Below are positions 1 through 64,000 of a DNA stretch of 64,000 bases, piece after piece. Within the stretch, counting starts at the first letter, position 1. Every line of letters begins with the position of its first letter. Under the pieces are notes generated by a model that saw only the letters and a program-made list of their open reading frames with translations, did no database searches and had not been told where the DNA came from. A program made the translations under genes and the position numbers. The stretch covers positions 5,886,675 to 5,950,674 of the forward strand of contig OZ242214.1 of assembly GCA_965206595.1 (NCBI GenBank). Reading direction: 5' to 3'. The DNA comes from Candidatus Latescibacterota bacterium. GTDB taxonomy: Bacteria > Latescibacterota > UBA2968 > UBA8231.

Positions 1-557
1 CGGACATGATCGTCTTCGGCAAGGCGGCGAGCGCCGGGTACTGCCCGTTGAGCGGGGTGATCATGCGCGGGAAGATCCGCGACAGCTTCCGCGGCAGCGG
101 CGACAGCTTCGCCCACGTCTTCACCTACGTCGACAACCCGGTCGCCATGCGCGTCGGCCTGACGGTGCAGGACATTCTGGAAGAGGAGCAGGTGATCGCC
201 AATGCCGCGGCGACCGGCGCCTACCTGCACGAGCAGGCGCGGCAGCGGCTCGAGCGCCACCCCATTGTCGGGGAAATCCGCGGCAAGGGGATGCTGCTGG
301 GGATCGAGCTGGTCAGGGACCGCGGCACCCGCGAGCCGTTCCCGGCCTCGGATGGGGTTCACAAGCGGATTGTCAGGCTGATGTTCGAGCGCGGACTGTC
401 GGCGTCCGGTACGGGTGGCGCCGCCGACTGGAAGAACGGCGACGACATGCGCTTCTACCCGCCGCTGATCACCACCCCTGCCCAGATCGACGAGGCCCTG
501 GGGATCATCGACGAGGCGCTCGGCCAGCTCGAGGGAGAGCTCGGTGTCGCAGGCTGA
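1..557 (+). CDS. Class-III (PLP-dependent) aminotransferase, C-terminal part; 5' end lies outside the window
   Basis: ORF 6..557 in frame from the window edge; C-terminal fold of omega/acetylornithine-type aminotransferases (…YVDNP…GKGLL…); no start codon upstream inside the window. Confidence 0.75.
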   Translation, partial: DMIVFGKAASAGYCPLSGVIMRGKIRDSFRGSGDSFAHVFTYVDNPVAMRVGLTVQDILEEEQVIANAAATGAYLHEQARQRLERHPIVGEIRGKGMLLGIELVRDRGTREPFPASDGVHKRIVRLMFERGLSASGTGGAADWKNGDDMRFYPPLITTPAQIDEALGIIDEALGQLEGELGVAG

Positions 558-858
558 AACCGCGGGGGCGCGGCGGCTCGGGAAGCTGCGGGAGAGCGAG
601 TACGAGGCCGGACGGTCGTACGGCGATTTCCTCGCGGAGCTGTTCGGGTATCTGGTGGTCGACCCGAAGAAGTTCCGGCGTGCCGCGAAGAAAGTGGCCC
701 CGCTGTTGACCGAGGAAGAGCTTCGCGGTCTCGTGCGGATCGGGCGCGACCTGCCGGCGACGCCGGGGGATTTCGAGGACCGCCTCGAAGAGGTATGCGC
801 CGGCAGGTCGGCCGAGGAGCGCCGCGAGCTGATGCGGTTGTGGCTCCGCTACCTGTAG
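544..858 (+). CDS. Hypothetical protein (104 aa)
   Basis: ORF with protein-like composition; overlaps the aminotransferase stop by 14 nt; no recognisable motif. Confidence 0.35.
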   Translation: MSQAETAGARRLGKLRESEYEAGRSYGDFLAELFGYLVVDPKKFRRAAKKVAPLLTEEELRGLVRIGRDLPATPGDFEDRLEEVCAGRSAEERRELMRLWLRYL

Positions 859-936
859 CAGGTTGTTCCGGTTTTTCCTGAACCGCCTGGGCCGGCTTGG
901 GGAATCGGCTGAAGGCCGGGTGCGGGGTAGGGCTTG

Positions 937-1242
937 CTATCCCGTTTCCAGATGGGGCCGCACCTCCCGATCCAGACGGTCGGACAGTTCGTCCTCTGCT
1001 ACATCGAGCTCATAGTCCATCTGAATCCCCATCCAGAACTGGGACGACATGTTGAAGTAGCGTGCCAGTCGCAGGGCGGTATCGGCAGAAATGCCTCGTT
1101 TCCCCAGGACGATCTCGTTGATTCGCCGGGGAGGCACGCCGATGGCGAGCGCCAGGCGGTTTTGGCTGAGGTTCATCGGCTTGAGGAACTCTTCCAGCAA
1201 AATTTCTCCGGGATGAACGGGAGCCAACTTCCGAGCAGGCAT
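937..1242 (-). CDS. higA: HigA antitoxin (XRE-family HTH)
   Basis: Internal Met start (MPARKLAPVHPGEILLEEFL…) gives ~102 aa; HTH_XRE motif (…QNRLALAIGVPPRRINEIVLGKRGISADTALRLARYF…); lies directly downstream of higB. Confidence 0.8.
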   Translation of the reverse strand: MPARKLAPVHPGEILLEEFLKPMNLSQNRLALAIGVPPRRINEIVLGKRGISADTALRLARYFNMSSQFWMGIQMDYELDVAEDELSDRLDREVRPHLETG

Positions 1243-1252
1243 TTCCTTCTCC

Positions 1253-1534
1253 TCAGTGGTAGTCCACGATCTCAACGTTGTAGGCATCGCCATTTCGCCA
1301 CGTGAAACAGATGCGCCACTGGTCGTTGATTCGAATACTGTACTGGCCCGCCCGATTTCCGCGCAGTTTCTCAAGGCGATTAGCTGGTGGCACGCGAAGA
1401 TCGGACAGGGTGGTTGAGCGATTGAGCATGCGAAGCTTGCGCAGGGCGGGCCGTTGAATATCTGCAGGCAGCTTTCCGGATCGGGTTCGTTGGAATATCC
1501 GTTCGGTCTCTCGATCTCTAAAGGACCGTATCAT
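1253..1534 (-). CDS. higB: HigB toxin (RelE/ParE superfamily, 'killer protein')
   Basis: 93 aa; resembles HigB (…LRVPPANRLEKLRGNRAGQYSIRINDQWRICFTW…EIVDYH); toxin upstream of antitoxin as in hig loci. Confidence 0.8.
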   Translation of the reverse strand: MIRSFRDRETERIFQRTRSGKLPADIQRPALRKLRMLNRSTTLSDLRVPPANRLEKLRGNRAGQYSIRINDQWRICFTWRNGDAYNVEIVDYH

Positions 1535-1638
1535 GTGGATAAAGTATAACTCTTAGCGTTAAACGCAAAAGGTGGTATCCTGAAAAAGCGGATTGGACTG
1601 GTGGAGGCATACGGACTTATTCGCGGAATTTCCCGCGC

Positions 1639-1666
1639 TCAGGACGTGATCAGGACGTGATCAGGA
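1639..1666. repeat. 11-bp tandem repeat (tcaggacgtga x2.5) duplicating the last codons and stop of the CoxIII-like gene
   Basis: Seen directly in sequence. Confidence 0.8.
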
Positions 1667-2189
1667 AGGTCGCGAACATCGCGACCCAGACCGCTTCGAG
1701 AAAATGCCAGTAGGCGGCGCAGCCGCGCACGCTGGGCAGGTGCTCCAGCCCGAGGCGCCCGTACGTGGCGCGCCAGGCGAGAGCGCCCAGCGGCACCAGG
1801 CCGCCGACCACGTGGGCGGCGTGGATGGCGATCAGGCAGAAGGTCACCCCCTCCATGCCGAGATGCGGAGTGCGCAGGGAGAGCTCGTGCTCGTGGAAGA
1901 GGCGCAGGATCGCGTGCGACTGCACCGCGACGAAGGCGATGCTGGCCAGGAAGGTGACCTTCACCCAGCGCCGCACCTCGTCGACAAGGCCCCGGCGCGC
2001 GTTCCAGGCCGCCCTCTCGACAGCCATTCCCGCGAGCAGCAGCAGCGCGGTCGACAGCCACATCGCCAGCGGCGGCGGCTTGCTGACCGGCGGGTACTCG
2101 GGGGGCCGCGACAGGTCGGTCAGGATGAACACCAGCAGCGAGGCGGCGAAGAAGAGGCCGAGCGATACCAGGAACAGGCGCAGCCCCAT
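1650..2189 (-). CDS. Cytochrome c oxidase subunit III-family membrane protein (short ~179 aa form)
   Basis: C-terminal …HAAHVVGG…AAYWHFLEAVWVAMF… matches the CoxIII-family signature (…AAWYWHFVD…); 5 predicted TM helices; start taken as internal Met (MGLRLFLVSL…) because the longer ORF is Pro-rich and overlaps the zeta-toxin gene. Confidence 0.55.
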   Translation of the reverse strand: MGLRLFLVSLGLFFAASLLVFILTDLSRPPEYPPVSKPPPLAMWLSTALLLLAGMAVERAAWNARRGLVDEVRRWVKVTFLASIAFVAVQSHAILRLFHEHELSLRTPHLGMEGVTFCLIAIHAAHVVGGLVPLGALAWRATYGRLGLEHLPSVRGCAAYWHFLEAVWVAMFATFLITS

Positions 2190-2406
2190 GCGCCGGAGCG
2201 AGCCGGCGTCCGGAAGGGGGGCCCTGGGCGTTCGCGGCGCGGGGTCACCGGGCAGTGGTTCGTCTTCGGGAGGTTGTTCCGGGGGAGGTGCCAAGGGGGC
2301 CTTCGCAGGTGCGGTCCGGTAGCGCCTATCCGGTATATTTAAGGAAAAACCTCGGCAGGCGGACCGGTTTTGTTGAGAACTTCTAAGGAGTTGGGGATAT
2401 GAGCCG

Positions 2407-3132
2407 ATGAACTCGGACCGGAAGATCATCATCATCGCCGGACCCAACGGCGCCGGAAAAACGACCTTCGCACGGGAGCATTTACCTCGCGAGGCCGAAT
2501 GTCCCACCTTCGTCAACGCGGATTTGATCGCAACGGGCCTGTCCCCTTTTCAGCCGGAGGTCGCCTTTTTTCGGGCCGCCCGGTTGATGTTGGAGGAAAT
2601 CGGCAACCATGTGCAGCAGCGTAGAAGTTTTGCCTTTGAAACCACCTTGTCCGGTCTTGGCTATGCCAGAATGATCCCGCGCTGGCGCGGTGACGGTTAT
2701 ACGGTGAAGCTGATATTTCTGGCGCTGGCAACGCCGGAAGAAGCGATCAAGCGGGTTGAATTGCGCGTCAGGCAAGGCGGCCACAATGTCCCGCCGGACG
2801 TCATTCGCCGGCGCTTTGCGACCGGTTTCAAGAACTTTAAGAATAGGCACCGCCATATCGTCAATTATTGGCAGTGGTTCGACAACAGTGGCCTTATTCC
2901 CACATTGATTGATAAGGGAGAAAACCCGGTGACTGAACGAACCCGAGAAGTCCCTGTCTCGCAACATGGCGACAAGGAAACGCAGGATGTCCTTAACGCG
3001 CTACATCGTGCCGCCAGACGCGCACATAGGATCGCACACCAGCACCAGACCGGGGTGGTCGTTATGCGAGATGGCAAGGTCGTTGAAATTGAGCCGGATC
3101 CCGAGATGTACTGCGAGCATCGGGAGAAATAG
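2407..3132 (+). CDS. Zeta-toxin family P-loop kinase (AAA_33/Zeta_toxin-like), 241 aa
   Basis: Walker A IIIIAGPNGAGKTTF; zeta-toxin-like core; no epsilon-like antitoxin ORF upstream; stop overlaps the GTG of the Fic fragment (TAGTG). Confidence 0.7.
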   Translation: MNSDRKIIIIAGPNGAGKTTFAREHLPREAECPTFVNADLIATGLSPFQPEVAFFRAARLMLEEIGNHVQQRRSFAFETTLSGLGYARMIPRWRGDGYTVKLIFLALATPEEAIKRVELRVRQGGHNVPPDVIRRRFATGFKNFKNRHRHIVNYWQWFDNSGLIPTLIDKGENPVTERTREVPVSQHGDKETQDVLNALHRAARRAHRIAHQHQTGVVVMRDGKVVEIEPDPEMYCEHREK

Positions 3133-3265
3133 TGCAACAGGGCGTTGAACAATTGAAATAGGCGCCTCCATACCTGTTCACCCCGGAGATACTGTCCTTG
3201 GTGGAGCGGATCGGCGAGGGAATCGGGCGGGCACTATGCTTCCGGGGTCGCGCAGGACCTGTGGA
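3132..3265 (+). pseudogene. Fic/Doc gene 5' fragment (first ~45 codons, premature stop)
   Basis: ~85% nt identity to the 5' end of the Fic gene at 4667 and to the remnant at 9236; reading frame closes after 9 codons. Confidence 0.6.
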
Positions 3266-3299
3266 CCTGCTTCTCCTTTGCCTGACGAGTGGCAAATGA

Positions 3300-4439
3300 C
3301 GATATGAACCCCCCATCCTTCTCCGACCTCCTCGCCTGTGGCCATTTCGACAAGCAGCCCTGTGAGCATTTTTCCATGGAGAACGACCTTGATGACGGGA
3401 CCTGGGCGCGGTTCAGCGGACGCGCCAAGATCCCGGAGGCGATGGATAGGGTAGAGTGGCCCTCCGAAACCTCGGCCTGATCGACGCGCAAGACCGCATG
3501 ACCCACGCCGGGGCATGGCTTGTTGCACGAGACATTCGGACGTTCACGACCAGTGCCCACGTGTCCTGTGCCCTGTTCATGGGCACCGAGAAGGTCAGGA
3601 TTCTCGACCGGCGGAACTTCCACAGCGACATCCCGGCGATGATTGACGAGGTAGTGGCCTGGATTCTCACCAAAATCAATGTCGAATTCATCATCAGGCA
3701 CGTGAGGCGGGAGGAACGGCCGGAATTGCCCGAAGAAGCCCTTCGGGAAGCGGTGGTGAATGCCGTTGCACACCGCGACTACCGCTCGACCGCAAACGTC
3801 CGGATTTACGTCTTCAAGGATCGGATCGAAATCGTCAGTCCAGGCGGGTTGCCCGAAGGGATGGGGGAAGCGGATCTGGGCACCAAGAGCGTCCCCCGCA
3901 ATCCGCTGCTGTTCGGCATGTTGTACCGAATGGATGTGGTGGAGCAGATCGGTTCCGGCATTCGGCGCATTCGGGAGCAATGTCGAGAGCACGGGGTGGC
4001 GGAGCCGGTGATCGAGGTGTCCGAGCACTGGGTTACCACAACCTTCAGGCGCCCGGTCGCAGACGTCGGGAGCAAGTCGGGGGCAAGTGGGGACCAGGTC
4101 GACAACGCCATATCTGACAATACGTTACAATATTCGGGGAACCCTCCCGGGGATTCGACCTTACAAGTGGAGGACCAGATCGGAACCAAGCAAGCACTAA
4201 GTAGGCACCAAGTTGGAATTCTCCGTAACTCCTTGAACGAGCAGGCAATTACGGAGTTGATGGTACTGGCGGGGAAAAAAGATCGCACCAAGTTCAGGAA
4301 CCAAGTGCTCAGGCCCCTGCTGGAGGAGGGGTTGCTGGAGATGACCGTCCCCGACAAGCCCCGAAGCAGCAAGCAGAAGTACCGGGTGACGGCACGGGGC
4401 AGGGACCTGTTGGCGGAGTTGGACAGAAAGCCGGATTGA
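3300..4439 (+). pseudogene. 5'-truncated and frameshifted copy of the AlbA_2/HATPase_c_4 (RecG-C-terminal-like) gene
   Basis: ORFs 3289..3480 and 3456..4439 together align to residues ~115-488 of the full copy at 5565..7031 (…VNAVAHRDYRSTANV…VEQIGSGIRRIREQC…); N-terminal AlbA_2 domain absent; C-terminal wHTH tail differs and is AT-richer. Confidence 0.6.
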
Positions 4440-4489
4440 CCCATTCCTGCACGGTGCCGGCGAAGAGGATCAGGATGAAGTTCCAGGAG

Positions 4490-4667
4490 CTGGGGCTATG
4501 AGGCGATGCACCCGGACCGGAATACCATCACCATCGCCGGACGACCTTTGCATGGGAGCATTACCCCGCGGAGCCGAATGTCACACTTGGTTGTGGTTAT
4601 GGAAAAAGGCAAGGTCGTAGAAATCGAGCCGGATCCCGAGATGTACGGCGAGCATCCGGAGAAATAG
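4490..4667 (+). pseudogene. Remnant of a zeta-toxin gene (P-loop deleted, large internal deletion)
   Basis: Homologous to the 5' end (incl. upstream 'ggggatatgag…') and last ~80 nt of the gene at 2407..3132; 20-nt P-loop-coding deletion and ~0.5-kb internal deletion. Confidence 0.6.
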
Positions 4668-5442
4668 TGCAACAGGTTGCAGCACAATTGAACGAGGCGC
4701 CCCCATACCGGATCACCCCCGAGATCCTGTCCCTGGTGGAGCGGATCGGCGAGGGCATCGGGTGGGCGGAGGCTTCCGGCGTCGCGCAGGATCTGCGGCT
4801 GCGGCGTATCAACCGCATCCGCACGATACAGGGATCGCTGGCGATCGAGGGGAACACCCTGACCGAGGGACAGATATCAACGCTGCTGGATGGCAAACCG
4901 GTTGCCGGACCCCTGCGGGAAATCCGGGAAGCTCGCAACGCCATCAAGGCGTGCGACGTGTACGAGGCGTGGGATCCGGCAAACGAGGCCGACCTCCTTG
5001 AGGCGCACCGCATCCTGATGGCCGGCCTGCTGGACAGGCCGGGGAGTTACCGCCGCGGCGGGGTTATGGTCGGAGGACCTGGAGGGGTCCATCACGTCGG
5101 CCCGCCGCCGGCGCGGGTGCCGGAGCAGATGGGGAGGCTGCTGGAGTGGGTGGGAAGTGCCGGAGAGCATCCGCTGATTTCCAGTTCGGTCTTTCTCATT
5201 ACGAGTTCGAGTTCATCCATCCCTTCGAGGACGGCAACGGCCGCATGGGTCGGCTATGGCAGACGCTGATCCTGACGCGCTGGCGGGACCTGTTCGCTCA
5301 TCTTCCGGTGGAGAGCCTCGTTCACGCCCGTCAGAGCGCTTACTATGCCGCCATCCGCGAGAGCTCGGCCGCGGGGGAGAGCACGCCCTTCATCGTATTC
5401 ATGCTGGAAATCATCCGGCTTGCCGTTACGGAGCAGACCTGA
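4667..5442 (+). pseudogene. Fic/Doc family protein (AMPylator-type), interrupted by a frameshift near 5200
   Basis: ORF 4667..5269 (frame 2) continues as ORF 5146..5442 (frame 1), which holds the Fic motif HPFEDGNGRMGR; frameshift in a T/C-rich stretch. Confidence 0.7.
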
Positions 5443-5469
5443 GCGGGGATGTGAACTTTGCCGGGAGCT

Positions 5470-5555
5470 CTGCTGGAGATTACCGTCCCGGACAGCAGCT
5501 GAAGTACCGAGTGACGGCAAGAGACAGGGACCTGTTGGCGGCGTTGGACAGATGA
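5470..5555 (+). pseudogene. 3'-terminal remnant of an AlbA_2/HATPase_c_4 gene
   Basis: …QQLKYRVTARDRDLLAALDR* matches the C-terminus of the copy at 3300..4439 (…KQKYRVTARGRDLLAELDRKPD). Confidence 0.5.
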
Positions 5556-5564
5556 GTACCCGTT

Positions 5565-7031
5565 ATGAATGAAACCCTCCTCAGCCTGATCACCCTCGGC
5601 GAAGGCTTCACAACGGAGTTCAAGCGCTCTTTCCCCTCCGACCTGGGCACCGAAATCTGCGCCTTCGCGAATTCCACGGGCGGCGTAATTCTGCTCGGCG
5701 TGACGAACGAAGGGGAGACCGTAGGCATTGGGAACCACAACAAGCTGAAATCGCAGGTCCAGTCTACCGCGCGTTCGGCGGAGCCACCGATTGCGGTCGA
5801 AGTGGAATCCGCCGGCGACGTGCTCTGCGTGACCGTGCCCGAACAGCACGGGAAGCCCTATTCCTTCGGCGGAAGGTTCTACATCCGCGAAGGGGCCAAT
5901 TCTCAGCAGATGTCCCGCGACGAAATCCGGGAGTTCTTCTACAAGGAAGGACTCATTCGCTTCGACGAGACGCCTTGCCAGCGCTTCGATCTCCAACGCG
6001 ATCTGACGCCGGAAGCGTGGTCTCGATTCGCCGGGCGGGCTCGAATTCCTGACGGCATGGAGCCGCTGACGGCGCTGGAAAACCTGCATCTTGTCGTTGA
6101 TGGAAAGATGACCCACGCCGGAGCGTGGCTGCTGGCGGACGATATCACCCGGTACAGCTTGCAGGCAGGGGTGACCTGCGCCCTGCTGCGGGGGGTGACC
6201 AAGACGCACATTCTCGATCTCAAGAACTTCACCGGCGATCTCTACTCGATCTACGAGGATTGTGTGGCCTACGCACAGGCCAAACTGAACACGGCGCTGA
6301 TGCCGCACGTTCGCGGCAGGGATGAGCGTCTGGAGCTGCCCGAGGACGCGATTCGCGAAGTATTGGTGAACGCCATCGCGCACCGGGACTATCGATCTAC
6401 CGCCAACGTGCAGATGTACGTGTTCCACGACCGGTTGGAAATCGTGACGCCGGGCGGGTTGCCCGCAGGAATGCGCGAAGAGGATCTGGGCGTCAAGAGC
6501 GTGCCGCGGAACCGGTTGCTGTTCGGGATGTTTCACCGCATGGGGATGGTGGAGCAGATCGGCAGCGGAATCAGGCGCATTCGACAGGAGTGCCGCGACT
6601 ACGGGGTGGCGGAACCGGTGATCGAGGTATCCGAGCACTGGGTGACCATGACCTTTCAAAGGCCGTCCGCACAAATCGGTGAGCAAGTCACGGCGCATGT
6701 CAGGGACCGAGTCCATGCAGGGCCAGAGTCAGGGCCAGAGTCAGGGCCAGAGTCAGGGCCAGAGTCAGGGCCAGAGTCAGGGCCAGAGTCAGGGCCAGAG
6801 TCACTGGAACTGCGCGTCCTGGCGCTGCTGATCGAAGAACCTCTTTCGAGATCCGCCATAGCTGATGGTTTGGGACACCAATCCGTGTCGGCCGGCCTCA
6901 ACAGAGTGATCCGCAACCTGGTGCGTGACAGGCGTATTGCGTACACGGTCCCGGACAAGCCGGGCAGCAGGCTTCAGAAGTACCGGATTACGCCAGCCGG
7001 GAGATCGGCGCTCGAAGAGCCAGCCAAGTGA
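5565..7031 (+). CDS. AlbA_2 (divergent AAA-4) + HATPase_c_4 + C-terminal wHTH protein (RecG C-terminal-like / Schlafen-like putative DNA-binding ATPase), 488 aa
   Basis: N-terminal …TEFKRSF…GGVILLGV… (AlbA_2-like); central …VNAIAHRDYRSTANVQMYVF…MVEQIGSGIRRIRQEC… (HATPase_c_4-like); stops 22 nt before hsdM. Confidence 0.7.
   Translation: MNETLLSLITLGEGFTTEFKRSFPSDLGTEICAFANSTGGVILLGVTNEGETVGIGNHNKLKSQVQSTARSAEPPIAVEVESAGDVLCVTVPEQHGKPYSFGGRFYIREGANSQQMSRDEIREFFYKEGLIRFDETPCQRFDLQRDLTPEAWSRFAGRARIPDGMEPLTALENLHLVVDGKMTHAGAWLLADDITRYSLQAGVTCALLRGVTKTHILDLKNFTGDLYSIYEDCVAYAQAKLNTALMPHVRGRDERLELPEDAIREVLVNAIAHRDYRSTANVQMYVFHDRLEIVTPGGLPAGMREEDLGVKSVPRNRLLFGMFHRMGMVEQIGSGIRRIRQECRDYGVAEPVIEVSEHWVTMTFQRPSAQIGEQVTAHVRDRVHAGPESGPESGPESGPESGPESGPESGPESLELRVLALLIEEPLSRSAIADGLGHQSVSAGLNRVIRNLVRDRRIAYTVPDKPGSRLQKYRITPAGRSALEEPAK
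6721..6804 (+). repeat. In-frame 12-bp tandem repeat (ggccagagtcag x7) encoding (GPES)7
   Basis: Seen directly; perfect copies, last unit ends in c; lies in the linker before the C-terminal wHTH of the 5565..7031 protein. Confidence 0.95.
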
Positions 7032-7053
7032 GCCTCTCCCCCTGACAACACTC

Positions 7054-9169
7054 ATGTCCCAACTCGAACATATCGACGCCATCGAGAAGCGCCTCTGGGA
7101 AGCGGCGGACACGCTGCGGGCAAACTCCCCATACGCCAGCAACGAGTACTTCCTGCCGGTCATGGGCCTGGTGTTTCTGCGCCACGCCTACAGCCGCTAC
7201 CTGGCGGTCAAGGACAAAGTCGAAGCCAGCCTGCCGACCCGGGGCGGCAGGAAACGGGCGCCGACCAAGGAGGACTATTCCCGGCAGAGCGCCATCTTCC
7301 TGCGCCCCGAGGCCCAATTCGACAATCTGGTTGGCCTGCCGGACGGAGAGGACCGCGCCAAGGCCGTCATCGCGGCGATGGACTCCATCGAGGAGGATTA
7401 CCACAGCCTGCGCGGCGCCCTTCCCAAGGCCGAGTACCAGGAGCTGGACAACGACGTGCTCGGCCAGCTCCTGCGCACGCTCAACCCCGACCAGCTGAAG
7501 CAGGTCTCGGGCGACGTTTTCGGACGCATCTACGAGTATTTCCTGACCAAGTTTGCGGATTTGAAAGCCCACGACGACGGCGAGTTCTTCACCCCCGTGT
7601 CGCTGGTCTCGCTGATCGCTCATGTGCTCGACCCCGACCGCGGCACCGTGCTCGACCCGGCCTGCGGTTCCGGCGGCATGTTCGTGCAGAGCGCCCGCAC
7701 CGTGGAGGAGCACGGCAGCAGCCCTGCCGAGCGGCTTACCTTCCGCGGCCTGGAGAAGAACGCCACCACCATCCGCATCGCCCGGATGAACCTCGCCGTC
7801 CACGGCCTCGAGGGGGACATCCGGCAGGCGATCACCTACTACGAGGATCCGCATCAAATGGTGGGAAAGGCCGACTACGTGATGGCCAATCCTCCCTTCA
7901 ACGTCGACGAGATCGACGCCGACAAGGTGGAGACCGACCCGCGCCTGCCGTTCGGCCTGCCGGGAGTCAACAAGAAGGAGAAGGTCTCGAACGGCAACTA
8001 CGTCTGGATCAGCTACTTCTACAGCTACCTGAACGAGAAGGGGCGGGCCGGCTTCGTCATGTCGTCGCAGGCATCCAGCGCCGGCGGGACCGAGGCGCAG
8101 GTGCGGCGGAAGCTGATCGAGTCCGGCGACGTCGACGTGATGATCGCGGTGCGCTCCAACTTCTTCTACACCCGCACCGTGCCCTGCGAGTTGTGGTTCC
8201 TCAACCGCAACAAGCCCGGGGAGTTTCGCGACAAGGTGCTGATGATCGACGCCCGCGATGTCTATCGAAAGGTCACCCGCAAGATCTACGACTTCAGCCC
8301 CGAGCAGGAGCAGAACCTGCTGGCCATCGTCTGGCTCTACCGGGGCGAAACGGAGCGCTATCTCGATCTCGTCTCCCAGTACCTGTGGGACGTTGCCGAG
8401 AATGGAAGGGCCTGTTACGAAGGGATGAGCGTAAACGGCAGGACCTGCCGGCCGCTGCCGGAGTTCATGGAAGCCGTCGCCGCGCTCCGGGAGGACCTGT
8501 CCCCGTTCCTGAAGACCCGGCCGAGGATCGGCCCGCACGCCGAAATCTTCGCCGAGCTGGCGAAGGAGCAGAAGCAGTTCGGAGGCATCCTCAGGAGGTT
8601 CCAGGCTCGGGCCGCCAAGGCGCAGGAACAGTGGGAGCGGGCTCCCGGCACCAGCGCCGGATTGAACAAGCTGGTGGAGCGGTTCGCACCGGCTGGCTGA
8701 GAGCAGCCGCGACCTCGCCGGGCAGTCCGACCAGCTCTACAAGCTCGCCAACCGCCTGATCGAGACCTGCGAGCAGGAGGAGGACGCGAAGGCGAGCGAC
8801 GCCTGGAACGGCCGCGGTATTACCCGGGCCAGGAAAGCGGTCGACGATGCCCGCCGGCAGGCCATCGAGCAGCTCGAACAGGTGCACTACTTCCACCGGC
8901 AGGCGCGCTGGCTCACGGAGCGCTTCCCCGAGGGAGAGTTGCGCGACGTGGAAGGGCTGGTCAAGCTGGTGGACCGCGCCGAGATCGAGGCCAACGACTG
9001 GAGCCTGACTCCGGGCCGCTACGTCGGCGTCGCCCCCGAGGAGGAGGAGGAAGGGTTCGACTTCAAGGAAGCACTTCGAGAGATCCACCTTGAGCTGGAG
9101 GACCTCAACGCCGAGGCAGTGGTGCTGGCGGAGAAGATCAGAAAGAACTTCGAGGAGCTGGGGGTATGA
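7054..9169 (+). pseudogene. hsdM: Type I restriction-modification N6-adenine methyltransferase HsdM, interrupted by a 4-bp tandem duplication (GGCT)2 at 8691-8698
   Basis: MSQLEHIDAIEKRLWEAADTLR… N-terminus and NPPF motif (VMANPPFN); frame 1 stops at 8700; C-terminal ~168 codons (…DWSLTPGRYVGV…) continue open in the +1 frame from 8666 to 9169; deleting one GGCT unit restores one 704-aa ORF. Confidence 0.8.
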
Positions 9170-9235
9170 AGAAGCGAACCAATCTGCGGCCGGGGGGTTT
9201 CGGCGCGGCACACTGGCACTGCCGCCATAAGAAAC

Positions 9236-9492
9236 AGGCTGTTGCACAATTGAACGAGGCACCCCAATACCGGATCACCCCCCAGATACGGTCCCTGGTG
9301 GATCGGATCGGGGAGGGCATAGGGCGGGGCGAAGGCTTCCGGCGTTGCGCAGGACCTGCGGGTTCGGTGTATCAACCGCCCACCAGAGCGCGAACTCTTC
9401 CGCCGACCGGGAGAGCTCGGCGGAAGAGTTCGGCCTTTATCGTATTCATGCTGGAGATCAACCCGTTTGCGGTGCCGGGGGATCAGACATGA
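9236..9492 (+). pseudogene. Fic/Doc gene remnant (5' ~50 codons joined to 3' ~20 codons, internal deletion)
   Basis: ORF 9166..9492: …QAVAQLNEAPQYRITPQIRSLVDRIGEGIG… plus …FIVFMLEI… match the N- and C-termini of the Fic gene at 4667..5442. Confidence 0.6.
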
Positions 9493-9628
9493 GGGACAGC
9501 TACTGCGGGGACTTTCTCACCATCTGTCGAAACGACCTTGGAAAGAGCGCATTTACAGTTGATGGATGTGTGCGAGGGGTCATATTGATGACCGTACGCA
9601 TCCTATGGGGTCCAACGGAGTTTGATCG

Positions 9629-10774
9629 ATGAAATGGACACCTCGAACTCTTGATGAACTTGGCTACGTTAGCCGGGGCAGGTCTCGGCACAGGCCAAGG
9701 GATGCCGCCCACCTTTACGGCGGCCCTTACCCTTTCATCCAGACAGGGGATATAAAACACGCAAGTCTCTATGTAAATAGTTACTCGCAGACCTACACGG
9801 AGGCCGGACTTGCCCAGAGTCGTCTCTGGAAAGCGGGAACACTATGCATAACGATTGCCGCAAATATTGCGGACACGGCGATTCTCGCCATTGATGCCTG
9901 CTTTCCAGACAGCGTTATCGGCTTCATCCCCGACAATGAGAAAGCCGATGCCCGTTTTCTCAAATACCTGTTTGATGCGACGATTCAGAAACGAATCAAG
10001 CAGTTCACTCAAGGCGCCACGCAGGACAACCTTAGCCAAACCAAGCTCCTGTCACTCCAATTCCCCATTCCAGACGTGGCGGAACAACTCCGTATTGCCG
10101 ACCTCCTGTCAGCCTACGACGACTTGATGGAGAAGAACCGGCGCCGGATTCAGTTGCTGGAGCACGCTGCGCGACTGCTCTACAAGGAGTGGTTTGTCCA
10201 TCTTCGCTTCCCTGGAAATGAGAACGTCAAGATCAAGGACGGTGTGCCGGAGGGATGGGAGAGGAAGACGTTGGGCGATTTAGTAGAGGTGACAAAGGGA
10301 AGGAACATTACCAAAAATTCAGCTAAGGATGGCTCTGTGCCCGTTGTTGCTGGGGGCTTATCTCCAGCCTATTATCACGATACGGCCAATGCGGTTGGAC
10401 CAGCCATCACTATTAGTGCATCTGGAGCCAACGCCGGATACGTGAACCTCTACTACGAGGACATTTGGGCATCTGACTGCTCTTATATCAGTACTACATC
10501 AACGGATCGTCTGTATTACCTTTACTTACTCCTCAAGTCGAAACAGAGGGAGATCTTGGGATTCCAGAAGGGCGCAGCACAGCCTCACGTTTACCCAAAG
10601 GACTTGAAAAGGTTGCCGTTGTTGGCTCCAAAGAATATCGTCGTGAATATGTTTGAAGAATCAGTAGTGGCAGACAATTTTCATCAAAAGGTCTTGGTCG
10701 AACAAAACAAACTACTGGTGCAAGCCCGAGACCTGCTTCTGCCGCGTTTGATGAGTAGAAAGGTGGCGGTATGA
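9629..10774 (+). CDS. hsdS: Type I R-M specificity subunit HsdS (two target-recognition domains)
   Basis: 381 aa; conserved central and C-terminal HsdS helices (…LAEQLRIADLLSAYDDLMEKNRRRIQLLE…, …LVEQNKLLVQARDLLLPRLMS…); GC drops to ~50%. Confidence 0.85.
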   Translation: MKWTPRTLDELGYVSRGRSRHRPRDAAHLYGGPYPFIQTGDIKHASLYVNSYSQTYTEAGLAQSRLWKAGTLCITIAANIADTAILAIDACFPDSVIGFIPDNEKADARFLKYLFDATIQKRIKQFTQGATQDNLSQTKLLSLQFPIPDVAEQLRIADLLSAYDDLMEKNRRRIQLLEHAARLLYKEWFVHLRFPGNENVKIKDGVPEGWERKTLGDLVEVTKGRNITKNSAKDGSVPVVAGGLSPAYYHDTANAVGPAITISASGANAGYVNLYYEDIWASDCSYISTTSTDRLYYLYLLLKSKQREILGFQKGAAQPHVYPKDLKRLPLLAPKNIVVNMFEESVVADNFHQKVLVEQNKLLVQARDLLLPRLMSRKVAV

Positions 10775-11544
10775 GCGTATCCTACCCAACCAAACTTCGC
10801 CTAGCTTATCGAAGCGGGGACAGATGCGCCCTTCCCGGTTGTGGGCAGCAATTATCGCCAACGGGCGAAGGCGGCATTCCTAGCAATGTGGGAGAGTACG
10901 CACATATCGCCGGAGAACATAGCGGTAGAGTACGGGGCCATCGGTCCGCTCGCTACGATCCAAATATGACTGAAGAGGAGAGGAACGGCTACCACAACCT
11001 GATTTATTTATGTGCGAACTGCCACAGAAGAATAGACGCTATTCCACAGGGAGAACCAGACTATCCTGTGGAACGTCTCCAGGAGATCAAAGCCGAGCAT
11101 GAGCTAAGGGTTAGCGAGGCAATGGCTGAGGCATTCGCAGATGTCGGCTTCCCTGAACTAGAAGAAGCCACTCTATGGATCATGCAACTTATTCCTCAAC
11201 AACCGGATAGTGACTTCACGGTAATTGCACCCGAAGACAAACTAAAGAAGAACGAATTAGGAAACGCCTCTCGAAATATCATCACAATGGGCCTCAGTGT
11301 TTCGCGGGAGGTTCGAGCATTTATTGAAAATACAGCACAGGAAGATCATAATTTTCCAGAACGTCTGAAGTCAGGATTTCTTGAGGAGTACTACCGACTG
11401 AAGAAAGAGGGGCATTCAGGGGATGATCTTTTCGACTTGATGTGTCGATTTGCACAAAGAGGCTTCACAGAGGAAACAAAGAGGTCTGCTGGGAAGGCAG
11501 TGATGATTTACCTATTTGAGACTTGTGAGGTGTTTGAGAAATGA
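10771..11544 (+). CDS. HNH-nuclease effector protein (N-terminal HNH, C-terminal alpha-helical domain), 257 aa
   Basis: HNH motif C-x2-C … H … N … C-x2-CH (…CALPGCGQ…EYAHIAGEH…NLIYLCANCHRRID…); start overlaps the hsdS stop (ATGA); AT-rich. Confidence 0.7.
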   Translation: MSVSYPTKLRLAYRSGDRCALPGCGQQLSPTGEGGIPSNVGEYAHIAGEHSGRVRGHRSARYDPNMTEEERNGYHNLIYLCANCHRRIDAIPQGEPDYPVERLQEIKAEHELRVSEAMAEAFADVGFPELEEATLWIMQLIPQQPDSDFTVIAPEDKLKKNELGNASRNIITMGLSVSREVRAFIENTAQEDHNFPERLKSGFLEEYYRLKKEGHSGDDLFDLMCRFAQRGFTEETKRSAGKAVMIYLFETCEVFEK

Positions 11545-11768
11545 TTCTTCCGTCGAAGCACATTTCCCAAGACCAATCACTGATCGGCGTCGGTGCTATT
11601 CTACTAAAGAAGATTGGTAGGCCCCAGACCGTAACCAGCCTTTGGGAGACCGTCCGCGAGGAAGATGCGATAGGTACGTTTGAACGGTTTGTACTAGCGC
11701 TTGACATGCTTCACATCGCCGGAGCTGTAGCCTTGGAAAATGGCCTGATCGTAAAGGTGAAAAAATGA
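11541..11768 (+). CDS. Small helical protein (75 aa), candidate 'middle component'
   Basis: ATGA overlaps with both neighbours; no recognisable motif. Confidence 0.5.
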   Translation: MILPSKHISQDQSLIGVGAILLKKIGRPQTVTSLWETVREEDAIGTFERFVLALDMLHIAGAVALENGLIVKVKK

Positions 11769-13525
11769 TCCATAGTATTACCGCTAACCACTCCTCATTC
11801 AATCCCGTCGAATTCACGTCGGGCTTGAACGTGATCTTAGCAGATCGCACTGAAACTTCGACACAAAAAGACACACGAAATGGTCTTGGTAAGTCTACAC
11901 TAATTGAAATTATCCACTTCTGCCTAGGCTCCAACGTTCAAAAAGGTCAAGGGCTTTCAATAGAGCCACTACGGGATTGGGAGTTCACCTTGGAGATTAC
12001 ACTCGCGGGTAACCGTGTGAAAGTAACTCGCGCCGTTGCTAGATCTAATATTTTTGTCATAGATGGCACGACGACTGGTTGGATTGATCAACCTGATTGT
12101 GAGGATATGTTTGGAAAGAAACCAATCAGATTAAAATTGGATCAATGGAGGGCACTCTTGGGGAGGGCACTATTTGGGTTATCGCCATCTGACGAACCCC
12201 ATAGTTACACGCCGTCTTTTCGGAGTCTGCTTTCTTATTTTATAAGATTGGGGAATGACGCTTATGATGATCCCTTCCGAAATACGCGACAGCAGCAACC
12301 GTGGAACGTTCAGCTCCATGTCGGATTTCTTCTTGGCTTGAACTGGGAGAACGCGGCGAGATGGCAGGAGCTTAAGGACCAGGAGAAAGGCGTGAAGGCA
12401 TTTAGTCAAGCAATCAAGTCTGGTGTCACGGAATATGCACGGGGTTCGGTTGGCGAATTGGAGGCTGAGCGTGTTCAGTTGGAAAGTCAATTAGAGCAGG
12501 AGTCCCATGCACTACAAAATTTCAAGGTTCACCCTCAATATGAGTCTATTCAGCAAGAAGCGGACCGGGCCACAGCGATCATTCACAACTTAACTAATGA
12601 TAACGTCGTTGGTCGCAGACGATTGGCACGCTATAGGGAATCTGTTGCAGCGGAAAAGCCCCCATCGGATACCGCAATCGATGAACTGTATAAGGAGGCA
12701 GGCGTTGTTTTTTTTGAAGCGACTCGTCGCACTCTAACGGAAGCGAAGGAATTTCATTCTAAGATCGTGGAGAACAGGCGAGCTTTCCTTGAGATGGAAA
12801 TCGTACGCTTGGAACGACAAATTGAGAATAGAAACAATGACATCAGAAAATGGACCGACACCAGGGCTACTTCGCTGGAAATCCTAAGAACACATGGTGC
12901 TCTACAAGAGCTGACCAAGCTACAAGAGCGCCATGCAGGTACGCGAGAAAGACTGGAAAGTACACGTACGCGAATTTCAGAAATTAGGAATTTGACGGCG
13001 CAGAAGCGTAAGGTTCTAGTTGAGAAGACCGAACTAGCTCAGATTACCGAGCGGGATCACGAGCAACGCCGAGACGTTTGGAACACTCCAGTACGTTTCT
13101 TCAACGACAATTCTCAAGCTTTATACCAAACACCTGGACACTTGGTGATTGACATCGGTAGAGCCGGTTTCAAATACGATGTCGAGATAAACAGGAGCGG
13201 CAGTGAAGGCGTCAATAAGATGAAAATATTTTGCTTCGATTTGATGCTCGTGCAGCTCACGCCGATACGGAACAATCCAATTGATTTTCTGATTCATGAC
13301 AGTGGTCTTTACGATGGCGTTGACTCTAGGCAGCGGGCCCTTGCGCTTGAGCGCGCATGTGAAGTGTCCGAGGCAACCGATACACAATATATTTGCACAC
13401 TTAATTCTGATATGGTTCCGCGAGATGACTTCAGTCCCGGATTTTACTTCGATAAATATGTCAGACTGACGCTTACTGACAAGAATCCCTCCGGCAGTCT
13501 TCTTGGCTTTCAGTTCGAGATGTAA
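11765..13525 (+). CDS. ABC/SMC-like ATPase with a central coiled coil (586 aa)
   Basis: N-terminal Walker A NGLGKSTLIEII; ~200-aa coiled-coil insert; C-terminal signature-like SGSEG, Walker B IDFLIHDSG and D-loop LYDGVD, as in Rad50/SMC/ABC-3C-type ATPases. Confidence 0.75.
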   Translation: MIHSITANHSSFNPVEFTSGLNVILADRTETSTQKDTRNGLGKSTLIEIIHFCLGSNVQKGQGLSIEPLRDWEFTLEITLAGNRVKVTRAVARSNIFVIDGTTTGWIDQPDCEDMFGKKPIRLKLDQWRALLGRALFGLSPSDEPHSYTPSFRSLLSYFIRLGNDAYDDPFRNTRQQQPWNVQLHVGFLLGLNWENAARWQELKDQEKGVKAFSQAIKSGVTEYARGSVGELEAERVQLESQLEQESHALQNFKVHPQYESIQQEADRATAIIHNLTNDNVVGRRRLARYRESVAAEKPPSDTAIDELYKEAGVVFFEATRRTLTEAKEFHSKIVENRRAFLEMEIVRLERQIENRNNDIRKWTDTRATSLEILRTHGALQELTKLQERHAGTRERLESTRTRISEIRNLTAQKRKVLVEKTELAQITERDHEQRRDVWNTPVRFFNDNSQALYQTPGHLVIDIGRAGFKYDVEINRSGSEGVNKMKIFCFDLMLVQLTPIRNNPIDFLIHDSGLYDGVDSRQRALALERACEVSEATDTQYICTLNSDMVPRDDFSPGFYFDKYVRLTLTDKNPSGSLLGFQFEM

Positions 13526-13665
13526 AGTGAAGGGTAGATTTACAGTCTCTGGTCTCATAGACGCAATGGTCAATGGAAAGGGTATCTCCAGATTGACCTT
13601 TTCCCATCTGAAGATCAGGAGGCCAGGGTCAACCTTGATGAAATGAGAAAACAAGGAGGTGACCC

Positions 13666-14562
13666 GTGAACATACGCGAGTACCACCAACTCCAGGCGGA
13701 ACGGACCACCCTGGATGATTTGCTCGAGCGGCTACCCCCGGAAAATGTGATCGAACGAACCGGTCTGGAATTCCGGAAGAAGGAGGTGGATGAAGCACTC
13801 GCTTCGCGTCCGGAGCCCTCCAGAAACCCCACCCGGGTGTGTCTGACCTTTCGCGGAAAACCCATCGCAGGATCCCATGGGATTTTCGCGGATTTCGGGG
13901 CGGAGGCCGTTCAGGCATTTACGAATATGGTTGCCACCATGGGCGCCAGCCAACATGCACCGCTCGGGTCGCGTGGTGCGATACCCAACCGTGAGGAGTA
14001 CCGCCTGCTGATTACCGGCACGGCATCAGGATCGTTCGGTTTCGAGCTGGAAGAGGCCAGGTATGACCTCTTTCCCGAATCTTCTCCGGTCGAGTCCGCA
14101 ATTGTCCAAACAATGACAATTCTTGAGGCTACGGTTGGAGCAGACGAAGTATTGGCGAATGCCGTTTCCGAAGCCGACCCGCGAGCGCTTGAGGCGCTGC
14201 GTGGGTTCTTGGAAACGATGGCGGATCAAGACGCGGTGTGCACGGTTGAATTCAACGACGATGTTTTCCGGTTTGTGGACGTTGGCCAGGTCCGACGAAG
14301 CGAAAGCCGCCTGAGTCCGGAGAACATTCATGAAGAAGTGCGGGAAATCACAGGGCGCATTATTGGGGTATTGCCCTTCCGTCGTACGTTCGAATTTCTG
14401 GAAGATGAAACAGGAGAATTGATCTCGGGCCGGATCGATCGCGCTATCGAAGATGCTGCGGAAATTGATCAGTTTCTCAACAGATCCTTGAAGATCCGCG
14501 TGGATTCCAAACAGGTAGGAACAGCAAGGCCTCGTTACGTCCTTTTGGAATACGACATATAA
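13666..14562 (+). CDS. Hypothetical acidic protein (298 aa), no recognisable domain
   Basis: GTG start 8 nt after AGGAGG; lies between the ATPase gene and hsdR; intermediate GC (~57%). Confidence 0.55.
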   Translation: MNIREYHQLQAERTTLDDLLERLPPENVIERTGLEFRKKEVDEALASRPEPSRNPTRVCLTFRGKPIAGSHGIFADFGAEAVQAFTNMVATMGASQHAPLGSRGAIPNREEYRLLITGTASGSFGFELEEARYDLFPESSPVESAIVQTMTILEATVGADEVLANAVSEADPRALEALRGFLETMADQDAVCTVEFNDDVFRFVDVGQVRRSESRLSPENIHEEVREITGRIIGVLPFRRTFEFLEDETGELISGRIDRAIEDAAEIDQFLNRSLKIRVDSKQVGTARPRYVLLEYDI

Positions 14563-14598
14563 CGGCATTTGATCCTTGGATCCCCCAAGCATAGGGCT

Positions 14599-17500
14599 AT
14601 GACCCCGACTCCCTATACCGAGGACAGCCTCGTCCAGCAGACCACCGCCAACTACCTGGAGCAACGCCTGGGCTGGGAGTCAATCTACGCCTACAACCAC
14701 GAGGACTCCGGTCCCGGCAGCCTGCTCGGCCGCGCCTCCGGCCGCGAGGTAGTGCTGGAGCGGACGCTTCGCGCGAACCTCGCGGAGCTGAATCCGGGCC
14801 TGCCCGCATCCGCATACGACGACGCGGTGCGGCAGATCACCGCTGTCTCCGCCTCCCAGACCCTCGTCGCCGCCAACCGTGAGAAGTACAAGCTGGTACG
14901 GGACGGCCTGCAGGTGGTCTTCACCAACGACCGGGGCAAGCGGAAGACACGCCTCCTGCGGCTGTTCGACTTCGCCGAGCCGGCCAACAATCATTTCCTG
15001 TGCGTGCGCGAGCTGTGGGTGCAGGGGGATCTCTACCGCCGCCGCGCCGACATCGTCGGCTTCGTCAACGGCCTGCCGTTGCTGTTCATCGAGTGCAAGA
15101 ACATCCACCGCGACCTCAAGGCCGCCTTCGAGGGGAACTACTCCGACTACCGCGACACCATTCCCCACCTCTTCCACCACAACGCAGTGGTGATGTTCGC
15201 CAACGGCGAGAAGGCGAACATCGGCTCCATCACCAGCCGCTGGGAACACTTCTACGAGTGGAAGCGCCTGGCCGAGGAGGAGCCGGGTGTGGTCGACATG
15301 GAGACGCTGCTCAAGGGGGTCTGCGACAAGCGCAACTTCATGGACTTGGTGGAGAACTTCATCCTCTTCGACGATTCGACGGGAGAGACGCGGAAGATTC
15401 TGGCCCGCAACCACCAGTTCCTCGGCGTGAACCGGGCCGTCGAGGCGGTGCGCGACCGCGAGAAGCGGCAGGGCCGGCTCGGCGTCTTCTGGCATACCCA
15501 GGGAGCGGGCAAGAGCTACTCGATGGTGATGTTCACCCGCAAGGTTCATCGCAAGCTGGGGGGCAACTTCACCTTCCTGGTGCTGACCGACCGGGACGAT
15601 CTCGACCGCCAGATCTACAAGACCTTCGCCGGCTGCGGCGTGGTGGATCACGATCGCGACCCCTGCCGGGCCGCGGACGGAAAGCACCTCGGCCGGTTGA
15701 TGGCCGAGCACAAGTCCCACGTCTTCTCGCTGATCCAGAAGTTCAACCTGGACCCGGGCGCCGGCTACACGATGCGCGGGGACATCATAGTCATCAGCGA
15801 CGAGGCGCACCGCACCCAGTACGGCACCCTGGCGCTCAACATGCGCAACGCCCTGCCAAACGCCGGCTACATCGGCTTTACGGGCACGCCGCTGTTCACC
15901 GAAGATGAGATCACCCGTCGCGTCTTCGGCGAGTACGTCTCGACCTACGACTTCCAGCGCGCGGTGGAGGACGAGGCCACGGTGCCGCTCTACTACGACG
16001 CCCGCGGCGACAAGCTGGGCGTTGCCATCGGCGACCTGAACGAGCGCATCGCCGACAAGCTGGATGAGTTCGACATCGAGGACGTCGACGTGGAGCAGCG
16101 CCTGGAGCAAGACCTGAAGCGGGACTATCACGTCGTCACCGCGGGCAGGCGTCTCGACCAGGTAGCGCGGGACTTCGTGCAGCACTATTCCGCGGCCTGG
16201 GAGACCGGAAAGGCGATCCTGGTCTGTATCGACAAGATCACCTGCGTGCGCATGCATGGGCTGATCGAGCGCTATTGGAACGAGCGCATCGAGGAACTGG
16301 AGGAGGAGAAGAAGTGGACTGACGACGAGCAGGAGGAGATTTATCTCCAGCGGCAGATCGAGTGGACGCGGGAGACCCGCATGGCCGTGGTGGTGAGCGA
16401 GGATCAGGGGGAGGTGGCGAAGTTCCGCAAGTGGGAGCTGGACATCACCCCGCACCGGAAGCTCATCAAGAATGGTATGGAACTGCCCGAGTCGATGCGC
16501 CGCAAGCCGCAGTTCCGCCGCAAGCAGCGGATGGCGGTCGACGAAGCCTTCAAGGCGGAGGAGCATCCGTTTCGCATCGCCATCGTTTGCGCCATGTGGC
16601 TGACCGGTTTCGACGTGCCGAGCCTTTCCACGCTCTACCTCGACAAACCGCTCAAAGCCCACACCCTTATGCAGGCCATCGCCCGCGCAAACCGGGTCAA
16701 CGAGGGCAAGAACAACGGCCTGATCGTCGACTACTGCGGCATCCTCAGGCACCTGCGCAAGGCCCTGGCGACCTTTGCCGGTACCGCCGACGGAGGAGGA
16801 GGTGGTGGCGGTCCCGGTCAAGAGATTGATCCTGTGCAACCGGGAAAGGAGCTGCTCGCTGGCCTCGCCGAAGCGATTGCCATGGTGCGCGCTTTCCTCG
16901 AAGAACGCCGTGCGCCGCTCGACGATGTCATCCATAAGACCGGCTTCGAGCGCAACGCCGCCATCGTGGCCTGCAAGGAAGCGGCCAACGAGAACGACGA
17001 GACCCGCAAGCGCTTCGAAGTGATCTGCCGCGAGGTTTTCAGGAAGTTCAAGGCCTGCATCAACCTGCGGGGCGTCAACGCCTACCGGGGGGATCGCGCC
17101 GCCATCGACGCCGTCTACCGGAGCCTCCAGCAGGACCGCGAGCAGGCCGACATCACCGACATCATCCGCGCCCTGCACGGAGTGGTGGACGAGGCCATCG
17201 ACCTGCGGCAGGAACGCACTAGGGATAGTCATCGGGATCCGTTGGACATCAGCCGGATCGACTTCGACCGGCTCAAGCGGGAGTTCGAGGGCAGCCCCGC
17301 CAAGCGGACGACAGTGCAGTCCCTCAAGGAGGCAGTGGAGGAGAGGCTCCGGCGCCTTTTGGCCCGCAACCCGCTACGGACCGACTTCCAAAGACATTTC
17401 GAGGAGATAGTCAGAGAGTACAACCGGGAGAAGGAGCGGGTGACCATCGAGCATACCTTCGAGGCATTGCTCAACCTCGTGAAGGAGCTGGATGAGGAGG

Positions 17501-17853
17501 AAAAGCGGGCCTTGAACATGGGATTGAACGAGGAATCGCTGGCGATCTACGATCTTCTGCAGAAACCGGATCTCGGGGCGCGTGACATCAACCGCATCAA
17601 AATGGTCTCCATTGAGCTGCTGCGAACGTTGAAAGAGGGGAAGCTCCGCGTCGAACAATGGCGCGAAAAGGAGGCGACCCGGGCCGCGGTCAAGGGAGAG
17701 ATCCAGGACTTCCTGTGGAGCGACGTAACCGGGCTGCCGCCCGACAGCTACACGGATGACGATGTGCAGGTGAGGGTGGACGGCGTTTTCGGCCACGTAT
17801 ACCGGGCCTACCCTACGGTGCCATCACCTTTCTACATGAGCGACGCCGCGTGA
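14599..17853 (+). CDS. hsdR: Type I R-M restriction subunit HsdR (helicase/nuclease), ~1084 aa
   Basis: N-terminal …EDSLVQQTTANYLEQRLGWES…; DEAH box (IVISDEAHRTQYG); helicase motifs; start placed at the internal Met. Confidence 0.9.
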   Translation: MTPTPYTEDSLVQQTTANYLEQRLGWESIYAYNHEDSGPGSLLGRASGREVVLERTLRANLAELNPGLPASAYDDAVRQITAVSASQTLVAANREKYKLVRDGLQVVFTNDRGKRKTRLLRLFDFAEPANNHFLCVRELWVQGDLYRRRADIVGFVNGLPLLFIECKNIHRDLKAAFEGNYSDYRDTIPHLFHHNAVVMFANGEKANIGSITSRWEHFYEWKRLAEEEPGVVDMETLLKGVCDKRNFMDLVENFILFDDSTGETRKILARNHQFLGVNRAVEAVRDREKRQGRLGVFWHTQGAGKSYSMVMFTRKVHRKLGGNFTFLVLTDRDDLDRQIYKTFAGCGVVDHDRDPCRAADGKHLGRLMAEHKSHVFSLIQKFNLDPGAGYTMRGDIIVISDEAHRTQYGTLALNMRNALPNAGYIGFTGTPLFTEDEITRRVFGEYVSTYDFQRAVEDEATVPLYYDARGDKLGVAIGDLNERIADKLDEFDIEDVDVEQRLEQDLKRDYHVVTAGRRLDQVARDFVQHYSAAWETGKAILVCIDKITCVRMHGLIERYWNERIEELEEEKKWTDDEQEEIYLQRQIEWTRETRMAVVVSEDQGEVAKFRKWELDITPHRKLIKNGMELPESMRRKPQFRRKQRMAVDEAFKAEEHPFRIAIVCAMWLTGFDVPSLSTLYLDKPLKAHTLMQAIARANRVNEGKNNGLIVDYCGILRHLRKALATFAGTADGGGGGGGPGQEIDPVQPGKELLAGLAEAIAMVRAFLEERRAPLDDVIHKTGFERNAAIVACKEAANENDETRKRFEVICREVFRKFKACINLRGVNAYRGDRAAIDAVYRSLQQDREQADITDIIRALHGVVDEAIDLRQERTRDSHRDPLDISRIDFDRLKREFEGSPAKRTTVQSLKEAVEERLRRLLARNPLRTDFQRHFEEIVREYNREKERVTIEHTFEALLNLVKELDEEEKRALNMGLNEESLAIYDLLQKPDLGARDINRIKMVSIELLRTLKEGKLRVEQWREKEATRAAVKGEIQDFLWSDVTGLPPDSYTDDDVQVRVDGVFGHVYRAYPTVPSPFYMSDAA

Positions 17854-18031
17854 ACTTCCGCGGCCCGCAACAGGCCCTGGCCGGGGTTGATTTTTCGCGG
17901 CTCGCGGCCAAAGTTCCCCACATGGCCGCGGCGCGGACTGGCCGGCCGATACCTGCCCAGCAGCGCCGGGCTCAAACCGCGGACCGGGAAGCGCCCGTAG
18001 CTCGTTCCGCCATAGCGGCAGGGGATTCGAA

Positions 18032-18499
18032 ATGACTGAAAAAGCGATGTTCGGTGCCGGCTGTTTCTGGGGGGTGGAGGCCGCCTTCCTCGAGGTTCCC
18101 GGGGTCGTCGACGTCGCCTCCGGCTATTCCGGTGGCCGCACCGACAACCCGACCTACCGGCAGGTGTGCAGCGACACCACCGGCCATGCCGAGGTGGTCG
18201 AGATCGACTTCGATCCCGAGAAGGTCTCCTACGAGCGGCTCGTCGAGATCTTCTTCGACATCCACGATCCCACCACCCTGAACAGGCAGGGGCCGGACTT
18301 CGGCTCGCAGTACCGCTCCGCCATCTACTACCACACCGCGGAGCAGCGGGACGCGGCGGTGCGGGTCAAGGAGGAACGGGAGGCATCCGGCCGGCACGGC
18401 CGCCCCATCGTCACCGAGGTGACCGCGGCAGGTCCCTTCTACCGCGCCGAGGAGTACCACCAGCGCTACTTCCAGCGGCGCGGCATCGCCCACCATTAG
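18032..18499 (+). CDS. msrA: Peptide methionine sulfoxide reductase MsrA
   Basis: GCFWGVE active-site motif; 155 aa. Confidence 0.9.
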   Translation: MTEKAMFGAGCFWGVEAAFLEVPGVVDVASGYSGGRTDNPTYRQVCSDTTGHAEVVEIDFDPEKVSYERLVEIFFDIHDPTTLNRQGPDFGSQYRSAIYYHTAEQRDAAVRVKEEREASGRHGRPIVTEVTAAGPFYRAEEYHQRYFQRRGIAHH

Positions 18500-18540
18500 A
18501 TCCATCGCATCAGAAGCATCATTCCCCAGATCGGAGCGGC

Positions 18541-18730
18541 AGTGAACGACAATTCCAGGGCGCTGTGCGAACGGGCGACCCAGCTCATTCCCGGCGGCGT
18601 CAACAGCCCGGTGGGCGCTTTCAAGGCGGAGGGAAAGTGAACGACAACTCCAGGGCGCTGTACGCACGCGCGACGAAGTTCATCCCGGGCGGCGTCAACA
18701 GCCCGGTGCGGGCCTTCAAGGCGGTCGGCG
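18541..18730 (+). repeat. ~95-bp imperfect tandem duplication covering the hemL start region
   Basis: Unit 18541-18635 vs 18636-18730, seen directly. Confidence 0.85.
18542..18640 (+). other. 32-codon upstream ORF formed by a tandem duplicate of the hemL 5' end; its stop overlaps the hemL GTG start (GTGA)
   Basis: GTG 18542 … VNDNSRALCERATQLIPGGVNSPVGAFKAEGK* ; ~85% nt identity to 18637..18730. Confidence 0.4.
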
Positions 18731-19920
18731 GGGACCCCCTCTTCATCCGCGAGGCGGACGGCCCCTACGTCGTCGACGCCGACGGCAGGCGCTACATCGA
18801 CTACGTCGGCTCCTGGGGGCCGATGATTCTCGGGCACCGCCCGCCGGCCGTGATCGAGGCGCTGGCCGGGGTGCTCGGCCGCGGCACCAGCTTCGGCGCC
18901 CCGACCGACATCGAGGTGGAGATGGCCGCCCTGGTCGCCGAGGTCGTGCCGTCGGTGGAGAAGGTGCGCATGGTCAACTCCGGCACCGAGGCCTGCATGA
19001 CCGCGGTCCGCCTGGCCCGGGGGTTCACCGGCCGCGACGTGGTGCTGAAGTTCAACGGCTGCTACCACGGCCACTCCGACAGCCTGCTGGTCGACGCCGG
19101 CAGCGGCGTCGCCACCTTCGGCATCGCCGGCAGCCCCGGAGTCCCCGCCGATGTCGCCCGCCTCACCGCCAGCATCGAGTTCAACGACCTCGACCTGCTG
19201 GGGCGGTCGATCGCAAGCGTCGGGCCCGGCAACGTCGCCGCGGTGATCCTCGAGCCGGTGCCGGGCAACATGGGACTGGTGCTGCCGCATCCCGGTTTTC
19301 TGCAAGGGGTGCGGGGTTTGTGCAGCGAGCACGGCATCCTGCTGATCTTCGACGAGGTGATGACCGGGTTCCGCGTCGGCCTGGGAGGGGCCCAGGAACG
19401 CTTCGGCGTCACGCCCGACCTGTGCACCTTTTCCAAGGTCATCGGGGGCGGCCTGCCGGTCGGCGCCTTCGGGGGCAGGGCCGACATCATGGACGCGCTG
19501 GCCCCGGCCGGCCCGGTGTACCAGGCAGGGACCCTGTCGGGAAACCCCCTCGCCATGACCGCAGGGCTGGCGACCTTGCGCTGCCTCCGCGACCAGGACC
19601 CCTACCGGGAGCTGGAGGAGCGCGGCGCCCAGTGGGTCGCCGGCATGAGGGAAGCTGCTACCGCCGCCGGGGTCGAGGCCGTGGTCGATCACTGCGGCTC
19701 GATGGTCGGCCTGTTTTTCAGCTCCGGCCCGGTCTCCAACTACGCCGACGTCCTGCGCGCCGACACCGGGTTGTTCCAGCGCTACTTCCGCGGCATGCTG
19801 GAGGAGGGGATCTACATCGCCCCCTCCGCCTTCGAGGTCGGGTTCATATCGACGACGCACACCTCCGAACTGGTGGATGAAACCGTCGCCGCGGCCGGCC
19901 GCGTGCTGTCGCGGCTGTAG
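18637..19920 (+). CDS. hemL: Glutamate-1-semialdehyde 2,1-aminomutase
   Basis: …IPGGVNSPVRAF… N-terminus and class-III aminotransferase fold; GTG start preceded by GGAGGG. Confidence 0.9.
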   Translation: MNDNSRALYARATKFIPGGVNSPVRAFKAVGGDPLFIREADGPYVVDADGRRYIDYVGSWGPMILGHRPPAVIEALAGVLGRGTSFGAPTDIEVEMAALVAEVVPSVEKVRMVNSGTEACMTAVRLARGFTGRDVVLKFNGCYHGHSDSLLVDAGSGVATFGIAGSPGVPADVARLTASIEFNDLDLLGRSIASVGPGNVAAVILEPVPGNMGLVLPHPGFLQGVRGLCSEHGILLIFDEVMTGFRVGLGGAQERFGVTPDLCTFSKVIGGGLPVGAFGGRADIMDALAPAGPVYQAGTLSGNPLAMTAGLATLRCLRDQDPYRELEERGAQWVAGMREAATAAGVEAVVDHCGSMVGLFFSSGPVSNYADVLRADTGLFQRYFRGMLEEGIYIAPSAFEVGFISTTHTSELVDETVAAAGRVLSRL

Positions 19921-20148
19921 CCGGGTTCTCAGCGCGGCATAAAGCCTTTTCCGTGCCGGGGGCAACGCGACCTGCGATTTGCCTGACTTGCGCCGCGGCA
20001 ATACGTTTGCAGACAGCTTTAAAGCTCACCTACCCAATCCTTCCGCGATTTCCAGCGTCACTTCTCGGCTCCAATTCGACCTGTTTTGGTGGTATCTCCC
20101 GAGGTCACGTCGCCGTTTATCCCGGGTCCCACTGAAACAGGAGTCGTC

Positions 20149-21393
<1,245 letters not shown>

Positions 21394-21532
21394 ACGGTCC
21401 CCGGATGAACGGATGATGAACCGTTCCCGCCTGCGCTGCATTTGACCGAACCGCTCCATGTTTCCCTGCCGGTTGCACACGCGGCAGGTGTTTCTTCTCC
21501 TGCTCAATACATCTCAGGAAAGGACTGACTCG

Positions 21533-22102
21533 ATGAAGAAATCCACACTTGCACTGCTCGCTGCCTTCGCCACCACCGCTTTTTCGGTATCCGCCGAGGA
21601 GGGTGGCGAGATGCCCGCCGAAGGGGAAGGCTCCATGCATCCCCCGCCTTACGTCGGCTCGCCGGAGTTCGAGCGGATGAAAGCGCTAGCCGGCAGCTGG
21701 GTGGTGACCGAGGGCATGCCGAAGGGCGAGGGAGCCGAAGGCACGAAGGAGATGATGGTCGCGGCCGAGTACCGCGTCGCCGCCAACGGCAGCGTCGTCG
21801 TCGAGCGCAACTTCCCGAACACGCCGAAGGAGATGATCTCCGTGTACCACGACCGCGGCGGCAAGCTGTCGATGACCCACTACTGCGCCATGGGCAATCA
21901 GCCGCAGATGAGCCTTACCAGCTCCGCGGACGGGGTGATGACCTTCGAGCTGGTGAAGGGCTCCCTCGAAGCGGAAGAAATGCCGCACATGAACTCCGTG
22001 TCGATTGCCTTCGAAGGGGGGGACGAGATGTCCCAGACCTGGTCGATGTTCGATGGCAGCGGGCAGATGGCGCACGCCATGACCTTCCGCCGCGCCCAAT
22101 AG
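21533..22102 (+). CDS. Secreted hypothetical protein (DUF1579-like), signal peptide
   Basis: MKKSTLALLAAFATTAFSVSA signal peptide after an RBS; start at the internal Met of the longer ORF. Confidence 0.55.
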   Translation: MKKSTLALLAAFATTAFSVSAEEGGEMPAEGEGSMHPPPYVGSPEFERMKALAGSWVVTEGMPKGEGAEGTKEMMVAAEYRVAANGSVVVERNFPNTPKEMISVYHDRGGKLSMTHYCAMGNQPQMSLTSSADGVMTFELVKGSLEAEEMPHMNSVSIAFEGGDEMSQTWSMFDGSGQMAHAMTFRRAQ

Positions 22103-22128
22103 TTCAGTTTAGTCCCGTTCCAATTGCA

Positions 22129-22166
22129 CCCGCCGTGACCGAAGCTTGCGTCGCGGCGGGTTTTTT
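22129..22166 (+). terminator. Rho-independent terminator
   Basis: GC stem cccgccg…cggcggg followed by TTTTTT. Confidence 0.6.
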
Positions 22167-22181
22167 CATGTAATGCCAGTA

Positions 22182-22322
22182 ATGCCCGAGCGTCCGAACA
22201 TCATCCTGATCACGACCGATCAGCAGCGCGGAGACTGTGTCGGCCGCGGGGGATCGAAGCAAAAACGGATTGCGAGCTGGTTGAAGCCGAACCGACTACC
22301 TGACAGGATGGGGACCGAATGA
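22182..22322 (+). pseudogene. 46-codon fragment with a sulfatase N-terminus (MPERPNIILITTDQQRGD…); stop overlaps the start of the next sulfatase gene
   Basis: Typical sulfatase N-terminal beta-strand motif but stops after 46 aa (ATGA overlap with 22319). Confidence 0.4.
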
Positions 22323-23795
22323 GAGCGGTAATGGTGATGTTCGACTCGCTGAACCGGCACATGCTGCCTCCCTACGGCTGCGACTGGACGCACGCGCCCA
22401 ACTTCCGGCGGCTCGCCGAGCGCACCGTCACCTTCGACAACAGCTACATCTGCTCGATGCCCTGCATGCCGGCGCGCCACGACCTGCATACCGGGCGCCC
22501 CAATTTCCTGCACCGGGCCTGGGGGCCGCTGGAGCCGTTCGACGACTCGGTCCCGCGCCTGCTGCGCGACAGCGGCGTTTCCTCGCACCTGGTCAGCGAC
22601 CACTACCACTACTGGGAAGCCGGCGGCGCCACCTACCACACGCAGTACTCGACCTGGCAGTTCTTCCGCGGCCAGGAGGGAGACCCGTGGATGGGGCAGG
22701 CGGCCCCGGCTCCTCCCGGCCCGGCCGCGGGTCAGAACGCCTCGGAGAGCGGCTGGCACCGCCAGGACCGGGTCAACCGCGGCTTCATGGGCCGCGAGCA
22801 GGACCAGCCGCAGTCGCAGACCTTCGCCGCCGGCATCGACTTCCTGCGCCGCAACAGCGGCGAGGACGACTGGTTTCTGCAGATCGAGACCTTCGACCCG
22901 CACGAGCCGTTCTTCACGCAGCGGCACTACCAGGACCTCTACCCCGAGCTGATCCGGGACCGCGCGGCGCCCCTGTTCGACTGGCCTGCCTACGGACCGG
23001 TGACCGAGCCGCGGGAGCTGGTCGATCAGTGCCGTGGCCGCTACGCGGCGCTGCTGAGCATGTGCGACGCCCGTCTCGGGGATGTGCTCGACGAGATGGA
23101 CCGCCTCGAGATGTGGGAGGACACGATGCTCGTCGTCTGGACCGACCACGGGTTCCTGCTGGGGGAGCGGGATCTCTGGGCCAAGGGTCAGATGCCCTGG
23201 TATCGCGAGCATGCCAACACCCCGTTTTTCGTATGGGACCCCCGTTGCGGCAAAAGCGGCGAACGCCGCAGCTCGCTGGTGCAGCCGTCCATCGACCTGG
23301 GGCCGACCCTGCTCGACCTGTTCGGCCTCGAGCCGGCCCCCGACATGCTCGGGCGGCCGCTTGCCGGTGTCGTCGACGGCGACCGTCCCGTAAGGGAGGC
23401 CCGCCCTCTTCGGGGTTCACGGCGGGCACGTCAACGTCACCGACGGCCGCCACGTGTACATGCGCGCGTCTGCCACCGATGACAACGGCCCGCTCTTCAA
23501 CTACACCCTGATGCCCGCCCACATGCGCGACATGTTCCCCGTGCAGGAGTTTGCCGGCATGGAGCTGGCGTCCCCCTTTTCCTTCACCAAGGGATGCCGG
23601 CCGATGCGCATCCCCTGCCTCAAGCCGCCCCCGTCGATCAGCTTCGAGACGCTGCTCTTCGACCTCGAAAGCGACGAGTGGCAACGGCGGCCGCTCACCG
23701 ATGCCGGAGTGGAAGATCGCATGTCCGGCCTGATGCGGGGGTTGATGCGGGAATGCGACGCCCCGGGCGAGCAATACGAACGCCTCGGACTGTAA
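22319..23795 (+). pseudogene. Sulfatase (alkaline-phosphatase superfamily), frameshifted near 23391
   Basis: C-x-P-x-R active-site motif (CMPARHDLHTGR); ORF 22319..23482 continues in another frame as 23394..23795 with a sulfatase C-terminus (…LFDLESDEW…). Confidence 0.7.
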
Positions 23796-23810
23796 GGACC
23801 CCTTTTACCC

Positions 23811-24002
23811 GTGATCGACAGTCTCGTCCGCTACCTCGAGTCCCTTGTGCGCAGCGACGCCCTCGAGATCGTCCTCGCCGTCGCCGCCATCCTCGCCTGG
23901 TGGTTCGCCGCCAGGGTGCGGCGCGCACTGCGCCTGCTGAACGGCGAGGACCCTGCGGCTCCTGCCGAGCCGCGGCCGCGCCGGCGCCTGCCCCTCTCCT
24001 GA
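23811..24002 (+). CDS. Small hypothetical membrane protein (63 aa)
   Basis: One hydrophobic helix; weak. Confidence 0.3.
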   Translation: MIDSLVRYLESLVRSDALEIVLAVAAILAWWFAARVRRALRLLNGEDPAAPAEPRPRRRLPLS

Positions 24003-24014
24003 CCGCACGCGGGT

Positions 24015-25226
24015 TTGCCGATGGAACAGGACCGGATTCGCGAGCGCTGCGAGGCGATGTCGGACCGCGAGCTGCTCCTCGCCGCGACCCTGCGCCGCGG
24101 GGAGAACAGCCAGCGGTTCCGCGAGGAGGCCCTGCGCCACCTCAAGCGCCGCGGGATCGACATCGACGAGTTCACCGGCCGCGCCCGCGTGCGTGTCGAC
24201 GACGGCGAGGCGCAGACGCTGCCGGACGCCAGGGCGGTCGAGCTCCTCGGCCACGCCGAACCCTGGCAGACCCTTTCGTTCGTCAGCTGCGTCGGCGACA
24301 GCCTGCTGGTGCAGCGCGAGCCGCGGCAGTGGTGGTGCCATTTCTACGACGGGGACACCTATCGCGGCTCCTTCCGCTGTCGCGCCGGCGAGGAGGTCGC
24401 CGGGGTCCTGCGCCCTTTCCTGAATCTCGAACCCTGGGACGGTGGGGCCGGCGAACTGCAACGGCTCGACGACTGGTCCCTCCTCATCGATTCCGACGCC
24501 GTCGATTTCATCGAGTCGATCGCCCTCGACCTCGACGACGCCGGCATCCCGCACACGGTGAGAATGCCGCTGTTCGACGGGGGAGCCGGGGAAGAGGAAG
24601 GGGAGGTGTACGCCCTCCTGGTGCCGCGGCAGCACTTCGGCGAGGCCTTCGACGCCATCGAGGAGGTGGAGGAGACCATTGTCGACCTCTACGAGGAAGC
24701 CGAGGAGCTTGCGGCCCGGGGCAACCTCTCCGCTGAGCTCGAGGTGTACGACGAGCTCGTCGAGACCGACCCGGAGAACCATGCGGTGTTCTACAACCGC
24801 GGCCACATACTCCTGGAGCTCGGGCGCTGGGAAGAGGCGGCCGCGGCCCTGATCGAGGCGGTCTCAATCGGCATGCAGCGGGCCGACAAGTCGCTGCAGC
24901 CGGAACAGAGGGGGGCGGCCGGGATCGGCGGCCTGGCCGGGCTGCTGGCCTTCCTGCTGCGGCGCGAGGTCGCCGCCCCCTCGGCCTCCGCTTATCCCGA
25001 CTACATCGACGACAGCGAGATGCTGCTGGAGCGGCTGCTGCAGAGGCTGCCCGAAAGCGTCGAGATACTGCATTGCCTCGCCTCCATCGCCCGCCTCAAG
25101 AACCGGCGGGAAGCCGCGGAAGCCCACTACCGGCGGGTGCTGGAGATAGATCCGGAGGACAAGGTCGCCTGGTTCAACCTCGGCTACATGCACTCCGAAA
25201 AGGGGGGCGACGCGACCTCGGGCTGA
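24015..25226 (+). CDS. TPR-repeat protein (403 aa)
   Basis: C-terminal TPR-like repeats (…AVFYNRGHILLELGRWEEA…, …AWFNLGYMHSEKG…). Confidence 0.55.
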   Translation: MPMEQDRIRERCEAMSDRELLLAATLRRGENSQRFREEALRHLKRRGIDIDEFTGRARVRVDDGEAQTLPDARAVELLGHAEPWQTLSFVSCVGDSLLVQREPRQWWCHFYDGDTYRGSFRCRAGEEVAGVLRPFLNLEPWDGGAGELQRLDDWSLLIDSDAVDFIESIALDLDDAGIPHTVRMPLFDGGAGEEEGEVYALLVPRQHFGEAFDAIEEVEETIVDLYEEAEELAARGNLSAELEVYDELVETDPENHAVFYNRGHILLELGRWEEAAAALIEAVSIGMQRADKSLQPEQRGAAGIGGLAGLLAFLLRREVAAPSASAYPDYIDDSEMLLERLLQRLPESVEILHCLASIARLKNRREAAEAHYRRVLEIDPEDKVAWFNLGYMHSEKGGDATSG

Positions 25227-25422
25227 AGTTGCCGCACGCCGCGGCGGGCCGTACCGTTAGCAGCCCGTTGATATAGTTGCTCTGCAGTCGAGTCCGAGTC
25301 ATGGCGGTCGAAGGCAAGGCGCGCGACTGAGTCGAATCGAGGGATTCGGGGAGGGAGCGCAACGCCGGCCGCAGCCCGGATGGACTTTTTCAACGGGCCG
25401 TTTAGCCCGAGGAGGACGAGAC

Positions 25423-26184
25423 ATGGCGGGTGTCGCGCAATCTATCTGTTACGGCTGCTTTGCCGGCGGCGAGCTGTCGGGCGAGGAGGTGATCGCCGAG
25501 GCCGCCCGCATCGGCTATCGCTCCGTCGAGATGCTGCCCGGGGAGCTGTGGCCGCTGGTGCGCAGGCACGGCATGGAGATCGCCGCGGTGAGTGGCCACG
25601 CATCCCTGCCGGACGGGCTCAACAAGCGCGAGAACCACGACCGTATCGAGGCGGAGCTGCTCGCCAACATCGACGCCGCCGCGGAGAACGGGATCGCCGC
25701 CCTGATCTGCTTCTCCGGGAACCGCGAGGGCAAGTCGGAGGAGGAAGGTCTCGCCAACACCGCGGCCGGCCTCCAACGGGTCGCCGCCGCAGCCGAGAGG
25801 AAGGGGATCTCCCTGGTCCTCGAGCTGCTCAACAGCAAGGTCAACCACCCCGACTACCAGTGCGACAGCACCTCCTGGGGTATCGAGGTCTGCCGGCGCG
25901 TCGGCTCCGACAGGGTCAGGCTGCTCTACGACATCTACCACATGCAGATCATGGAGGGGGACCTGATCCGCACGATTGCCGACAACATCGGCTTCATCGC
26001 CCACTTCCACACCGCCGGCAACCCGGGCCGTAACGACCTCGACGAAGAGCAGGAGATCTTTTACCCGCCGATCATGCGGGCCATCGCCGCCACCGGGTAC
26101 GGCGGCTTCGTCGGCCACGAGTTCGTCCCGAAGGGGGCGGTCGCCGCGGCCATGCGGGCCGCCTTCGAGACCTGCAACGTATAG
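25423..26184 (+). CDS. Sugar-phosphate isomerase/epimerase (xylose-isomerase-like TIM barrel; hydroxypyruvate isomerase family)
   Basis: Hyi/OtnI-like sequence; GGAGGA RBS. Confidence 0.75.
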   Translation: MAGVAQSICYGCFAGGELSGEEVIAEAARIGYRSVEMLPGELWPLVRRHGMEIAAVSGHASLPDGLNKRENHDRIEAELLANIDAAAENGIAALICFSGNREGKSEEEGLANTAAGLQRVAAAAERKGISLVLELLNSKVNHPDYQCDSTSWGIEVCRRVGSDRVRLLYDIYHMQIMEGDLIRTIADNIGFIAHFHTAGNPGRNDLDEEQEIFYPPIMRAIAATGYGGFVGHEFVPKGAVAAAMRAAFETCNV

Positions 26185-26373
26185 TGGGTTCCGGGTACCC
26201 TCTTCGATTGCAGGAGCCGGCCGCAGACCAGATGCAGTTTTTCGACAGGCAGCCGACCAAGTCCCGACGGAGCCCGGTGCCGCCTCCTGCGAAGCGGGCG
26301 CCTCGACACTCCGAATCCAGCCAGTAACGTGCGGAGAGGACGGATTCCGCATTTCATCCCAGGAAAAACCGAG

Positions 26374-27420
26374 ATGACCGATCCGACCCCGTTTCTCGAT
26401 TCCACCGCCGTCGCCGAGGACGGCCCGGAGCTGCGCCGGCGCATGCAGCGGGACGGCTACCTGTTCGTGCGCGGTCTGCTGCCCTCCGATGACCTCGAGC
26501 CTTTGCGGCTGAGGTTCCTCGAGATCACCCGCGACGCCGGCTGGGTGGCGCGCGACCAGCCGCTCGCCGAGGCGGTCGCCGACCTCGACGGCTTCTGCGT
26601 CGAGCCGCAGCCGGAGTACATGTCGATCTACGCCGAGATGTACAAGGTGCAGGAGTTCCACGCCCTCCAGCACCACCCCGCCATCCTCGGCCTGCTGGAG
26701 CGCATGTGCGGCGAACCCGAAGGTGGGAACGGCAAGGAAGGGCCGGTGGTGATCCCGCATCCGCGCATCATAGGGCGCACCATGTTTCCTCAGCGCGAGG
26801 CCTACACTACCCCGGCTCACCAGGACTTCGTGCCGATTCAGGGCACCGCCGACACTTGGACCGCCTGGTTCCCCCTGCACGATCTGAAGCCGGAAATGGG
26901 CGGCCTTCAGGTCGCCGAAGGGTCGCATACATCCGGGGTGTACGAGTTTCGCCCCGCCCTCGGAGCGGGTGGATTGGAGATAGTCGACCCGCTCGAGGGA
27001 CGCTGGCGCAGCAACCCCATGAACCAGGGGGACGTGCTGTTCTTCCACAGCCTGTGTGTGCACAAGGGGGTGGCCAACACCGGCCGCAACCTGCGGCAGT
27101 CGATCGACGCGCGCTTCCAGCGGCTCCGCGACACCATCGAGGAGAAGAGCCTGGTGCCCCACGTCAGCCCGGTGACCTGGGAGGAGATCTACGCCGGCTG
27201 GCCGAACGAAGACTACCAGTACTACTGGAAGGAATGGGACCTGGATTTCACCGAATACGACTACAGCTACAACCAGGAGCGGGACCGGCTCGCCTTCGAG
27301 ATGGCCGCGGCCGGCGACGGGCGCGCCCGCTCGGCCCTGCAGCGGATCGTCGCCCGCGACGCCGACCCGGAAAAGCGGCAGCGGGCCGAAGCGGCCCTGG
27401 TTTCTCTGGACGCCTCCTAA
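26374..27420 (+). CDS. Phytanoyl-CoA dioxygenase (PhyH) family Fe(II)/2OG oxygenase
   Basis: PhyH-like length and His/Asp…His spacing; start at the internal Met MTDPTPF. Confidence 0.7.
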   Translation: MTDPTPFLDSTAVAEDGPELRRRMQRDGYLFVRGLLPSDDLEPLRLRFLEITRDAGWVARDQPLAEAVADLDGFCVEPQPEYMSIYAEMYKVQEFHALQHHPAILGLLERMCGEPEGGNGKEGPVVIPHPRIIGRTMFPQREAYTTPAHQDFVPIQGTADTWTAWFPLHDLKPEMGGLQVAEGSHTSGVYEFRPALGAGGLEIVDPLEGRWRSNPMNQGDVLFFHSLCVHKGVANTGRNLRQSIDARFQRLRDTIEEKSLVPHVSPVTWEEIYAGWPNEDYQYYWKEWDLDFTEYDYSYNQERDRLAFEMAAAGDGRARSALQRIVARDADPEKRQRAEAALVSLDAS

Positions 27421-27441
27421 GTTCCACGGGGTGTTATCCGT

Positions 27442-27477
27442 ATGAAACTCGAAGGCAAGATGAAACTCGAAGGCAAG
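27442..27477 (+). repeat. 18-bp tandem duplication of the start codon region (atgaaactcgaaggcaag x2) giving MKLEGK-MKLEGK
   Basis: Seen directly. Confidence 0.9.
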
Positions 27478-28185
27478 GTGGTCCTGATAACGGGAGGGGG
27501 TTCCGGCGCCGGCGCCGGGATCGCCGAGGTATGCGCCCGCGAAGGGGCTCAGGTGGTGGTCACAGGGCGCACCGCCGGCAAGCTCGAGTCGGTCTGTGCC
27601 GAGATCGGCAGGGGCTGCGCCGGCTTCGCCGCCGACGTAATTGACCGCGCCCGCGTCGCCGAGCTCGTCGACTGGGTGATGTCGCAGTGGGGCCGGATCG
27701 ACGTGCTCGTCAACAACGCCGGCGTCAACGTGACGGAGCGCAAGCTCGCGGAGATGACCCTCGAAAGCTGGGATTTCGTCCTCGACACCAACGCCACCGG
27801 GGCCTACAACCTCGTGCACGCGGTGCTGCCCCACATGCGCGCCCGCGGCGAGGGGCATATCGTCAGCATCTGCTCGACCGCCGGCACCTACGCCAGCCCG
27901 ATCGCCGGCATGGCCTACAGCGCCTCCAAGCACGCCATGGCGGTGATGACCAAGTTCATCGACCACGAAGAGGCTGCCCACGGGGTCAGGGCGACGGTCA
28001 TTTCCCCGGGCGAGATCAACACCCCCATCCTCGACACCCGGCCGGTCAAGGTCAGCGACGAGCACAAGGCCCGCATCCTGCAGCCCGAGGACATCGGCGC
28101 GGCCGTCCTCTACGCGGTGACACAGCCTCCCAACGTCTGCGTCACCGAGATGGTCATAAAGCCCCGCGGTCAGGGTCTGATCTGA
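27442..28185 (+). CDS. SDR-family oxidoreductase
   Basis: TGGGSGAG…, catalytic YSASK, NAG motif. Confidence 0.8.
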   Translation: MKLEGKMKLEGKVVLITGGGSGAGAGIAEVCAREGAQVVVTGRTAGKLESVCAEIGRGCAGFAADVIDRARVAELVDWVMSQWGRIDVLVNNAGVNVTERKLAEMTLESWDFVLDTNATGAYNLVHAVLPHMRARGEGHIVSICSTAGTYASPIAGMAYSASKHAMAVMTKFIDHEEAAHGVRATVISPGEINTPILDTRPVKVSDEHKARILQPEDIGAAVLYAVTQPPNVCVTEMVIKPRGQGLI

Positions 28186-28201
28186 CCCCGGGAAAACCCG
28201 G

Positions 28202-28723
28202 ATGAAGCAGCTCCGCGGCAAGCCGCTGCGCGACTTTCTCCGCCGCACCCGCCGCCCCGGCGTCGACCTGGTTTTCCTCCTCCAGGACATCGAGGACCCG
28301 GTGAACGTCGGGGCCGCCTTCCGCATCGCCGACGCCTGCGGGGTCCCCGAGATGATCCTCACCGGGATCAGCGCCCGGCCGCCGCACCCGCTGATCGCCA
28401 AGGTCAGCCGCGGCCGCGACCGCAGGGTCTCCTGGCGCTACGTCGAAACCGCGGTCGAGGCTATCGCCCCGTACCGCGACGACGGCTGGGACATCTGCGC
28501 TCTCGAGATCACCGCCGAATCGGAGCCCTACTGCGAAACCGGGTACCGCGACCGCGTGCTGCTGGTCGCCGGGCACGAGGACCACGGGGTCACCAACCGC
28601 ACCTTGTCCGCTTGCGACCGCGCCGTCTACATCCCGATGTACGGGAAGGGTTCCTCCCTCAACGTCGGCGTTTCCCTGGCGATCGCCGCCTCCCACATCC
28701 TGCACTGCGGCGGCCGCCGATGA
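28202..28723 (+). CDS. SpoU/TrmH-family RNA 2'-O-methyltransferase
   Basis: SPOUT motifs; stop overlaps the lhr start (ATGA). Confidence 0.75.
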   Translation: MKQLRGKPLRDFLRRTRRPGVDLVFLLQDIEDPVNVGAAFRIADACGVPEMILTGISARPPHPLIAKVSRGRDRRVSWRYVETAVEAIAPYRDDGWDICALEITAESEPYCETGYRDRVLLVAGHEDHGVTNRTLSACDRAVYIPMYGKGSSLNVGVSLAIAASHILHCGGRR

Positions 28724-31700
28724 CCGCGGACGAGGAAGGCCTGGGTCCGCCTAGCCCCGAAACAGCCGCATCGGCGTCCACGGACGGGCTCGAGTTGTTC
28801 CACCCGCTCGTGGCGCGCTGGTTCCGCGAGCGTCTCGGCGCTCCGACCGACGTCCAGCAACAGTCCTGGCCGCGCATCGCCGCGGGCGAGCATCTTCTGA
28901 TCACGGCGCCGACCGGCAGCGGCAAGACGCTGACCGCCTTCCTGTGGGCCCTCGACCGCCTGGTGAGCGGCGAGTGGCAGACCGGGGCAACCCGCGTCCT
29001 CTACGTGTCGCCGCTCAAGGCGCTCAACAACGATATCCGCCGCAACCTGCTGCGCCCCCTGCGCGAGTTGCGCGAGACCTTCGCCGCGACCGCGGCCCCG
29101 TTTCCCGAGATCCAGGTGCAGACCCGCAGCGGCGACACCCCGCAGTCGGAGCGCCGCGCCATGCTGCGCCGGCCCCCCGAGATCCTGATCACCACCCCGG
29201 AGAGCCTCAACCTGCTGCTGAGCTCGCGGGGCGGGGTCGGCCTGCTCGGCAACGTCGCCACCGTCATTCTCGACGAGGTGCACTCCGTGGTCGGCAACAA
29301 GCGGGGGGTGCACGCGATCACCGCGGTCGAGCGGCTCGTGCCGCTGTGCGGGGAGTTCCAGCGCATCGCCCTGTCGGCGACGGTGAGGCCGCTGCGGACG
29401 GTGGCCGGGTTCGTCGGCGGCCTGCGCGCCGAGGTCGAAGGGGAGGAGGGAGAGCCGCGGTTGCGCCCGCGTCCCGTCGGCATCGTCCAGTCGGCCGACG
29501 CCAAGCAGTACGACATCCGCGTCCGCTTTCCGCGCACCGCCGCGGACGAGCAGGGGGCGGACCCAGAATCGGTCTGGCCGCCGCTGGTAGAGGAGTTCTC
29601 CCGCATCATCGCCGGCAACCAGTCGACCTTGCTGTTCACCAACAACCGCCGCCTGTGCGAGAAGCTGACCCTGCTCGTCAACGATGGCGGCGAACGTCCC
29701 CTCGCGTACGCCCACCACGGCTCCCTGTCGCGGGAGATCCGCGAAACCGTCGAGCGCAAGCTCAAGGACGGGGAGCTGCGGGCGATCGTCGCCACCGCCT
29801 CCCTCGAGCTGGGGATCGACATCGGCGCCCTCGACGAGGTCGTCCTCGTGCAGTCCCCCCACTCGATCGCCTCCGGGATTCAGCGCATAGGGCGCGCCGG
29901 CCACGACGTCGGCGAGGTCAGCCGCGGCACCCTCTATCCGACCTATTCCTCCGACTTCATTGAGTCGGCGGTGATGGCCGCGGGGGTCCTGAACCAGGAT
30001 ATCGAGGAGGTGCGGCCGGTAGACGCCCCCCTCGACGTCCTCGCCCAGGTCGTCGTTTCCATGGCCGCTGTCGAGCCCCGGGACCTCGACGAGGTCTACG
30101 AGGTGGTGCGCTCCTCGTACCCGTACCGCGATCTCGGGCGGCGGCAGTTCGATCTCGTCGTCGACATGCTCGCGGGCCGCTACGCCCACACCCGCATACG
30201 AGAGCTGCAGCCGAAGCTCTCCGTCGACCGCCTCGACAACACTGCCGCCGCCCGCAGGGGGGCGGTTCATGACCTCTACTTCTCCGGTGGAACCATCCCC
30301 GACCGCGGCTATTTCCACCTGCGCGTCGAGGAGTCCAACGCCCGCATCGGCGAGCTCGACGAGGAGTTCGTGTGGGAGTGCTCGGAGGGGCAGACCTTCA
30401 CGATGGGTTCGCAGAGCTGGACCATCCGGCGCATTACCCACAACGACGTGTTGGTGATCCCGTCGTCGCCGAAGGCGGCCGATCTGCCGTTCTGGAAGGC
30501 GGACGGGGGCGGCCGCGATTTCCACTTCTCCGAGCGCATCGGGCAGTTCCTCGAGATCGCCGACTGCTCCCTCGACGACCCGGGCTTCCGGCAGCGGCTG
30601 CAGCGCGACCACGCCATGGACGAAATCGCGGCGGAGCAGCTGCTCGAGCTGTTGCGGAGGCAGAAGAAGGAGACCGGCTGTTCCCTGCCGCACCGCCGCC
30701 ACGTCGTCGTCGAGTACGCCGGCGCCGCGCCCCTCGGCCACGAGGGCAACCAGGTGGTGCTCCACACCTTCTGGGGGGAGCGCGTCAACCGGCCGTTCGC
30801 CCTCGCTCTCGACGCCGCCTGGGAGGAGAGGTTCGGCCAGCGGCTGGAGGTCTACCCGGCCAACGACTGCATCGCCGTGATGCTGCCTAACGAGGTCGAA
30901 GCGGAGGAACTGCTCTCCCTGGTGTCGTCGGCGCGGCTCGACGACCACCTGCGCCGGCGCTTGGAGAGCTCCGGCTACTTCGGGGCGCGCTTCCGGGAGT
31001 GCTGCGGCCGTGCCCTGCTTCTCAGCGGCAAGCGCATGAACCAGCGTTTGCCGCTGTGGCTGACGCGGCTGCGCTCCCAGAAGCTGCTCGACGCGGTGCG
31101 GCGCTTCGACGACTTCCCGATCCTGATAGAGGCCTGGCGCTCCTGCCTTCAAGACGAGTTCGACATGCCGGCCCTGCACCAGCTTCTCACCGAGTTGGAG
31201 TCGGGGGGAATCTCATGGTCCGCGGCCCACACCGGACAGCCGAGCAGCTTCGCCCGGACCATCTCCTGGCGGCAGGTCGACAACTACATGTACCGGGGGG
31301 ACGAGCCGGCTGCCACGGAGTCCTCGCGGCTGCGCGGCGATCTCCTGCGCGAAGTAGTATTCAGCGCCGATCTGCGCCCCGCGGTGTCTCCGGCGGTCGT
31401 TCGCAGCTTCGTGGAGAAGCGGCAGCGCCTTGCTCCCGGGTACGCCCCCCGGAGCGCCCGCGAGCTCGTCGATTGGGTGGTGGATCGCCTGCTGATCCCG
31501 ATGGCGGAGTGGGAGGAGCTGATCGCGGCGATCGACCGCCACAGGGGGATCGACCCCGATGCCGGGGAAGCCGCCGCGGACCTGGTCGCCGCCGCGGGGG
31601 ACCGCCTGGTGCGCCTCGCTGCTGGTGGCGCCGTGCTCATCGCCGCTCGCGAGCAGCTGCCCTGGCTCGCCTGGGCCTGGAGCCGGCTGCCCGGAGGCGG

Positions 31701-33297
31701 CAGCGGCGTCGAGGTGCTCGCCGATGGCAGTTCCGCTGTCGTTCCGCAGGAAGCCGGCGGTGCCGATGGGGACGGGGACGCCCAAGGGGACGGCGGCCTG
31801 ACCGGGCTGATCGGGCGCTGGCTTCAGTTCTACGGCCCCCTCTCTCCACCGGAAATCGAGCGGATGCTCGGCATCGAACCGGCCCTGTTGCGGCAGGCGC
31901 TCGACGATCTCGTCGACTCCGAGGCCGCGGTTCGCGGCTTGCTGGTCGCCGGCGCCGGGACCGAGACCTGGTGCGACGCGGAAAACCTCGAGATTCTGCT
32001 GCGCCTGGCGCGCGCCGACGCGGTGCCGGCGTTCCGGCCGCTGCCGTTTTCGCGGCTGCCGCTGTTTCTCGCCGCCTGGCAGGGGCTGACCGAAGCCGAG
32101 GCGGACGTCGAGGCCCTGCCGCGTCGCCTCGAGCAGCTGCTGTGCTACGAAGCGGCTGCCGCGGCGTGGGAGGGCGAGTTCCTTCCAGCCCGCCTGCCCG
32201 GGTACTCGACCTCCTGGATCGACGCCTGCATGCAGGAGAGCTCCCTGCGCTGGGTCGGCCGCGGCAGCGAGAGGGTCGCCCTCTGTTTCGACGCCGACCT
32301 CGATCTGCTCCAGGGCCCGGCCGGCCCCGGTGAAGGGGAGGAGAGCGCACCGGACGCGGAAGAGGTGGAGGCGGTGGCCGGGCTGTTTCCCGATCCGGCC
32401 GGGCGCTACGACTTCGCCACCCTGCAGCGGCTGACGGGGATCTCCGCGTCCGACCTGGCGGAGCGGCTCTGGTCCGGGGCTTGGGCGGGCCGGGTCACCA
32501 ACGACAGCTTCAGCGCCCTGCGCAAGGGGATCGAGACCCGTTTCGAAGTCCCGGAAGTGCGGGCGGCGGGCGGGCGCCGCCCCGGGACCGGAGGGCGCGG
32601 CGCCTTTTCCCGCTGGAAGGGGTCGCTGCCGTTCGCCGGCAACTGGCACCTGCTTCCGGAATTCGAGCCGGCCGCGGACGCCCTGGAGTCCGAGGAGCGC
32701 TGCAAGGAGCGCGTGCGCCTGCTGCTCGACCGCTACGGCCTGTTGTTCCGCGAGCTTCTGCAGCGGGAGTCCGCCCCCTTCCGCTGGTCCGCCCTGTTCC
32801 GCTCGCTGCGCCTGATGGAGCTGTCGGGGGAGATCCTTTCCGGCTGCTTCTTCGAGGGCATCCCCGGTCCGCAGTTCATCTCTCACCGGGCCTTCCGCAG
32901 GCTGCAGCGTGACCTTCCGGAGAAGGAGATCTTCTGGGTCAACGCCACCGATCCGGCCTCCCTCTGCGGCCTGCCGCTGGAGGAGCTGCGCGTTTCCCCC
33001 CTCCCGAGGCGGGTCGCCGGCACCCACCTTGTCTACCACGGCCCCGACCTCGTCGTCGTCTCGTCACGCCGGGGCCGGGCGCTGACCTTCCGGGTGGATG
33101 CGGACAGCCCCGATCTGCCGCGCTATTTCGGCTTCATACATCACCTCCTGACGGCTCCGTTCCGTTCCTCGCGCCGCGTGGTGATCGAAACCATCGACGG
33201 AAGTCCGGCGTCCCGCAGCCCCTGCCTCGACGCCCTGCGCACCTGCTTCGAGGTCCTGCCCGACTACAACGAGGTCGTGATCATGGGGGGCAGGTAG
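28720..33297 (+). CDS. lhr: Lhr-type large DEAD/DEAH-box helicase (~1525 aa)
   Basis: N-terminal helicase motifs (TAPTGSGKT, DEVH) plus a long Lhr-like C-terminal extension. Confidence 0.85.
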   Translation: MTADEEGLGPPSPETAASASTDGLELFHPLVARWFRERLGAPTDVQQQSWPRIAAGEHLLITAPTGSGKTLTAFLWALDRLVSGEWQTGATRVLYVSPLKALNNDIRRNLLRPLRELRETFAATAAPFPEIQVQTRSGDTPQSERRAMLRRPPEILITTPESLNLLLSSRGGVGLLGNVATVILDEVHSVVGNKRGVHAITAVERLVPLCGEFQRIALSATVRPLRTVAGFVGGLRAEVEGEEGEPRLRPRPVGIVQSADAKQYDIRVRFPRTAADEQGADPESVWPPLVEEFSRIIAGNQSTLLFTNNRRLCEKLTLLVNDGGERPLAYAHHGSLSREIRETVERKLKDGELRAIVATASLELGIDIGALDEVVLVQSPHSIASGIQRIGRAGHDVGEVSRGTLYPTYSSDFIESAVMAAGVLNQDIEEVRPVDAPLDVLAQVVVSMAAVEPRDLDEVYEVVRSSYPYRDLGRRQFDLVVDMLAGRYAHTRIRELQPKLSVDRLDNTAAARRGAVHDLYFSGGTIPDRGYFHLRVEESNARIGELDEEFVWECSEGQTFTMGSQSWTIRRITHNDVLVIPSSPKAADLPFWKADGGGRDFHFSERIGQFLEIADCSLDDPGFRQRLQRDHAMDEIAAEQLLELLRRQKKETGCSLPHRRHVVVEYAGAAPLGHEGNQVVLHTFWGERVNRPFALALDAAWEERFGQRLEVYPANDCIAVMLPNEVEAEELLSLVSSARLDDHLRRRLESSGYFGARFRECCGRALLLSGKRMNQRLPLWLTRLRSQKLLDAVRRFDDFPILIEAWRSCLQDEFDMPALHQLLTELESGGISWSAAHTGQPSSFARTISWRQVDNYMYRGDEPAATESSRLRGDLLREVVFSADLRPAVSPAVVRSFVEKRQRLAPGYAPRSARELVDWVVDRLLIPMAEWEELIAAIDRHRGIDPDAGEAAADLVAAAGDRLVRLAAGGAVLIAAREQLPWLAWAWSRLPGGGSGVEVLADGSSAVVPQEAGGADGDGDAQGDGGLTGLIGRWLQFYGPLSPPEIERMLGIEPALLRQALDDLVDSEAAVRGLLVAGAGTETWCDAENLEILLRLARADAVPAFRPLPFSRLPLFLAAWQGLTEAEADVEALPRRLEQLLCYEAAAAAWEGEFLPARLPGYSTSWIDACMQESSLRWVGRGSERVALCFDADLDLLQGPAGPGEGEESAPDAEEVEAVAGLFPDPAGRYDFATLQRLTGISASDLAERLWSGAWAGRVTNDSFSALRKGIETRFEVPEVRAAGGRRPGTGGRGAFSRWKGSLPFAGNWHLLPEFEPAADALESEERCKERVRLLLDRYGLLFRELLQRESAPFRWSALFRSLRLMELSGEILSGCFFEGIPGPQFISHRAFRRLQRDLPEKEIFWVNATDPASLCGLPLEELRVSPLPRRVAGTHLVYHGPDLVVVSSRRGRALTFRVDADSPDLPRYFGFIHHLLTAPFRSSRRVVIETIDGSPASRSPCLDALRTCFEVLPDYNEVVIMGGR

Positions 33298-33445
33298 CGG
33301 AACAGGCAGCCCCCCGGGCGCTGTTCCGGCATGCCATTGGCTGGGCAGCCCCGGGCCGCGCTTCCGGTTGGATCGAGGGGCTCCGGCGAGTAGGTTATGG
33401 GCCCACGGAGCAGCGCGGTTTCGCGCTTTTTCGAAAGGATCAGCG

Positions 33446-33913
33446 ATGACCGACCAGGTGACGGCAGAGGACATTCTCGCAGCAAAGGGAGGCGATCTCC
33501 TCAGCGTCTCGGAGGACGCGACCATCGGGGAAGCGCTCGAGGTCATGGTCGGGGGCAAGGTGGGATCCATTCTGGTAAGGGAGGGCAGCCGCATCGTCGG
33601 CATCTACACGGAACGGGATCTCATGCGCAACTCCATCGACGCCGGTTTCGACCCGGGGAAGTCGCGCATCGGGGATCACATGAGCCGCGGCCTCAAGTTT
33701 GCTCCCCACACCGACACCGCCTACGAGCTGATGGACAAGTTCCTCGGGTTGCGGATCAGGCATCTCCTGATCGACAAGAACGACCAGTTCATCGGGCTGC
33801 TGTCGGTCGGGGACGTCATCAAGGCGGCCCTGCAGGCGCGCACCGACGAACTGGAAGAGCTCGAGGCGATCGCCAAGTGGGAGTACTACGAGGAATGGAA
33901 GCCCCGCCGTTGA
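33446..33913 (+). CDS. CBS-domain pair protein
   Basis: Two CBS motifs; 155 aa. Confidence 0.7.
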   Translation: MTDQVTAEDILAAKGGDLLSVSEDATIGEALEVMVGGKVGSILVREGSRIVGIYTERDLMRNSIDAGFDPGKSRIGDHMSRGLKFAPHTDTAYELMDKFLGLRIRHLLIDKNDQFIGLLSVGDVIKAALQARTDELEELEAIAKWEYYEEWKPRR

Positions 33914-33928
33914 GGCCGGGCAGACTTC

Positions 33929-34549
33929 ATGCCGAGAATTGAGGTCATCCCGGTGGAGCGCGCGACCGGCGCGCTCAAGACCGAGTACGACAAGGCGATC
34001 GGCCGCGCCGGGCGGGTGTGGAACATCGTCGGCGTCATGAGCTGCAATCCCGCGGTCCTGCGGGATTCGATCAAACTCTACGGCAGCGTGATGCACGGGC
34101 CGTCGCCGCTGACCCGCAGGCAGCGGGAGATGCTGGCCGTCGTCGTCTCGGCGCGCAATCACTGTGTCTACTGAACCCGCTCCCACGCCCACGATCTCCG
34201 GGAAGAGATCGCAGCGTCCGATGACATGAGCGCCGCCGAAGCGGACGCCTTCGTTCACGCGATTGCGCGCGACTGGCGAAGCGCCGGGCTCGGCACGCAG
34301 GATCGCGAGCTGTGCGGGTTCGCCGAGCGCCTCACCGACGATTCGGAAGGGGTGGACGATGGGGGCATAGCCGCCCTGCGCCGCTGCGGCCTCGACGACC
34401 GCGCCATCCACGATGCGACGCAGGTAGTGGCGTATTTCAACTACATCAACCGCGTCGCCTCCGCCCTCGGGGTGGAGCAGGAGACCTTCGCGCGCGCCTG
34501 GGAGCAGGCGGATGCCGGGAGCGGCTCGGACGGAGAGGGAAGCGCGTGA
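33929..34549 (+). CDS. AhpD-like (carboxymuconolactone decarboxylase family) protein, predicted selenoprotein with Sec at codon 82 (in-frame TGA 34172-34174)
   Basis: ORFs 33929..34174 and 34226..34549 share one frame, separated only by a TGA. That TGA sits at the second Cys of the AhpD motif E-x11-C-x2-C-x3-H (here E…CVY[TGA]TRSH). A 7-bp stem-loop lies 17 nt downstream. Confidence 0.7.
34192..34211 (+). promoter_or_regulatory. Candidate bacterial SECIS hairpin (stem cgatctc / gagatcg, loop CGGGAA)
   Basis: Seen directly; starts 17 nt after the in-frame UGA. Confidence 0.5.
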
Positions 34550-35295
34550 GCTGGTCGCAAGAGGAGCTCCGGTCCTACCGGGACCGCGGCTACGCCCTGT
34601 GCCGCGGCCTTCTGTCTTCTGCTGAGGTGACGAATCTGCGGGAAGCGCTGCCGCGGCTGCTGAATGGCGAAGGGGACGGCATGCACCGCGAGCGGGAGCG
34701 CGGCGGTGCGGTGCGGCAGGTCTACCTCGCACACCGCCATGTCGGTGCGTTCTCCGAGGTTGTCCGCCACTCCGCGATTCTCGAACCGGTGAAACAGATC
34801 GTCGTCGGCGACGTGTACGTCTGGCACAGCAAGCTCAACGTCAAGGAGGCGTTCGAGGGCACCGTATGGCTGTGGCACCAGGACTACGGCTACTGGATGT
34901 GGGACGGCGTCGATCCCCGCCTGGTGTCGGCGATGGTCATCCTCGACAGGTCAACGGCGAACAACGGCTGCATGATGGTGGTCGCCGGCTCTCACAAGTG
35001 GGGCCGCCAGGAGCATTTCGCCGACGAGGAGACGACGAGCTACAAGCAGTGGTGCATCGATACCGAAACCCTCAAGACCAAGCTGCGCGAGGAGCAAATC
35101 CAGCAGATCACCGGCGAACCGGGAGACGTGCTGTTCTTCGACTGCAATCTCGTGCACGGCTCCGGGCACAACATGTCCCCCCTTCCGCGCAAGGTATTCA
35201 TCATCGCCTACAACTCCGTCGACAACAGGCCGCGGCCGGTGGAGAACCCGCGGCCCGACTGGGTGGTGTCGCGCACGTACGACCCTGTTGGATAG
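34546..35295 (+). CDS. PhyH-superfamily dioxygenase, ectoine-hydroxylase-like
   Basis: …WLWHQDYGYWMWDG… resembles the EctD/PhyH signature; GTG start overlaps the previous stop (GTGA). Confidence 0.65.
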   Translation: MSWSQEELRSYRDRGYALCRGLLSSAEVTNLREALPRLLNGEGDGMHRERERGGAVRQVYLAHRHVGAFSEVVRHSAILEPVKQIVVGDVYVWHSKLNVKEAFEGTVWLWHQDYGYWMWDGVDPRLVSAMVILDRSTANNGCMMVVAGSHKWGRQEHFADEETTSYKQWCIDTETLKTKLREEQIQQITGEPGDVLFFDCNLVHGSGHNMSPLPRKVFIIAYNSVDNRPRPVENPRPDWVVSRTYDPVG

Positions 35296-35446
35296 GGCGG
35301 CGTCGAGAAAAGGGCAGGCCGATTCGAGGTGAGGCGGCCGCAGGGCAACCGGGAGATCCCGGAATGAGCCCTGTCCGGGCGCGGCAACCTGCGGTTTCTC
35401 CGTTCTCGAAATTCCCGATTCAGTTGATGAAAATGGGGGCACCGAA

Positions 35447-36532
35447 ATGACGGCGTCGGGCGACTGGTCCCGGCTCGCTTCCTTCGACGTGGTGCGGCTC
35501 AACTCCGAGCTGTTCCCGGTGGGCGGCCTCGAGGCGGATCTCTACGAGCGCTTCGGGCTGCGGCCCCGGGAGGTCGAAGCCAACACCCCCGAGACGATCA
35601 TCCCGCACGTAGCGGAATGCGACGCCCTGTTCGCCGTGTCGGTCGCCCTTCCCCGCGAAGTGATCGACAGCCTGCGAAACTGCCGGCTGATATCCCGCCT
35701 CGGCACCGGCACCGACAAGATCGACGTCGCCCGCGCCACCGAGCGCGGCATCGTCGTCTCCAACGTTCCGGAGTTCGGGGTCGAGGACATGGCCGACCAC
35801 ACCATGGCGATGGTCCTGTCGCTGCAGCGGCGGCTGCCCTGGATGCACCGCCGGATGCTGCGGGGAGAATTTTTTGCCGCCCGCAGCGAGACCCTGACCA
35901 TTCGGCGGCCGGGGGAGTGCGTGCTCGGCCTGGTCGGGTTCGGGGCCAGCGCCAGGGCGGTGGTGGCGCGGGCGCTGCCGTTCGGATTCCGCCTGCTGGC
36001 GACGCGCCGGAACATGCAGGCGCCGACGGACGAGGCGGACCGGCTGCAGGTGCGGATGGTCGATCTTCCGACACTGCTGCGGGAGTCGGATTACGTGTCG
36101 CTCCATCTGCCGCTCGATGCCGGCTCCTACCACCTCCTCAACGAGGCGGCCATCGCCCTGATGAAGCCGGGGGCCTTCCTCGTAAACACCTCGCGGGGGG
36201 CGATCGTCGACGAGCGGGCGCTCGCCGCGGCCCTGCGTGAGGGCCGCCTGGCAGGGGCAGGGATCGACACCTTCGAGGGGGTTGAAATTTTCACCCCTGA
36301 CGAGCGCCCCCCCGACCACCCGCTCGTCGGGCTCGACAACGTCATCCTGAGCCCGCACGTCTCCGGTCTGTCGCGGGCAGCGGAGCGCACCTGCGCGAAC
36401 AGCGGCGTGCGCAATCTCGTCTGCGCGCTGAGCGGCTGTCTTCCCCCCGCCGGCAACATCGTCAACCGGTCGGTGGTTCCCCGGGTGCCGCTGGCCCCGT
36501 ACGATCCGGGCCTGTTCGACCATGTCTGGTGA
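35447..36532 (+). CDS. D-isomer-specific 2-hydroxyacid dehydrogenase (CtBP/PGDH-like)
   Basis: NAD-binding GxGxxG (GLVGFGASA), catalytic R/E/H triad region. Confidence 0.85.
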   Translation: MTASGDWSRLASFDVVRLNSELFPVGGLEADLYERFGLRPREVEANTPETIIPHVAECDALFAVSVALPREVIDSLRNCRLISRLGTGTDKIDVARATERGIVVSNVPEFGVEDMADHTMAMVLSLQRRLPWMHRRMLRGEFFAARSETLTIRRPGECVLGLVGFGASARAVVARALPFGFRLLATRRNMQAPTDEADRLQVRMVDLPTLLRESDYVSLHLPLDAGSYHLLNEAAIALMKPGAFLVNTSRGAIVDERALAAALREGRLAGAGIDTFEGVEIFTPDERPPDHPLVGLDNVILSPHVSGLSRAAERTCANSGVRNLVCALSGCLPPAGNIVNRSVVPRVPLAPYDPGLFDHVW

Positions 36533-36838
36533 CCTCCCGGGGATTCCCCGGAATTCATCCACAGGCATACTGTCGCCCGATCCCGCGCCTTGCGAGCCGG
36601 GCGCTTCTGCGCCCCCCTTCGAACGCTTGCCTGCTGCGCAGGCCCAGTGCGTTGACGCGCGGCTTTCCCGGGATTCACTCGCGAGACATCCGACCAGCGG
36701 GGTCGCGCCCGGTTGCCCTGCGCTTGCGATGCTTCCGTCTGTTTCGGGGAAGGCACCCCTGCCCCCGGGTCTTCTTGCCGCCATGCAGGCCGGGGGATAA
36801 GTTCACCCGCTCGCAAACAGGGGGCTGGGAACGCGCAG

Positions 36839-37648
36839 ATGACCGCATCGCTTTTTGATCTCGAGGGAATGGTGGCCGCCGTGTCGGGCGGGGCCCGGGG
36901 CCTGGGACGGGCAATGGCCCTCGCCCTGGCCGGCGCGGGCGCCGACGTCGTGATCGCCGACATCGACGCCGCCGCGGCTGCCGAAACCGCCGGCGAAATC
37001 GAGAGCATGGGCCGCCGCGGCGCCGCGGTCGACTGCGACATCTCCCGCCCGGAGCAGATAGACACCTGGTTCGAGCGGATCGACGCCTTCGGAGGGATCG
37101 ACTTCCTCGGCAACGTCGCCGGCGCCGGTCTGCTCAAGGCCCCGGAGGAGCTGTCGCTCGAAGAGGTCCGAAAGGTGCTCGACGAGCTGGTCGCCTGCCG
37201 TTTCTACTGCTGCCAGCAGGCGGGGCGGCGCATGCTGGCGGCCGGCAGGGGCAGCATCGTCAACATCGGCTCGCTGGCGAGCGTCACCGCCCTCGGCCGC
37301 GGGCACATCTCCTACAGCATGGCGATGGGGGGCGTGGTGCAGATGACGAGGGAGCTGAGCACGGAATGGGCGGCGCGCGGGGTGCGCGTCAACGCCATCC
37401 TGCCGGCCCAGGTGCTCAACCCCGGGCTCCAGGAGCGCATGGAAAAGGTACCGGAGCTCAAGGCCACCTATCTCGGCGGCATCCCGAGGGCCCGCTTCGG
37501 ACACCCGGACGACATCCGCGGGCTGGCGGTGTTTCTCGCTTCGGACTCCTCCGCATGGATCACCGGGGCGCTGATCCCGATGGACGGGGGCAACCTGGCG
37601 ATGAACGCCGGCGGCAGTTATCCCGGCGGCCCGCGGGCGAGCGGATAA
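36839..37648 (+). CDS. SDR-family oxidoreductase
   Basis: Rossmann fold plus YSMAMGG catalytic region. Confidence 0.8.
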   Translation: MTASLFDLEGMVAAVSGGARGLGRAMALALAGAGADVVIADIDAAAAAETAGEIESMGRRGAAVDCDISRPEQIDTWFERIDAFGGIDFLGNVAGAGLLKAPEELSLEEVRKVLDELVACRFYCCQQAGRRMLAAGRGSIVNIGSLASVTALGRGHISYSMAMGGVVQMTRELSTEWAARGVRVNAILPAQVLNPGLQERMEKVPELKATYLGGIPRARFGHPDDIRGLAVFLASDSSAWITGALIPMDGGNLAMNAGGSYPGGPRASG

Positions 37649-37674
37649 GGCCGCGGCGCAACCGGACACAAGAC

Positions 37675-38652
37675 TTGCAACTCTCGAAGAAAACCGCGCT
37701 GGGGCTCTACCGGCAGATGCTGGCGATCCGCCGCACCGAGGAGCAGCACGCCCGCTCCTACGCCTCAGGGCTCATCCTCGGCGCCTGCCACACCTACATC
37801 GGCGAGGAAGCGGTGGCGGCCGGTGTCTGCGCCCACCTGCGGGACGACGACGCCGTCTTCAGCACGCACCGCGGCCACGGCCACGCCCTGGCCAAGGGGG
37901 TGCCGATCCGCGAGGTGATCGCCGAGCTGTTCGGCAAGGTCACCGGCTGTTCCCAGGGCCGCGGCGGCAGCATGCACCTGTTCTCTCCCGAGGTCGGCAT
38001 GATGGGGACGAGCGGCATTGTCGGGCCCTGCATTCTGCAGGCCGCGGGCGCCGCCTACTCCTTCAAGCTTCTGGATACCGACCGCATCGGCGTCGCCTTC
38101 TTCGGGGACGGGGCCGTCAGCAACGGCGCCTTTCACGAAGGGCTGACGATGGCGGCCAGGTGGGAGCTGCCTGCCCTGTTCGTGTGCGAGAACAACCTCT
38201 TCGCCACCGAGATCGCCTTTTCCACGGCGACGAGCAATCCCGAAGTCGCCAACCGCGCCGAGGCGTACGGGTTGCCCGGGGTCGCCCTCGACGGAAACGA
38301 CGCCGCCGCGGTGTACGAAGTCGCCCGGGAAGCGGTTGCCCGAGCCCGCGGCGGCGGCGGCCCCACCCTGATCGAGTGCAGGACCTACCGAACCCGGCCC
38401 CACTCCGAGGGCATGAGGGACACCGGCTACCGCACCCAGGAAGAGATCGATTCCTGGAAGAGGCGCGACCCGATTCGGGCGCTGCGTGAAAGGATCCTGG
38501 CGGCGAATCTCGCCGCGAAGGTGGAGCTCGATGCCATCGACGCCGGCATCGAGGCGGAAGTGAAGGAAGCGGCGAAGTATGCCGAAGAGTCCCCCTGGCC
38601 CGACCCGGCCACCATCTCCGACCACATCTACAGCGGTACCCGCAATGCGTGA
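37675..38652 (+). CDS. TPP-dependent dehydrogenase E1 alpha subunit (acetoin/pyruvate dehydrogenase type)
   Basis: TPP motif GDGAVSNGAFHEGLTMAA…N; TTG start inferred from N-terminal conservation (…LSKKTALGLYRQMLAIRRTEE…). Confidence 0.75.
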   Translation: MQLSKKTALGLYRQMLAIRRTEEQHARSYASGLILGACHTYIGEEAVAAGVCAHLRDDDAVFSTHRGHGHALAKGVPIREVIAELFGKVTGCSQGRGGSMHLFSPEVGMMGTSGIVGPCILQAAGAAYSFKLLDTDRIGVAFFGDGAVSNGAFHEGLTMAARWELPALFVCENNLFATEIAFSTATSNPEVANRAEAYGLPGVALDGNDAAAVYEVAREAVARARGGGGPTLIECRTYRTRPHSEGMRDTGYRTQEEIDSWKRRDPIRALRERILAANLAAKVELDAIDAGIEAEVKEAAKYAEESPWPDPATISDHIYSGTRNA

Positions 38653-39622
38653 GCTCACCTACACGGAAGCGGCCCGCGAAGGCCTGAGCGAGGAGATGGC
38701 CGCCGACCCGACGGTCTTCGTGGTCGGCCAGGGGATCGGTCCTCGGGGCGGCAACTTCAACACCACCACCAGCCTGCACGAGATCTACGGCGACATGCGG
38801 CTGCGCGACACGGGGATCACCGAGCGCGGGTTCACCGGCCTGTGCACGGGGGCCGCGATGACCGGTTCGCGTCCGGTCGTCGACTACATGTTTCACGACT
38901 TCGCCCTCGACGCCCTCGGCGAGATCGTCAACCAGATCCCCAAGATCCAGTACATGAGCAGTGGCCGTCTGCGTATGCCGATCGTGCTGCGCGGCTGCAT
39001 CGGCGTCGGCGGGGCCGCGGCGACCCATCACTCCGGCAGCTACTATCCGCTGTTCGCGCACCTGCCCGGCTTCCGGGTCTGCCTGCCGAGCACGCCGTAC
39101 GACGTCAAGGGGCTGCTTAAGACGTCGATCCGCAGCGACGATCCGGTAATCTTCATGGAGCACAAGTCGCTGCTCAACACCCGCGGTCCGGTTCCCGAAG
39201 AGGAGTACACCATCCCCTTCGGCGAGGCGTCGATCCGCCGCCGGGGGGAACACGCCACCGTCGTCGCCCTGACCACCATGGTGGGGCGCACCCTCGAGGT
39301 CGCCGCCGGGCTCGAGGCCGAGGGGATCTCCCTCGAGGTCATCGATCCCCGCACCGTCGCCCCGCTCGACATCGACGCCGTGCTCGAGTCGGTGCACAAG
39401 ACCGGACGTCTGCTCGTGGTCGACGAGACCTGGGCCCCTTGCGGCATAGGGGCGGAGATCGCCGCACAGGTGATCGACCGCGGCTTCGACGATCTCGACG
39501 CGCCGATCCGGCGCCTGAATGGAGCCCACACCAACATCCCCTACAGCGCCCCGCTCGAGGCGGCCGTCGTGCCGCAGAAGGGGGACATCCGCGACGCTGT
39601 CCGGGAGCTGGTCGCCGAGTAG
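38645..39622 (+). CDS. Dehydrogenase E1 beta subunit (transketolase-like)
   Basis: Typical E1-beta sequence; ATG overlaps the alpha stop. Confidence 0.85.
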   Translation: MRELTYTEAAREGLSEEMAADPTVFVVGQGIGPRGGNFNTTTSLHEIYGDMRLRDTGITERGFTGLCTGAAMTGSRPVVDYMFHDFALDALGEIVNQIPKIQYMSSGRLRMPIVLRGCIGVGGAAATHHSGSYYPLFAHLPGFRVCLPSTPYDVKGLLKTSIRSDDPVIFMEHKSLLNTRGPVPEEEYTIPFGEASIRRRGEHATVVALTTMVGRTLEVAAGLEAEGISLEVIDPRTVAPLDIDAVLESVHKTGRLLVVDETWAPCGIGAEIAAQVIDRGFDDLDAPIRRLNGAHTNIPYSAPLEAAVVPQKGDIRDAVRELVAE

Positions 39623-39630
39623 GAGCAGCA

Positions 39631-40725
39631 GTGGCGGTCGACGTCGTCATGCCCCGCCTCGGGTGGACCATGGAGGAGGGCACCCTGGTGGAGTGGACGA
39701 GGAAGGACGGCGACGCGATCGCCGCGGGCGAGGTGATCATGCTGGTCGAGAGCGACAAGGCGGTCACCGAGGTAGAGTCGTTCGATGACGGCATCCTGCG
39801 CATTCCCCCTGACTCGCCCCCCCCGGGAACCACGGTGCCGATCGGTACCGTGCTCGCCTTCATCCTGCAGCCGGGCGAGGAGATGCCGGAGTCTCCGACC
39901 GGGAGCGCGCCTGAAGCCACGGCCTCGGAGTTGCCCGGACCGGTTCCGGCGGCTGCACCGGAAACCGCGCTGGCCGTCTCTCCGGTCCCGGTCCCGGTTC
40001 CGGCGCAGGCACAGGCTCCCCCGCCCCGCGGGCGCCGCGGGTCGGCGATTTCCCCGCGCGCCCGTAGGGTTGCGGTCGAGCTTGGTATCGACTGGCAGCG
40101 CCTGCGCGGCAGCGGCCGCAGCGGCCGTATTGTCGAACGCGACGTGCGCGCCGCCGCGAAAACCGCATCCGCGGTACCTGCCGCAGCGGCCGCCTCTCAG
40201 GCCGCAGAGGTGGATATGACGGCGTTCGTCAGCCACTGCGACCGGCTGGCGGAGCTGATGAAGCGGACCCCTGTCGTGCCGGGAATGTTCGACTTGGTTC
40301 TGCGCTCTGTTGGACAGGCCTTGGCAGAGGTGCCGTCCCTGTCGGGGGCGGACTCCGGTGTCCGCGTTCAGCGCGACGACTCCGCAGCGGTTCTCAAGAG
40401 CTTTCAGTCGCTCTCCGTTCTCGATATCGGCCGGGCCATGGCTGGGGACGAAACCGCTGGCCGCGGGGCAGTCGCGGCTTCGACTCCGTTCAACGTCATT
40501 GCCCTCGAGGGTGTCGATGCGCTGGCTCCCGGGCTGCCCCCCGGCGCCGTTGGCGTGCTGGGACTGGGTTCGGTGCGGGAGAGAGAGGGCGCCGCCGGGA
40601 CGAGGAAGTCCCTGAACCTGCAGTTGACCTACGACCTCTCGGCGGTGACGGACGCCGAGGCGCAGCAGTTCATGGGGGCGTTGCGGTCGTACCTCGAAGA
40701 CCCCTTCACCTGGCTCTCCTGGTGA
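39631..40725 (+). CDS. E2-like lipoyl protein (lipoyl domain plus E3-binding domain) with a degenerate acyltransferase domain
   Basis: Lipoyl-lysine motif ESDKA and E3-binding motif present; catalytic DHRxxDG replaced by DLSAVTD. Confidence 0.65.
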   Translation: MAVDVVMPRLGWTMEEGTLVEWTRKDGDAIAAGEVIMLVESDKAVTEVESFDDGILRIPPDSPPPGTTVPIGTVLAFILQPGEEMPESPTGSAPEATASELPGPVPAAAPETALAVSPVPVPVPAQAQAPPPRGRRGSAISPRARRVAVELGIDWQRLRGSGRSGRIVERDVRAAAKTASAVPAAAAASQAAEVDMTAFVSHCDRLAELMKRTPVVPGMFDLVLRSVGQALAEVPSLSGADSGVRVQRDDSAAVLKSFQSLSVLDIGRAMAGDETAGRGAVAASTPFNVIALEGVDALAPGLPPGAVGVLGLGSVREREGAAGTRKSLNLQLTYDLSAVTDAEAQQFMGALRSYLEDPFTWLSW

Positions 40726-40837
40726 TCTGAGCCGGGTGTTTCCTGGAATGATGGCGGCGATCGATCCGGGACAAGATGAGAATGGCGGCATGAGCGGCGC
40801 CGGGCGCTAAGAGGTGTTGCCGAGACAGGAGAACGGA

Positions 40838-41578
40838 ATGAAGCTGGCGGGCAAGATTGTAGTTACGACCGGAGGCGCCACAGGCATCGGGGGGGCAACC
40901 GCGGAACTGGGCGCGGCCGAGGGCGCCGTGTCGATCATCCTCGACTACAACCGGAACCAAGGCCGCGTCGCCCTCGAGCGCATCGAGAAAGCCGGGGGCA
41001 GGGGCGACTTCCACGAGGTCGACGTTCGCAGCGAGGAGCAGGTCGCCGGGGTGTTCGCGAAGATCGCCGCGGCCCATGGCCGGATCGACGTGCTGATCTG
41101 CAGCGCCGGGGTTCTAACCGGGGCTCACCAGGGAATTACGGAGCTGGCCGAAGAGGATTGGGACACCACCATCGACACCAACCTGAAGGGGACGTACCTG
41201 ACAGGAAAGCACGCGGCGCCCCTGCTCAGGGCTTCCCCGTCTTCGGTGCTGTTGCTGATATCCTCGGGCGCCGGGGTGAGCGGCGGCAGCTCGTCGTACG
41301 CCTACGCGGCGAGCAAGGGGGGGATGCACGGGATGCAGTACAACTTCGGCAACGAGCTGCCCGGTACCCGGGTTCACGTCGTCTGCCCCGGCAGCATCGC
41401 CACGCCGCTCAAGCTGAAGAACATCGGGCAGGCGGCCGTAAAACGGGGGGAGGACCCCGAAGCCGCCAAGGAAGCGGCGAAGAAAACCCTGGGCGACCCG
41501 ATGGGGATAGCCCGCGTTCTCGCTTTCCTCGCCTCGGACGACGCCGACTACATCAGGGGTGTGATCAGGACCCGGTAA
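40838..41578 (+). CDS. SDR-family oxidoreductase
   Basis: TGGATGIG… and catalytic Y-x3-K (YAYAASK). Confidence 0.8.
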   Translation: MKLAGKIVVTTGGATGIGGATAELGAAEGAVSIILDYNRNQGRVALERIEKAGGRGDFHEVDVRSEEQVAGVFAKIAAAHGRIDVLICSAGVLTGAHQGITELAEEDWDTTIDTNLKGTYLTGKHAAPLLRASPSSVLLLISSGAGVSGGSSSYAYAASKGGMHGMQYNFGNELPGTRVHVVCPGSIATPLKLKNIGQAAVKRGEDPEAAKEAAKKTLGDPMGIARVLAFLASDDADYIRGVIRTR

Positions 41579-41596
41579 ACTTGGAGTGTCTGTGCG

Positions 41597-42769
41597 CTAG
41601 TGTCATGTCGTGTAATTAACTGTACAAACAATTGAAAGTGCCGTAGGTTTCCCTTATCCCCCTTCTGAAAGGAGAGACCTATGGTGACGGGGCGTCCATT
41701 AACGCCGTTAGAGCTGAGTCCGTCGGACCGGGAACGACTGGAATCGATGGCCAAATCACGAAGTCTTCCCCACGGATTGGTGCGGCGAGCCGAGATGGTG
41801 CTGCTGGCCGCCGATGGCTGGCCCAATGAAGCGGTCGCTTCCGCGGTGGGTGTGACGCGAGCTACGGTGGGCAAATGGCGCCGGCGTTTTCTCGACAACG
41901 GACTCAATGGCTTGTATGATGAACTACGTTCAGGGGCGCCGCGATCGATCACGGACGAGCAGGTAGCCGAGGTGGTATACAAGACCCTGAAGACCAAGCC
42001 CAAAGACGAAACACAGTGGTCGGTGCGCTCCATGGGCGAAGAAACCGGCCTGACCAAGGACGCGGTTCATCGCATTTGGCGCACGTATGGTTTGCAGCCC
42101 CATCGACACAAGCGCTTCAAGCTTTCCACCGATCCTTTCTTTGTCGACAAAGTACGGGATATCGTCGGCTTGTACCTGAATCCCCCCGAGCACGCCTTGG
42201 TGCTGTGCGTGGACGAGAAGAGCCAGATCCAGGCGTTGGAACGAAGTCAGCCCATGCTGCCCCTGGGACTGGGATACGTGGAAGGGATTACGCACGACTA
42301 CAAGCGGCACGGCACCACCACCCTGTTTGCCGCCCTGGACATCGCCACCGGGGAAGTGATGACCCAGTGCAAGCCCCGTCATCGTCACCAGGAGTTCCTC
42401 CAGTTCCTGCGCCACATCGAGGCCAACGTGCCCGCTGACCTCGATATTCATCTCGTCGTCGACAACTACGCCACGCATAAGCATGCCAAGGTCAAGCGAT
42501 GGCTGGCACGGCGTCCCCGATTTCACCTTCACTACACTCCCACGTATGCTTCGTGGCTCAATCAGGTGGAGATCTGGTTCAATATCCTCACCCGCCAGGC
42601 GGTTCGGCGCGATTCGTTCCGCAAGGTGTCGGAGCTCATCGAGCGAATCGAACGCTACACGGCCAAATGGAACGCCAACGCACACCCTTTCGTCTGGACG
42701 GCTACGGCGGATTCCATCCTCGCCAAAATCAAGAGACTTTGTGAACGAATCTCTGCGACAGGACACTAG
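41597..42769 (+). mobile_element. IS630-family insertion sequence (~1.17 kb)
   Basis: Imperfect terminal inverted repeats ctagtgtcatgtcg / cgacaggacactag; TA at both ends; single DDE transposase; lower GC. Confidence 0.8.
41681..42769 (+). CDS. IS630-family DDE transposase (362 aa)
   Basis: N-terminal HTH plus DDE region (…LVLCVDEKS…, …[11 protein letters not shown]…, …[12 protein letters not shown]…). Confidence 0.85.
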
Positions 42770-43653
42770 GGCATGATCTGCTTGCTGAGGACGGCGCGCG
42801 TCGTCACCGGAAACTCCCCCGGTTCGCAGCACTGGCAGATCTGCACGTCCGCGGCGGCGCTCATCAGCATGTAGGCCTCCTCGAAGCTCAGGCCCATCCG
42901 TTTCTGCATCAGCAGGACCATCTCTTCAGCCGCCATTCTCGCCGCGGCCCCCAGGTCCTGGTGGTCCCCGGTCGTTATCCAGGCGTCGTCCGTCTCGATA
43001 AGAGGACGGCGCAGCGGCTCCCCCTTGCGCAGCTCCACCCGGACCGTCACCTCGGCGCAGATCTCCAGGCCGATGAAGGTGATCTCGCCGTCTCCCATGG
43101 CCGCGTGGACGTCGCCGAGCGCCAGACCCGCTCCCGGAACCGCGATCGGCAAATGGATGCGGCTGCCGGCAGCGGCGTGCTTGTTGTCCATGTTGCCGCC
43201 GTGGGGACCGGCGAAGGCCGTGCGGATGCCGTCACCGGCTGGGGCTGTGCCGATCACTCCTATCATCGGGTGAGCGGGAAAGCGGATGTCGCCGAAACGG
43301 ACGACCCCGTCCTTCACCTCGACGATGCGCGTAGCGTACTCCTCTGCGAGATGGGCGAGCAGTCCCTCCCCCTTCTTCACCGCGAGGAAGCCATGGTCAG
43401 CAGGATCGATGGCCTCGACGTGAACGCACAGGCTGTCTCCTGGTTGGGCGCCGCGAACTTCAACGGGTCCTGTCGCCGGATTCGAGCCGTCGGGGTGGGG
43501 GCGGTCGAGCAGGTCGGCGTCAGTACGAATCGTTCCGGTGCGGGCGTCGAAGGTCTCGAACAGGACGGTGTCGCCGCTGTCGATCATCGCGGCAGGGGGC
43601 AGCTCCTTGTCGAGGCGGTACTGGATGTGATCGCGGGTTATGCGATGTATCAT
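42766..43653 (-). CDS. Acetamidase/formamidase-family (FmdA_AmdA) protein
   Basis: FmdA/AmdA-like sequence; its TAG stop codon lies inside the IS630 right terminal repeat. Confidence 0.65.
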
Positions 43654-43796
43654 GCCGCCCTGGCTTGTCCGGGGAAAGGTGCTTTTGCGGGGGCAAAAGG
43701 ATCGCGCGGATTCCGCGTCTACCGGGCAATCCGGCATGGTTGAGGGGCTGTTCAGGCTGCGGGCAAGCAGATGATCGGGAGGACCAGGAGGCGTCC

Positions 43797-44120
43797 TCAG
43801 ATCTCCGTGGCTTTGTCGCTGCCGGTTCCTTCCAGGTCGGCCCTGATCCGCCCGAGCTCCTCCTCCTTCTCCGTCAGCTCGCGCTCACAGGCCCGGATCC
43901 GGTCGCATAGTTCCTGCACCGCGGAGTCGTCCGGCGCGGGGATCCTGCCCGACTGCACGCGGCTGTAGACCTCGTTCCCCAGTTCGGCCTTGAGCCTGGA
44001 AAGGCGGGTCTTGGCAGCGGCAATGTCGAGCCGGGCACGGCCGAGAAGGGTCAGCTCCTCGGCCTTGTTGACGGCCAACTCGGCTCCGTCATGGAGCCCT
44101 CTCTTGATGCTGTTCCACAT
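43797..44120 (-). CDS. Hypothetical coiled-coil protein (107 aa)
   Basis: Heptad-rich sequence; start at the internal Met. Confidence 0.4.
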   Translation of the reverse strand: MWNSIKRGLHDGAELAVNKAEELTLLGRARLDIAAAKTRLSRLKAELGNEVYSRVQSGRIPAPDDSAVQELCDRIRACERELTEKEEELGRIRADLEGTGSDKATEI

Positions 44121-44197
44121 TTTTTCCACGTCAGGTCTCCGTATTCGAGTGTCGCTTCCTGTTGCCGCGGCGCACCCCGGTCCGTGGTTTTCCGCAA

Positions 44198-44247
44198 TAA
44201 AAAAACCGCCAAACCATTTCGATGTCGGCTTGCAGCATCGAAATGGC
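44198..44247 (-). terminator. Rho-independent terminator downstream of rpsR
   Basis: 11-bp stem ccatttcgatg…catcgaaatgg followed by a U-run on the minus strand. Confidence 0.5.
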
Positions 44248-44348
44248 ATCGGCGGTATTGCGGGCGGATTCTCCGCGAGCCGGCATCCGGAAGCAACAGG
44301 TGCCTCCGGCGCTTCTTCCCGAATCCCGGGCTCGAACCCGGCGGCGGA

Positions 44349-44633
44349 CTAGCGGGTGTCGTTGATCGAGTACGGCAGCAGACCGAGGTGACGCGCCCGC
44401 TTGATGGCCTGAACGATACGCGCCTGCTGCTTGCGGTTCGCACCGGTTCGCCGCGCTGCTTCGATCTTGCCGCTGGGACCCAGGAATCTGGAAAGGACGT
44501 CGAGCTTCTTGTAGTCTATGTCTTCCAGTTTGAGCTTGGCGGTGAACTCTTTGCGGCTGGATCTGTTGATTTTCCAATCCCCTTGAGAGAGCGTTAAGCC
44601 GGTTAAACTACCGAGTTTGGGCGCCAAAGTCAA
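44349..44633 (-). CDS. rpsR: Ribosomal protein S18, Cys-less (C-minus) paralog type
   Basis: …IDYKKLDVLSRF…GKI…RTGANRKQQARIVQAIKRARHLGLLPY…; isolated from the rpsF/rplI context; TTG start. Confidence 0.7.
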   Translation of the reverse strand: MTLAPKLGSLTGLTLSQGDWKINRSSRKEFTAKLKLEDIDYKKLDVLSRFLGPSGKIEAARRTGANRKQQARIVQAIKRARHLGLLPYSINDTR

Positions 44634-44650
44634 TTTTCCATCGGGTTGCA

Positions 44651-45079
44651 GTGAACGACGTTCGCATACATTCCGGCTTCGCGATTCCCGAGCGGGAACT
44701 GCGGTTTGTTTTCACCGCCAGCCCCGGCCCGGGAGGGCAGAACGTCAACCGCGTCAACACGCGAGCGGAGCTCCGCTTTGACGTGAAGGGGAGCCCATCC
44801 CTCGACGAGGTGCAGAGAGGCCGCATTCTCCGCGCCCTCGGCTCCCGGCTTTCCGGGGAAGGCATTCTGGCGATTCGGTCTTCCCGCTTCCGGTCCCAGT
44901 GGCGCAACAGGGCCGATTGCATCGACCGCTTCGTCCGCCAGATCGCCGAAGCCCTGCGTCCGCCCCCGAAACCGCGCAAGCGCACCCGGCCCAGCCCGGC
45001 CTCCCAAGCCCGTCGAATCCAGCAGAAGCGCAATCAGTCGCTGAAGAAGGCGCTGCGCCGGCGTCCTCCGACGGCGTAA
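44651..45079 (+). CDS. arfB: Alternative ribosome-rescue factor ArfB (peptidyl-tRNA hydrolase, GGQ)
   Basis: GGQ motif SPGPGGQNVNRVNT plus a basic C-terminal tail. Confidence 0.8.
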   Translation: MNDVRIHSGFAIPERELRFVFTASPGPGGQNVNRVNTRAELRFDVKGSPSLDEVQRGRILRALGSRLSGEGILAIRSSRFRSQWRNRADCIDRFVRQIAEALRPPPKPRKRTRPSPASQARRIQQKRNQSLKKALRRRPPTA

Positions 45080-45419
45080 ACGAGTCGCCATCGTCTGGAC
45101 GGGGTGGTCCGGTCTGCAGAAGGGCGTTCGGATCCGGGTTCCTGAAGTTCTGGGGGGAGATGCCAGACGGCTTCGCCCGCGCACCGCCGCCGTCATCCCC
45201 TCCGGAACCTCTCGCCGCTTCGGGGGACCGGCCCTGCCCGGTTTCACCATTCCTAGCCTCCCCCCCCATTCCGAAATGACTTGCGAAAGTTTAATGTCAT
45301 GCGTTAAGTTGACGTTAACGTAAAAGTCGTGATTGAAAATCGGCGCCACGGGAACCAGGTGTCCCGTGGCGCCGTCCATGAAGACTGAAACCCCCTTGGC
45401 GACAGTCAGGAGACAGTTG

Positions 45420-46268
45420 ATGCCTGGAACGAAGGAGCGGGACAAGGTCGAGAACCTCACCGAGATCTATTGGCGCGATATCAGGGACACCCAGCCGCTG
45501 AGCCGCTTGGAAGAGTTCGATCTGTTCACTCGCATCAAGCAGGGGGATGAAGAGGCGAGGGAAAAAGTCATTACCGCCAACCTCAGGTTCGTCGTCAGCG
45601 TCGCGCGTGAATACAAGGATTACGGGCTTTCGCTGCTCGAGCTGGTCTCCGAGGGCAACGTCGGTCTTCTCGAGGCGGTCAAGAGATTCGACGAGACTCG
45701 CGGGTTCAAGTTCATCACGTACGCCGTCTGGTGGATCCGTCAGGCGATCCTCAAGGCCCTGGCCGAGCATGGAAGGATCGCCCGCCCGCCGATGAGCCAG
45801 GTGAACGACCTGCAGAAGATCGAGAAAGAGGCGGGGGTGCTCGGCCAGCGCCTCGGCCGCGAGCCGACCGATGCCGAGCTCTGCGAGCATGTCGACATCA
45901 GCTGGGTGCGAGCTCGAAACGCCCGGCGGATATCGCAACAGGACCTCTCCTTCGACGCCCCGGTCTTCCCCGACGAAAACACGACCCTTCATGCCGTGAT
46001 CGGGTCGGACCAGGAAGGTGCCGAGGATGTCCTCCACGAGGGCGAGATGAAACGCAGGATCGCCGACTGCCTGGAGATCCTCGACGAGCGCGAGTACCGG
46101 ATTGTCCGCGACTACTACGGGTTCGGCAGCCTGCCGCCGATGACCCTGGAGGAGATCGGCGGAACCCTGGGTGTCACGCGCGAACGCGTCCGGCAGCTCC
46201 GCAACCGCGCCCTGGAAAAGCTGCGCGAAAGCTGCGGGGAAACCCTCGTCCTGCTCTCGGAAAACTAG
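45420..46268 (+). CDS. RNA polymerase sigma factor, sigma-70 family (group 3-like, 282 aa)
   Basis: Regions 2 (…FITYAVWWIRQAI…), 3 and 4.2 (…LEEIGGTLGVTRERVRQLRNRALEKLR…); AGGAG RBS. Confidence 0.8.
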   Translation: MPGTKERDKVENLTEIYWRDIRDTQPLSRLEEFDLFTRIKQGDEEAREKVITANLRFVVSVAREYKDYGLSLLELVSEGNVGLLEAVKRFDETRGFKFITYAVWWIRQAILKALAEHGRIARPPMSQVNDLQKIEKEAGVLGQRLGREPTDAELCEHVDISWVRARNARRISQQDLSFDAPVFPDENTTLHAVIGSDQEGAEDVLHEGEMKRRIADCLEILDEREYRIVRDYYGFGSLPPMTLEEIGGTLGVTRERVRQLRNRALEKLRESCGETLVLLSEN

Positions 46269-46409
46269 GGTCGCGTCCCCCGAAAAACCGGGAGTTGACC
46301 CGCATGGCGCAGCTTGGGGAACCCTCTTCCTGTCTGTGCATTGCGCCTTTTCCGCCCATTCGGCGCCAGCGCTCCCTGCAGGTGGGGCGTTCGGTCACCG
46401 ATCCAGCCA

Positions 46410-48260
46410 TTATTCCGGCACACCCGCCGGGGGTTCCCCGGGCCGCCCGTCACCCGGCGATTTTTCCAAACCCGGCAGCAGGGCTTCGAGCTGTTCTACC
46501 GGCTCGCGCAGGGTCTCAATGGCGCCGCGCCAGAAGTCCGGGGACTCCAGCTCGCATCCGACCGTGGAGCGCGCCACCTCCTCCGCGGTAGCGCTTCCCG
46601 TCAGCCGCAGGAACTGCTCGTAGCGAGGCAGGAAGCCGGCCCCCTCCTCCCTGAAGCGGGCGAACAGACCCCGGCTGAGCAGGAATCCGTAGGTGTAGGG
46701 AAAGTTGTAGAACGTCACCCCGGTGATGTAGAAGTGCAGCTTCGAGGCCCAGAACAGCGGGTCCTCTCCTCCCGGAATCAGCAGGTCGCCGAACAGCTCG
46801 CGCTGGGTCGAGACCATCAGCTCCTTCAGACGGCTGACCGCGACCTCCCCCTTCGAACGCTCCTCGTGAAAGCGCTTTTCGAACTCGTAGCGTACCGGGA
46901 TGTCCATCAGGTAGATGGTCGCGTGAGCGGTCTCCAGGTCGAGGATGCGCGCCTTCTCCTTGTCTCCGATCCCCGGGTCGGCCAGCAGCCCCTCCGTCAG
47001 GATCATCTCGGCGAAAGTCGATGCGGATTCGGCCAGTGTCATCGGGTACTGGTGCGCCAACGGACGCACTTCCCGCATTACGTGGCTGTGGAAGGCGTGG
47101 CCGGCCTCGTGCGCCAGCGTGCGCACGTCGTTGGCGCTGTCGTTGAAGGTCATGTAGATCCGCGATTCCCGCGTCAGGAGCGAGCCGGCGCAGAACGCTC
47201 CCGCCCGCTTGCCCGCCCGCGGCTCCCATTCGATCCACCCTGCGTCGATCAGGCCGCGAGTGAAGCGGCCGAGCTCGGGATAGGCGCCGGAGAACGCCGC
47301 GGTGACCAGCTCTCCGGCCTCGGTCCAGGAGATTCCGGATGATTGCCTGCTCTCCAGAGGCAGGGGGGCCTCGAGATCGTACCAGGCGACGCCGTCCGTG
47401 CCCATCGCGTCCGCTTTCAGCCGCAGGATGCGCCGCGGCAGCTCGGAGGCGTCGAAAATCGCCTCGAACATCGCGTCGAGGGTCTTGCGAGAGGTGGCCG
47501 CCTGAAACAGGGCGACGTCGAGGAAGTGGTCGATGCCGCGATTGCGGTTGAGCGTGAGGCGCGTCCCGGCGATGGCGTTGAGGGCCGCCGCGGCCACGTC
47601 CTCGACTTCCGACCAGGCGCGGTTGCCTCCTGCGAAGGCAGCCTGCCGCACCGCCCGGTCCGGGTGGCCGGTCAGGGCGCGCCGCTGGGACATCGGCAGG
47701 CGCTCGCTGCGGCCGTCGGGCCAGATCATGTCGAACTCCAGCTTCCCCGACAGGGTGTCGTAGAGACGGCCCCAGGCGTGGATCCCGTCCACTGCGAGGT
47801 CGGAGGCAACCCGTTCTTCTCCGGGCGCCATGGTGCGCCGCCCCAGCTCGCGGACGCGGATCAGGTGGTGGGCGCAACCGGCGAGTTGGGGGGCTTCGAG
47901 AAAGGCGGAGAACTCCGCTTCCCCCGCTCCCGCCAGGCCCCGCTTGAGCTCGACGTCCAGCTTTTCCGAGCGCGCTTCGATCAGGGCGAAGGCAGTTTCC
48001 TCTCCCTTGTAGGCCTCGTTGGCGGCCTCGGCCGCGGTCAGGCAGCCGAGGTAGGAGCCCAGGTGGGAAAGCCGCGCCAGCAGCTCCTCGGTGCGGACGA
48101 AGACAGCTACCCAGTCGCCGATGTTGTTGTCCTGTCCGAGCGGGGCCAGGGAAGCGGCCTCCTGTTCGACGGCATCCAGGTCGCGCTTGAGCTCCTGCTT
48201 GAAGCGGCGCATCTCCGGCCCGTCGAAAGAGGGGAAGTAGCTGCTCAGATCCCAGTTCAT
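46410..48260 (-). CDS. pepF: M3-family oligoendopeptidase (PepF-like)
   Basis: Zinc motif HEAGHAFH; 616 aa. Confidence 0.85.
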   Translation of the reverse strand: MNWDLSSYFPSFDGPEMRRFKQELKRDLDAVEQEAASLAPLGQDNNIGDWVAVFVRTEELLARLSHLGSYLGCLTAAEAANEAYKGEETAFALIEARSEKLDVELKRGLAGAGEAEFSAFLEAPQLAGCAHHLIRVRELGRRTMAPGEERVASDLAVDGIHAWGRLYDTLSGKLEFDMIWPDGRSERLPMSQRRALTGHPDRAVRQAAFAGGNRAWSEVEDVAAAALNAIAGTRLTLNRNRGIDHFLDVALFQAATSRKTLDAMFEAIFDASELPRRILRLKADAMGTDGVAWYDLEAPLPLESRQSSGISWTEAGELVTAAFSGAYPELGRFTRGLIDAGWIEWEPRAGKRAGAFCAGSLLTRESRIYMTFNDSANDVRTLAHEAGHAFHSHVMREVRPLAHQYPMTLAESASTFAEMILTEGLLADPGIGDKEKARILDLETAHATIYLMDIPVRYEFEKRFHEERSKGEVAVSRLKELMVSTQRELFGDLLIPGGEDPLFWASKLHFYITGVTFYNFPYTYGFLLSRGLFARFREEGAGFLPRYEQFLRLTGSATAEEVARSTVGCELESPDFWRGAIETLREPVEQLEALLPGLEKSPGDGRPGEPPAGVPE

Positions 48261-48490
48261 TGGCTAATGGCCCTGGTTGCGCCGGCCAGCGAGGGCCGGC
48301 TTCAGCGAGTCCGGTACGGCGACGAGATCGATGCGGGTCCTGTCGGCGACGAGGCCCAGCGCCCGCACCAGGTTGACGGCCGTCGGCGCGTGCCGCAGCT
48401 GTTGGCAAACGGTACGGCGAGCAACTCGCCGGGGCTGCAGGCGGGTGACCTTCGGGCCGACGGGACGGAGGGAGTTGCAGCCGGCGGAGG

Positions 48491-50377
48491 CTACAGGAAT
48501 CTGCAGGACTTCAGCTCGCGGGCAGAGAGGCGGATGCCCCCCGCCTTCAGGCCGCGTACCGGGTAGTCGGACACGGCGAAGCACTCGTTAAGCACACGCA
48601 GCCTGGGCTTCGGCTTGTAGTCGACCGAAACGGTGGCGTCCGGACTGGTGGTAAGGCGCAGCAGCTTGCAGCCTTCCGGGACCAGTTCGTACGAGCGGTT
48701 GAGGATGAACTGGTCGATGACGCAGCGCTTGATGCAGGGCCGGCCCTTCGCGTCGCGGTAAACGGCGTTGAAGACCGTGTCCTTGTCGACGAAGCCGCAG
48801 TGAAGCATCCCCTTGCCGACGAAGAGCTTGTCGGGAGCGTCGATCACCGAGTAGGAGCCGCCGGCGCGGATCACCAGCACGCGGTCGTACTGGGATACGT
48901 TGAACTGCGCCTGTCCGTTCACTTCGTAGCCGAGATAGCCGCTCCCCTTGTCGTAGGCCAGTTTGAGGTCGCGCTTGGCAGCCTCGCGGACGTCGACCTT
49001 CTCGAGGGACAGGATCTCGGTGCGGCGCGGAAACAGCGGGCGCTGCTTCTCGATCAGGTTTTCGAGAAAGGCGATCGCGTACGGAATGATGTTTTCCAGG
49101 TGGTGGGCGACCTGTTTCAGCCGCTCCTCGATCTCGCGCGCTTCCTTATTGGCGCGCTCCATGTCGTAAAGCGAGATGCGGCGGATGGGGATCCTGAGCA
49201 GGGTGTCGACGTCGTCGAGGGTAACCTCTCTGCCGATCTCTGCACGGTGCGGCTCGAGGCCGGACAGTACCGCCTGCAGGACGGCGTCGGCGCTCTTCTT
49301 GTCCTCGATCTCCTGGTAGATCCGGTTTTCGATGAAGATCCGTTCGAGCGTCCGGGCGTGCAGCCTGTCCTTGAGCCGGCCCTGCTCGACCAGAAGCTCG
49401 GCCTTCAGGATGTCGACGAGCCGGTCGACGTTGTGCCGCAGGATCTCGGCGACGCCCATTACCCGCGGTTTGTCGCCATCGATCACCACCGGGTTGCAGG
49501 ACAGGGACAGTTCGCAATCGGTGAAGGCGTAAAGCGCGTCGACCACCTCCTGGCCGTAGACGCCGCGCGGCAGCTTGATCTCGACCTCGACGTTCTCGGC
49601 GGTGTAGTCGTGGATGCTGGAGATCCTGACCTTGTTCTTGCGGGCGGCGTCCTCGACCGAGGCGATCAGCAGCTCCGTGGTCGTGCCGTAGGGGATCTCG
49701 GTGATGACGATCCGCTTGGGGTCGGACAGATCCATGCGCGCCCGCACCAGCACCTTGCCCTTGCCGCCGGCGTACTGCGACACGTCGGCCATGCCCGCCG
49801 TAGGGAAGTCCGGGAGGAGCTCGAACTCCCCATTCTTCAAGTAGGCGACCTGCGCCTCGAGCAGCTCGATCAGGTTGTGCGGCAGGATGCGCGTCGCCAT
49901 GCCCACGGCGATCCCTTCAGCTCCCTGCGCCAGCAGCACCGGTAACTTCGCCGGCAGGATCACCGGCTCCTTGTTGCGGCCGTCGTACGAATCGACGTAC
50001 TCGGTGATCTCGGGATCGAACAGGACCTCGGAGGCGAGAGGGGACAGGCGGCACTCGATGTAGCGGGCGGCCGAGGCCATGTCGCCGGTGTAAATGTTGC
50101 CGAAGTTCCCCTGCCGGTCGATGAACAGCTCCTTGTTCGCCAGCACGACGAGGGCCGAATAGATCGAGGCGTCGCCGTGCGGGTGGTATCTCATGGTGTG
50201 GCCGACGACGTTGGCGACTTTGTGAAACTTGCCGTCGTCGAGCTCGAAGAGGGCGTGCAGGATGCGCCGCTGCACCGGTTTGAGCCCGTCGTCGACGTGG
50301 GGAATGGCGCGGTACTTGATCGCGTACGAGGCGTACTCGACGAAGTTTTTCTCGTACAGGGTGTCTACGTAAGCCAT
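48491..50377 (-). CDS. Type IIA topoisomerase subunit A (GyrA/ParC-like), short form (628 aa)
   Basis: …GLKPVQRRIL…, active-site Tyr context AARYIECRL; canonical ~300-aa beta-pinwheel C-terminal domain absent. Confidence 0.8.
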   Translation of the reverse strand: MAYVDTLYEKNFVEYASYAIKYRAIPHVDDGLKPVQRRILHALFELDDGKFHKVANVVGHTMRYHPHGDASIYSALVVLANKELFIDRQGNFGNIYTGDMASAARYIECRLSPLASEVLFDPEITEYVDSYDGRNKEPVILPAKLPVLLAQGAEGIAVGMATRILPHNLIELLEAQVAYLKNGEFELLPDFPTAGMADVSQYAGGKGKVLVRARMDLSDPKRIVITEIPYGTTTELLIASVEDAARKNKVRISSIHDYTAENVEVEIKLPRGVYGQEVVDALYAFTDCELSLSCNPVVIDGDKPRVMGVAEILRHNVDRLVDILKAELLVEQGRLKDRLHARTLERIFIENRIYQEIEDKKSADAVLQAVLSGLEPHRAEIGREVTLDDVDTLLRIPIRRISLYDMERANKEAREIEERLKQVAHHLENIIPYAIAFLENLIEKQRPLFPRRTEILSLEKVDVREAAKRDLKLAYDKGSGYLGYEVNGQAQFNVSQYDRVLVIRAGGSYSVIDAPDKLFVGKGMLHCGFVDKDTVFNAVYRDAKGRPCIKRCVIDQFILNRSYELVPEGCKLLRLTTSPDATVSVDYKPKPRLRVLNECFAVSDYPVRGLKAGGIRLSARELKSCRFL

Positions 50378-50441
50378 CTCTGTTCAGTGGGGGTGGAGGC
50401 GGAGGCCGCCCGGCTCGCCGGGCGGCCTCCGCCTCCACCCC

Positions 50442-52325
50442 TCAGACGAGGTTCTCCATGATGAAATCGCGGCGCTCGGGGGTGTTCTTGCCCATGTAGA
50501 AGGACATGGTTCCCGGCACTTCGGCAATCGACCGGACGCTGACTTTCACCAGCCGCATGTCGCCGCCGATGAACTGCCCGAACTCCTTCGGGGAGATCTC
50601 GCCCAGTCCCTTGAATCGCGTCACCTCGGGCTGCTGCATGCCTTGGAGCGCCCGGTCCCGCTCCTTGTCGCTGTAGCAGTAGACGGTCTCCTTCCTGGAG
50701 CGCACCCGGAACAGCGGCGTTTCCAGTATGTAGAGATGCCCGGCGATGACCAGCTCCTCGAAGAAATTGAGGAAGAACGTCATTAGCAGGTTGCGGATGT
50801 GGAAGCCGTCGACGTCGGCGTCGGTGGCGATCACGACGCGTTCGTAGCGCAGATTCTCGATTCCGTCCTCGATACCGAGGGCCATCATCAGGTTGAACAG
50901 CTCTTCGTTTTTGTAGGTGGCGGCCTTGCCGCGGCCGAACATGTTCTGCGGTTTCCCCTTGAGGGTGAAGATCGCCTGCGTATTCGGGTCGCGCGCCGAC
51001 ACGATCGACCCGGCCGCGGACTGCCCCTCGGTCAGGAAGATCGTCGACTCCCCGCCGTGCCTGTGGCCGCGGTTGTACTTGCAGTCGCGCAGATTCGGAT
51101 TCCTGATCTGGATTTTGCGGGCCGCGTCCTTGGCCTCCTTCTTAACCGCGTTCAGCTCCTTGCGCAGCTTCTCGTTATGAACGATGCGCCTTTCCAGGGT
51201 TTCGGCGGCGTCGCGGTTCTTGTGCAGGAAGTCGACGACCGCCCCCTTGACCTCGTTGACGACCCAGCCTCGCAGGTCGGTGTTGCCGAGCTTGTTCTTG
51301 GTCTGCGACTCGAACACCGGATCCCGCAGCTTGACGGCGACGGCCCCGGCCAGTCCTTCGCGGACGTCGACGCCGCCGTAGTTCTTGCGGTAGAACTCGT
51401 TGACCCCCTTGAGAATCCCCTCGCGGAAGGCGCTCTGATGGGTGCCCCCGTCGCTGGTGAACTGGCCGTTGACGAAGGAGCGGTAGGACTCGCCGTAGCC
51501 GTCGATGTGGGTGAAGGCGAACTCGAGCGCCTGCGACCGGAAATAGGCCGGGGGGTAGGTTTCCCCGTCTCCCACCTCGCGTTTCAGCAGATCGAGCAGA
51601 CCTCCTTTCGACTTGAACTTCTCGCCTTCGAGAAACAGCTGCAGGCCCCTGTTGAGGCAGGCGTAGTTCCACAGGCGCCGGGCGAGGAAATCGCGCTCGT
51701 ACCGGTATTCTCCGAAGATCTCCTCGTCCGGGGTGAACTCGACCAGGGTGCCGGCCGGTTCCCCCTGGGCTTTCCCGGTTCGGGTGCGGCCGACCTGGGT
51801 ACCGCGCTTGAATTCCGCCTTGGCGTACTTCCCGTCGCGGTAGCTGACGACGCGAAACGACCTCGAGAGGGCGTTGACGGCCTTGGTGCCGACCCCGTTC
51901 AGGCCGACGCTGAACTGGAAGACGTCGTCGTTGTACTTGGCGCCCGTGTTGATGACGGATACGCACTCGACCACCTTGCCGAGCGGAATGCCGCGCCCGT
52001 AGTCGCGCACCCGCACCGCTGCGCCTTCGGTCCCGTCCTCGATTGCGATCTCGATCTTCTTTCCGAATCCCATGATGTGCTCGTCGACACCGTTGTCGAT
52101 CACCTCCTTGATCAGCACGTAGATGCCGTCGTCCGGGTCGGACCCGTTGCCGAGGCGCCCGATGTACATGCCGGTGCGCAGGCGGATGTGCTCGAGAGAG
52201 CTGAGGGTCTTGATCTTGCTCTCGTCGTACGCCGAGCCGGGAGGTTGCTTGCCGTTCTTTCCGGAGCCGGTGGCGCCGGATTTGGAGAAGGATATCTCGC
52301 TCTGAAGTGCTGTCGCTGAAGTCAT
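50442..52325 (-). CDS. Type IIA topoisomerase subunit B (GyrB/ParE-like, 627 aa)
   Basis: GHKL ATPase plus Toprim motifs (…EGDSAGGS-like TEGQSAAGS, …PLRGKILN-like TLKGKPQNM). Confidence 0.85.
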   Translation of the reverse strand: MTSATALQSEISFSKSGATGSGKNGKQPPGSAYDESKIKTLSSLEHIRLRTGMYIGRLGNGSDPDDGIYVLIKEVIDNGVDEHIMGFGKKIEIAIEDGTEGAAVRVRDYGRGIPLGKVVECVSVINTGAKYNDDVFQFSVGLNGVGTKAVNALSRSFRVVSYRDGKYAKAEFKRGTQVGRTRTGKAQGEPAGTLVEFTPDEEIFGEYRYERDFLARRLWNYACLNRGLQLFLEGEKFKSKGGLLDLLKREVGDGETYPPAYFRSQALEFAFTHIDGYGESYRSFVNGQFTSDGGTHQSAFREGILKGVNEFYRKNYGGVDVREGLAGAVAVKLRDPVFESQTKNKLGNTDLRGWVVNEVKGAVVDFLHKNRDAAETLERRIVHNEKLRKELNAVKKEAKDAARKIQIRNPNLRDCKYNRGHRHGGESTIFLTEGQSAAGSIVSARDPNTQAIFTLKGKPQNMFGRGKAATYKNEELFNLMMALGIEDGIENLRYERVVIATDADVDGFHIRNLLMTFFLNFFEELVIAGHLYILETPLFRVRSRKETVYCYSDKERDRALQGMQQPEVTRFKGLGEISPKEFGQFIGGDMRLVKVSVRSIAEVPGTMSFYMGKNTPERRDFIMENLV

Positions 52326-52705
52326 GGTTGCTTTTGCATCTCACTCGACCCGGCCGGGAGACTGGCGGGCAAAGCGGCCGCGGAAAACGGATGGGTTGTC
52401 CCGCGGATTATTCGTTGGACCGGGGATGGAGAAACGGCGTCACCGGGGAGGCAGCCGACCGACTTTGCCAAGATAATCACGCTTGCGGATCGGCGCACCG
52501 GGCGCGGCGGCAGGGAGAATTCGGGCTGGTTCTGCCGGGTCGTCTTCCCGGCGTGGGGGGGGTTCGCATGCACGGGGTTTCGATCCTTCGGCCGGAAAAC
52601 GCCCTTCGCCTTCAAACCTGCCGGCGGTCGGCCTCGCAACGACACCGGAACTCTTTGCCTCGAAAACGGCCGCGGGCGCGACCGTGTCAAGCCAGAGGCA
52701 AAGCT

Positions 52706-53974
52706 CTACCGTCGTTTTCCCCGGTGCTCGCGGTGAGGCGGCGGTCCGTGGTGTTCCACCCGCCCGGCGCCCCTCTCTTGCGGCCGGGGACGGCCGCGGC
52801 GACGGCCCCCGCCGGTTTGCGACAGGTCCGGCTCGTGCCCCCGCCAGGTCGGCTCGATGCTGTTGGCGTGGAGCAGGCTCTTCAGGTCTCTGAGATCGCG
52901 ATCGGTCACCAGGGTCATGGCGATTCCGGTGCGGCCCATGCGGCCGGTGCGGCCGGTGCGGTGGGTGTAGGTCTCGGCGCTCCTGGGGAAATCGTAGTTG
53001 ATCACGTGGCTCACGTGGGTGAAGTCGAGCCCGCGGCCGGCGACGTCGGTGGCGATCATGTACTTGATCTTGCGCTCGCGGAAGCGGGTGAAGAGAGAGG
53101 TGCGCCGGTCCTGGGTCAGGCCGCCGTGGATGATTTCCAGGGATTGCAGGCGCCGGCGAAGGTCGCGGTGCAGATCGCTTGCCTTGTCGCGGGAGTTGCA
53201 GAAGATCAGCGCCTGTCCGACTCCGTCCTCGGTGAGGAAGCTCTCGAGCGCCTTCGTGCGATCGCGGCCGGTGTGCAGGAAATGGTGTTGCAGCGATTGC
53301 GGCGCCTGCTGCTCGCGGTTGAGCTCGACGCGGACCGGATCGCGCTGAAAGCGCTTGGTCAGGGAGTCGATCTGAGGGGGCATGGTGGCCGAGAACAGCA
53401 GCGTCTGATGCTCCTGTAAAAGGCAGGAGAGGATGAAGTCGACGTCCTCGATGAACCCCATCTTCAACATTTCGTCCGCCTCGTCGAGAACGACGGTGCG
53501 GACCTGCGTCAGGTCGAGCCGGGTGTTCCAGATGAAGTCGATCAGGCGGCCGGGCGTCGCCACCAGGATGTGGACGCCGTGGTTCAACTTTGACTTCTGG
53601 ATACTCATGTCGAAGCCGCCGAAGACAGCGAAGCAGACGACGCCGGTGTGTCCGGCGAGGGAGTCGAGCTCCTGCACGTACTGGAGTGCGAGCTCCCGCG
53701 TCGGGACGAGTATGAGGTACTGTATCGCCCCGGTCTCGGGATCGGCGGCGTTGACCATCGGCACGCCGCAGGCCGCGGTCTTTCCCGAGCCGGTCTCGGC
53801 CAGTCCCAGGAGGTCACGGCCTTCGAGTATGTGGGGGATGGCTTCTTCCTGGATCGGGGTCATGTCGTCGTACCCCATTACGGCGAGGGCCTCGAGGACT
53901 TCCGGCTTTAGATCTATTTCGGTGAATTTCACGTAGGGTTGATACTCCTTGCAGGGTGATATGCGCGTCCGCAC
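52706..53974 (-). CDS. DEAD-box RNA helicase with an RG-rich C-terminal tail
   Basis: Q motif, AETGSGKT, DEAD (VLDEADEML), SAT, HRTGRTGR; GTG start after AGGAG. Confidence 0.8.
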   Translation of the reverse strand: MRTRISPCKEYQPYVKFTEIDLKPEVLEALAVMGYDDMTPIQEEAIPHILEGRDLLGLAETGSGKTAACGVPMVNAADPETGAIQYLILVPTRELALQYVQELDSLAGHTGVVCFAVFGGFDMSIQKSKLNHGVHILVATPGRLIDFIWNTRLDLTQVRTVVLDEADEMLKMGFIEDVDFILSCLLQEHQTLLFSATMPPQIDSLTKRFQRDPVRVELNREQQAPQSLQHHFLHTGRDRTKALESFLTEDGVGQALIFCNSRDKASDLHRDLRRRLQSLEIIHGGLTQDRRTSLFTRFRERKIKYMIATDVAGRGLDFTHVSHVINYDFPRSAETYTHRTGRTGRMGRTGIAMTLVTDRDLRDLKSLLHANSIEPTWRGHEPDLSQTGGGRRRGRPRPQERGAGRVEHHGPPPHREHRGKRR

Positions 53975-54263
53975 TGTGGCGACGGACTGTTTGGTGCTTT
54001 GGGTTCGAGGAGATGGGAACTGCCGCCGGGGGCCGGCAATCAGCTGGCGTCTGCGGTGGGAGACTATAATTATAAAGGTAGGAACAGGGACCGAACCGGT
54101 AAAATCCGAGCGCGCGGATCACGCGATCCGGCCCAGGTGAATCCGCTGCGGCTCGCCAGCGCCGCGGCCGTTTCGGCATCGGCTGCTATCCCGGAGAAGC
54201 GGTCCTCCGGCAGCCCACCATGGCCCGGATTCGGGAGTCAGTCAGGCTAACGGCGCGGGGGGA

Positions 54264-55304
54264 TCAGGTGCCTCCCAGCACCGACTGCGTCTGTTTTTCC
54301 ACCTCGTCCCAGTCGAACTCGGCGCCCAGACCCGGTCCCTGCGGCACGGGGAGGTGGCCGTTCTCCACCGCGAGGGGATTGACGATCAGGGGCTCTCCCC
54401 CCTGTGACCCGGTCGCCGTGGTTTCGTAGAAGGTGCAGTTCCTGATGGCGCCGATGACGTGGGCGTGAACGAACCCGTGCATCACTCCGCGCGAGGTGAT
54501 TTCGCAGCTCATGCCGAAGGCCTCGGCGAGGCGGGCGATCATGAGCATGTCGGTGATGCCGCCGCGCCAGGGGACGCTGGCGCGCACGATGTCCACCGCC
54601 TGTTGGGCTACCAGCTGCGAGGTGGAGTAGATGGTTCCAGGCAGGTACTCGGTGGCCGCGATCGGGATGTCGAGGGCCGCGGCGAGCTTCTTGAGCCCCA
54701 TGAGGTCGAAGTCCCTCAGCGGCTCCTCGAACCAGAAGTACTCCTCTTCCTGCAGGACGCGGCCGACGCGCAGGGCGTCGCTGAACACGTACTGCTGCAC
54801 GGCGTCGTGCATCAGGTGGAAATCAGGTCCGACGGCGCGCCGGGATTCCCGCGCCACTTCCATCATCATTTCCGGCGGATTGTCGCGGAAGTGGTCCTTG
54901 TAGCCGAAGAACCCCTCGTCCCGGGCTTGCACCGCCTCGGCGACGAAGCGCTCCACCGTGTCGAAGTTCGGGCCCATCTTGTAGGCGGGAATCGAGTCGC
55001 GGAATCCGCCGATGAGCCGGTACACCGGCAGGCCGGTCGCCTTTCCGAGCAGGTCCCAGATGGCGACGTCGACGTGCCCCCGCACCGGTTGCGGCAGGTA
55101 CTGGAAGCGGTCGCGGCGGCTCAGCTCCTCCCAGATGCGCTGGCGGTCGAACGGGTCCTGGCCGATCAGGTAGTCGCGGTACGCCGACTGGATGTGCCGT
55201 GCGGTGTTCTCGTCCAGTCCCAGGCAGCAGCCCTCGATGCCCTCGTCAGTGCCGATGCGCAGGAGTCCGATCGGCAGGTGGATGCGGATGTCGGTGATTT
55301 TCAT
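54264..55304 (-). CDS. Enolase-superfamily enzyme (mandelate racemase / sugar-acid dehydratase-like)
   Basis: MR/MLE family sequence; 346 aa. Confidence 0.75.
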   Translation of the reverse strand: MKITDIRIHLPIGLLRIGTDEGIEGCCLGLDENTARHIQSAYRDYLIGQDPFDRQRIWEELSRRDRFQYLPQPVRGHVDVAIWDLLGKATGLPVYRLIGGFRDSIPAYKMGPNFDTVERFVAEAVQARDEGFFGYKDHFRDNPPEMMMEVARESRRAVGPDFHLMHDAVQQYVFSDALRVGRVLQEEEYFWFEEPLRDFDLMGLKKLAAALDIPIAATEYLPGTIYSTSQLVAQQAVDIVRASVPWRGGITDMLMIARLAEAFGMSCEITSRGVMHGFVHAHVIGAIRNCTFYETTATGSQGGEPLIVNPLAVENGHLPVPQGPGLGAEFDWDEVEKQTQSVLGGT

Positions 55305-55604
55305 GGCCTGCCTCGTCTGGTTCGTCGGAGCGGTATCCGGAAACGGGAAATACCGGCTGCTGCAGGAGCCGAGTCAACATTTGCCCGCGTGGATGCACAT
55401 CCCCGACCTGATCGCACCAGGCACCCGGGCCGTTCGCCAATCTCCATCGGGGGCGCTGCGCCGCTGAGGGGACACGCAGAATCGCCCAGAATTCAGCAGG
55501 CCGCTGCGTGACAGATCATCCCGGCTGCCTTCAACCGGACAAATCGCGGTGGAGAGCATGGCTGCAGCACCTTTTATTGAGCTGTTCCAAATGAAAGGAT
55601 GGAT

Positions 55605-56876
55605 ATGTCCGAAAAACTTCCCCTCGCCATCGTCGGTTGCGGCGGCATGGGTCACCGCCATCTCTACGGCCTCGCCGAGCTGCAAAGCGCCGGCCTGTCC
55701 CCCTTTGAGCTGGTGGGTGCCTGCGACCCCAACCTCGACAACGCCCACTCGCTCGCCGACCAGGCAGAAGAGCGGCTGGGCACGCGACCCCACCCCGTCA
55801 AAGACCTCGCCCAACTGGCTTCCGTCGGCCCGGTCCAGGCCGTCGATATCACCACCCTGCCGGCCCATCATCACACCGTGGCCGTCGCGGCCATGGAGCG
55901 AGGCTGGCACGCGATGTGCGAAAAACCGATGGGGCTTACGGTCCGCGCCTGCAAGCAGATGATCGCCAAAGCCCAGGAGACCGGGTGCCTCCTCTCAGTG
56001 GCGGAAAATTACCGGCGCGACCCGGTGAACCGCCTCGCCAAGGCCCTGCTCGATGCCGGCGTCATCGGGCCTCCTCGCCTGATGCAGCAAATGACCATGG
56101 GCAGCGGCGACCGCATGGTCATTTCGGTGTGGCGGCACCAGAAGAACTCGAGCGGCATCCTCCTCGACGCGGGGGTTCACTATGCCGACATCATGGAGTA
56201 CTTCCTCGGGGAGGCCGACACGGCCTACGCGCAAACCCGCCTGCACGAGCCGACCCGCAAGAACCCGGTAGCCGGACGCACCGACGTAAGCAGCGGCTCG
56301 CCGGGGGGCGTCTACGAGCGCTGGCAGAAAGACATGCCCGCCGAGTTTACGGCCACCGCGGACGATGCGGCCTACGCCACCATCCTCTTCAAAAGCGGCG
56401 CGGTCGCCCAGTACATCGAAGACCACGCGGCCCACGGCCAGAACCTGCGGCGGCGATCCATCCACGGCAGCCGCGGCTCGCTGGAGCTGCCCGGCGATCG
56501 CTCGGGCAACCGCCTCACGCTCCACCTCGACGGCGCGGACCCCATGGACGGCGAGGACCTGCTCGACCTCGTGCCCGACCACCGCCTCGACGAGGCCACG
56601 TCCGCGCTCTTCGGCGGCGACCGGTTGTTCGAGTACCCCTTCCCCTTTCCCGAGACCGACCGCAAGCTGATCGCCGTCGAATACCACGAGCTCGGCATCT
56701 GCATTCAACAGGGGCGACAGCCCGAAGTCGATGCCCGGCAGGGCGCCCGTTCCGTGGGCCTGTCCTACAGCCTGATGGAGTCGCAGGTCGCCGCCGGCGC
56801 GCTCTCCGTCGATGCCGTCTGCGACGACCGGATCAACGCCTACCAGGCCGAGATCAACGAGCACCTGGGGCTTTGA
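55605..56876 (+). CDS. Gfo/Idh/MocA-family NAD(P)-dependent oxidoreductase
   Basis: N-terminal Rossmann motif LAIVGCGGMGHRH. Confidence 0.8.
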   Translation: MSEKLPLAIVGCGGMGHRHLYGLAELQSAGLSPFELVGACDPNLDNAHSLADQAEERLGTRPHPVKDLAQLASVGPVQAVDITTLPAHHHTVAVAAMERGWHAMCEKPMGLTVRACKQMIAKAQETGCLLSVAENYRRDPVNRLAKALLDAGVIGPPRLMQQMTMGSGDRMVISVWRHQKNSSGILLDAGVHYADIMEYFLGEADTAYAQTRLHEPTRKNPVAGRTDVSSGSPGGVYERWQKDMPAEFTATADDAAYATILFKSGAVAQYIEDHAAHGQNLRRRSIHGSRGSLELPGDRSGNRLTLHLDGADPMDGEDLLDLVPDHRLDEATSALFGGDRLFEYPFPFPETDRKLIAVEYHELGICIQQGRQPEVDARQGARSVGLSYSLMESQVAAGALSVDAVCDDRINAYQAEINEHLGL

Positions 56877-57040
56877 ACGATGGTCCAAAGCGAACCTGGC
56901 TTCCCGTGGCCCGGGTTGGCCGATGCCGGAGAAAGGGTCCTGCGAGGCGATAGGGCTCGGTCCCTTGACCATCAAAGGCCGGTGATCAAAGTCCCGCCTC
57001 CGCTTGTTGACCCCGCTGCAGGAGGCCGATTCCTTTTGTC

Positions 57041-57066
57041 TCCGATCCCGATCCCGATCCCGATCT
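57041..57066. repeat. Hexanucleotide tandem repeat (cgatcc x3 + cgatc), each unit holding a GATC site, 11 nt upstream of the 57077 start codon
   Basis: Seen directly. Confidence 0.8.
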
Positions 57067-57076
57067 GGAGCCCGAC

Positions 57077-57436
57077 ATGCACGAAGCTGCAAGAGACTGG
57101 CTGGCACAGTGCCGGAACAAGCTCGGCGCCGAGGCGATAACCGCCGCGGATCTCGACCGTCTCGGCGACCTGCTCGCCGAACCCCGCCAGCAGGTCCTCT
57201 ACCTCTACGGCAAATCGACCAACATGCGCTCGCCGCTGGCCAGCTGGGCCCTGTACGACCCTACCCAGCCGCAAACGCCGACTCTGCCCAGCGACGAACC
57301 ACCCTACGAATCGGTGCTCGCGGCCGTGGCCGATGGCTGGCGCGTGGTGCAGTTTCCCATCGCCAAGCTCTACGCGTACGAGGGCCAGGACAACGACTAC
57401 CTCGGTTACGAGTTCGTGCTCGAGAAATTCGTTTAG
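57077..57436 (+). CDS. Hypothetical protein (119 aa)
   Basis: ORF with a GGAG RBS; no motif. Confidence 0.45.
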   Translation: MHEAARDWLAQCRNKLGAEAITAADLDRLGDLLAEPRQQVLYLYGKSTNMRSPLASWALYDPTQPQTPTLPSDEPPYESVLAAVADGWRVVQFPIAKLYAYEGQDNDYLGYEFVLEKFV

Positions 57437-57445
57437 GAGGAGCGG

Positions 57446-58240
57446 ATGTTTTCAGTTGAACCGACGCTGAACGACGACGGCGTCATGGACTTCGTCGCCT
57501 CCGGTCTGGTCGTCCTCGAAGGGGTCATCGAAGAGAGCTTCAATCGCCGCTGCGACGACCTCGCCGCGGGCAACTGCGACGCCTTGATCGCTTCGGACGA
57601 CTTCACTCACCAGGTGCTCCTGCATCCCCGGGTCGCCGGGGTCGCGCGCTCGCTCCTGGGCGAGGAATTCCTGGTTCCCCGGGGCGGGCACCACCACTAT
57701 TTCAAGGAGCCGCACCTCGGCCAAACCTGGCATTCGGACGGGCTTTCGGGCAGCGGCTACGATGTCGTCGAGCTCCAGTGCTACTACTACCCTCACAGCG
57801 TCGGGCTGGCCGACGGGCCGACCATGGTTCTGCCCGGCTCGCATTGCCGCGCCGTCGACCGCGAGGCCATCGCCCACTACGGCGATATCCGCGGCCAGGT
57901 TTCGCTGACGGTGCAGGCCGGCACCGTGGCGATGACCCGCTATGGCATCTGGCACAAGGCCGGCCCCAAGACCAACGACCGCGCCCGCAGCATGATTAAG
58001 TTTTCCTACCACCGGACGGCGGAACCCCGGAGGGACTGGCTCTGCGATACGCCGGATATTCCCGCCTACCGCGACCGCCCGCGCCTGCCGTATGTCACCG
58101 AAGTCGAATCCTACCGCGACCGGGTGCGGCGCATCCGCACCTGGAACTGGCTTTGCGGCATTGACCAGGAGGTCGAGCTGCGCTGGGAACCCTCGAGGCG
58201 TGTCTCGGAACTGACAGGCGAAGGCGCTCCAGCGTCATAG
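57446..58240 (+). CDS. Phytanoyl-CoA dioxygenase (PhyH) family protein
   Basis: PhyH-like sequence; …WHSDG… iron-binding region. Confidence 0.7.
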   Translation: MFSVEPTLNDDGVMDFVASGLVVLEGVIEESFNRRCDDLAAGNCDALIASDDFTHQVLLHPRVAGVARSLLGEEFLVPRGGHHHYFKEPHLGQTWHSDGLSGSGYDVVELQCYYYPHSVGLADGPTMVLPGSHCRAVDREAIAHYGDIRGQVSLTVQAGTVAMTRYGIWHKAGPKTNDRARSMIKFSYHRTAEPRRDWLCDTPDIPAYRDRPRLPYVTEVESYRDRVRRIRTWNWLCGIDQEVELRWEPSRRVSELTGEGAPAS

Positions 58241-58471
58241 GATCCTGGGCGCTGTTCCGGCCTGGAGCTCAGGGCTGACATAGCCATCTTCATCACCCCG
58301 GTGCCGCGTCTCCCTCCGCGGCCTCGCCATCGAGGCCATCGGCTGCCTCGCCACCGCCGCGAGCCATTTTGCCGTCCAGCCGTCCGGGGCGGTGCGAAAG
58401 TCCAGCAGCGGACCCCGGCGAGCCGTCGATGGATGAACATCTCGATGGCCATATCGATGCTCCTTTTTCTT

Positions 58472-59248
58472 TCAGGGATGTTCGAAAACGGTCTGGCGCA
58501 TGCTCCAAACAACCGGTTGCTGTCCGTCAAGTTGAGATCTGTAATGGAGCGCGTCGGCCAATGCGGCAAGTTCCGGGGGGCTGGCGGAAGCCTGCACTGC
58601 GGGGTTCTCACGGAGGGTTACGAAGGTCATCCCGAACATGGCGGCGGCGTCCTTCGCGGCAACGGTGTGCGGCGCGACGCGGTTTGAGCGGACTCGCAGG
58701 CCGTTCAGTTCCCTGATCGCGCCCAGCCTCCGCCCGACGTAGAGCTCGCCACCCCTGCCGCGGATGGCTGCTTCCACCAGGGCCAGATACTTCACGAACA
58801 CCGGGTCACTTGTGTGAATGGATTCCACCTCGTCCACCAGAATTGTCCCCGCGGGCGCCAAGCATCCCTTCCATGCCTCGATGGCGATGGCCGGATCCGG
58901 GAGGTGGGAGAGCAGCAGATGGCAGAAGACAACGTCCGCGGGCTCGATTGACGGAGGGCCTTCAGTCAGATCGTGGCGGACGAACCGCAGCGTTGGCGCA
59001 GACTCGGCGGCGAGACGCAGGAAGTGTTCCGACCGGTCGACGCCCATAGTCAGGGCAGCGCCCGACGTCTGCTGCAAGAGCCGGGTGGTGTAACCGGGGC
59101 CGCAGCCCAGGTCTGCCGCAACCTCGGGATGAGGGGGCGCGTCATCCCGGATGAACCTCTTCATCTCGGGCTCGAAGAGCCGCGCGGCGACCTTCAGCCG
59201 TTCGGCGGCCTGCTCGGAGTCCCCTAATGCGTACGCCTCGTCGCTCAT
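58472..59248 (-). CDS. Class I SAM-dependent methyltransferase
   Basis: Motif I DLGCGPGYTT; start at the internal Met, overlapping the upstream stop. Confidence 0.7.
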   Translation of the reverse strand: MSDEAYALGDSEQAAERLKVAARLFEPEMKRFIRDDAPPHPEVAADLGCGPGYTTRLLQQTSGAALTMGVDRSEHFLRLAAESAPTLRFVRHDLTEGPPSIEPADVVFCHLLLSHLPDPAIAIEAWKGCLAPAGTILVDEVESIHTSDPVFVKYLALVEAAIRGRGGELYVGRRLGAIRELNGLRVRSNRVAPHTVAAKDAAAMFGMTFVTLRENPAVQASASPPELAALADALHYRSQLDGQQPVVWSMRQTVFEHP

Positions 59249-60297
59249 CGACCATCCAAAGTCTTGCCGGTGTATCGCAAAATGTGGTGCCGGGGAGGAT
59301 GGTAGAAGCGGCCCACCTCCTCCAGGATTTCGCGTTTGCGCCGCATACGTTCCCTTGCCGGGAGAGTCAGCGCGATATCCTCGACATCGTGCGGCCCTAT
59401 GCGCCAGTGGCCACACACAGCTCCGGTCAACTCTCCGTCAATGAGCAGGTAAGCAAGCACCTCCAGCCCTTCGAAGCGCTCCCTGAGCTCGACCGCATGG
59501 GGGATGACCAGAGGATCTCCCGGGTGAAGCATGAATACGTCTGCGACTGTTCGAGCCGGATCCAGGTTGCGGTCTTCAACGCAGGTCCATCCTGCTCCCA
59601 GGCCTGCCACCTTAACGGTCGCGATCCCTGCGTTTTCCAACTGGGTCAGAACGCCCGTCAGCCCTCGTTCAGTGAATCCCGACCAGCTTTTGAGCTCCTG
59701 GAAGGTTGCAAACACGTGGCTTTGTAGGAAGCGTTTGATAACGGCCATGGTCGCTTCCTCCCACGACAGGCGACCCGGGTCAACCTCCGGAAGGGCCGAA
59801 CTCAGCAGGGACCAGGGCCGGTCCCAACTGGCATCGCTTTGATCTTCGAACACCAGAAACGCCTCCTGCAGACGATGCAGCACGGGCATCAGCTTCTTGT
59901 GTTGAATGTCCATCTCCAGCCGCAGCTGGCGCGGGGACAATCCGTCGTGGTAGCCCAAAACCTGAAGGACTCGGTCCTGTACGCTGTTGAGGGACTTCAG
60001 CGGCCGGCGAAACGCGGTGGCATAGAGTTCGAAATCCGCGGCCAGCACATAGCCGATTCTGCCGCCGGAGAACCGGCCTTTCAGCAGGTCGTGACGGGCG
60101 CGCAACGCGTCGGCCAGGGCCCGATCGTCCCCGTGACAGCGGTGCATGAGGCGGGGAGGCGAGCCGGGCATGTCGCGAGCTACGGGAGTCACGGGCTGCA
60201 GTCTCCTCACGAGCTCGAGGTGTTCCCCCTCGTCGCGGGCAGGCGATACCAGTCGGTGGCGCCCGAGGCGGTGGGCGAGGATGGATTCCTTTCTCAT
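59245..60297 (-). CDS. Winged-helix DNA-binding protein (YcaQ-like DNA-glycosylase family)
   Basis: YcaQ-like sequence from the internal Met (MRKESILAHRLGRHRL…); the upstream 159-codon extension was rejected. Confidence 0.55.
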   Translation of the reverse strand: MRKESILAHRLGRHRLVSPARDEGEHLELVRRLQPVTPVARDMPGSPPRLMHRCHGDDRALADALRARHDLLKGRFSGGRIGYVLAADFELYATAFRRPLKSLNSVQDRVLQVLGYHDGLSPRQLRLEMDIQHKKLMPVLHRLQEAFLVFEDQSDASWDRPWSLLSSALPEVDPGRLSWEEATMAVIKRFLQSHVFATFQELKSWSGFTERGLTGVLTQLENAGIATVKVAGLGAGWTCVEDRNLDPARTVADVFMLHPGDPLVIPHAVELRERFEGLEVLAYLLIDGELTGAVCGHWRIGPHDVEDIALTLPARERMRRKREILEEVGRFYHPPRHHILRYTGKTLDGR

Positions 60298-60305
60298 TGC
60301 CGGGG

Positions 60306-60947
60306 CTATTTGTCGGGGCGGGCTTCCGTACTCGGCCCTGGCGCCAACATACCGCGCGCTTCGGGATGTGCGGCTTTGAGGTTTTTTTCGGCCAGCCGTA
60401 CGGTTTCGCTGACGCGTCTGGCGCGAGTTTCTTCGCGCTTCGCCGTCTTGATCCAGAGCAGGATGACTTTCTTTGCCGCCTTGTTGAACGCTTCGAAGTT
60501 GCTTTTCGCTGGTTTGTTCCGGGCGAGCGCCTGTGCAAGATCTTTCGGGATAAAGAGCTTCTCGACGTCGTCGAGAAACGCCCATGAGCCCTCTTTCTTT
60601 GCCGCGTCGATTTTCGCCTGCCCGGCGGGCTGCATGAGGCCGGCTCTGGCAAGCCGCCTGACGCGTTTCTTGTTCGATTCCGACCATGTACTTCCGGGTT
60701 TCCTCGGTGCAACGAGCAGCATCGTGCGATCGTCGTCGAGGCGGTTGGTACGGGCATCCACCCAGCCGAAACAAAGCAACTCCTCGACCACGTGGTCGTA
60801 CGGCAGGTATTCCCCGATCACATGTTTTTTGTAAGTAACCAGCCAGAACGTGTCTGCGGTTTCATGATGGGTCCGCAGCCATTTGCGCAGGGCAGCCCGC
60901 GATGCGAATTCAATCCTTGGGAAGTCTCGTAACTTGCTCATGCGCAA
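60306..60947 (-). CDS. YdeI/OmpD-associated family protein
   Basis: Conserved C-terminal region (…KAAKKVILLWIKTAKREETRARRV…). Confidence 0.6.
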   Translation of the reverse strand: MRMSKLRDFPRIEFASRAALRKWLRTHHETADTFWLVTYKKHVIGEYLPYDHVVEELLCFGWVDARTNRLDDDRTMLLVAPRKPGSTWSESNKKRVRRLARAGLMQPAGQAKIDAAKKEGSWAFLDDVEKLFIPKDLAQALARNKPAKSNFEAFNKAAKKVILLWIKTAKREETRARRVSETVRLAEKNLKAAHPEARGMLAPGPSTEARPDK

Positions 60948-61010
60948 TCTGGCTTGCCGCGTAGCCGTCGCATCGCCGGTCGCATCTCGCGAATACAGTC
61001 CGACTGCGGG

Positions 61011-61841
61011 CTACCGCTTCTCCGCGATGATCCCGAGCATCGGCGGCGCCGACAGGAACGCGCCGGGATCCTGCTCGCGCTCACGCCACTCGGCCTCGAA
61101 CGCACGGCGTTCCGCTCCCGTCAGCAGCCCGGCTTCCACCAGCCTCGGCACGTAACCGAAGAAGAACCCCGCCGGCCACTGCCAAAACTCCGTCCCGGGT
61201 CGGGCGAAACGCAATATCGGGACGAGGTCAAGCACACGGCATCCGGCTCTTGCTAACAATCCCGGAAGCCGCTCGCCGACGTTGAGATCTCCTCCGGTGC
61301 GCCGCCAGCTCTCGTACACCGCCGCGAGCACGCGATCGAACGCAGGGGTTGGCGGATACAGCTTCGTCGCGTGGTAGTTCAGGTAATCCCAAACCACGAA
61401 CCGGCCTCCCGGCCGCAGCCCCGACACCACCCTTTCGATGACCGGCGCCGGGTCGGGGAGAAAACAGAAAAGCCAGCGCGCGAAGGCGCCGTCGAGGGAG
61501 CCGGGTTCGAACTGCAGGGCCTCAACCCGCTCCACGCGCGCCGCGAGCTGCGTGAGTCCGCGCCGCTTCGATTCCTGGACCAGCTTTTCGATGAAGCGTG
61601 GCGACTCGTCTACCGCGAGCACGTGTCCGCTGGCGCCGACCCGGTGCGCCAGCTCGAGAGCGGCGAACCCCGGACCGCAGCCGAGATCGAGCAAACGGTC
61701 GCCCGGGCCGAAACCGGCGCGGTCCCAGAGGTCGTGCGCTTCCTGCGACCACAGGCGATGCTGCGTCTCAAGCCGCCGCCCTTCCTCGGGATCTGTGCCG
61801 AGGAGATACGGTTTCTCCGGGGAGGGTTCGGCGTCTGTCAC
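61011..61841 (-). CDS. Class I SAM-dependent methyltransferase
   Basis: Motif I LDLGCGPGFAA. Confidence 0.75.
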   Translation of the reverse strand: MTDAEPSPEKPYLLGTDPEEGRRLETQHRLWSQEAHDLWDRAGFGPGDRLLDLGCGPGFAALELAHRVGASGHVLAVDESPRFIEKLVQESKRRGLTQLAARVERVEALQFEPGSLDGAFARWLFCFLPDPAPVIERVVSGLRPGGRFVVWDYLNYHATKLYPPTPAFDRVLAAVYESWRRTGGDLNVGERLPGLLARAGCRVLDLVPILRFARPGTEFWQWPAGFFFGYVPRLVEAGLLTGAERRAFEAEWREREQDPGAFLSAPPMLGIIAEKR

Positions 61842-61935
61842 TGACTGCGGTCGGGGTGGTGGAACGGCGCGTCTCGCGACACCTCACTCCTTCGTCCCGC
61901 GGTTCCCGCCCAGCCAACATTGGGCGGGCGGAGGA

Positions 61936-62307
61936 TCATCTGTCGCGGAAGCCTTTGCCGTCCAGGATCTTCCGGGTGTACTTCCCGACTCGTGCGGCGC
62001 GGGTCTTGGCTTGCCTGGCACCTGAGAAGTACAGGTTGTACTCCCGCTGGCGACCAGGGGTCAGCGACTCGAACGCAGCCTTCAACGCCGGGTCCTGGTC
62101 CAGGCGACTCTGGAGCTCCTCGACCAGGAGGAGCTCGGGTGGCGAGCCCACCTTTTTGCCCGCCTCCTCGACATCGATGGCCTCGTCGATGTATGCCTTG
62201 ACCGTGTCGGCCAGCCGGGCAACGTCCTCAACCGAGGTGAACCGGATACGGCGAGCCGACCGTGAGTTCGGCCCTTGCTCCTCGAGGACGCCTTCAGAAT
62301 CATTCAA
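61936..62307 (-). CDS. YdeI/OmpD-associated-like small protein (123 aa)
   Basis: C-terminal …REYNLYFSGARQAKTRAARV… resembles the same family as 60306..60947. Confidence 0.45.
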   Translation of the reverse strand: MNDSEGVLEEQGPNSRSARRIRFTSVEDVARLADTVKAYIDEAIDVEEAGKKVGSPPELLLVEELQSRLDQDPALKAAFESLTPGRQREYNLYFSGARQAKTRAARVGKYTRKILDGKGFRDR

Positions 62308-62727
62308 CAGGGCACCTTCCGATTTTCCGTCGACATCAGCAATGCGCGGCCTGTGGTGGTCGTCGGAGAATCACCGTCCATCTGGCAATCGGCGATGCTT
62401 CTGTCCCTGTGCGTCAAAGATGAAGGTCTGGTGCTCGTTATAGCGGTTCCGACACCTTTCCTTTCATCCCGTCTAACGGGATTGCGAATTCGGCATTCTT
62501 GAATGTACCCGCGCCGTCCTCTAGAGTTCAACCATCCGCATCAGTACCAAGCCGTTCGCTGAAACCGTACGCAAGGGTCCAGCAGGGGCCCTGATGAATC
62601 GATGGTCGTGGCACCGAATCGTTCGCGACTGCACTCAGTACCGTTGTAAAGGATTTCGGCAGGGCGCTCCTGCCCGCCGCGTCCAGGCAGGGTGAGCGGA
62701 GGGCTCGAGCCAGCGGGACTGCGGAAT

Positions 62728-63669
62728 ATGTCCATTCGCCTCAGGAAGCTGCATCCATTAATCGGGGCTGAAGTCACCGGGGTCGATCTGGCCGGCCCCC
62801 TCGACCGGGCCACCGTGGAAGCCATCAAGAGCGCCTGGAGCCGGTACGGCGTGCTCCTCTTCCCGCAACAACCGATTACCGATGAGCAGCAGGTGGCCTT
62901 CAGCCGCCATTTCGGGTCGCTGGAGATCTTCCCCCAGGCGGCAAACCGTTCCCGGACAGTACCGGAGATCTTTCGCGTCGCCAATGTGGGCGATGACGAC
63001 CGCATCCGGCCGGTCGACTCACCCGGCGCCCGTTACAGCACGCTGATTTGTGTCTGGCACACCGACAGCAGTTACCGTCGAGTGCCCAGCAAGGGGGCGG
63101 TGCTGCATGCCATCGAGGTGGTCGGCAAAGGCGGCGACACCCTGTTTGCCAACATGTGCCACGCCTACCAGCAGATGCCGGGGGAGCTGAAAGAGAGGAT
63201 CGCGGGGCTGAAGGCGCGCCACAGTTTTGAATACTCCCGCCAGCTGCGCCAGCTCCCTCCCATGGATCCGGCCGAAGCCGCCCAGGTGCCGGCGGTGGAC
63301 CATCCCCTGGTCCGCCGGCACCGGGACGGGCGCCTCTCGCTCTACGTCAGCGCCACCTACATGGAAGCGCATCCCGGGGCTGAGCGAAGCCGACAGCAGG
63401 GGGCTCATCGACGAGTTGATGACCTGGGCCACACAGGACCGGTTCGTCTACCGGCATCGCTGGCGTCGCCACGACGTCCTGATGTGGGACAACCGCTGGT
63501 GCCTCCACGTGGTGACCCCCTTCGACCACGGCGCCGAACGCCGGGTGATGCATCGCACCACCATCGCCGGCACCGAACCGGTGGAAGGGGAGCGGCATAC
63601 AGCCGCTCGCCAGTGCAGTTCTCCAAAGCTGGTCGAGGGTTACGAGCGCGACGGTTTTGAGCTTGACTG
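62728..63669 (+). pseudogene. TauD/TfdA-family Fe(II)/2OG dioxygenase, frameshifted in a G4 run at 63376-63379
   Basis: N-terminal …LHPLIGAEVTGVDL… and His-x-Asp (WHTDSS) in frame 1; C-terminal …VLMWDNRWCLHVVTPF… in frame 2; removing one G restores the ORF. Confidence 0.7.
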
Positions 63670-63697
63670 AGGGGGTTGAGATCCGTACGGTCTGAGC

Positions 63698-64000
63698 ATG
63701 ACAGAACCCAGGAAAACGGTCGAGACCGCCGCCGCCATCGACGACGGATCCACGACGCGCGCCGCCAAAGGCGAGTGGGCTCCTCGAATTCTGGGGAAAG
63801 CACAGCCTTTCGTCTGGCCGATCCAGCCCAAAAAGCTCCTCCAGTTTCTGCTCGGTTTCCCCGGTTTCCTTTGGCCGTTCGGCGCCGTCGCCTTCTACGG
63901 CCTCGCGGCCGTAACGTGGCACTATCTCCAGCCGGGGGCCGACGAGTTGAGCAACTTCAGCGAGCTGCGCGCCTCCTGGATCCTGCCGATGTTCGCCCGC
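63698..64000 (+). CDS. Membrane protein, N-terminal part (runs off the window end)
   Basis: ATG 63698 with no stop before 64000; hydrophobic segments (…LLGFPGFLWPFGAVAFYGLAAV…). Confidence 0.4.
   Translation, partial: MTEPRKTVETAAAIDDGSTTRAAKGEWAPRILGKAQPFVWPIQPKKLLQFLLGFPGFLWPFGAVAFYGLAAVTWHYLQPGADELSNFSELRASWILPMFAR

Follow-up and report, generated by a model that had tools for sequence, protein, structure and literature searches.

The interval at about 2348-17836 of the window (the whole 64,000-nucleotide stretch of DNA analysed here) is probably a hypervariable defence island of Candidatus Latescibacterota, situated between a cox3-like gene and msrA. The conserved flank on the cox3 side ends near 2347, where flank homology with L048, a relative with the same flanks, stops, and the flank common to L048 resumes at 17837, at the island's right-hand end. 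The island core is a Type I restriction-modification operon. Between hsdM and hsdS/hsdR lie accessory genes of toxin or defence type: a zeta-like kinase and its small partner ORF, a Fic AMPylase of the SoFic type, a protein with AlbA_2, HATPase_c_4 and wHTH parts, and an ABC-3C system. To judge from family membership, these genes may once have worked as toxin modules or in abortive infection, transcribed together with the restriction genes. At 2376-9493, three units lie in the same orientation, each headed by an hsdM 3'-end relic or the true hsdM end and following the order hsdM 3' end, zeta, partner, Fic, AlbA2, with a decay state that differs by unit (Table 1). We propose that they represent three stacked generations of an hsdM-proximal accessory module, in which the two upstream units would have lost their hsdM bodies, all three are eroding through internal deletions, small frameshifts and one nonsense mutation, and gene conversion between copies may occasionally patch the eroded units. 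Apart from the kinase-partner fusion and the AlbA2 gene of 488 aa, this genome has no open frame left in the region.

Table 1. Features and internal repeats of the island (positions in the window).
Feature	Position	Strand	Remarks
hsdM 3'-end relic 1	2376-2402	+	Reads ENF(K)ELGI, then stop; heads unit 1
Zeta kinase-partner fusion	2407-3132	+	Pfam Zeta_toxin 3.8e-10, AAA_33; 241-aa ORF
Fic copy 1	3132-3264	+	44-codon 5' stub; in-frame TAG at 3159-3161
AlbA2 copy 1, pseudogene	3304-4439	+	HATPase_c_4 and Fic-like_C tail left as ORF 3456-4439
hsdM 3'-end relic 2	4453-4501	+	Last 16 codons, VPAKRIRMKFQELGL, then stop; 84% identical to 9121-9169
Zeta copy 2 relic	4506-4667	+	Codons 1 to about 33 plus last 26 partner-ORF codons
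Fic copy 2	4667-5442	+	Pfam Fic; SoFic-like; SLAIEGN and HPFEDGNGR
AlbA2 3'-end relic	5471-5555	+	Copy-1 type (KYRVTARDRDLLAALDR, then stop); 78% identical to 4333-4427
AlbA_2 + HATPase_c_4 + wHTH gene	5565-7031	+	Intact, 488 aa (Pfam)
hsdM	7054-9169	+	Pfam N6_Mtase split over two ORFs; 704 codons if repaired
Fic copy 3 relic	9233-9493	+	5' 147 nt and 3' 117 nt, middle deleted
hsdS	9629-10774	+	Pfam Methylase_S, two stretches; two target-recognition domains; open
ABC-three-component system	10771-13525	+	HNH+CTD10 effector, MC6, DUF2326 ATPase
hsdR	14569-17853	+	Open, 1094 codons from first possible start; Pfam HSDR_N, SWI2_SNF2, T1RH-like_C
Repeat (self-BLASTN)	3054-3264 / 4589-4798		84.8%, E 7e-63
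Repeat (self-BLASTN)	4671-4816 / 9233-9379		87%, E 2e-45
Repeat (self-BLASTN)	3136-3264 / 9233-9361		80%
Repeat (self-BLASTN)	3698-4078 / 6305-6689		76%, E 2e-75
Repeat (self-BLASTN)	2386-2507 / 4485-4586		72%
Repeat (self-BLASTN)	4333-4427 / 5471-5552		78%
Repeat (self-BLASTN)	5325-5443 / 9377-9493		75%
Repeat (self-BLASTN)	4453-4501 / 9121-9169		84%

Comparison of window positions 1-14000 with themselves by self-BLASTN gave eight repeat pairs (E values down to 2e-75), and a separate repeat search gave the same families. The internal tandem repeats proposed in an earlier, sequence-only reading are thus present, but the identity of about 85% given there is not uniform and ranges from 72 to 87%. 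Relic 1 of hsdM adjoins the cox3-side flank; its counterparts are 4485-4501 and positions 9143-9169, where hsdM itself ends. Relic 2 starts 13 nt past the stop of AlbA2 copy 1. That such a relic stands at the head of each unit was not noted in the earlier reading.

The first zeta gene had been described as intact. Its ORF is open and has the Zeta_toxin domain; however, it is a fusion, by a 1-nt frameshift, of a P-loop kinase (about 174 aa) with a partner ORF of about 65 aa, which elsewhere are normally separate. A single extra G at 2928/2929 (CCCGGTGA) joins the two frames. The fused form also occurs in L001, L002 and L057, and in L003-L011, L048 and L061 the genes are unfused, the kinase ending in GENP before its stop and the partner ORF starting in a GTGA overlap. 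Because natural kinase-partner fusions exist elsewhere, the fused kinase may be functional. Like the toxins of the epsilon-zeta and PezAT systems, the kinase has a Zeta_toxin Pfam match above the cut-off and the Walker A motif GPNGAGKT, and the top PDB folds for its predicted structure (pLDDT 88) are PezT and zeta, with polynucleotide kinases scoring almost equally. It differs from them in length (about 174 against about 250-290 aa), in sequence (11-18% identity, TM about 0.5), in having no upstream epsilon or PezA antitoxin, and in its downstream, sometimes fused partner, which had no match in Pfam, NCBIfam or PADLOC. The kinase-partner pair directly follows hsdM in L007, L010 and L011 and lies about 1.1 kb downstream of it in L009. 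The second zeta copy is gutted, as had been read (Pfam, tblastn); it has a 20-nt P-loop deletion, its stop overlaps the Fic GTG (ATAGTG), and the whole relic is identical in L058 and L059.

No intact Fic gene was found in the window, copy 1 being a stub with an in-frame TAG, copy 2 carrying a +TC frameshift and copy 3 lacking its middle. Copy 1 is a 5' stub only, as stated previously (Pfam/tblastn); it is 80-85% identical to both other Fic 5' ends and has the same sequence in L001. Copy 2 had been read as nearly full-length with one frameshift, and exactly one distinguishes it from the intact L048 orthologue (257 aa, 94% identical, PADLOC SoFic 1.6e-40): it is full length for the 257-aa short form and is inactivated by +TC at 5194-5195. 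The resulting 200-aa ORF is also present in L057, L058 and L059. The remnant between hsdM and hsdS is likewise real (self-BLASTN, tblastn); its best database match is the Fic2 type, and L057 carries a full-length, multiply frameshifted version at this position. In L002, a tract of about 140 nt of copy-1 type lies inside the copy-2 Fic, which is gene conversion between copies. A possible Fic start stub of about 14-30 nt in L004 was judged by eye from the alignment. Fic here resembles the single-gene antiphage system SoFic in that profile match, in its inhibitory SxxxEG motif and in its HPFxxGNGR active site. However, the 257-aa form ends before the C-terminal wHTH domain of its relatives of about 330 aa, and each of the window's three copies is broken. 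In E. coli Sofic, deletion of the C-terminal wHTH domain abolishes toxicity (PMC12249575).

AlbA2 copy 1 had been considered 5'-truncated and frameshifted. The frameshift was found (+AG at 3453-3454, shared with L001), but the gene is not truncated: the start ATG at 3304 and 11 codons are retained, and the AlbA_2 domain is deleted internally, with a junction at about 3337-3342. L057 lacks the +AG and has a 377-aa ORF, intact orthologues of 492-499 aa are present in L002 and L061, and stubs remain in L005, L007, L009 and L011; further genomes thus conserve the domain architecture of copy 1. The 3' remnant in unit 2 was recovered as well; its tail motif agrees with AlbA2 copy 1 and differs from what long Fic homologues carry at the C terminus. 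Also as described, the gene next to hsdM is intact, and 22 nt separate its end from the hsdM start codon, the ATG at 7054. It contains a 12-nt x7.2 (GPES)n repeat at 6718-6803 (TRF), which has 4 units in L002 and is 36 nt (three units) shorter in L057. Between the two AlbA2 genes, amino-acid identity is 49%; in other genomes the copy-1 type has relatives (about 87% nt, 74-75% aa) that are closer to it than its 488-aa neighbour, which is clearly of another lineage. The C-terminal tails of the two genes, thought to be unrelated as if swapped, are homologous: both are Fic-like_C wHTH domains that match PF21247, with 36% identity over 67 aa (E 3e-10).

In hsdM, an extra G at 8691 leads to a stop at 8700 and leaves the last approximately 157 codons in another frame, a lesion absent from the earlier reading. 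It was found in this assembly only and could be a single-base assembly error; at this site the gene is open in L002 and in L057, which is about 99.5% identical and in which it is called as 704 aa. As it stands, hsdM appears to be inactivated, and the restriction system of this genome is thus probably dead. At least four of the compared genomes have a damaged restriction system or none (L061 not judged). The ABC-3C block, which the earlier finding does not include, matches the PADLOC candidate PDC-M68 (PDC-M68A/B, 4e-85 and 7e-215) with its components in the expected order, and the same block occurs in L060; here, however, it is embedded between hsdS and hsdR, with a GC content (0.46-0.52) below that of its surroundings.

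Which copies are intact and which decayed differs in each of five Latescibacterota relatives with the same flanks; they have no single shared arrangement, and independent nested deletions are seen. L048 has no restriction genes, and its site contains nothing but the partner ORF, the intact Fic and a truncated zeta. L002 has an intact AlbA2 copy 1, two other frameshifts in Fic2, an ISKra4 inserted in hsdM, and no Fic3; L057 has an intact hsdM, the degraded Fic3 and a truncated hsdS; and L061 has an intact AlbA2 copy 1 with Fic2 and the 488-type AlbA2 mostly deleted. hsdS alleles differ in L002, L057 and L061. In three comparisons, strain homology ends at about 9150-9199; strains differ by replacement of the hsdS-proximal block, whose breakpoints coincide with the hsdM 3' end or follow it closely. 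Erosion of the stacked units, one conversion tract and this block replacement are demonstrated. Other Latescibacterota also have these accessory genes within Type I operons, and more relics occur there.

The stack may have arisen by recombination between hsdM-linked modules, through local duplication or incoming divergent alleles. Pure local triplication of hsdM-zeta-Fic-AlbA2, with complementary decay leaving one working copy of each, is the model of the earlier reading and would fit the shared gene order and orientation, the nearest-neighbour relation of the copy-1 and copy-2-type zeta-3'/partner sequences (85%; other genomes are barely lower, at 82-83%) and the affinity of Fic3 to the Fic2 type. 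We consider it unlikely, however, since the copies are 13-28% apart in nucleotides, against 0.5-10% between strains, non-coding relics would hardly survive so long, the AlbA2 pair shares 49% of its amino acids while copy 1 has closer relatives (87% nt) in other genomes, and strains about 99.5% identical show directly that alleles at the hsdM end are exchanged for divergent ones. Nor is one working copy per gene type left, as had been supposed: no Fic is intact, hsdM is frameshifted and zeta is a frameshift fusion. Of the duplication and deletion at one hotspot proposed earlier, the hotspot and deletion stand (nested deletions, conversion tract, hsdM-end breakpoints), with repeated duplication a possibility only, as the data fit ancient local duplication and serial acquisition alike.

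It is highly improbable that the relics are a silent cassette reservoir for programmed variation by gene conversion, as in pilS/pilE or hsdS shufflons. The conversion tract in L002 would agree with it, but the relics are damaged by large deletions, frameshifts and a nonsense codon, the copies that should be expressed are broken too, and relatives simply lose pieces. Positions 1-25000 contain no tRNA gene and positions 1-14000 no inverted repeat, and none of the island ORFs scanned matched a recombinase, so nothing suggests programmed switching. Least probable of all is an assembly artefact (chimera, collapsed repeat, or long-read indel noise making false pseudogenes), which is largely refuted except for the hsdM insertion: the related MAGs were assembled from long reads, some with a coverage of 4-14x, and the hsdM +G and an isolated T at 2384 that L001 and L057 lack would be compatible with it, but four other assemblies from other samples repeat the junctions, +TC, +AG, TAG and deletions, the frameshifts are mostly 2-nt insertions outside homopolymers, and flanking housekeeping genes have almost no frame-breaking indels relative to relatives. 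L001 reproduces 2303-3682, L058 3664-5643, L059 (a SPAdes-style contig, 100% identical) 3826-5546, and L057 1 to about 9150 at about 99.5%; since the layout and most lesions recur in independent assemblies, the layout is no artefact.

The reshuffled island resembles hotspot 36 of enterobacteria, the immigration control region (ICR), where hsd genes vary like cassettes in a defence island between conserved anchor genes (PMC12707154), in its conserved flanks with highly variable defence content, the replacement of Type I systems as blocks, the interspersed toxin-antitoxin genes (PMC12707154) and the near-empty site in a relative, here L048. It differs in phylum and anchors (cox3-like gene, msrA), in its accessory genes lying inside the hsdM-hsdS-hsdR operon, and in that earlier modules were left as a relic stack upstream of hsdM, not cleanly replaced. 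In PrrC/EcoprrI, an accessory toxin in a Type I locus guards the restriction enzyme (PMC12707154), and here too genes of toxin type (kinase, Fic) lie within a Type I operon, where stop codons overlap start codons. However, they have no sequence or fold relation to PrrC, nothing points to interaction with the restriction complex or to activation by anti-restriction proteins, and homologues of both also occur without any restriction genes. The locus is an ordinary, well-documented kind of case, a defence island reshuffled and eroded, in which the module of kinase and partner ORF between hsdM and hsdS is the sole lead worth pursuing.

Self-comparison of window positions 1-14000 by BLASTN showed that the internal repeats are genuine and far above chance level (3054-3264 against 4589-4798, 84.8%, E 7e-63; 4671-4816 against 9233-9379, 87%, E 2e-45; 3698-4078 against 6305-6689, 76%, E 2e-75; 2386-2507 against 4485-4586, 72%; 4333-4427 against 5471-5552, 78%; 5325-5443 against 9377-9493, 75%; 4453-4501 against 9121-9169, 84%), and a separate repeat search of the window returned the same repeat families. 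The repeats form three units in one orientation, with the order hsdM 3' end, zeta-like kinase gene, partner ORF, Fic and AlbA2 (see table); unit 2 begins 13 nt past the stop of AlbA2 copy 1. A sequence-only reading had described two differentially decayed cassettes and a third Fic remnant, and attributed them to repeated duplication and deletion at one hotspot. The observation is confirmed, every gene call having been upheld by Pfam and tblastn, and the interpretation is partly supported; the hsdM-end relics that head units 1 and 2 had been overlooked.

Features of the three repeat units, in window positions
Unit	Feature	Position	State
1	hsdM-end relic	2376-2402	
1	zeta-like ORF	2407-3132	241 aa
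1	Fic stub	3132-3264	44 codons; in-frame TAG at 3159
1	AlbA2 copy 1	ATG at 3304	ATG and 11 codons kept; AlbA_2 domain lost by internal deletion; +AG frameshift at 3453
2	hsdM relic	4453-4501	last 16 codons
2	zeta	4506-4667	gutted
2	Fic copy 2	4667-5442	full-length short form; sole lesion +TC at 5194
2	AlbA2 tail relic	5471-5555	~85 nt
2	AlbA2, 488 aa	5565-7031	intact; 12 nt after the tail relic
3	true hsdM	7054-9169	
3	Fic 5'+3' relic	9233-9493	after a 63-nt spacer; followed by hsdS

Assembly collapse or chimera had been named as a refuting outcome, but the layout recurs in four assemblies made from other samples and is not an artefact. Assembly L001 corresponds to window 2303-3682 and shares its TAG, internal deletion and +AG; L058 corresponds to 3664-5643 (99.95%, no gaps) and L059 to 3826-5546 (100% identical), both including the unit 1/unit 2 junction and the +TC; and L057 follows the window from position 1 to ~9150 at ~99.5%. 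Most of the frameshifts come from 2-nt insertions that do not lie in homopolymers, and the flanking housekeeping genes show almost no frame-breaking indels relative to relatives. The first hsdM relic has one additional T at 2384 that L001 and L057 both lack; it is either a mutation private to this non-coding relic or an error of one base in the assembly.

The sequence-only reading had also missed that hsdM is split. Its HsdM_N and N6_Mtase domains are both present by Pfam, but an additional G at 8691 breaks the frame, so that N6_Mtase profile positions 2-271 lie in ORF 6925-8700 and positions 275-310 in ORF 8882-9169; the frame is open in L057 (704 aa) and, at the position equivalent to 8691, in the closest species-level relative, L002. 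This is the only lesion known from the present assembly alone, and it may be a single-base assembly error: exact look-up of the truncated 548-aa HsdM gave no record, and thus the insertion is without confirmation in a second assembly. The other restriction genes are open, hsdS with two target-recognition domains (two stretches of Methylase_S) and hsdR with the nuclease, SF2 motor and C-terminal domains (HSDR_N, SWI2_SNF2, ResIII, T1R_D3-like and T1RH-like_C). Between them, at 10771-13525, lies a complete ABC-three-component system (PADLOC PDC-M68) consisting of an HNH+CTD10 effector, MC6 and a DUF2326 ATPase; its GC content of 0.46-0.52, compared with 0.60-0.68 around it, suggests recent horizontal arrival. 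Directly upstream of hsdR, a 298-aa ORF (13666-14562) matched nothing in Pfam, NCBIfam or PADLOC and has a conserved counterpart in the corresponding position of the comparison locus L060.

The claim that one working copy of each gene type survives fails for Fic, for which none of the three window copies keeps an uninterrupted frame (the stub with its TAG, the copy with +TC and the copy with an internal deletion). Copy 2 and its orthologue in L048, a genome sharing the left flank, carry HPFEDGNGR and the inhibitory SLAIEGN, in agreement with the motif HPFx[D/E]GN[G/K]R and the inhibitory helix [S/T]xxxE[G/N]. The PADLOC SoFic match (1.6e-40) ends at profile position 267 of 361, and the C-terminal wHTH domain (Fic-like_C, PF21247) present in relatives of about 330 aa gave no match in the 257-aa Fic. 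Deletion of this domain abolished the toxicity of E. coli Sofic (PMC12249575), and thus the intact short form may be attenuated. The relic at 5471-5552 is not the lost C-terminal domain of Fic itself, since its sequence follows the tail of AlbA2 copy 1 and not those of long Fic proteins.

In the 488-aa AlbA2, SLFN_AlbA_2 (4e-18), HATPase_c_4 (5e-22) and Fic-like_C (5e-5) lie in one open frame; the last match is under the curated cut-off and is confirmed by BLASTP to the copy-1 tail. The C-terminal tails of this gene and copy 1 had been considered unrelated, but each is a wHTH domain of the Fic-like_C type, and their identity is 36% over 67 aa (E 3e-10). The 488-aa AlbA2 shares 49% amino-acid identity with copy 1 and belongs to a different lineage. 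The architecture of copy 1 is conserved in other genomes. Exact-sequence look-up of the 488-aa protein returned no record, and a literature search on HATPase_c_4 found nothing specific. The linker of the 488-aa AlbA2 contains a perfect 12-nt tandem repeat (7.2 copies, 6718-6803) encoding (GPES)n. Its length varies in frame from strain to strain: L002 has four units, and L057 is shorter by three units (36 nt).

The island (~2348-17836) of this Candidatus Latescibacterota genome has an aminotransferase and a cox3-like gene as its left boundary and msrA as its right one. The window, L002, L057, L061 and L048 share the left flank, and L048 also the msrA side, whereas the defence content differs in every genome compared. 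L048 represents a near-empty site, with a 5'-truncated zeta, a separate partner ORF, an intact 257-aa Fic and no restriction genes. In L002, which is ~95% identical, AlbA2 copy 1 is intact (492 aa), there is no Fic1 stub, zeta2 is a relic as in the window, Fic2 has two frameshifts other than the window's, the AlbA2 gene of the 488-aa type has 4 GPES repeats compared with 7, Fic3 is absent and hsdS is a different allele. An ISKra4-family transposase gene (L002 16933-18378, minus strand) lies within the last ~30 codons of its hsdM, an independent disabling of the gene that is frameshifted in the window. In L057, Fic3 is full-length, multiply frameshifted and mutated to HAFEDGNGR in the motif, and hsdS (11373-12243) is without its first target-recognition domain and has an out-of-frame start, so that what remains is an S gene of half size; S subunits of this size are sometimes functional. 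L061 and the comparison locus L062 have an unfused zeta (174 aa) and an intact AlbA2 copy 1 (499 aa), and have lost Fic2 as well as the 488-type AlbA2 body by deletion. Each genome with these flanks is thus in a different state of decay, and in four of them (the window, L002, L057 and L048) the restriction system is damaged or missing; L061, where hsdM is called in fragments at 4-5x coverage, was left out of this verdict. Type I operons elsewhere in Latescibacterota contain AlbA2 stubs (L005, L007, L009 and L011) and, in L004, an apparent Fic start stub of ~14-30 nt, judged by eye; accessory genes of this kind undergo turnover across the clade in general. Between the aminotransferase and the cox3-like gene, a HigB/HigA-like toxin-antitoxin pair (937-1534) forms a further small module next to the island that varies by indels: L002 keeps the antitoxin side only (window 1279-1649 missing), L048 is without the pair, and none was called in L061.

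Homology to the window stops at ~9150 in L057, ~9199 in L002 and ~9160 in L061, that is, at the hsdM end or just after it. Past this breakpoint, strains otherwise ~99.5% identical have Fic3 copies only ~85% identical and different hsdS alleles. A ~140-nt tract in the copy-2 Fic of L002 matches the copy-1 stub of the window, the identity over a 210-nt segment being 93%, compared with 85% between window copies 1 and 2; this tract is the product of gene conversion.

The locus is best read as a defence-island hotspot resembling an ICR (PMC12707154), with which it shares conserved anchor genes, variable defence content among close relatives and a near-empty site. Accessory modules linked to hsdM have probably been stacked at this hotspot. 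Deletions and small indels have since eroded them, gene conversion has acted now and then, and whole blocks have been replaced with the hsdM 3' end, or a point just past it, as the anchor. The three units may have originated by duplication in place or by the arrival of one allele after another. The gene order is the same in each unit, the zeta-3'/partner segments of copy 1 and of the copy-2 type are nearest neighbours (85%, compared with 82-83% to other genomes), and the best blastx match of Fic3 is the Fic2 type, all of which favour local duplication. However, the copies diverge by 13-28%, compared with 0.5-10% between strains, and there are two AlbA2 lineages, copy 1 being closer to genes in other genomes, which argues against a recent duplication. 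The two AlbA2 types are not each other's closest relatives, and neither the neighbour-joining tree of the zeta-3'/partner segment nor the Fic3 blastx result separates the two origins. An obligate zeta-Fic-AlbA2 three-gene system can be rejected on account of gene context: close Fic homologues are solitary or among toxin-antitoxin genes, and beyond this phylum no kinase homologue was found directly beside Type I genes, although three loci have weak hsdM-like matches ~5 kb off and L012 has an hsdS-like fragment. Nothing points to a shufflon or to phase variation: there are no inverted repeats in 1-14000, no tRNA genes in 1-25000 and no recombinase match among the scanned island ORFs, and the frameshift sites are not repeat tracts, the only tandem repeat being the in-frame (GPES)n.

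The zeta-like kinase exceeds the Zeta_toxin cut-off (PF06414, 40 bits compared with 22.3; profile positions 79-172 of 199) and has the Walker A motif GPNGAGKT at residues 12-19. A PDB sequence search gave P-loop matches only, and a fold search was used instead: for the model (pLDDT 88) the top folds were PezT and zeta (E 4e-7, TM 0.5), with polynucleotide kinase and PFK-2 kinase domains scoring similarly. No epsilon/PezA antitoxin gene was found upstream, where hsdM or its relic lies. In most relatives the kinase is 174 aa long and ends in GENP*, and the ~65-aa partner ORF starts in a GTGA overlap; in L001, L002, L057 and the window they are joined through a single additional G. Natural fusions occur in other genomes (for example, several Dehalococcoidia) and are frequent in other phyla, so that the tail is a genuine domain and the fusion may be functional. 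The partner had no Pfam, NCBIfam or PADLOC match; the AlphaFold model predicts a long helix and a beta-hairpin with high confidence. The partner is conserved and has the motif ALxRAAxRAHxIAxxTGTxVVVxxDGKVVEIxPDPEMY; kinase and partner together lie at window 2407-3132 and at about 10001-10720 in L003-L011. The sample comprised some ten Type I operons of Latescibacterota, and the pair lies directly 3' of hsdM in L007, L010 and L011, and ~1.1 kb downstream in L009. On the basis of this position and of translational coupling, one could speculate, at long odds, that the pair is a restriction-linked toxin-antitoxin or abortive-infection module with a PrrC-like guardian logic, firing when the restriction complex is disabled, and that the partner domain is a new kind of kinase inhibitor. 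A literature search for zeta or Fic inside hsd operons found nothing specific.

As a lead for further work, only this module of kinase and partner, lying between hsdM and hsdS, stands out; the locus reveals no new mechanism. For annotation, calls of 'zeta toxin', 'Fic' and 'hsdM' here should be treated with caution, as they are mostly pseudogenes. The same gene set is kept as a different subset in each of five related genomes, recombination breakpoints concentrate at the 3' end of hsdM or immediately past it, and the restriction system has been knocked out by different routes, namely frameshift, IS insertion, hsdS truncation and whole-locus loss. The locus thus offers a base-by-base view of a defence island eroding and being rebuilt in an uncultured phylum.

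Follow-up and report, generated by a model that had tools for sequence, protein, structure and literature searches.

How did the hsdM gene of a Type I restriction-modification locus come to be split, and what would the split mean for the system? The stretch of Latescibacterota DNA analysed here (64,000 nucleotides, hereafter the window) carries, in this order, hsdM, hsdS, an ABC-3C/PDC-M68 cargo, a 298-aa ORF and hsdR; the reading frame of hsdM is closed by a TGA and the remainder of the protein is encoded in another frame. The initial annotation explained the break by a 4-bp GGCT tandem duplication. Taken together, the evidence makes it probable that we are dealing with a real and recent frameshift of one G in the hsdM of a natural population, by which the Type I system would be off (r- m-).

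Reading frames of hsdM and layout of the locus

Translation of the window sequence gives an hsdM head that begins with an ATG and ends at the TGA (Table 1). Pfam recognises N6_Mtase (PF02384, 8.4e-70) and HsdM_N (PF12161, 4.1e-14) in this head, and its translation shows the DPACGSGG (AdoMet-binding) and ANPPFN (NPPF) motifs. The +1 frame is open over 168 codons from stop to stop (8666-9169); it encodes ...DWSLTPGRYVGV... and ends in ...FEELGV. Since the final upstream stop in this frame lies at 8663-8665, the frameshift is confined to 8666-8697. The split is thus where the initial annotation had placed it, and the ~168 codons that it had assigned to the +1 frame correspond to this open stretch, the HsdM tail itself being codons 547-704. 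The conserved C-terminal element ...VKLVDRAEIEANDWSLTPGRYVGV..., identified in the translation and in an alignment of 40 homologues, is encoded in the tail: it does not lie in the head's reading frame and stands in the +1 frame, behind the TGA. A single PADLOC model, MTase_I PDLC03035 (653 positions), matches the two pieces in order, the head at 2-483 and the 95-aa tail ORF at 561-653, which supports the reading of head and tail as two parts of one HsdM. In an exact-protein look-up, no protein identical to the 548-aa head, with any of three possible starts, was on record.

Table 1. Features of the Type I locus in the window
Feature	Position	Strand	Description
hsdM head	7054-8700	+	548 codons plus TGA; HsdM_N and N6_Mtase domains; also part of the family-specific helical insert
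GG, one G being the +1 insertion that breaks the frame	8691-8692	+	one base in the relatives intact here
hsdM tail, +1 frame	8693-9169	+	codons 547-704 of the intact protein plus stop
Premature stop TGA	8698-8700	+	created by the frameshift
Residual tail ORF, 95 aa, GTG start	8882-9169	+	longest start-codon-bearing piece of the tail
hsdS	9629-10774	+	intact, 381 aa, two target-recognition domains; Pfam Methylase_S, 2 stretches
Cargo between hsdS and hsdR	10771-13525	+	candidate system PDC-M68 (PADLOC PDC-M68A and PDC-M68B)
HNH-like effector	10771-11544	+	cargo
MC6 middle component, 75 aa	11541-11768	+	cargo
DUF2326/ABC-3C ATPase	11765-13525	+	cargo
298-aa ORF	13666-14562	+	conserved; directly precedes hsdR in all close relatives
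hsdR	14599-17853	+	intact, 1084 aa; Pfam HSDR_N, SWI2_SNF2, T1R_D3-like, T1RH-like_C

DNA for comparison came from L001-L003, the three closest relatives, and from a Latescibacterota MAG (L008), all four of which are intact at the junction and share ~95-96% nucleotide identity with the window. As had been stated initially, hsdS and hsdR are intact, both being full length by Pfam, NCBIfam and PADLOC. The hsdS product covers positions 3-397 of the 403 of PADLOC Specificity_I PDLC03068; that of hsdR covers positions 4-669 of 674 in TIGR00348 and 16-998 of 1029 in PADLOC REase_I, and is collinear with the HsdR proteins of L001 and L003. An exact-protein look-up with an alternative 1094-aa, TTG-start hsdR product found no identical protein on record; the 1084-aa product is present in the collection, with no gene record attached to it. 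The three-gene ABC-3C-type cargo is, from its PADLOC matches, a candidate defence system. The 298-aa ORF has no Pfam, NCBIfam or PADLOC match; L001 and L003 have proteins ~95-96% identical to it at the same position, a further relative (L007, described below) has a 298-aa call there, and the ORF is perhaps an accessory gene of this Type I family that awaits characterisation.

The content of the defence island varies among strains. In L003 the position of the cargo is taken by SIR2_2 and DUF6932, and between hsdS and hsdR there is an ISL3 transposase in L001 and an IS66 transposase in L002. L008 (CBDCXV010000009.1, about 5015-6590) carries an insertion of ~1.58 kb in the hsdM tail at ~codon 676, with a 481-aa UPF0236-family ORF on the opposite strand; this insertion is probably an IS element. 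The island thus decays in several ways across strains, through the IS elements of L001 and L002, the insertion in the hsdM tail of L008 and a second frameshift in the window.

This second frameshift is private to the window: an insertion of AG at 3453-3456 (GGGTAGAGTGG, where L001, L002 and L003 read GGGTAGTGG) splits a HATPase_c_4/Fic-like_C gene at 3304-4439 (+). Removal of the AG yields 377 aa, the length of the gene call in L007, and the exact-protein look-up found no identical protein for the 327-aa upstream fragment. Either the island has decayed further here or the indel arose in assembly.

Elsewhere in the window, an IS630-like transposase gene with DDE_3 and HTH domains (41681-42769, +) lies amid metabolic genes. 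An AhpD-like/CMD gene (PF02627; 33929-34549, +) contains an in-frame TGA at 34172-34174, at the second Cys of a CxxC (..NHCVY[TGA]TRSHAHD..), and ~13 nt after this TGA begins a stem-loop with the core GATCTC-CGGGAA-GAGATC (34193-34210), whose fold is not significantly stronger than that of shuffles (z -1.06). Rather than being a nonsense mutation, this TGA probably encodes selenocysteine, the stem-loop serving as a bacterial SECIS element. An Rfam search of the window returned no match.

Nature of the lesion

A homologue search with the repaired protein returned thousands of matches, most of them 704 aa long, the closest being 96, 95 and 94% identical. FAPLAES, or a close variant of it, spans the junction in all 40 best homologues aligned. 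At the DNA level, the sole indel that separates the window from L001, L002, L003 and L008 in the ~2.1 kb compared is an extra G at 8691/8692, where L001-L003 have a single G and L008 a synonymous C. The intact relatives read TTC GCA CCG CTG GCT GAG (with the Leu codon CTT in L003 and the Pro codon CCC in L008) and the window reads TTC GCA CCG GCT GGC TGA, so that CCG CTG GCT has become CCGGCTGGCT. Deletion of one G gives a protein of 704 aa, the modal length of the homologues, and regains the FAPLAES reading. Compared with these alleles, the lesion is best described as a one-base insertion, G to GG (CCG CTG to CCG GCT G), and not as a duplication of GGCT.

The duplication had been proposed as a slipped-strand event, which supposes an ancestor reading CCG GCT GAG; the tandem GGCTGGCT is indeed present at 8691-8698, and deletion of one unit reopens the frame. 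However, the protein repaired in this way has 703 aa, not the ~704 first stated, and it is without the Leu found in all 40 aligned homologues, the Leu codon (CCG/CCC CTG GCT; CTT in L003) being likewise present in the four close DNAs that are intact here. The comparison of sister strains for one or two GGCT copies, which the initial annotation had suggested as a check, brought up no single-unit ancestor: a close relative with CACCGGCTGAG would be needed, and none of the relatives has it. In L001 and L002, whose alleles are intact, the tandem GCTGGCTG is already present in frame, and GGCTGGCT appears because the extra G merely shifts a tandem of this type. Four-base tandems also arise by chance, with 273 in the window (one per 234 nt) and nine in hsdM, and the one at the junction is no commoner than chance. 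Since the intact relatives differ by a one-G indel, since the tandem exists already in L001 and L002 and since such tandems are frequent, we reject the GGCT duplication, which we consider highly improbable.

The single extra G also changes the way in which the authenticity of the break has to be argued. The initial annotation saw a genuine slipped-strand mutation as opposed to a homopolymer sequencing error; the mutation is probably genuine, as two contigs of other assemblies carry the same allele (see below), but it is not a slipped-strand one. The contrast is in fact reversed, because the lesion is a minimal change in homopolymer length, and evidence from other assemblies therefore matters.

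Authenticity, age and possible recurrence of the frameshift

Changes in homopolymer length are the commonest type of long-read error, and here a run of G has become longer by one base. The organism could then have an intact 704-aa hsdM, with the extra G as a consensus error of sequencing or assembly. The close relatives, moreover, come from low-coverage long-read-style assemblies (with names such as ctg..._5x_l and _12x_l) that contain several split genes, and the window-private frameshift at 3453-3456 could belong to a background of assembly indel errors. The same extra G is, however, found in two SPAdes-style contigs of other assemblies. L005 (ERZ23495126, sample SAMEA13322671) and L006 (ERZ6104481, NODE_209027, cov 2.3) are both 1082 bp long and collinear with 8284-9365 of the window, with one and no mismatch, respectively, and no indel; both have only ~2x coverage, probably represent one sample assembled twice, and owe their platform assignment to the contig names. 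Each contains CCGGCTGGCTGAG, including the extra G, and encodes the 95-aa tail ORF, while the upstream gene ends at the equivalent of 8700. A third SPAdes-style contig, L004, differs from the window by two mismatches and no indel over 3079 nt (9550-12628), and this short-read contig encodes a protein identical to the window's hsdS product; the SPAdes-style contigs and the window thus never differ by an indel over 4.1 kb. In addition, ~45 other window genes have near full-length Pfam coverage and no split, in a survey that is insensitive to breaks near gene ends and to genes with no family match. A scan of JGI metagenome contigs for three junction alleles gave no matches, and the last 138 residues of the head, used as a protein query, retrieved distant short fragments only, which are uninformative on allele frequency. 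The recovery of the same extra G in two SPAdes-style contigs makes an artefact of base calling unlikely; we regard the extra-G allele as very probably real, and an error of sequencing or assembly as an unlikely source of it.

The age of the frameshift was considered by comparing codons after removal of the extra base. For the tail (codons 549-704), dN/dS was 0.10-0.24 between the window and its relatives and 0.12-0.18 between intact pairs; the relaxed selection looked for by this measure was not seen, and the tail has no amino-acid change private to the window with respect to the relatives. Because the tail evolves as in intact alleles and has no private change, the frameshift looks recent relative to the ~3-5% divergence among alleles. 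From about 8487 onward, synonymous divergence is 3-5 times higher than in the head in all pairs, intact ones included, and the alleles are mosaic in the tail (window 7054-9169 against L001-L003, L007 and L008). Decay of a pseudogene was considered as the reason for this higher divergence and rejected, since it is equally seen between intact alleles; the pattern suggests mosaic recombination, frequent in the part that adjoins hsdS.

Of the diverged relatives, the closest is L007 (ERZ25072076, ctg222093_5x_l; a 40-kb contig), with 96.9% hsdM identity; it shares both the cargo and the length of hsdR with the window. Its hsdM, at 8106-10221 of that contig, is also called as 548 + 95 aa with the same TGA. 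The junction, near 9735-9750, reads TTCGCCACCCCTGGCTGAG, and the insertion is a different one: an extra C (TTCGCCACCCCTGG) located 4 nt upstream of the window's extra G, in what is otherwise the L008-type allele (Pro codon CCC), inside an L008-like tract (8487-9055). L007 is a mosaic of window-like and L008-like tracts, and in ~9.9 kb of aligned coding sequence it has no other indel against the window. Its extra C may be an independent second event at nearly the same place, a sign of a local hot spot, or a consensus artefact of two strains collapsed at 5x.

Two different +1 insertions 4 nt apart that lead to the same TGA could point to a hot spot of mutation at this very site, or to truncation being selected for here, and if so, Type I systems of the window's family would be repeatedly switched off with no repeat tract involved; we hold this to be very unlikely. 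The near-coincident insertion of L007 is the only point that goes beyond the routine, and it may itself be an artefact of a low-coverage consensus, L007 being a 5x mosaic contig in which collapsed strains are possible. Recurrent +1 insertions acting as an on-off switch, or a head and a 95-aa tail that work as two polypeptides, also receive little credence from what surrounds the site. There is no repeat tract, the run consists of two Gs and two four-base units, and the intact relatives have no extra base. Among the 80 species-level loci retrieved, none has a tblastn match stopping near codon 546; nearly all match end to end, with L008 and L072 cut near the 3' end only. Local DNA hairpins are no stronger than those of shuffles (z -1.2 to -1.9). 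Two functional polypeptides would moreover be separated inside a predicted helix, and no promoter-like site precedes the tail ORF, promoter-like and terminator-like sites having been looked for in 8600-9700 with none found. A template switch at a hairpin or quasi-palindrome was examined separately as the origin of the insertion and rejected; it would copy an A opposite T, not the inserted G, and the folds (the same z values) are not significant.

Phase-variable Type I systems with simple-sequence repeats in hsdM or hsdS have been surveyed (PMC7383803), and the window resembles them in that a frameshift in a Type I gene would turn the system off. Those loci have long repeat tracts whose unit number varies by strain (PMC7383803), whereas the window is without such a tract: at the frameshift site there is no long homopolymer or multi-unit tract, only GG and two 4-nt units. 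Nor was variation in the number of repeat units seen among the close strains (L001-L003 and L005-L008), the insertion of L007 being of a different base. With both defining features missing, repeat-mediated phase variation was rejected.

A full-length HsdM might still be made if ribosomes shifted to the +1 frame in a programmed manner or if RNA polymerase slipped. The stop follows directly after the shift (GGC TGA G), which is superficially reminiscent of prfB. Frameshifting of the prfB type takes place at a slippery codon with a Shine-Dalgarno-like stimulator ~3 nt upstream. Here, however, the nearest GGAG lies ~15 nt upstream and no Shine-Dalgarno-like element is found at the prfB spacing; there is no slippery codon, as Gly-tRNA on GGC should not be able to re-pair on GCU; and the arrangement is not conserved, with 40 of 40 aligned homologues and the four close relatives in frame at this point. 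For transcriptional slippage, no homopolymer is long enough for RNA polymerase to slip on. Restoration of the full-length protein by either route is extremely improbable, and a one-base frameshift remains our reading of the locus.

Consequence for the Type I system and comparison with known HsdMs

With the extra G in place, the ribosome would read two wrong codons and then stop at the TGA; since the out-of-frame codons GCT GGC precede it, the truncated product ends in ...FAPAG. This product would be an HsdM of 548 residues that keeps the N-terminal and catalytic domains and is without the last ~158 residues, the conserved C-terminal element included, and its chain would break off partway through a long helix belonging to the family-specific helical insert. 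The AlphaFold model of an intact homologue (P0001, 96% identical) shows a set of long helices with pLDDT >90 for residues ~430-630, in a model whose overall pLDDT is 57.9, whose catalytic domain is poor and which is confident only at ~420-640. Because codon 546 falls inside a predicted helix (534-575) within this confident block, the frameshift does not coincide with a domain boundary.

Without the M2S1 core, a Type I system does not restrict. In the solved HsdMs PDB 3khk and 7vru, it is the extreme C-terminus that aligns with residues 625-694 of the intact protein. In EcoKI, the C-terminal region (~residues 470-529) has been modelled against the coiled coil of HsdS, and HsdM from which ~43 C-terminal residues had been removed by proteolysis was folded and showed no binding to M1S1 (PMC2647291). 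Taking into consideration that the missing part includes the C-terminal element and that EcoKI needs this region to bind HsdS, both activities are expected to be lost: the tail-less HsdM would fail to form the M2S1 core with HsdS, and neither methylation nor restriction would take place (r- m-). By analogy with EcoKI, the double loss that the initial annotation had anticipated is thus likely. It is conceivable that the 95-aa GTG-start tail ORF provides the C-terminal element in trans. Because an r- m- state would be harmless to the cell, it could persist while hsdS and hsdR stay intact for a time.

Overall, hsdM is here a pseudogene of an ordinary kind, in a defence island undergoing decay; it would be one more case in which a Type I system is silenced via hsdM, the loss of which is a safe route to silencing because losing the methylase core disables restriction too. 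The correct annotation should be a frameshifted hsdM pseudogene with a one-base lesion, neither two genes nor a repeat-mediated switch.

Compared with known systems, the window's HsdM has the domain order and the AdoMet-binding and NPPF motifs of the solved HsdMs (3khk, 7vru, EcoR124I 7bst and EcoKI 2y7c), and it shares with Type I HsdMs the conserved C-terminal element and an operon with hsdS and hsdR. Unlike the solved proteins, those of the window's family have ~704 aa, and ~200 of these residues form an additional helical insert that separates the catalytic domain from the C-terminal element; the family is distant from EcoKI, to which it aligns over the catalytic core only (E 1e-12). What sets the window copy apart from known HsdMs is its frameshift at codon 546/547. 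Like the truncated EcoKI HsdM, it lacks the C-terminal region through which HsdM makes contact with the coiled coil of HsdS; in the window, however, the loss is genetic and larger, ~158 residues against ~43.

Follow-up and report, generated by a model that had tools for sequence, protein, structure and literature searches.

The three genes found in the hsdS-hsdR interval of a type I restriction-modification (RM) operon in Candidatus Latescibacterota bacterium are best read, with a probability of about 0.8, as a short (type II) Lamassu, or ABC-three component (ABC-3C), system with an HNH effector, carried as cargo within that operon. The triad is a real but ordinary intact copy of an anti-phage family that is already present in Pfam, in PGAP annotation, in PADLOC and in the published classification of Lamassu, where HNH is one of the short-Lamassu effectors. 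Type II Lamassu is described in the literature as the same thing as ABC-3C, a class whose definition by Krishnan et al. 2020 is taken here from the papers that cite it. The features of that class are all present: a coiled-coil ABC ATPase, an interposed middle component, an effector that joins an enzymatic domain to a C-terminal domain (CTD), and a conserved operon. The initial annotation had proposed an effector, a small protein and an SMC-like ATPase of the ABC-3C or Lamassu-DdmABC type, a proposal borne out by the MC6, DUF2326, PDC-M68A/B and HNH matches, the YydD/LmuB fold and the conservation of the triad. Its view of the locus as a defence candidate likewise stands (PADLOC PDC-M68, ABC-3C), but the novelty attached to it, as an uncharacterised or variant system, was overestimated, since the family is catalogued. 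In the literature on PDC-M68, DUF2326 and YydD we found no functional study, nor did we find a published experimental test of a short Lamassu with an HNH effector.

The window analysed, a stretch of 64,000 nucleotides (GCA_965206595.1 OZ242214.1:5886675-5950674), contains the following features at the locus:

7054..9169, + strand: hsdM, type I methyltransferase (Pfam HsdM_N and N6_Mtase; PADLOC MTase_I, 6.8e-209)
9233..9478, + strand: Fic-family remnant, internally deleted, in the hsdM-hsdS gap; outside the system
9629..10774, + strand: hsdS, specificity subunit (Pfam Methylase_S, 1.3e-35; PADLOC Specificity_I, 5e-96)
10771..11544, + strand: LmuA-like effector, 257 aa (PDC-M68A, SAVED-HNH and PDB profile matches)
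11541..11768, + strand: LmuC-like middle component (ABC-3C MC6), 75 aa (PF20293)
11765..13525, + strand: LmuB-like SMC/Rad50-type ABC ATPase (DUF2326/YydD family), 586 aa (Pfam, PADLOC, Foldseek)
13541..13669, + strand: 5'-truncated DUF6932 remnant, last ~40 codons, at the right-hand junction of the block; outside the system
13666..14562, + strand: 298-aa protein, C-terminal OB fold, family unannotated; outside the system
14569..17853, + strand: hsdR, restriction subunit, intact (PADLOC REase_I, 1.9e-158)

The ORF coordinates reproduce exactly the three coupled genes of 257, 75 and 586 aa that had been read from the hsdS stop onward, with an ATGA start/stop overlap at all three junctions (hsdS/effector, effector/middle component and middle component/ATPase). 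The three ORFs are complete and retain each conserved motif, and homologues of their products number hundreds to thousands, which, together with the conserved gene order, excludes chance ORFs. The GC content of 10771-13525 is 47.6%, against 64.8% in hsdM, 63.3% in hsdR and 64.2% in the whole window. The triad had been called AT-rich relative to its flanks, which is correct, but the low-GC block does not start at 10771; it begins within hsdS, where GC is already 51%. The + strand was free of terminator-like sites from hsdS to the end of hsdR, and the triad is probably expressed by read-through of the RM operon, an expectation that is uncertain because the surrounding operon is decaying (hsdM frameshift, Fic remnant, truncated DUF6932).

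Profile HMM searches assigned every part of the three proteins (MC6, DUF2326, HNH-CTD10, PDC-M68). The effector consists of an N-terminal Cap5/SPARHA-type HNH nuclease (residues ~1-120) and a helical ABC-3C CTD10 (~150-257), in agreement with the nuclease and helical C-terminal domain proposed earlier. The nuclease is homologous to the solved Cap5 and SPARHA chains (E-values 2.4e-17 to 9e-6), the profile of the effector family matching SPARHA 9om4 at 2.4e-17 and Cap5 7rwk at 7.9e-10 in the PDB. The PADLOC model PDC-M68A covers residues 1-256 of 257 (3.6e-85), and SAVED-HNH effector models match with values down to 1.9e-19. Across the effector homologues C19, C24, H45, N76, C81, H85 and D89 are invariant and C84 is nearly so; the catalytic His, Asn and His of the HNH domain thus never vary, its zinc-binding cysteines are conserved, and all metal-finger residues are kept. 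The CTD10 match is sub-threshold in this copy (E 1.1e-3, 20 bits; Pfam cutoff 28.1), and CTD10 is matched at E<=0.01 by 12 of 24 effector homologues. In the relatives L071-L073 and, by sequence inspection, in L074 and L076, a related C-terminal domain carries a different N-terminal domain. An identity as CBASS (Cap5) or SPARHA was considered and rejected, as the match is confined to the HNH part and CTD10 makes up the C-terminal half; the characterised genes of the operon include no SAVED, cyclase or Argonaute.

The 75-aa protein matches Pfam PF20293 (MC6) at 7e-15 and 55.2 bits (cutoff 27.2), its plasmid homologues are named "ABC-three component system middle component 6" by PGAP, and in 75 of 78 loci an MC6 protein immediately precedes the ATPase. 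PADLOC holds no model for this component, PDC-M68 covering two genes only. The effector and the middle protein had been described as unusually compact; their sizes are in fact normal for the MC6/CTD10 class, in which the MC6 model has 76 positions and effector homologues measure 240-260 aa. Residue numbers cited for V. cholerae LmuC reach at least 149, and since the 75-aa protein appears shorter, the DNA-contacting role of LmuC may not transfer to MC6.

In the ATPase, the Walker A motif GLGKST is located at residues 40-45, the signature SGSEG at 478-482, Walker B FLIHD-S at 508-513 and the D-loop at 514-520. The C-terminal motif noted earlier beside Walker A, IDFLIHDSGLYDGVD, corresponds to residues 506-520 and comprises Walker B FLIHD512, Ser513 and the D-loop; the nucleotide-binding residues are all conserved. 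Between the halves of the head, the AF2 model (pLDDT 73.6) places long helices at ~194-453, a coiled-coil insert of ~260 aa and not the ~200 aa first estimated. Pfam DUF2326 matches at 1.9e-35 and PADLOC PDC-M68B at 6.7e-215 over residues 1-584 of 586. The PADLOC LmuB models give weak and partial matches, the best reaching 4.2e-14 over residues 13-412 and the others covering the N-terminal part of the head only, and the LmuB sequences in the PDB matched neither by phmmer nor by the family profile. When the model was compared with the PDB by Foldseek, the top match was YydD (9a6c, 6.7e-23), followed at ranks 2-5 by LmuB chains (9ux7_A, 9hqx_B/f, 9hqu_A; 2.3e-10 to 7.9e-9), which outrank Rad50, SMC, JetC, AriA and RecN, the last being 46th. 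The TM-scores are low (0.32-0.40) because coiled coils are flexible. The LmuB of short Lamassu averages ~600 aa, with Walker A and a Walker B of the form hhhhD[Q/S/T/E] (PMC12663957), and the ATPase described here, with 586 aa, GLGKST and FLIHD-S, has this length and both motifs.

The earlier reading that the triad occupies the S-R gap, and that hsdM of this type I RM system is broken, was confirmed on both points. hsdS and hsdR flank it, and hsdM, whose true start is probably the ATG at 7054, has a +1 frameshift due to one extra base at ~8689-8692. The intact HsdM of L012 aligns by tblastn in frame +1 (7054-8688) and then in frame +2 (8693-9166); the HsdM of relatives is uninterrupted, with 699-736 codons. 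The RM partner is therefore probably dead while the triad is intact. The frameshift could be an error of the assembly, since related contigs are labelled 4x-10x (low-coverage long-read). Upstream of hsdS, the Fic remnant contains direct repeats D2, D5 and D4, which share 79-89% identity with the Fic gene at 4667-5442, in its 5' part and its 3' part.

The order effector, middle component and ATPase, with abutting coordinates or the same overlaps, is found in ~70 of the 78 loci fetched, distributed over many bacterial phyla from Latescibacterota and extending to methanogenic archaea (Methanoculleus); no fourth conserved gene was found around the triad in these 78 loci, and its GC lies below that of the flanks in most of them. 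At least 12 have the triad between hsdS and hsdR, and hsdS and hsdR are its commonest upstream and downstream neighbours, respectively. The coordinates of HsdS and the effector abut in relatives of different phyla (L001, L007, L008, L010, L012-L014, L063), so that the overlap of the hsdS stop with the effector start is kept across phyla. The host RM operons belong mostly to one family, with HsdM and HsdR 64-75% identical; the hsdR of this locus is 71-75% identical to that of most RM-embedded relatives, and the HsdR of L081 is represented by the gene calls HSDR_N, ResIII and T1RH-like_C. These observations, along with the lack of a + strand terminator inside the operon, speak for a Lamassu that would be functionally wired to the host type I RM and not an independent passenger, its trigger being DNA ends made by HsdR, or its role that of a second line should the RM complex be inhibited. 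Such wiring is nevertheless unlikely: more than 50 of the 78 loci have no detectable type I RM beside the triad, homologues occur on 74 plasmids and sit alone there, the hsdM of the present operon is frameshifted, and the same slots in the RM operons of relatives are occupied by unrelated cargo, as generic "embedding" predicts. There is a small chance that the hsdS-to-lmuA coupling and the recurrence of hsdM-hsdS-lmuACB-hsdR across phyla and archaea constitute a functional circuit, and the forms it might take, with Lamassu reading DNA ends or stalled translocation from the type I enzyme, or firing when anti-restriction proteins neutralise that enzyme, are put forward just as tentatively. If true, RM-Lamassu would be a coupled restriction and abortive-infection device and not two independent systems, and would offer a testable case of layered immunity.

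The movement of the short Lamassu into its present site can be followed at the level of single bases. The interval 10083-13541 is 94% identical to L089; at 13541 the similarity to L089 stops and that to L079 starts, and L079, a 96%-related locus, lacks the module altogether. The imported block extends from the central conserved region of hsdS (~10083), whose 3' part it includes, to ~13541, 16 nt past the ATPase stop. The DUF6932 remnant at this junction was recognised by tblastn: four DUF6932 proteins align to it through their residues ~152-195 at 55-69% identity (E down to 5e-15). The 298-aa protein comes from a family that normally has a DUF6932 gene upstream as its partner, and the present copy is an orphan; arrival of the Lamassu block removed the 5' part of DUF6932 at ~13541, leaving the 298-aa protein as the surviving half of the pair. 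The suggestion that this neighbour might be an extra component of the system is consequently abandoned, as it belongs to a separate, truncated DUF6932 and OB-fold pair. The hsdM frameshift, the Fic remnant, the truncated DUF6932 and the absence of the module from L079 could also point to an inactive relic in a degenerating island, whose expression or function has been lost. We consider this less probable still than a link to RM, given that the three ORFs are uninterrupted over their whole length and have lost none of the conserved motifs, that near-identical copies (94-97% nucleotide identity) exist in other assemblies (L089 and L081, the latter with its three ORFs intact), and that the frameshift itself may stem from assembly. 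A housekeeping repair or chromosome-maintenance ATPase (a RecN, SbcC or RecF paralogue) with unrelated neighbours, which the Rad50/SMC fold and the presence of Rad50, SMC and RecN among the fold matches might suggest, is effectively refuted, since the best fold neighbours are YydD and LmuB, NCBIfam gave no RecN, RecF or SbcC match (only a sub-threshold TrlF, 22 bits vs a cutoff of 350), the ATPase gene is always coupled to MC6 and a nuclease-CTD effector, and the distribution is patchy and low in GC and includes archaea and plasmids.

For the short Lamassu, a mechanism can be proposed by homology to the solved Vibrio and Salmonella Lamassu complexes and to the Cap5/SPARHA HNH nucleases, from which the complex, the trigger and the oligomerisation of the effector are all inferred. 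Effector sequestration, DNA-end sensing and LmuA tetramerisation are described in the Lamassu literature. By analogy, two ATPase subunits would pair through their coiled coils, and this pair would serve as the dock for MC6 and the effector's helical C-terminal domain, which would keep the HNH nuclease monomeric and inactive. Foreign DNA ends or replication intermediates may be sensed by the ATPase heads together with the middle component, upon which slow ATP hydrolysis (Walker B D-S, not D-E) would lead to release of the effector. The released effector would oligomerise, probably to a tetramer, and thereby create a composite HNH active site; it might then cut double-stranded DNA indiscriminately, so that the infection is aborted or the plasmid eliminated.

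As a system the triad adds little, because the family is known and its probable mechanism can be read from the solved Lamassu and Cap5/SPARHA structures. The value of the locus lies in providing a clean natural example of a short Lamassu with an HNH effector, in the base-level breakpoints (~10083 and ~13541), which show how a cassette moves and how another embedded module was cut on its arrival, and in illustrating type I RM operons as platforms with hypervariable cargo slots.

Compared with the ABC-3C families of Pfam and PGAP (MC1-7 and the CTD families), nothing essential differs, since MC6, CTD10 and DUF2326 all match, and RefSeq plasmids carry the same triad annotated as [quoted passage not shown]. 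Both proteins modelled in PADLOC PDC-M68 (A, the effector; B, the ATPase) have full-length HMM matches here and are adjacent. PDC-M68 stems from the "guilt by embedding" screen of Payne et al. 2024, which covered cassettes within type I RM, BREX or DISARM loci and in whose supplement it is a candidate with a count of 33; its embedded setting within a defence locus is that of the triad between hsdS and hsdR.

The gene order effector, small protein, ATPase is shared with V. cholerae DdmABC (LmuA-LmuC-LmuB) and Salmonella enterica LmuACB (PDB 9hqx/9hqu). Short Lamassu and the triad also have in common an SMC-like ATPase of ~600 aa with Walker B hhhhD[Q/S/T/E] and an LmuB-matching fold, as well as an effector with an N-terminal nuclease and a helical C-terminal domain; the CxxC zinc hook is absent from V. 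cholerae LmuB and from the triad ATPase alike. However, the nuclease of the triad is HNH and not Cap4, the C-terminal class is CTD10 and not the CTD7 of V. cholerae, the middle component is an MC6 of 75 aa whereas that of V. cholerae is an apparently larger MC3, and the ATPase belongs to the DUF2326/YydD branch, with no detectable sequence match to the solved LmuB chains.

B. subtilis YydD (9a6c, an integrative YydD-YydB model) is the best fold match, being likewise a DUF2326 protein of 586 aa, but the sequence identity is 18% and its partner in the entry is YydB, not an HNH-CTD10 protein. To our knowledge, YydD has no established function. The HNH domain of the effector is homologous to that of CBASS Cap5 and SPARHA, with the GExAH catalytic strand and the zinc-binding CX4C...CX2CH. 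Tetramerisation activates the Cap5/SPARHA HNH, whose clade has also been noted in ABC-3C effectors; in contrast to Cap5 and SPARHA, the triad effector would be controlled by the ABC ATPase/MC6 pair through CTD10.

The three genes lying between hsdS and hsdR form a genuine short Lamassu (ABC-3C) system, intact and acquired horizontally. Its class, HNH-CTD10 / MC6 / DUF2326, equals the PADLOC phage-defence candidate PDC-M68. The coding regions concerned, taken from the ORF list, are as follows:

9629–10774, co-oriented with the three genes: hsdS
10771–11544, co-oriented: effector, 257 aa
11541–11768, co-oriented: middle component, 75 aa
11765–13525, co-oriented: ATPase, 586 aa
13666–14562, GTG start with an AAGGAGG ribosome-binding site upstream: 298-aa protein

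At each of the three junctions from hsdS to the effector, the middle component and the ATPase, the start codon of the later gene shares an ATGA with the TGA stop of the one before; the ORF list and the junction sequences thus bear out the description, in the initial annotation, of three translationally coupled genes chained from the hsdS stop, and all three are intact. No terminator-like site was found on the + strand between the beginning of hsdS and the hsdR end. A promoter scan returned only weak consensus matches, in numbers not above those in shuffles (7 versus 4.2 ± 2.2); therefore, no internal promoter is claimed. The GC content of 10771–13525 is 47.6%, as against 64.8% for hsdM, 63.3% for hsdR and 64.2% for the whole window. 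The proposal of a low-GC insert holds for the three genes themselves relative to the ~64% around them, but the low-GC block begins inside hsdS, which is already at 51%.

The effector corresponds over its full length to PDC-M68A (PADLOC, 3.6e-85), and its N-terminus matches SAVED-HNH (Cap5-type) CBASS effector models in PADLOC, with E-values as low as 1.9e-19. Its Pfam matches, to HNH_2 and ABC-3C CTD10, both lie below threshold; when 24 homologues were scanned singly (E ≤ 0.01), 21 matched HNH_2 and 12 matched CTD10. In the 24-homologue alignment, C19, C24, N76, C81, H85 and D89 are invariant, C84 is nearly so, and a GE-x-A-H45-I strand is conserved; the N-terminal domain is a His-Me finger in which CX4C...CX2CH makes up a zinc site. 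Within residues 1–126, the family profile matches the solved SPARHA HNH nuclease 9om4 (2.4e-17) and the Cap5 structures 7rwk, 8fm1 and 7rwm (7.9e-10 to 4.6e-6), and these matches, along with the conserved metal-finger residues, substantiate the HNH fold first assigned to the 257-aa protein. The protein collection holds 559 homologues, one of them 100% identical. Neither the effector nor the middle protein is unusually compact, as had been thought, both being of normal size for the family.

Pfam identifies the 75-aa protein as ABC-3C Middle Component 6 (MC6), with 55.2 bits against a cutoff of 27.2. The ATPase carries DUF2326 (Pfam, 1.9e-35) and corresponds over its full length to PDC-M68B (PADLOC, 6.7e-215); its matches to the PADLOC LmuB models are weak, the best being 4.2e-14. 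The motifs quoted earlier are present, with GLGKST at residues 40–45 and IDFLIHDSGLYDGVD at 506–520; a signature-like SGSEG occupies 478–482, and the Walker B motif FLIHD512 is followed by Ser instead of Glu, with the D-loop at 514–520. The ATPase has no CxxC zinc hook, and the coiled coil, previously put at ~200 aa, is about 260 aa long. Because sequence searches of the ATPase against the PDB, with either a single query or a 23-sequence profile, gave nothing useful, a structure model was needed to establish the link to LmuB. The AlphaFold2 model has a mean pLDDT of 73.6, with confident heads and long helices, and its best Foldseek match is Bacillus subtilis YydD in the YydD–YydB integrative model 9a6c (6.7e-23), followed by LmuB (9ux7_A, 9hqx_B/f and 9hqu_A; 2.3e-10 to 7.9e-9). 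YydD and LmuB outrank Rad50, SMC, JetC, AriA and RecN; this ranking and the NCBIfam search, which had a usable model for none of the four (the three components and the 298-aa neighbour), led us to reject a RecN/SbcC paralogue. The protein collection contains more than 2,200 ATPase homologues, many labelled 'YydD (DUF2326 family)'. The Pfam assignments to MC6 and DUF2326, the PDC-M68A/B matches and the Foldseek matches to LmuB together uphold the original reading of the genes as effector, small protein and ABC ATPase of the ABC-3C / Lamassu type.

A homologue scan restricted to one genome per species yielded 78 loci, spread over the bacterial Latescibacterota, Acidobacteriota, Gemmatimonadota, Bacteroidota, Planctomycetota, Chloroflexota, Myxococcota, Proteobacteria and Bacillota and including the methanogens Methanothrix and Methanoculleus. 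In tblastn searches with the window proteins, MC6 lies directly 5' of the ATPase in 75 of the 78, and an HNH-CTD effector lies directly 5' of MC6 in about 70, with coordinates that abut or overlap. The HNH of the effector is divergent in L008, L012 and L034. The tblastn match covers only the CTD in L071–L073, which means that these three have an N-terminal domain other than HNH, and ORF inspection of L074 and L076 revealed a non-HNH N-terminal domain with a similar C-terminal motif at the end; such exchange of the N-terminal domain and retention of the C-terminal one corresponds to the modular architecture reported for Lamassu effectors. In L036 and L045 the effector has been split or has given way to inserted genes, and L042 and L066 have an interrupted ATPase; disruption in these several relatives indicates that the system decays frequently. 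Homologues also occur on 74 PLSDB plasmids, 31 of them conjugative, where PGAP names the genes 'HNH endonuclease', 'ABC-three component system middle component 6' and 'DUF2326 domain-containing protein'. The GC content of the module is lower than that of its flanks in most loci (median difference −0.058), in keeping with a defence cassette that moves horizontally.

When the ORFs next to the module in these loci were clustered, no fourth conserved gene emerged, and a conserved accessory gene up- or downstream was rejected, the largest neighbour clusters being hsdS (10) and hsdR (5). hsdS is the commonest upstream and hsdR the commonest downstream neighbour, and the three genes lie between the two in at least 12 loci (L001–L003, L007, L008, L010, L012–L014, L034, L063 and L068), most of which share the hsdS-stop / effector-start junction and belong to the same RM family, with HsdM and HsdR 64–75% identical to those of the window; the RM of L068 is more distant (about 35% identity). 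In the majority of the 78 loci, tblastn with the window proteins detected no RM beside the module. A functional RM–Lamassu circuit in this operon is improbable.

The module arrived as part of a larger block. Positions 10083–13541 are 94% identical in nucleotide sequence to the metagenome contig L089, in which the order is hsdM (intact), a YhcG-like gene, hsdS, the three genes, a Schlafen/AlbA_2-like gene and hsdR. From 13541 rightward, the window is 93.7% identical to L079, a related contig with the same downstream hsdR, msrA and hemL and without the three genes. The ends of the block, at ~10083 (hsdS codon ~151, the start of the HsdS central conserved region) and ~13541 (16 nt past the ATPase stop), are recombination breakpoints.

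The 298-aa protein, which has a C-terminal OB fold, matches nothing in Pfam, PADLOC or NCBIfam; its family has more than 900 members. It was considered as a fourth component and rejected: tblastn found no homologue in any of the 78 loci, whereas its homologues in L080 and L084–L088 always follow a ~195-aa DUF6932 gene, with overlapping starts. The two are tightly coupled and sometimes fused; many of the pairs are embedded in type I RM operons, in the hsdM–hsdS gap, and others are found on their own. Pair coordinates elsewhere are 9453–10897 in L079, where DUF6932 is complete, and 7417–8948 in L080. DUF6932 is distantly related to PDC-M63A (4.3e-12) and the partner marginally to PDC-M63B (9e-3) in PADLOC. 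At the block junction in the window, only the last ~40 codons of DUF6932 are left (13541–13669; 55–69% identity, E down to 5e-15). Because of this remnant and the pairing in relatives, the 298-aa protein is assigned to a separate module, as the half left orphaned when recombination brought in the Lamassu block and cut another embedded pair. Cargo between the ATPase and hsdR in relatives, named by reading ORF sequences and not by profile matches, includes RhuM/Fic-like genes, an AAA ATPase with a ~220-aa partner, an unknown protein of 250 aa, sometimes accompanied by a transposase, and a Schlafen-like gene. The RM operon family of L001, L003, L008, L012–L014 and L089 has two hypervariable cargo slots, ATPase–hsdR in all of these and hsdM–hsdS in L008, L013 and L089; by ORF reading, the cargo of the two together also includes YhcG/DUF1016-like genes, transposases and unknown genes.

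The host type I RM operon is itself decaying. A +1 frameshift splits hsdM into ORFs 7054–8700 and 8693–9169; tblastn with an intact homologue as query passes from frame +1 (7054–8688) to frame +2 (8693–9166), one extra base lying near 8689–8692 within 'gcaccggctggctga', a sequence that is not a long homopolymer. The relatives' HsdM is read in one continuous frame of 699–736 codons, and hsdM is intact in L089, whose ATPase is 95% identical, so that the broken hsdM initially reported is corroborated. The frameshift could be a sequencing error, since related assemblies carry contig labels that point to long-read data of low coverage. An internally deleted Fic-family remnant lies between hsdM and hsdS (9233–9478), and shares 79–89% identity with the ends of another Fic gene, located upstream at 4667–5442; that gene is also split, into overlapping ORFs 4667–5269 and 5146–5442. 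On its upstream side, hsdM adjoins a gene for a Schlafen/AlbA_2 + HATPase_c_4 protein (5565–7031), with seven GPES repeats in a run at about 6700–6790; a paralogous stretch lies further upstream (3456–4439; 76% identity over 300 nt), and similar genes occupy cargo slots in L013 and L089.

The suggestion of an uncharacterised or variant system stands in part: the family is known in Pfam, PGAP and PADLOC (PDC-M68) and the system is of a known kind, but experimental characterisation of the HNH-CTD10 / MC6 / DUF2326 subtype was not found, the literature searches returning no functional study of PDC-M68, DUF2326 or YydD. The PDC candidates of Payne et al. 2024 come from genes found inside type I RM, BREX and DISARM loci, and PDC-M68 is listed there as a two-family candidate cassette with a count of 33. 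Type II Lamassu (LmuA–LmuC–LmuB, equivalent to DdmA–DdmB–DdmC) and ABC-3C are two names for one kind of system, and Pfam sorts the LmuA C-terminal domains and LmuC into its CTD and MC families. In the PNAS 2025 Lamassu study, the authors describe a short LmuB of about 600 aa with Walker B hhhhD[Q/S/T/E] and zero to two zinc hooks, list HNH as a short-Lamassu effector type, and report an A1B2C1 complex whose coiled-coil apex holds LmuC and the LmuA CTD, with DNA-end sensing, slow ATP hydrolysis, and LmuA release and tetramerisation. By homology, the ATPase would dimerise, MC6 and CTD10 would hold the HNH effector sequestered, and the complex may sense foreign DNA ends or replication intermediates; slow ATP hydrolysis would then free the effector, and its oligomers would form the active, DNA-degrading HNH assembly. 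A DNA-binding role for MC6 is uncertain because it appears smaller than Vibrio cholerae LmuC. According to the SPARHA paper, tetramerisation activates the HNH domains of Cap5 and SPARHA, and the same HNH clade is noted there in ABC-3C effectors.

Follow-up and report, generated by a model that had tools for sequence, protein, structure and literature searches.

The window, by which we mean the whole stretch of 64,000 nucleotides analyzed here (Candidatus Latescibacterota bacterium, contig OZ242214.1), carries a type I restriction-modification (R-M) operon with cargo genes lying between hsdS and hsdR (Table 1). The gene of interest belongs to a family of acidic proteins of about 300 amino acids that we call FAM, and that is the usual downstream partner of another family, DUF6932. 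An initial annotation had described it as an acidic reading frame of intermediate GC content with a strong ribosome-binding site of its own, wedged between an ABC ATPase gene and hsdR in the same orientation. Its coordinates were exact, and so was the rest of this description: the protein has a pI of 4.73 (53 D+E versus 34 K+R), a Shine-Dalgarno sequence AAGGAGG lies on the plus strand at 13653-13659, 6 nt 5' of the GTG start, and the GC content of 0.553 falls between that of the ABC-3C genes (0.47-0.50) and that of hsdR (0.63).

Table 1. Genes and other features surrounding FAM, with positions counted from the first nucleotide of the window
Feature	Position	Strand	Evidence
hsdM	7054..9169	+	Domain searches; strain comparison
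hsdS, two target-recognition domains, within swapped segment	9629..10774	+	Domain searches
ABC-3C cassette, PADLOC PDC-M68	10771..13525	+	PADLOC; GC 0.47-0.50
HNH+CTD10 effector of ABC-3C	10771-11544	+	Domain/PADLOC searches
MC6 middle component of ABC-3C	11541-11768	+	Domain/PADLOC searches
DUF2326 ABC ATPase of ABC-3C	11765-13525	+	PADLOC PDC-M68B, 6.7e-215
Junction between ABC-3C end and DUF6932 remnant	13526..13540	+	Breakpoint comparison of strains
DUF6932 3' remnant, last 43 codons (YSLWSHRRNGQWKGYLQIDL...GGDP*)	13541..13669	+	Profile; L010 alignment; translation
FAM, intact, 298 aa, GTG start	13666..14562	+	ORF listing; homologues; AF2 model
hsdR	14599..17853	+	TIGR00348, 8e-139

Two starts have been assigned to hsdR, TTG 14569 by the ORF finder and ATG 14599 in an identical contig, and 36 nt separate the end of FAM from this ATG on the same strand. 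No terminator-like site was found from hsdS through the end of hsdR; the single terminator-like hairpin lies 3' of hsdR, at 17873-17888. Co-transcription of FAM with hsdR, which the position had suggested to the initial annotation, is therefore plausible, and would probably take place on an hsdS-ABC-3C-FAM-hsdR transcript. A search of Rfam with the entire 64-kb window gave no match. Further upstream, hsdM has a +1 frameshift near 8692 when compared with sister strains L090 and L092; strain L093 shows this frameshift too. The R-M system of this lineage may therefore itself be defective.

FAM is a genuine gene and not a chance reading frame, as is evident from its homologues, from dN/dS values of 0.09-0.33 among strain variants and from a confident AF2 model. 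Far from being an orphan, as it had been called, it has 928 homologues at E<=1e-3 (40-96% identity), and a search for the family returned 1,537 cluster representatives. At 50% identity it comprises about 1,500 clusters, drawn from bacteria and from methanogenic archaea. The family profile matches the window protein with E=4.6e-151, phrog_18731 matches its residues 1-293 (E=2.9e-62), and all invariant columns of the hallmark motifs LTFRGKP, TGTAxGSFGFELEE and GVLPxRRTFEF are present. The earlier statement that no motif was recognizable stands for the general libraries: Pfam, NCBIfam and PADLOC gave no match to the protein at E<=0.1, the family profile found noise only among PDB sequences, and 94 diverse members searched against Pfam at E<=10 gave no recurrent family and no DUF6575 match. 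By tblastn, FAM had zero matches in 50,697 phage records and only 4 in plasmids.

The AF2 model (pLDDT 89, pTM 0.78) consists of a helical hairpin at the N terminus, a middle domain of alpha/beta type that includes TGTAxGSFGFELEE, and a C-terminal OB-like barrel at about residues 220-298; a Foldseek search of the PDB found no solved structure matching the whole fold. The OB-like domain is also acidic, which weakens the idea of nucleic acid binding. Residues conserved among the 94 diverse members are chiefly G, F and P, plus R37, S123, E129 and R173, with no catalytic-type constellation among them, and FAM looks non-catalytic.

The near-constant companion of FAM is DUF6932, and not the three-gene module found upstream in the window. 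We examined 80 species-level loci from GTDB genomes, 76 of them informative for the state of DUF6932. At nearly all 80, a DUF6932 gene of about 190 codons lies directly upstream of FAM in the same orientation, in most cases overlapping it by 4 bp, and it is intact at 62 of the 76. On viral contigs it precedes FAM in 39 cases out of 39 (38 intact), and, conversely, FAM lies downstream at all 78 informative metagenome loci seeded with DUF6932. Two apparent fusions of the proteins were rejected as Rosetta-stone evidence, as they resemble frameshift products merging the overlapping ORFs: in P0071 the DUF6932 part leaves the family consensus just past ...RRNGQW, and P0059 has an internal deletion. 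A full-text search of the literature found no paper on DUF6932 or PDC-M68.

R-M domains rank first in a census of the neighbors of the pair, and hsd genes flank it at 24 of 80 genome loci and 31 of 80 metagenome loci; at 56 of the 80 genome loci no hsd gene lies within 8 kb. The pair can stand between hsdM and hsdS, before hsdS, hsdM or hsdR, or at a distance from any R-M system, and in a plasmid-borne element of P. aeruginosa it adjoins an integrase. FAM has no HsdR, HsdM or HsdS domain, and its position relative to any one hsd gene is not constant. The view that the gene is unrelated to the R-M machinery is supported: it is unrelated to the Hsd proteins and was acquired horizontally, as cargo of a type I R-M operon. 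It has no specific tie to hsdR.

We infer that DUF6932 is a nucleotidyltransferase (NTase) of the Pol-beta type. Its conserved motif ...QW.DGSF(x12)P.DIDVVTF..., then VDAYF, corresponds to the hG[GS]-DxD-D signature of these enzymes, with S79, D94 and D96 invariant and D132 at least 90% conserved, and the predicted secondary structure (helix-strand-GS-helix-strand(DxD)-strand(D), AF2) follows the order that fits a Pol-beta NTase. The top Foldseek matches in the PDB, all weak, are the putative NTase 2rff (E=0.025), CdnC and the CCA-adding enzyme; neither Pfam nor PDB sequences linked the family to NTases. Relatives of DUF6932 match the PADLOC candidate PDC-M63A (5e-14). An acidic antitoxin facing a basic toxin is a common pattern in toxin-antitoxin pairs. 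It is absent here, and charge complementarity was rejected: both proteins are acidic, with median pI values of 5.2 and 5.0.

The intact upstream DUF6932 gene usual for the family is absent from the window. Profile positions 152-192 match nucleotides 13541-13663 (E=7e-17), an in-frame stop codon lies just 5' of this remnant, and the catalytic region GS...DxD...D is missing. The TGA of the remnant overlaps the GTG of FAM, as in intact pairs, and the AAGGAGG of FAM is located within the remnant and is conserved in all strain variants; the ribosome-binding site having been retained in the stub, FAM could still be produced. The ABC-3C cassette stands where the 5' part of DUF6932 would be. Homology to sister strains starts exactly at 13541, 15 nt past the stop codon of the ABC-3C ATPase: rightwards from this position, strains L010, L090, L092 and L095 share 93-95% identity with the window, and their segment to its left (about 9.2-13.5 kb) is unrelated. 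Full DUF6932 and FAM genes are present in L010, L090, L091 and L092, followed by hsdR in L010, L090 and L092; the L091 contig ends inside an unannotated gene directly 3' of the pair. Since sister homology is lost at 13541 and the sisters have DUF6932, FAM and hsdR, the swap that brought hsdS and ABC-3C cut off the NTase gene of the window, leaving FAM 'widowed'. The strain-variable segment extends over about 9182-13540 and includes hsdS, and the cargo in this chromosomal slot differs by strain (SIR2-like, DUF7002, TIR/ORC-like or ABC-3C). Strains L093 and L094, a diverged lineage that is also widowed, have the same ABC-3C cassette and a junction identical to that of the window and strain L001.

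Of the 106 positions that at least 90% of the family conserves, the window copy keeps 103 and that of L093 101, the same as paired copies. Between the two widowed lineages, 20.5 synonymous and 21.5 non-synonymous changes were counted (dN/dS 0.33), the latter far below the neutral expectation (binomial p=3e-4). Judged by its intact ORF, the conserved positions kept and this detectable purifying selection, widowed FAM is not decaying. Its dN/dS is above the 0.09-0.18 of paired copies (Fisher p of about 0.01-0.03), so selection on it is relaxed; it may be a slowly decaying relic, and part of the divergence of the widowed lineages could be older than the truncation, by way of recombination among strains. 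Elsewhere in the family, the DUF6932 gene beside a full-length FAM is missing or carries a frameshift, a stop codon or a truncation at 14 of 76 loci, at differing positions, versus 2 of 62 loci where FAM is damaged beside a full-length DUF6932 (Fisher p=0.006), the DUF6932 counts being from GTDB genomes and the FAM counts from JGI metagenome contigs. Assembly errors may inflate the asymmetry, although 7 of the 10 split DUF6932 genes come from Illumina assemblies.

Comparison of these loci indicates that the FAM family is one half of a widespread, unstudied two-gene cassette, and that the gene in the window is the surviving half. We think it probable that FAM is a non-enzymatic protein that neutralizes or regulates an NTase effector, and that its gene is the second of a mobile cassette, widowed by the swap. 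The DUF6932 NTase and FAM would then form a conserved, horizontally mobile unit, which in the ancestor of the strain lineage would have stood immediately 5' of hsdR. A segment swap would have replaced hsdS plus cargo and introduced the ABC-3C module, its right-hand junction falling inside DUF6932 and deleting about 150 codons, catalytic residues among them, with the remaining 43-codon stub preserving the translation signal of FAM. The NTase would be a costly effector and FAM its antitoxin-like neutralizer or regulator, possibly a sensor too, which could persist without the NTase, as in the window, with no functional link to ABC-3C or HsdR. The gene, its family, the pairing, the remnant, the breakpoint and the intactness of the ORF are direct observations. 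From the truncation in the strain series and the recurrent NTase inactivation elsewhere, we infer which half is costly (the NTase) and which protective (FAM); the present role of widowed FAM is likewise a proposal. An immunity or regulatory role, as proposed earlier, fits the neutralizer reading.

The reverse polarity, known from type VII (HEPN-MNT-like) modules, would make the DUF6932 NTase an antitoxin that nucleotidylates a toxin, FAM, for example on Ser123 of GSFGF. The order of a small NTase gene and a larger partner with overlapping ORFs agrees with HEPN-MNT modules, which one study reportedly places in type I R-M contexts, and the hallmark motif of FAM contains a highly conserved hydroxyl residue. 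An un-neutralized toxin ought, however, to be counter-selected, and FAM is intact without the NTase in two since-diverged sub-lineages of this lineage and in about 14 other species where DUF6932 is disrupted or missing. Moreover, a HEPN identity for FAM was rejected on fold and motif: the fold is alpha/beta plus OB-like, the Rx4-6H motif is missing, 87 or 94 aligned members have no conserved His, and Pfam gave no HEPN match. This polarity seems to us very unlikely. We hold as rather unlikely a two-subunit sensor-effector defense that is non-toxic at rest, in which FAM senses infection and activates the NTase, widowed FAM being a relic not yet decayed. It would account for the strong enrichment of the pair in type I R-M operons and prophage-like elements, for the dN/dS of 0.33 against 0.09-0.18, and for structural matches of FAM to phage proteins in BFVD (see below), including one that bears the DUF6575 annotation, a domain that occurs in an experimentally selected E. 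coli defense system. Against it, purifying selection is detectable after widowhood (p=3e-4) and family-conserved residues are kept, and the commoner inactivation of the NTase suggests that this gene has a cost even at rest; for the most part it overlaps the neutralizer reading, from which it differs chiefly in basal toxicity.

It is highly improbable that FAM has been recruited as a fourth ABC-3C component, an option raised by the initial annotation, or to act on HsdR by regulation or anti-restriction, even though it adjoins both in the same orientation, no terminator-like site separates them, and two diverged strain lineages have kept the arrangement at a dN/dS below 1. Next to members of the FAM family, ABC-3C genes occur only in this strain lineage (the window, L001, L002, L093 and L094); the other loci examined, about 200 in all (80 from genomes, 80 from metagenomes and 39 viral), have none. 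At the junction lies a scar left by the truncation of another gene rather than a designed operon joint, the pair elsewhere changes position or has no R-M neighbors, and the R-M system may itself be defective, its hsdM being frameshifted. An anti-defense role, also mentioned earlier, has no support in the form of DNA mimicry: Pfam and PADLOC show no similarity to known anti-restriction families, and FAM gave no Pfam or PADLOC match and no PDB or BFVD fold match to ArdA/Ocr-like mimics. In our reading, FAM is neither a component of ABC-3C nor a part of the R-M system.

These results suggest that the FAM family, for which there is no Pfam model, and an NTase family known only as a DUF make up one near-obligate two-gene module, strongly enriched within type I R-M operons. 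It is a concrete candidate, open to testing, for a toxin-antitoxin or defense system of a new, NTase-based kind. The strain series amounts to a natural experiment, in which one swap cut the NTase gene and left FAM unharmed. More generally, cassette exchange in R-M 'cargo slots' yields orphan genes that can be mistaken for components of the adjacent system. A more ambitious proposal, which we regard as distinctly unlikely, is that DUF6932 and FAM are an undescribed and very widespread toxin-antitoxin-like or abortive-infection module of bacteria, methanogenic archaea and prophage-like elements, that the FAM fold class is new, and that widowed FAM has a stand-alone role. If so, the fold class would be common to phage-encoded proteins paired with other effectors, including a DUF6575-annotated one whose domain is found in a validated E. 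coli defense system, and the stand-alone role might be immunity against incoming NTase modules, or infection sensing for neighboring defense genes.

In predicted fold, FAM resembles proteins of phages. Foldseek aligned FAM with A0A8S5QA00 (DUF6575 domain-containing; E=1e-12) and Q6NE06 of Leptospira phage LE1 (E=3e-9) over about 280-320 columns, onto which the DUF6575-annotated region could not be placed. We take Q6NE06 to be ORF LE1-0037, since no other ORF in the examined part of the LE1 record has 381 aa. Like FAM, LE1-0037 comes second in a tight gene pair, and it has a motif, ...KGSFGFSVELGKEE..., that resembles GSFGFELEE; there is no significant sequence similarity to FAM (hhalign probability 17%). 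The upstream partner of LE1-0037, LE1-0038, which looks nuclease-like, was rejected as a remote NTase, the DUF6932 profile match being insignificant and the NTase motif absent.

PDC-M63AB, a PADLOC phage-defense candidate derived from guilt-by-embedding (bioRxiv 10.1101/2024.01.29.577857), is likewise a two-gene candidate embedded in R-M/BREX-type loci or prophages, and gave no phage defense in its native E. coli host in one test (PMC12409345). FAM matches no PADLOC model, PDC-M63B included, so that the DUF6932-FAM pair is a sibling of that cassette whose second gene differs. HEPN-MNT modules within type I R-M operons (PMC3710099, PMC4621449) similarly have a minimal NTase gene first and an overlapping partner second, are often embedded between hsd genes, and have been widely transferred between bacteria and archaea, whereas the survival of FAM without its NTase argues for the opposite polarity. 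The AbiEi/AbiEii and MenA/MenT systems, toxin-antitoxin or abortive-infection pairs whose toxic effector is the NTase, differ in gene order, the NTase gene coming first in DUF6932-FAM; DUF6932 is also much smaller than AbiEii/MenT (DUF1814), without sequence match to those families, and FAM has no winged-helix AbiEi-like domain. They are nevertheless alike in being small two-gene operons on mobile DNA, and would also be alike in combining a putative Pol-beta-type NTase with a non-enzymatic neutralizer; the frequent inactivation of DUF6932 with retention of FAM is the behavior expected of a toxin and its antitoxin.

The 298-aa ORF considered here (FAM, a name also used for its protein family) is very probably the widowed half of a two-gene cassette whose other member, DUF6932, has been truncated at this locus. 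The initial annotation gave its position and strand exactly, and other primary observations were sound: the GTG codon is preceded, at 6 nt, by a strong ribosome-binding sequence (AAGGAGG, 13653-13659), the protein is acidic (pI 4.73), and the GC content, 0.553, lies between that of the ABC-3C genes to its left (a three-gene defence cassette; 0.47-0.50) and that of hsdR (0.63). Defence-island cargo proved an apt description, and no motif is recognizable, since Pfam, NCBIfam, PADLOC and PDB sequences all give no match to the window protein. The term 'orphan', in contrast, does not hold: 928 homologues were found at E<=1e-3 in a large protein collection, with typical identities of 55-65% across phyla, and the family amounts to 1,537 representatives of 50%-identity clusters and matches phrog_18731. 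The best 150 of these representatives share a length of about 300 aa and a single architecture, bar fragments and a few N-terminal extensions, and the 218 species-level genome hits cover many bacterial phyla as well as Methanomicrobia and Methanothrix. When 94 diverse members were compared with Pfam at E<=10, no recurrent family emerged, so FAM lies outside Pfam coverage.

Coordinates of FAM, of the genes and the remnant around it in the window, and of a phage gene pair
Feature	Coordinates	Strand	Remarks
Schlafen/AlbA_2-HATPase_c_4 gene	5565-7031	+	5' of hsdM
hsdM	7054-9169	+	between Schlafen-type gene and hsdS; frameshift near 8692
hsdS	9629-10774	+	after hsdM
HNH+CTD10 effector	10771-11544	+	ABC-3C module, PADLOC PDC-M68
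MC6	11541-11768	+	ABC-3C module, PADLOC PDC-M68
DUF2326 ABC ATPase	11765-13525	+	ABC-3C module, PADLOC PDC-M68
DUF6932 scar	13541-13669	+	remnant of FAM's partner
FAM ORF	13666-14562	+	298 aa, GTG start
hsdR	14599-17853	+	directly after FAM; start equivalent to the called one
LE1-0038/LE1-0037 pair	L216 (Leptospira phage LE1, BX571876) 38735-40413	-	LE1-0037 matches FAM by fold

In the first four contexts looked up, a DUF6932 (PF22014) gene of about 190 codons directly preceded FAM, and the same arrangement, on the same strand and mostly with a 4-bp overlap, recurs in nearly all 80 species-level genome loci. Of the 76 informative ones, 62 have an intact DUF6932, 10 have it broken by a frameshift or stop, 3 keep part of it and 1 lacks it. 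DUF6932 adjoins FAM in all 39 IMG/VR viral contigs (intact in 38), and FAM lies directly downstream in 78/78 informative metagenome loci seeded with DUF6932. Two apparent DUF6932-FAM fusions, P0071 and P0059, most likely arose by frameshift and do not attest a true fusion. A Dehalococcoidia locus (L087, 8001-10114) carries two units in succession, the first with a disrupted DUF6932; in the second, DUF6932 is partial (profile positions 65-190) and the match to FAM covers profile positions 1-221 only.

DUF6932 is likely a nucleotidyltransferase (NTase), judging from its conserved pattern and predicted fold. The pattern ...QW.DGSF-(12)-P.DIDVVTF...VDAYF corresponds to the hG[GS]/DxD/D signature of the Pol-beta superfamily, S79, D94 and D96 being invariant and D132 at least 90% conserved, and the AF2 model (pLDDT 89.6) places helix, strand-GS, helix, strand-DxD and strand-D in the order of the NTase pattern. 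The best Foldseek match in the PDB, the putative NTase 2rff, is poor (E=0.025), with CdnC and a CCA-adding enzyme lower and worse, and profile searches against PDB and Pfam added nothing. DUF6932 also matches the PADLOC candidate PDC-M63A (5e-14); PDC-M63 stems from a guilt-by-embedding screen (bioRxiv 10.1101/2024.01.29.577857) and gave no defence in one native-host test (PMC12409345).

In the window, no DUF6932 gene is present; 13541-13663 matches profile positions 152-192 of 193, the last quarter, at E=7e-17, and translates as YSLWSHRRNGQWKGYLQIDL...GGDP*, shortly preceded by a stop codon. Contigs of sister Latescibacterota strains, 93-95% identical in nucleotides, become collinear with the window precisely at 13541 and remain so to the right, through the remnant, FAM, hsdR, msrA, hemL and a DEAD helicase gene, whereas about 9.2-13.5 kb is unrelated to them and hsdM, farther left, is shared again. 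In four of these strains (L010, L090, L091 and L092) DUF6932 is complete, with a 4-bp overlap with FAM, and hsdR follows except in L091, which stops within an unannotated gene directly downstream. The L093/L094 lineage, whose FAM is 94% identical to that of the window, shares the ABC-3C cassette with the window, down to the same junction ...GGGTAGATT|TACAGTCTCTGG..., and L095 has a larger DUF6932 remnant beside IS66 and a frameshifted FAM. Besides the window, five independent contigs, each from a different metagenome sample, show the ABC-3C/DUF6932 junction, and its identity in two lineages now about 5% diverged points to one genuine event rather than mis-assembly. One swap of about 9182-13540, carrying hsdS and ABC-3C, ended within DUF6932 and removed some 150 codons. 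Between msrA and hemL, a 95-nt tandem duplication (18541-18724; 1.9 copies, 86% identical), which by eye presumably encodes a HemL-type N-terminus, is common to the sister strains, as cross-hits indicate.

Upstream of the intact pair in L010, L090, L091 and L092, the cargo varies (IS66 with a methyltransferase fragment, DUF7002, TIR/ORC-like or SIR2-like genes), which marks the interval from hsdM to the DUF6932-FAM-hsdR block as a hypervariable cargo slot of a type I restriction-modification (R-M) operon. Across the window, L010, L090-L093 and L095, it holds ABC-3C, a SIR2_2 gene with a 254-aa unknown, DUF7002 with the same unknown, TIR_2/ORC-CDC6-like genes with a methyltransferase, or IS66, and hsdS specificity domains are exchanged together with the cargo. 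The 718-aa hsdS product of L090 (3232-5388) has an extra Adenylsucc_synt (adenylosuccinate synthetase-like) Pfam hit, unusual for a specificity subunit. Compared with the 704-aa HsdM of L090 and L092, window hsdM is +1 frameshifted: residues 1-546 and 547-704 lie in successive frames, and the break parts the N6_Mtase domain's end from the remainder. L093, from the other ABC-3C lineage, has one base more at this position, so a genuine, inherited change is probable. R-M may be defective in the window lineage; hsdR, too, is split in L094. The product of the gene just 5' of hsdM combines Schlafen AlbA_2, HATPase_c_4 and Fic-like_C domains, and its relatives adjoin hsdM both in sister strains and at L006, an unrelated Spirochaetia locus, a recurrence that suggests an R-M-associated regulator or sensor.

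The companions proposed for FAM, ABC-3C and hsdR, gave way to DUF6932: among the family loci examined, co-occurrence with the upstream three-gene module is restricted to this strain lineage, and the position of the pair in R-M operons varies (before hsdS, hsdM or hsdR). Co-transcription with hsdR is still a plausible prediction, as no terminator-like site was found from hsdS to the end of hsdR, the sole one noted being at 17873-17888, 3' of hsdR. Genes of the hsd type lie within 8 kb of FAM in 24/80 genome loci, within 4 kb in 31/80 metagenome loci and in none of the 39 viral-contig loci. R-M domains are the sole recurrent theme among nearest neighbours (N6_Mtase 6, Methylase_S 6, HsdM_N 4, HSDR_N 3), the others being unrelated housekeeping genes, and on a P. 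aeruginosa replicon the pair sits at the margin of a phage-like element, with an integrase two genes away. Such contexts are typical of a small mobile cassette resembling toxin-antitoxin or abortive-infection systems, often lodged in R-M operons.

Structure prediction, proposed earlier as a check, gave a confident AF2 model of FAM (pLDDT 89, pTM 0.78): residues 3-46 form a helical hairpin, the middle domain is alpha/beta and bears the family's hallmark hairpin, TGTAxGSFGFELEE, and the C-terminus is a five-stranded barrel whose strands 3 and 4 flank a helix. Its PDB neighbours match the barrel only and are all OB folds (LysRS N-terminal domain, Rim1 SSB, Stn1/Ten1, Teb1, eIF5A); the barrel of window FAM is acidic, and nucleic-acid binding is therefore not implied despite these neighbours. 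Conserved positions are mostly G, F and P, with R37, S123, E129 and R173, and no catalytic-looking set was found among them. Three viral predicted structures match the whole protein significantly: a 'DUF6575 domain-containing protein' (E=1e-12), Leptospira phage LE1 Q6NE06 (E=3e-9) and a Myoviridae protein. Q6NE06 is taken to be LE1-0037, the sole 381-aa ORF in the examined part of the LE1 record; this protein contains ...KGSFGFSVELGKEE... with a GSFGF..E motif, and its gene is the second of a tight pair, starting 2 nt after LE1-0038 (176 aa). As LE1-0038 lacks the NTase motif and looks nuclease-like (PD-(D/E)xK/DUF4365-type), the effector encoded upstream of FAM-like proteins may vary. The domains reported from E. 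coli defence systems obtained by experimental selection include DUF6575 (PMC9519451), which makes the match to the DUF6575 protein a tentative lead.

Both widowed lineages, those with the ABC-3C/DUF6932 junction (window and L093/L094), keep a full-length FAM, with 103/106 (window) and 101/106 (L093) of the positions at least 90% conserved in distant members, against 101-103 in paired copies. The two differ by 20.5 synonymous and 21.5 non-synonymous changes (dN/dS 0.33, against 0.09-0.18 pairwise for partnered copies). Neutral evolution would give many more non-synonymous changes (binomial p=3e-4), whereas partnered copies have fewer (Fisher p about 0.01-0.03), so selection is relaxed but present; strain recombination could put part of the divergence before the truncation. 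As to which half is lost, DUF6932 is damaged or missing in 14/76 loci picked by a good FAM match and the longer FAM is damaged in 2/62 picked by a good DUF6932 match (Fisher p=0.006), an asymmetry that is suggestive rather than conclusive because the samples come from different collections. The DUF6932 frameshifts and in-frame stops lie at differing positions, and seven of the ten split genes come from Illumina assemblies. The window agrees with the asymmetry, its NTase being lost and the partner retained. This pattern would be expected of a costly or toxic NTase effector and a neutralizing or regulatory FAM. HEPN-MNT modules and embedded PrrC are reported precedents for small cassettes lodged in R-M operons. 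A HEPN-MNT-like polarity, with FAM as the toxin, predicts the opposite of repeated NTase loss and partner retention. On balance, we lean towards FAM as a non-enzymatic neutralizer or regulator of the NTase; the immunity-type role first proposed may thus stand, detached from ABC-3C and hsdR. The window copy is a remnant and not a working system, and the DUF6932-FAM module, which deserves experimental test, represents an uncharacterized form of the NTase-based two-gene systems in which the partner protein is of a new kind.
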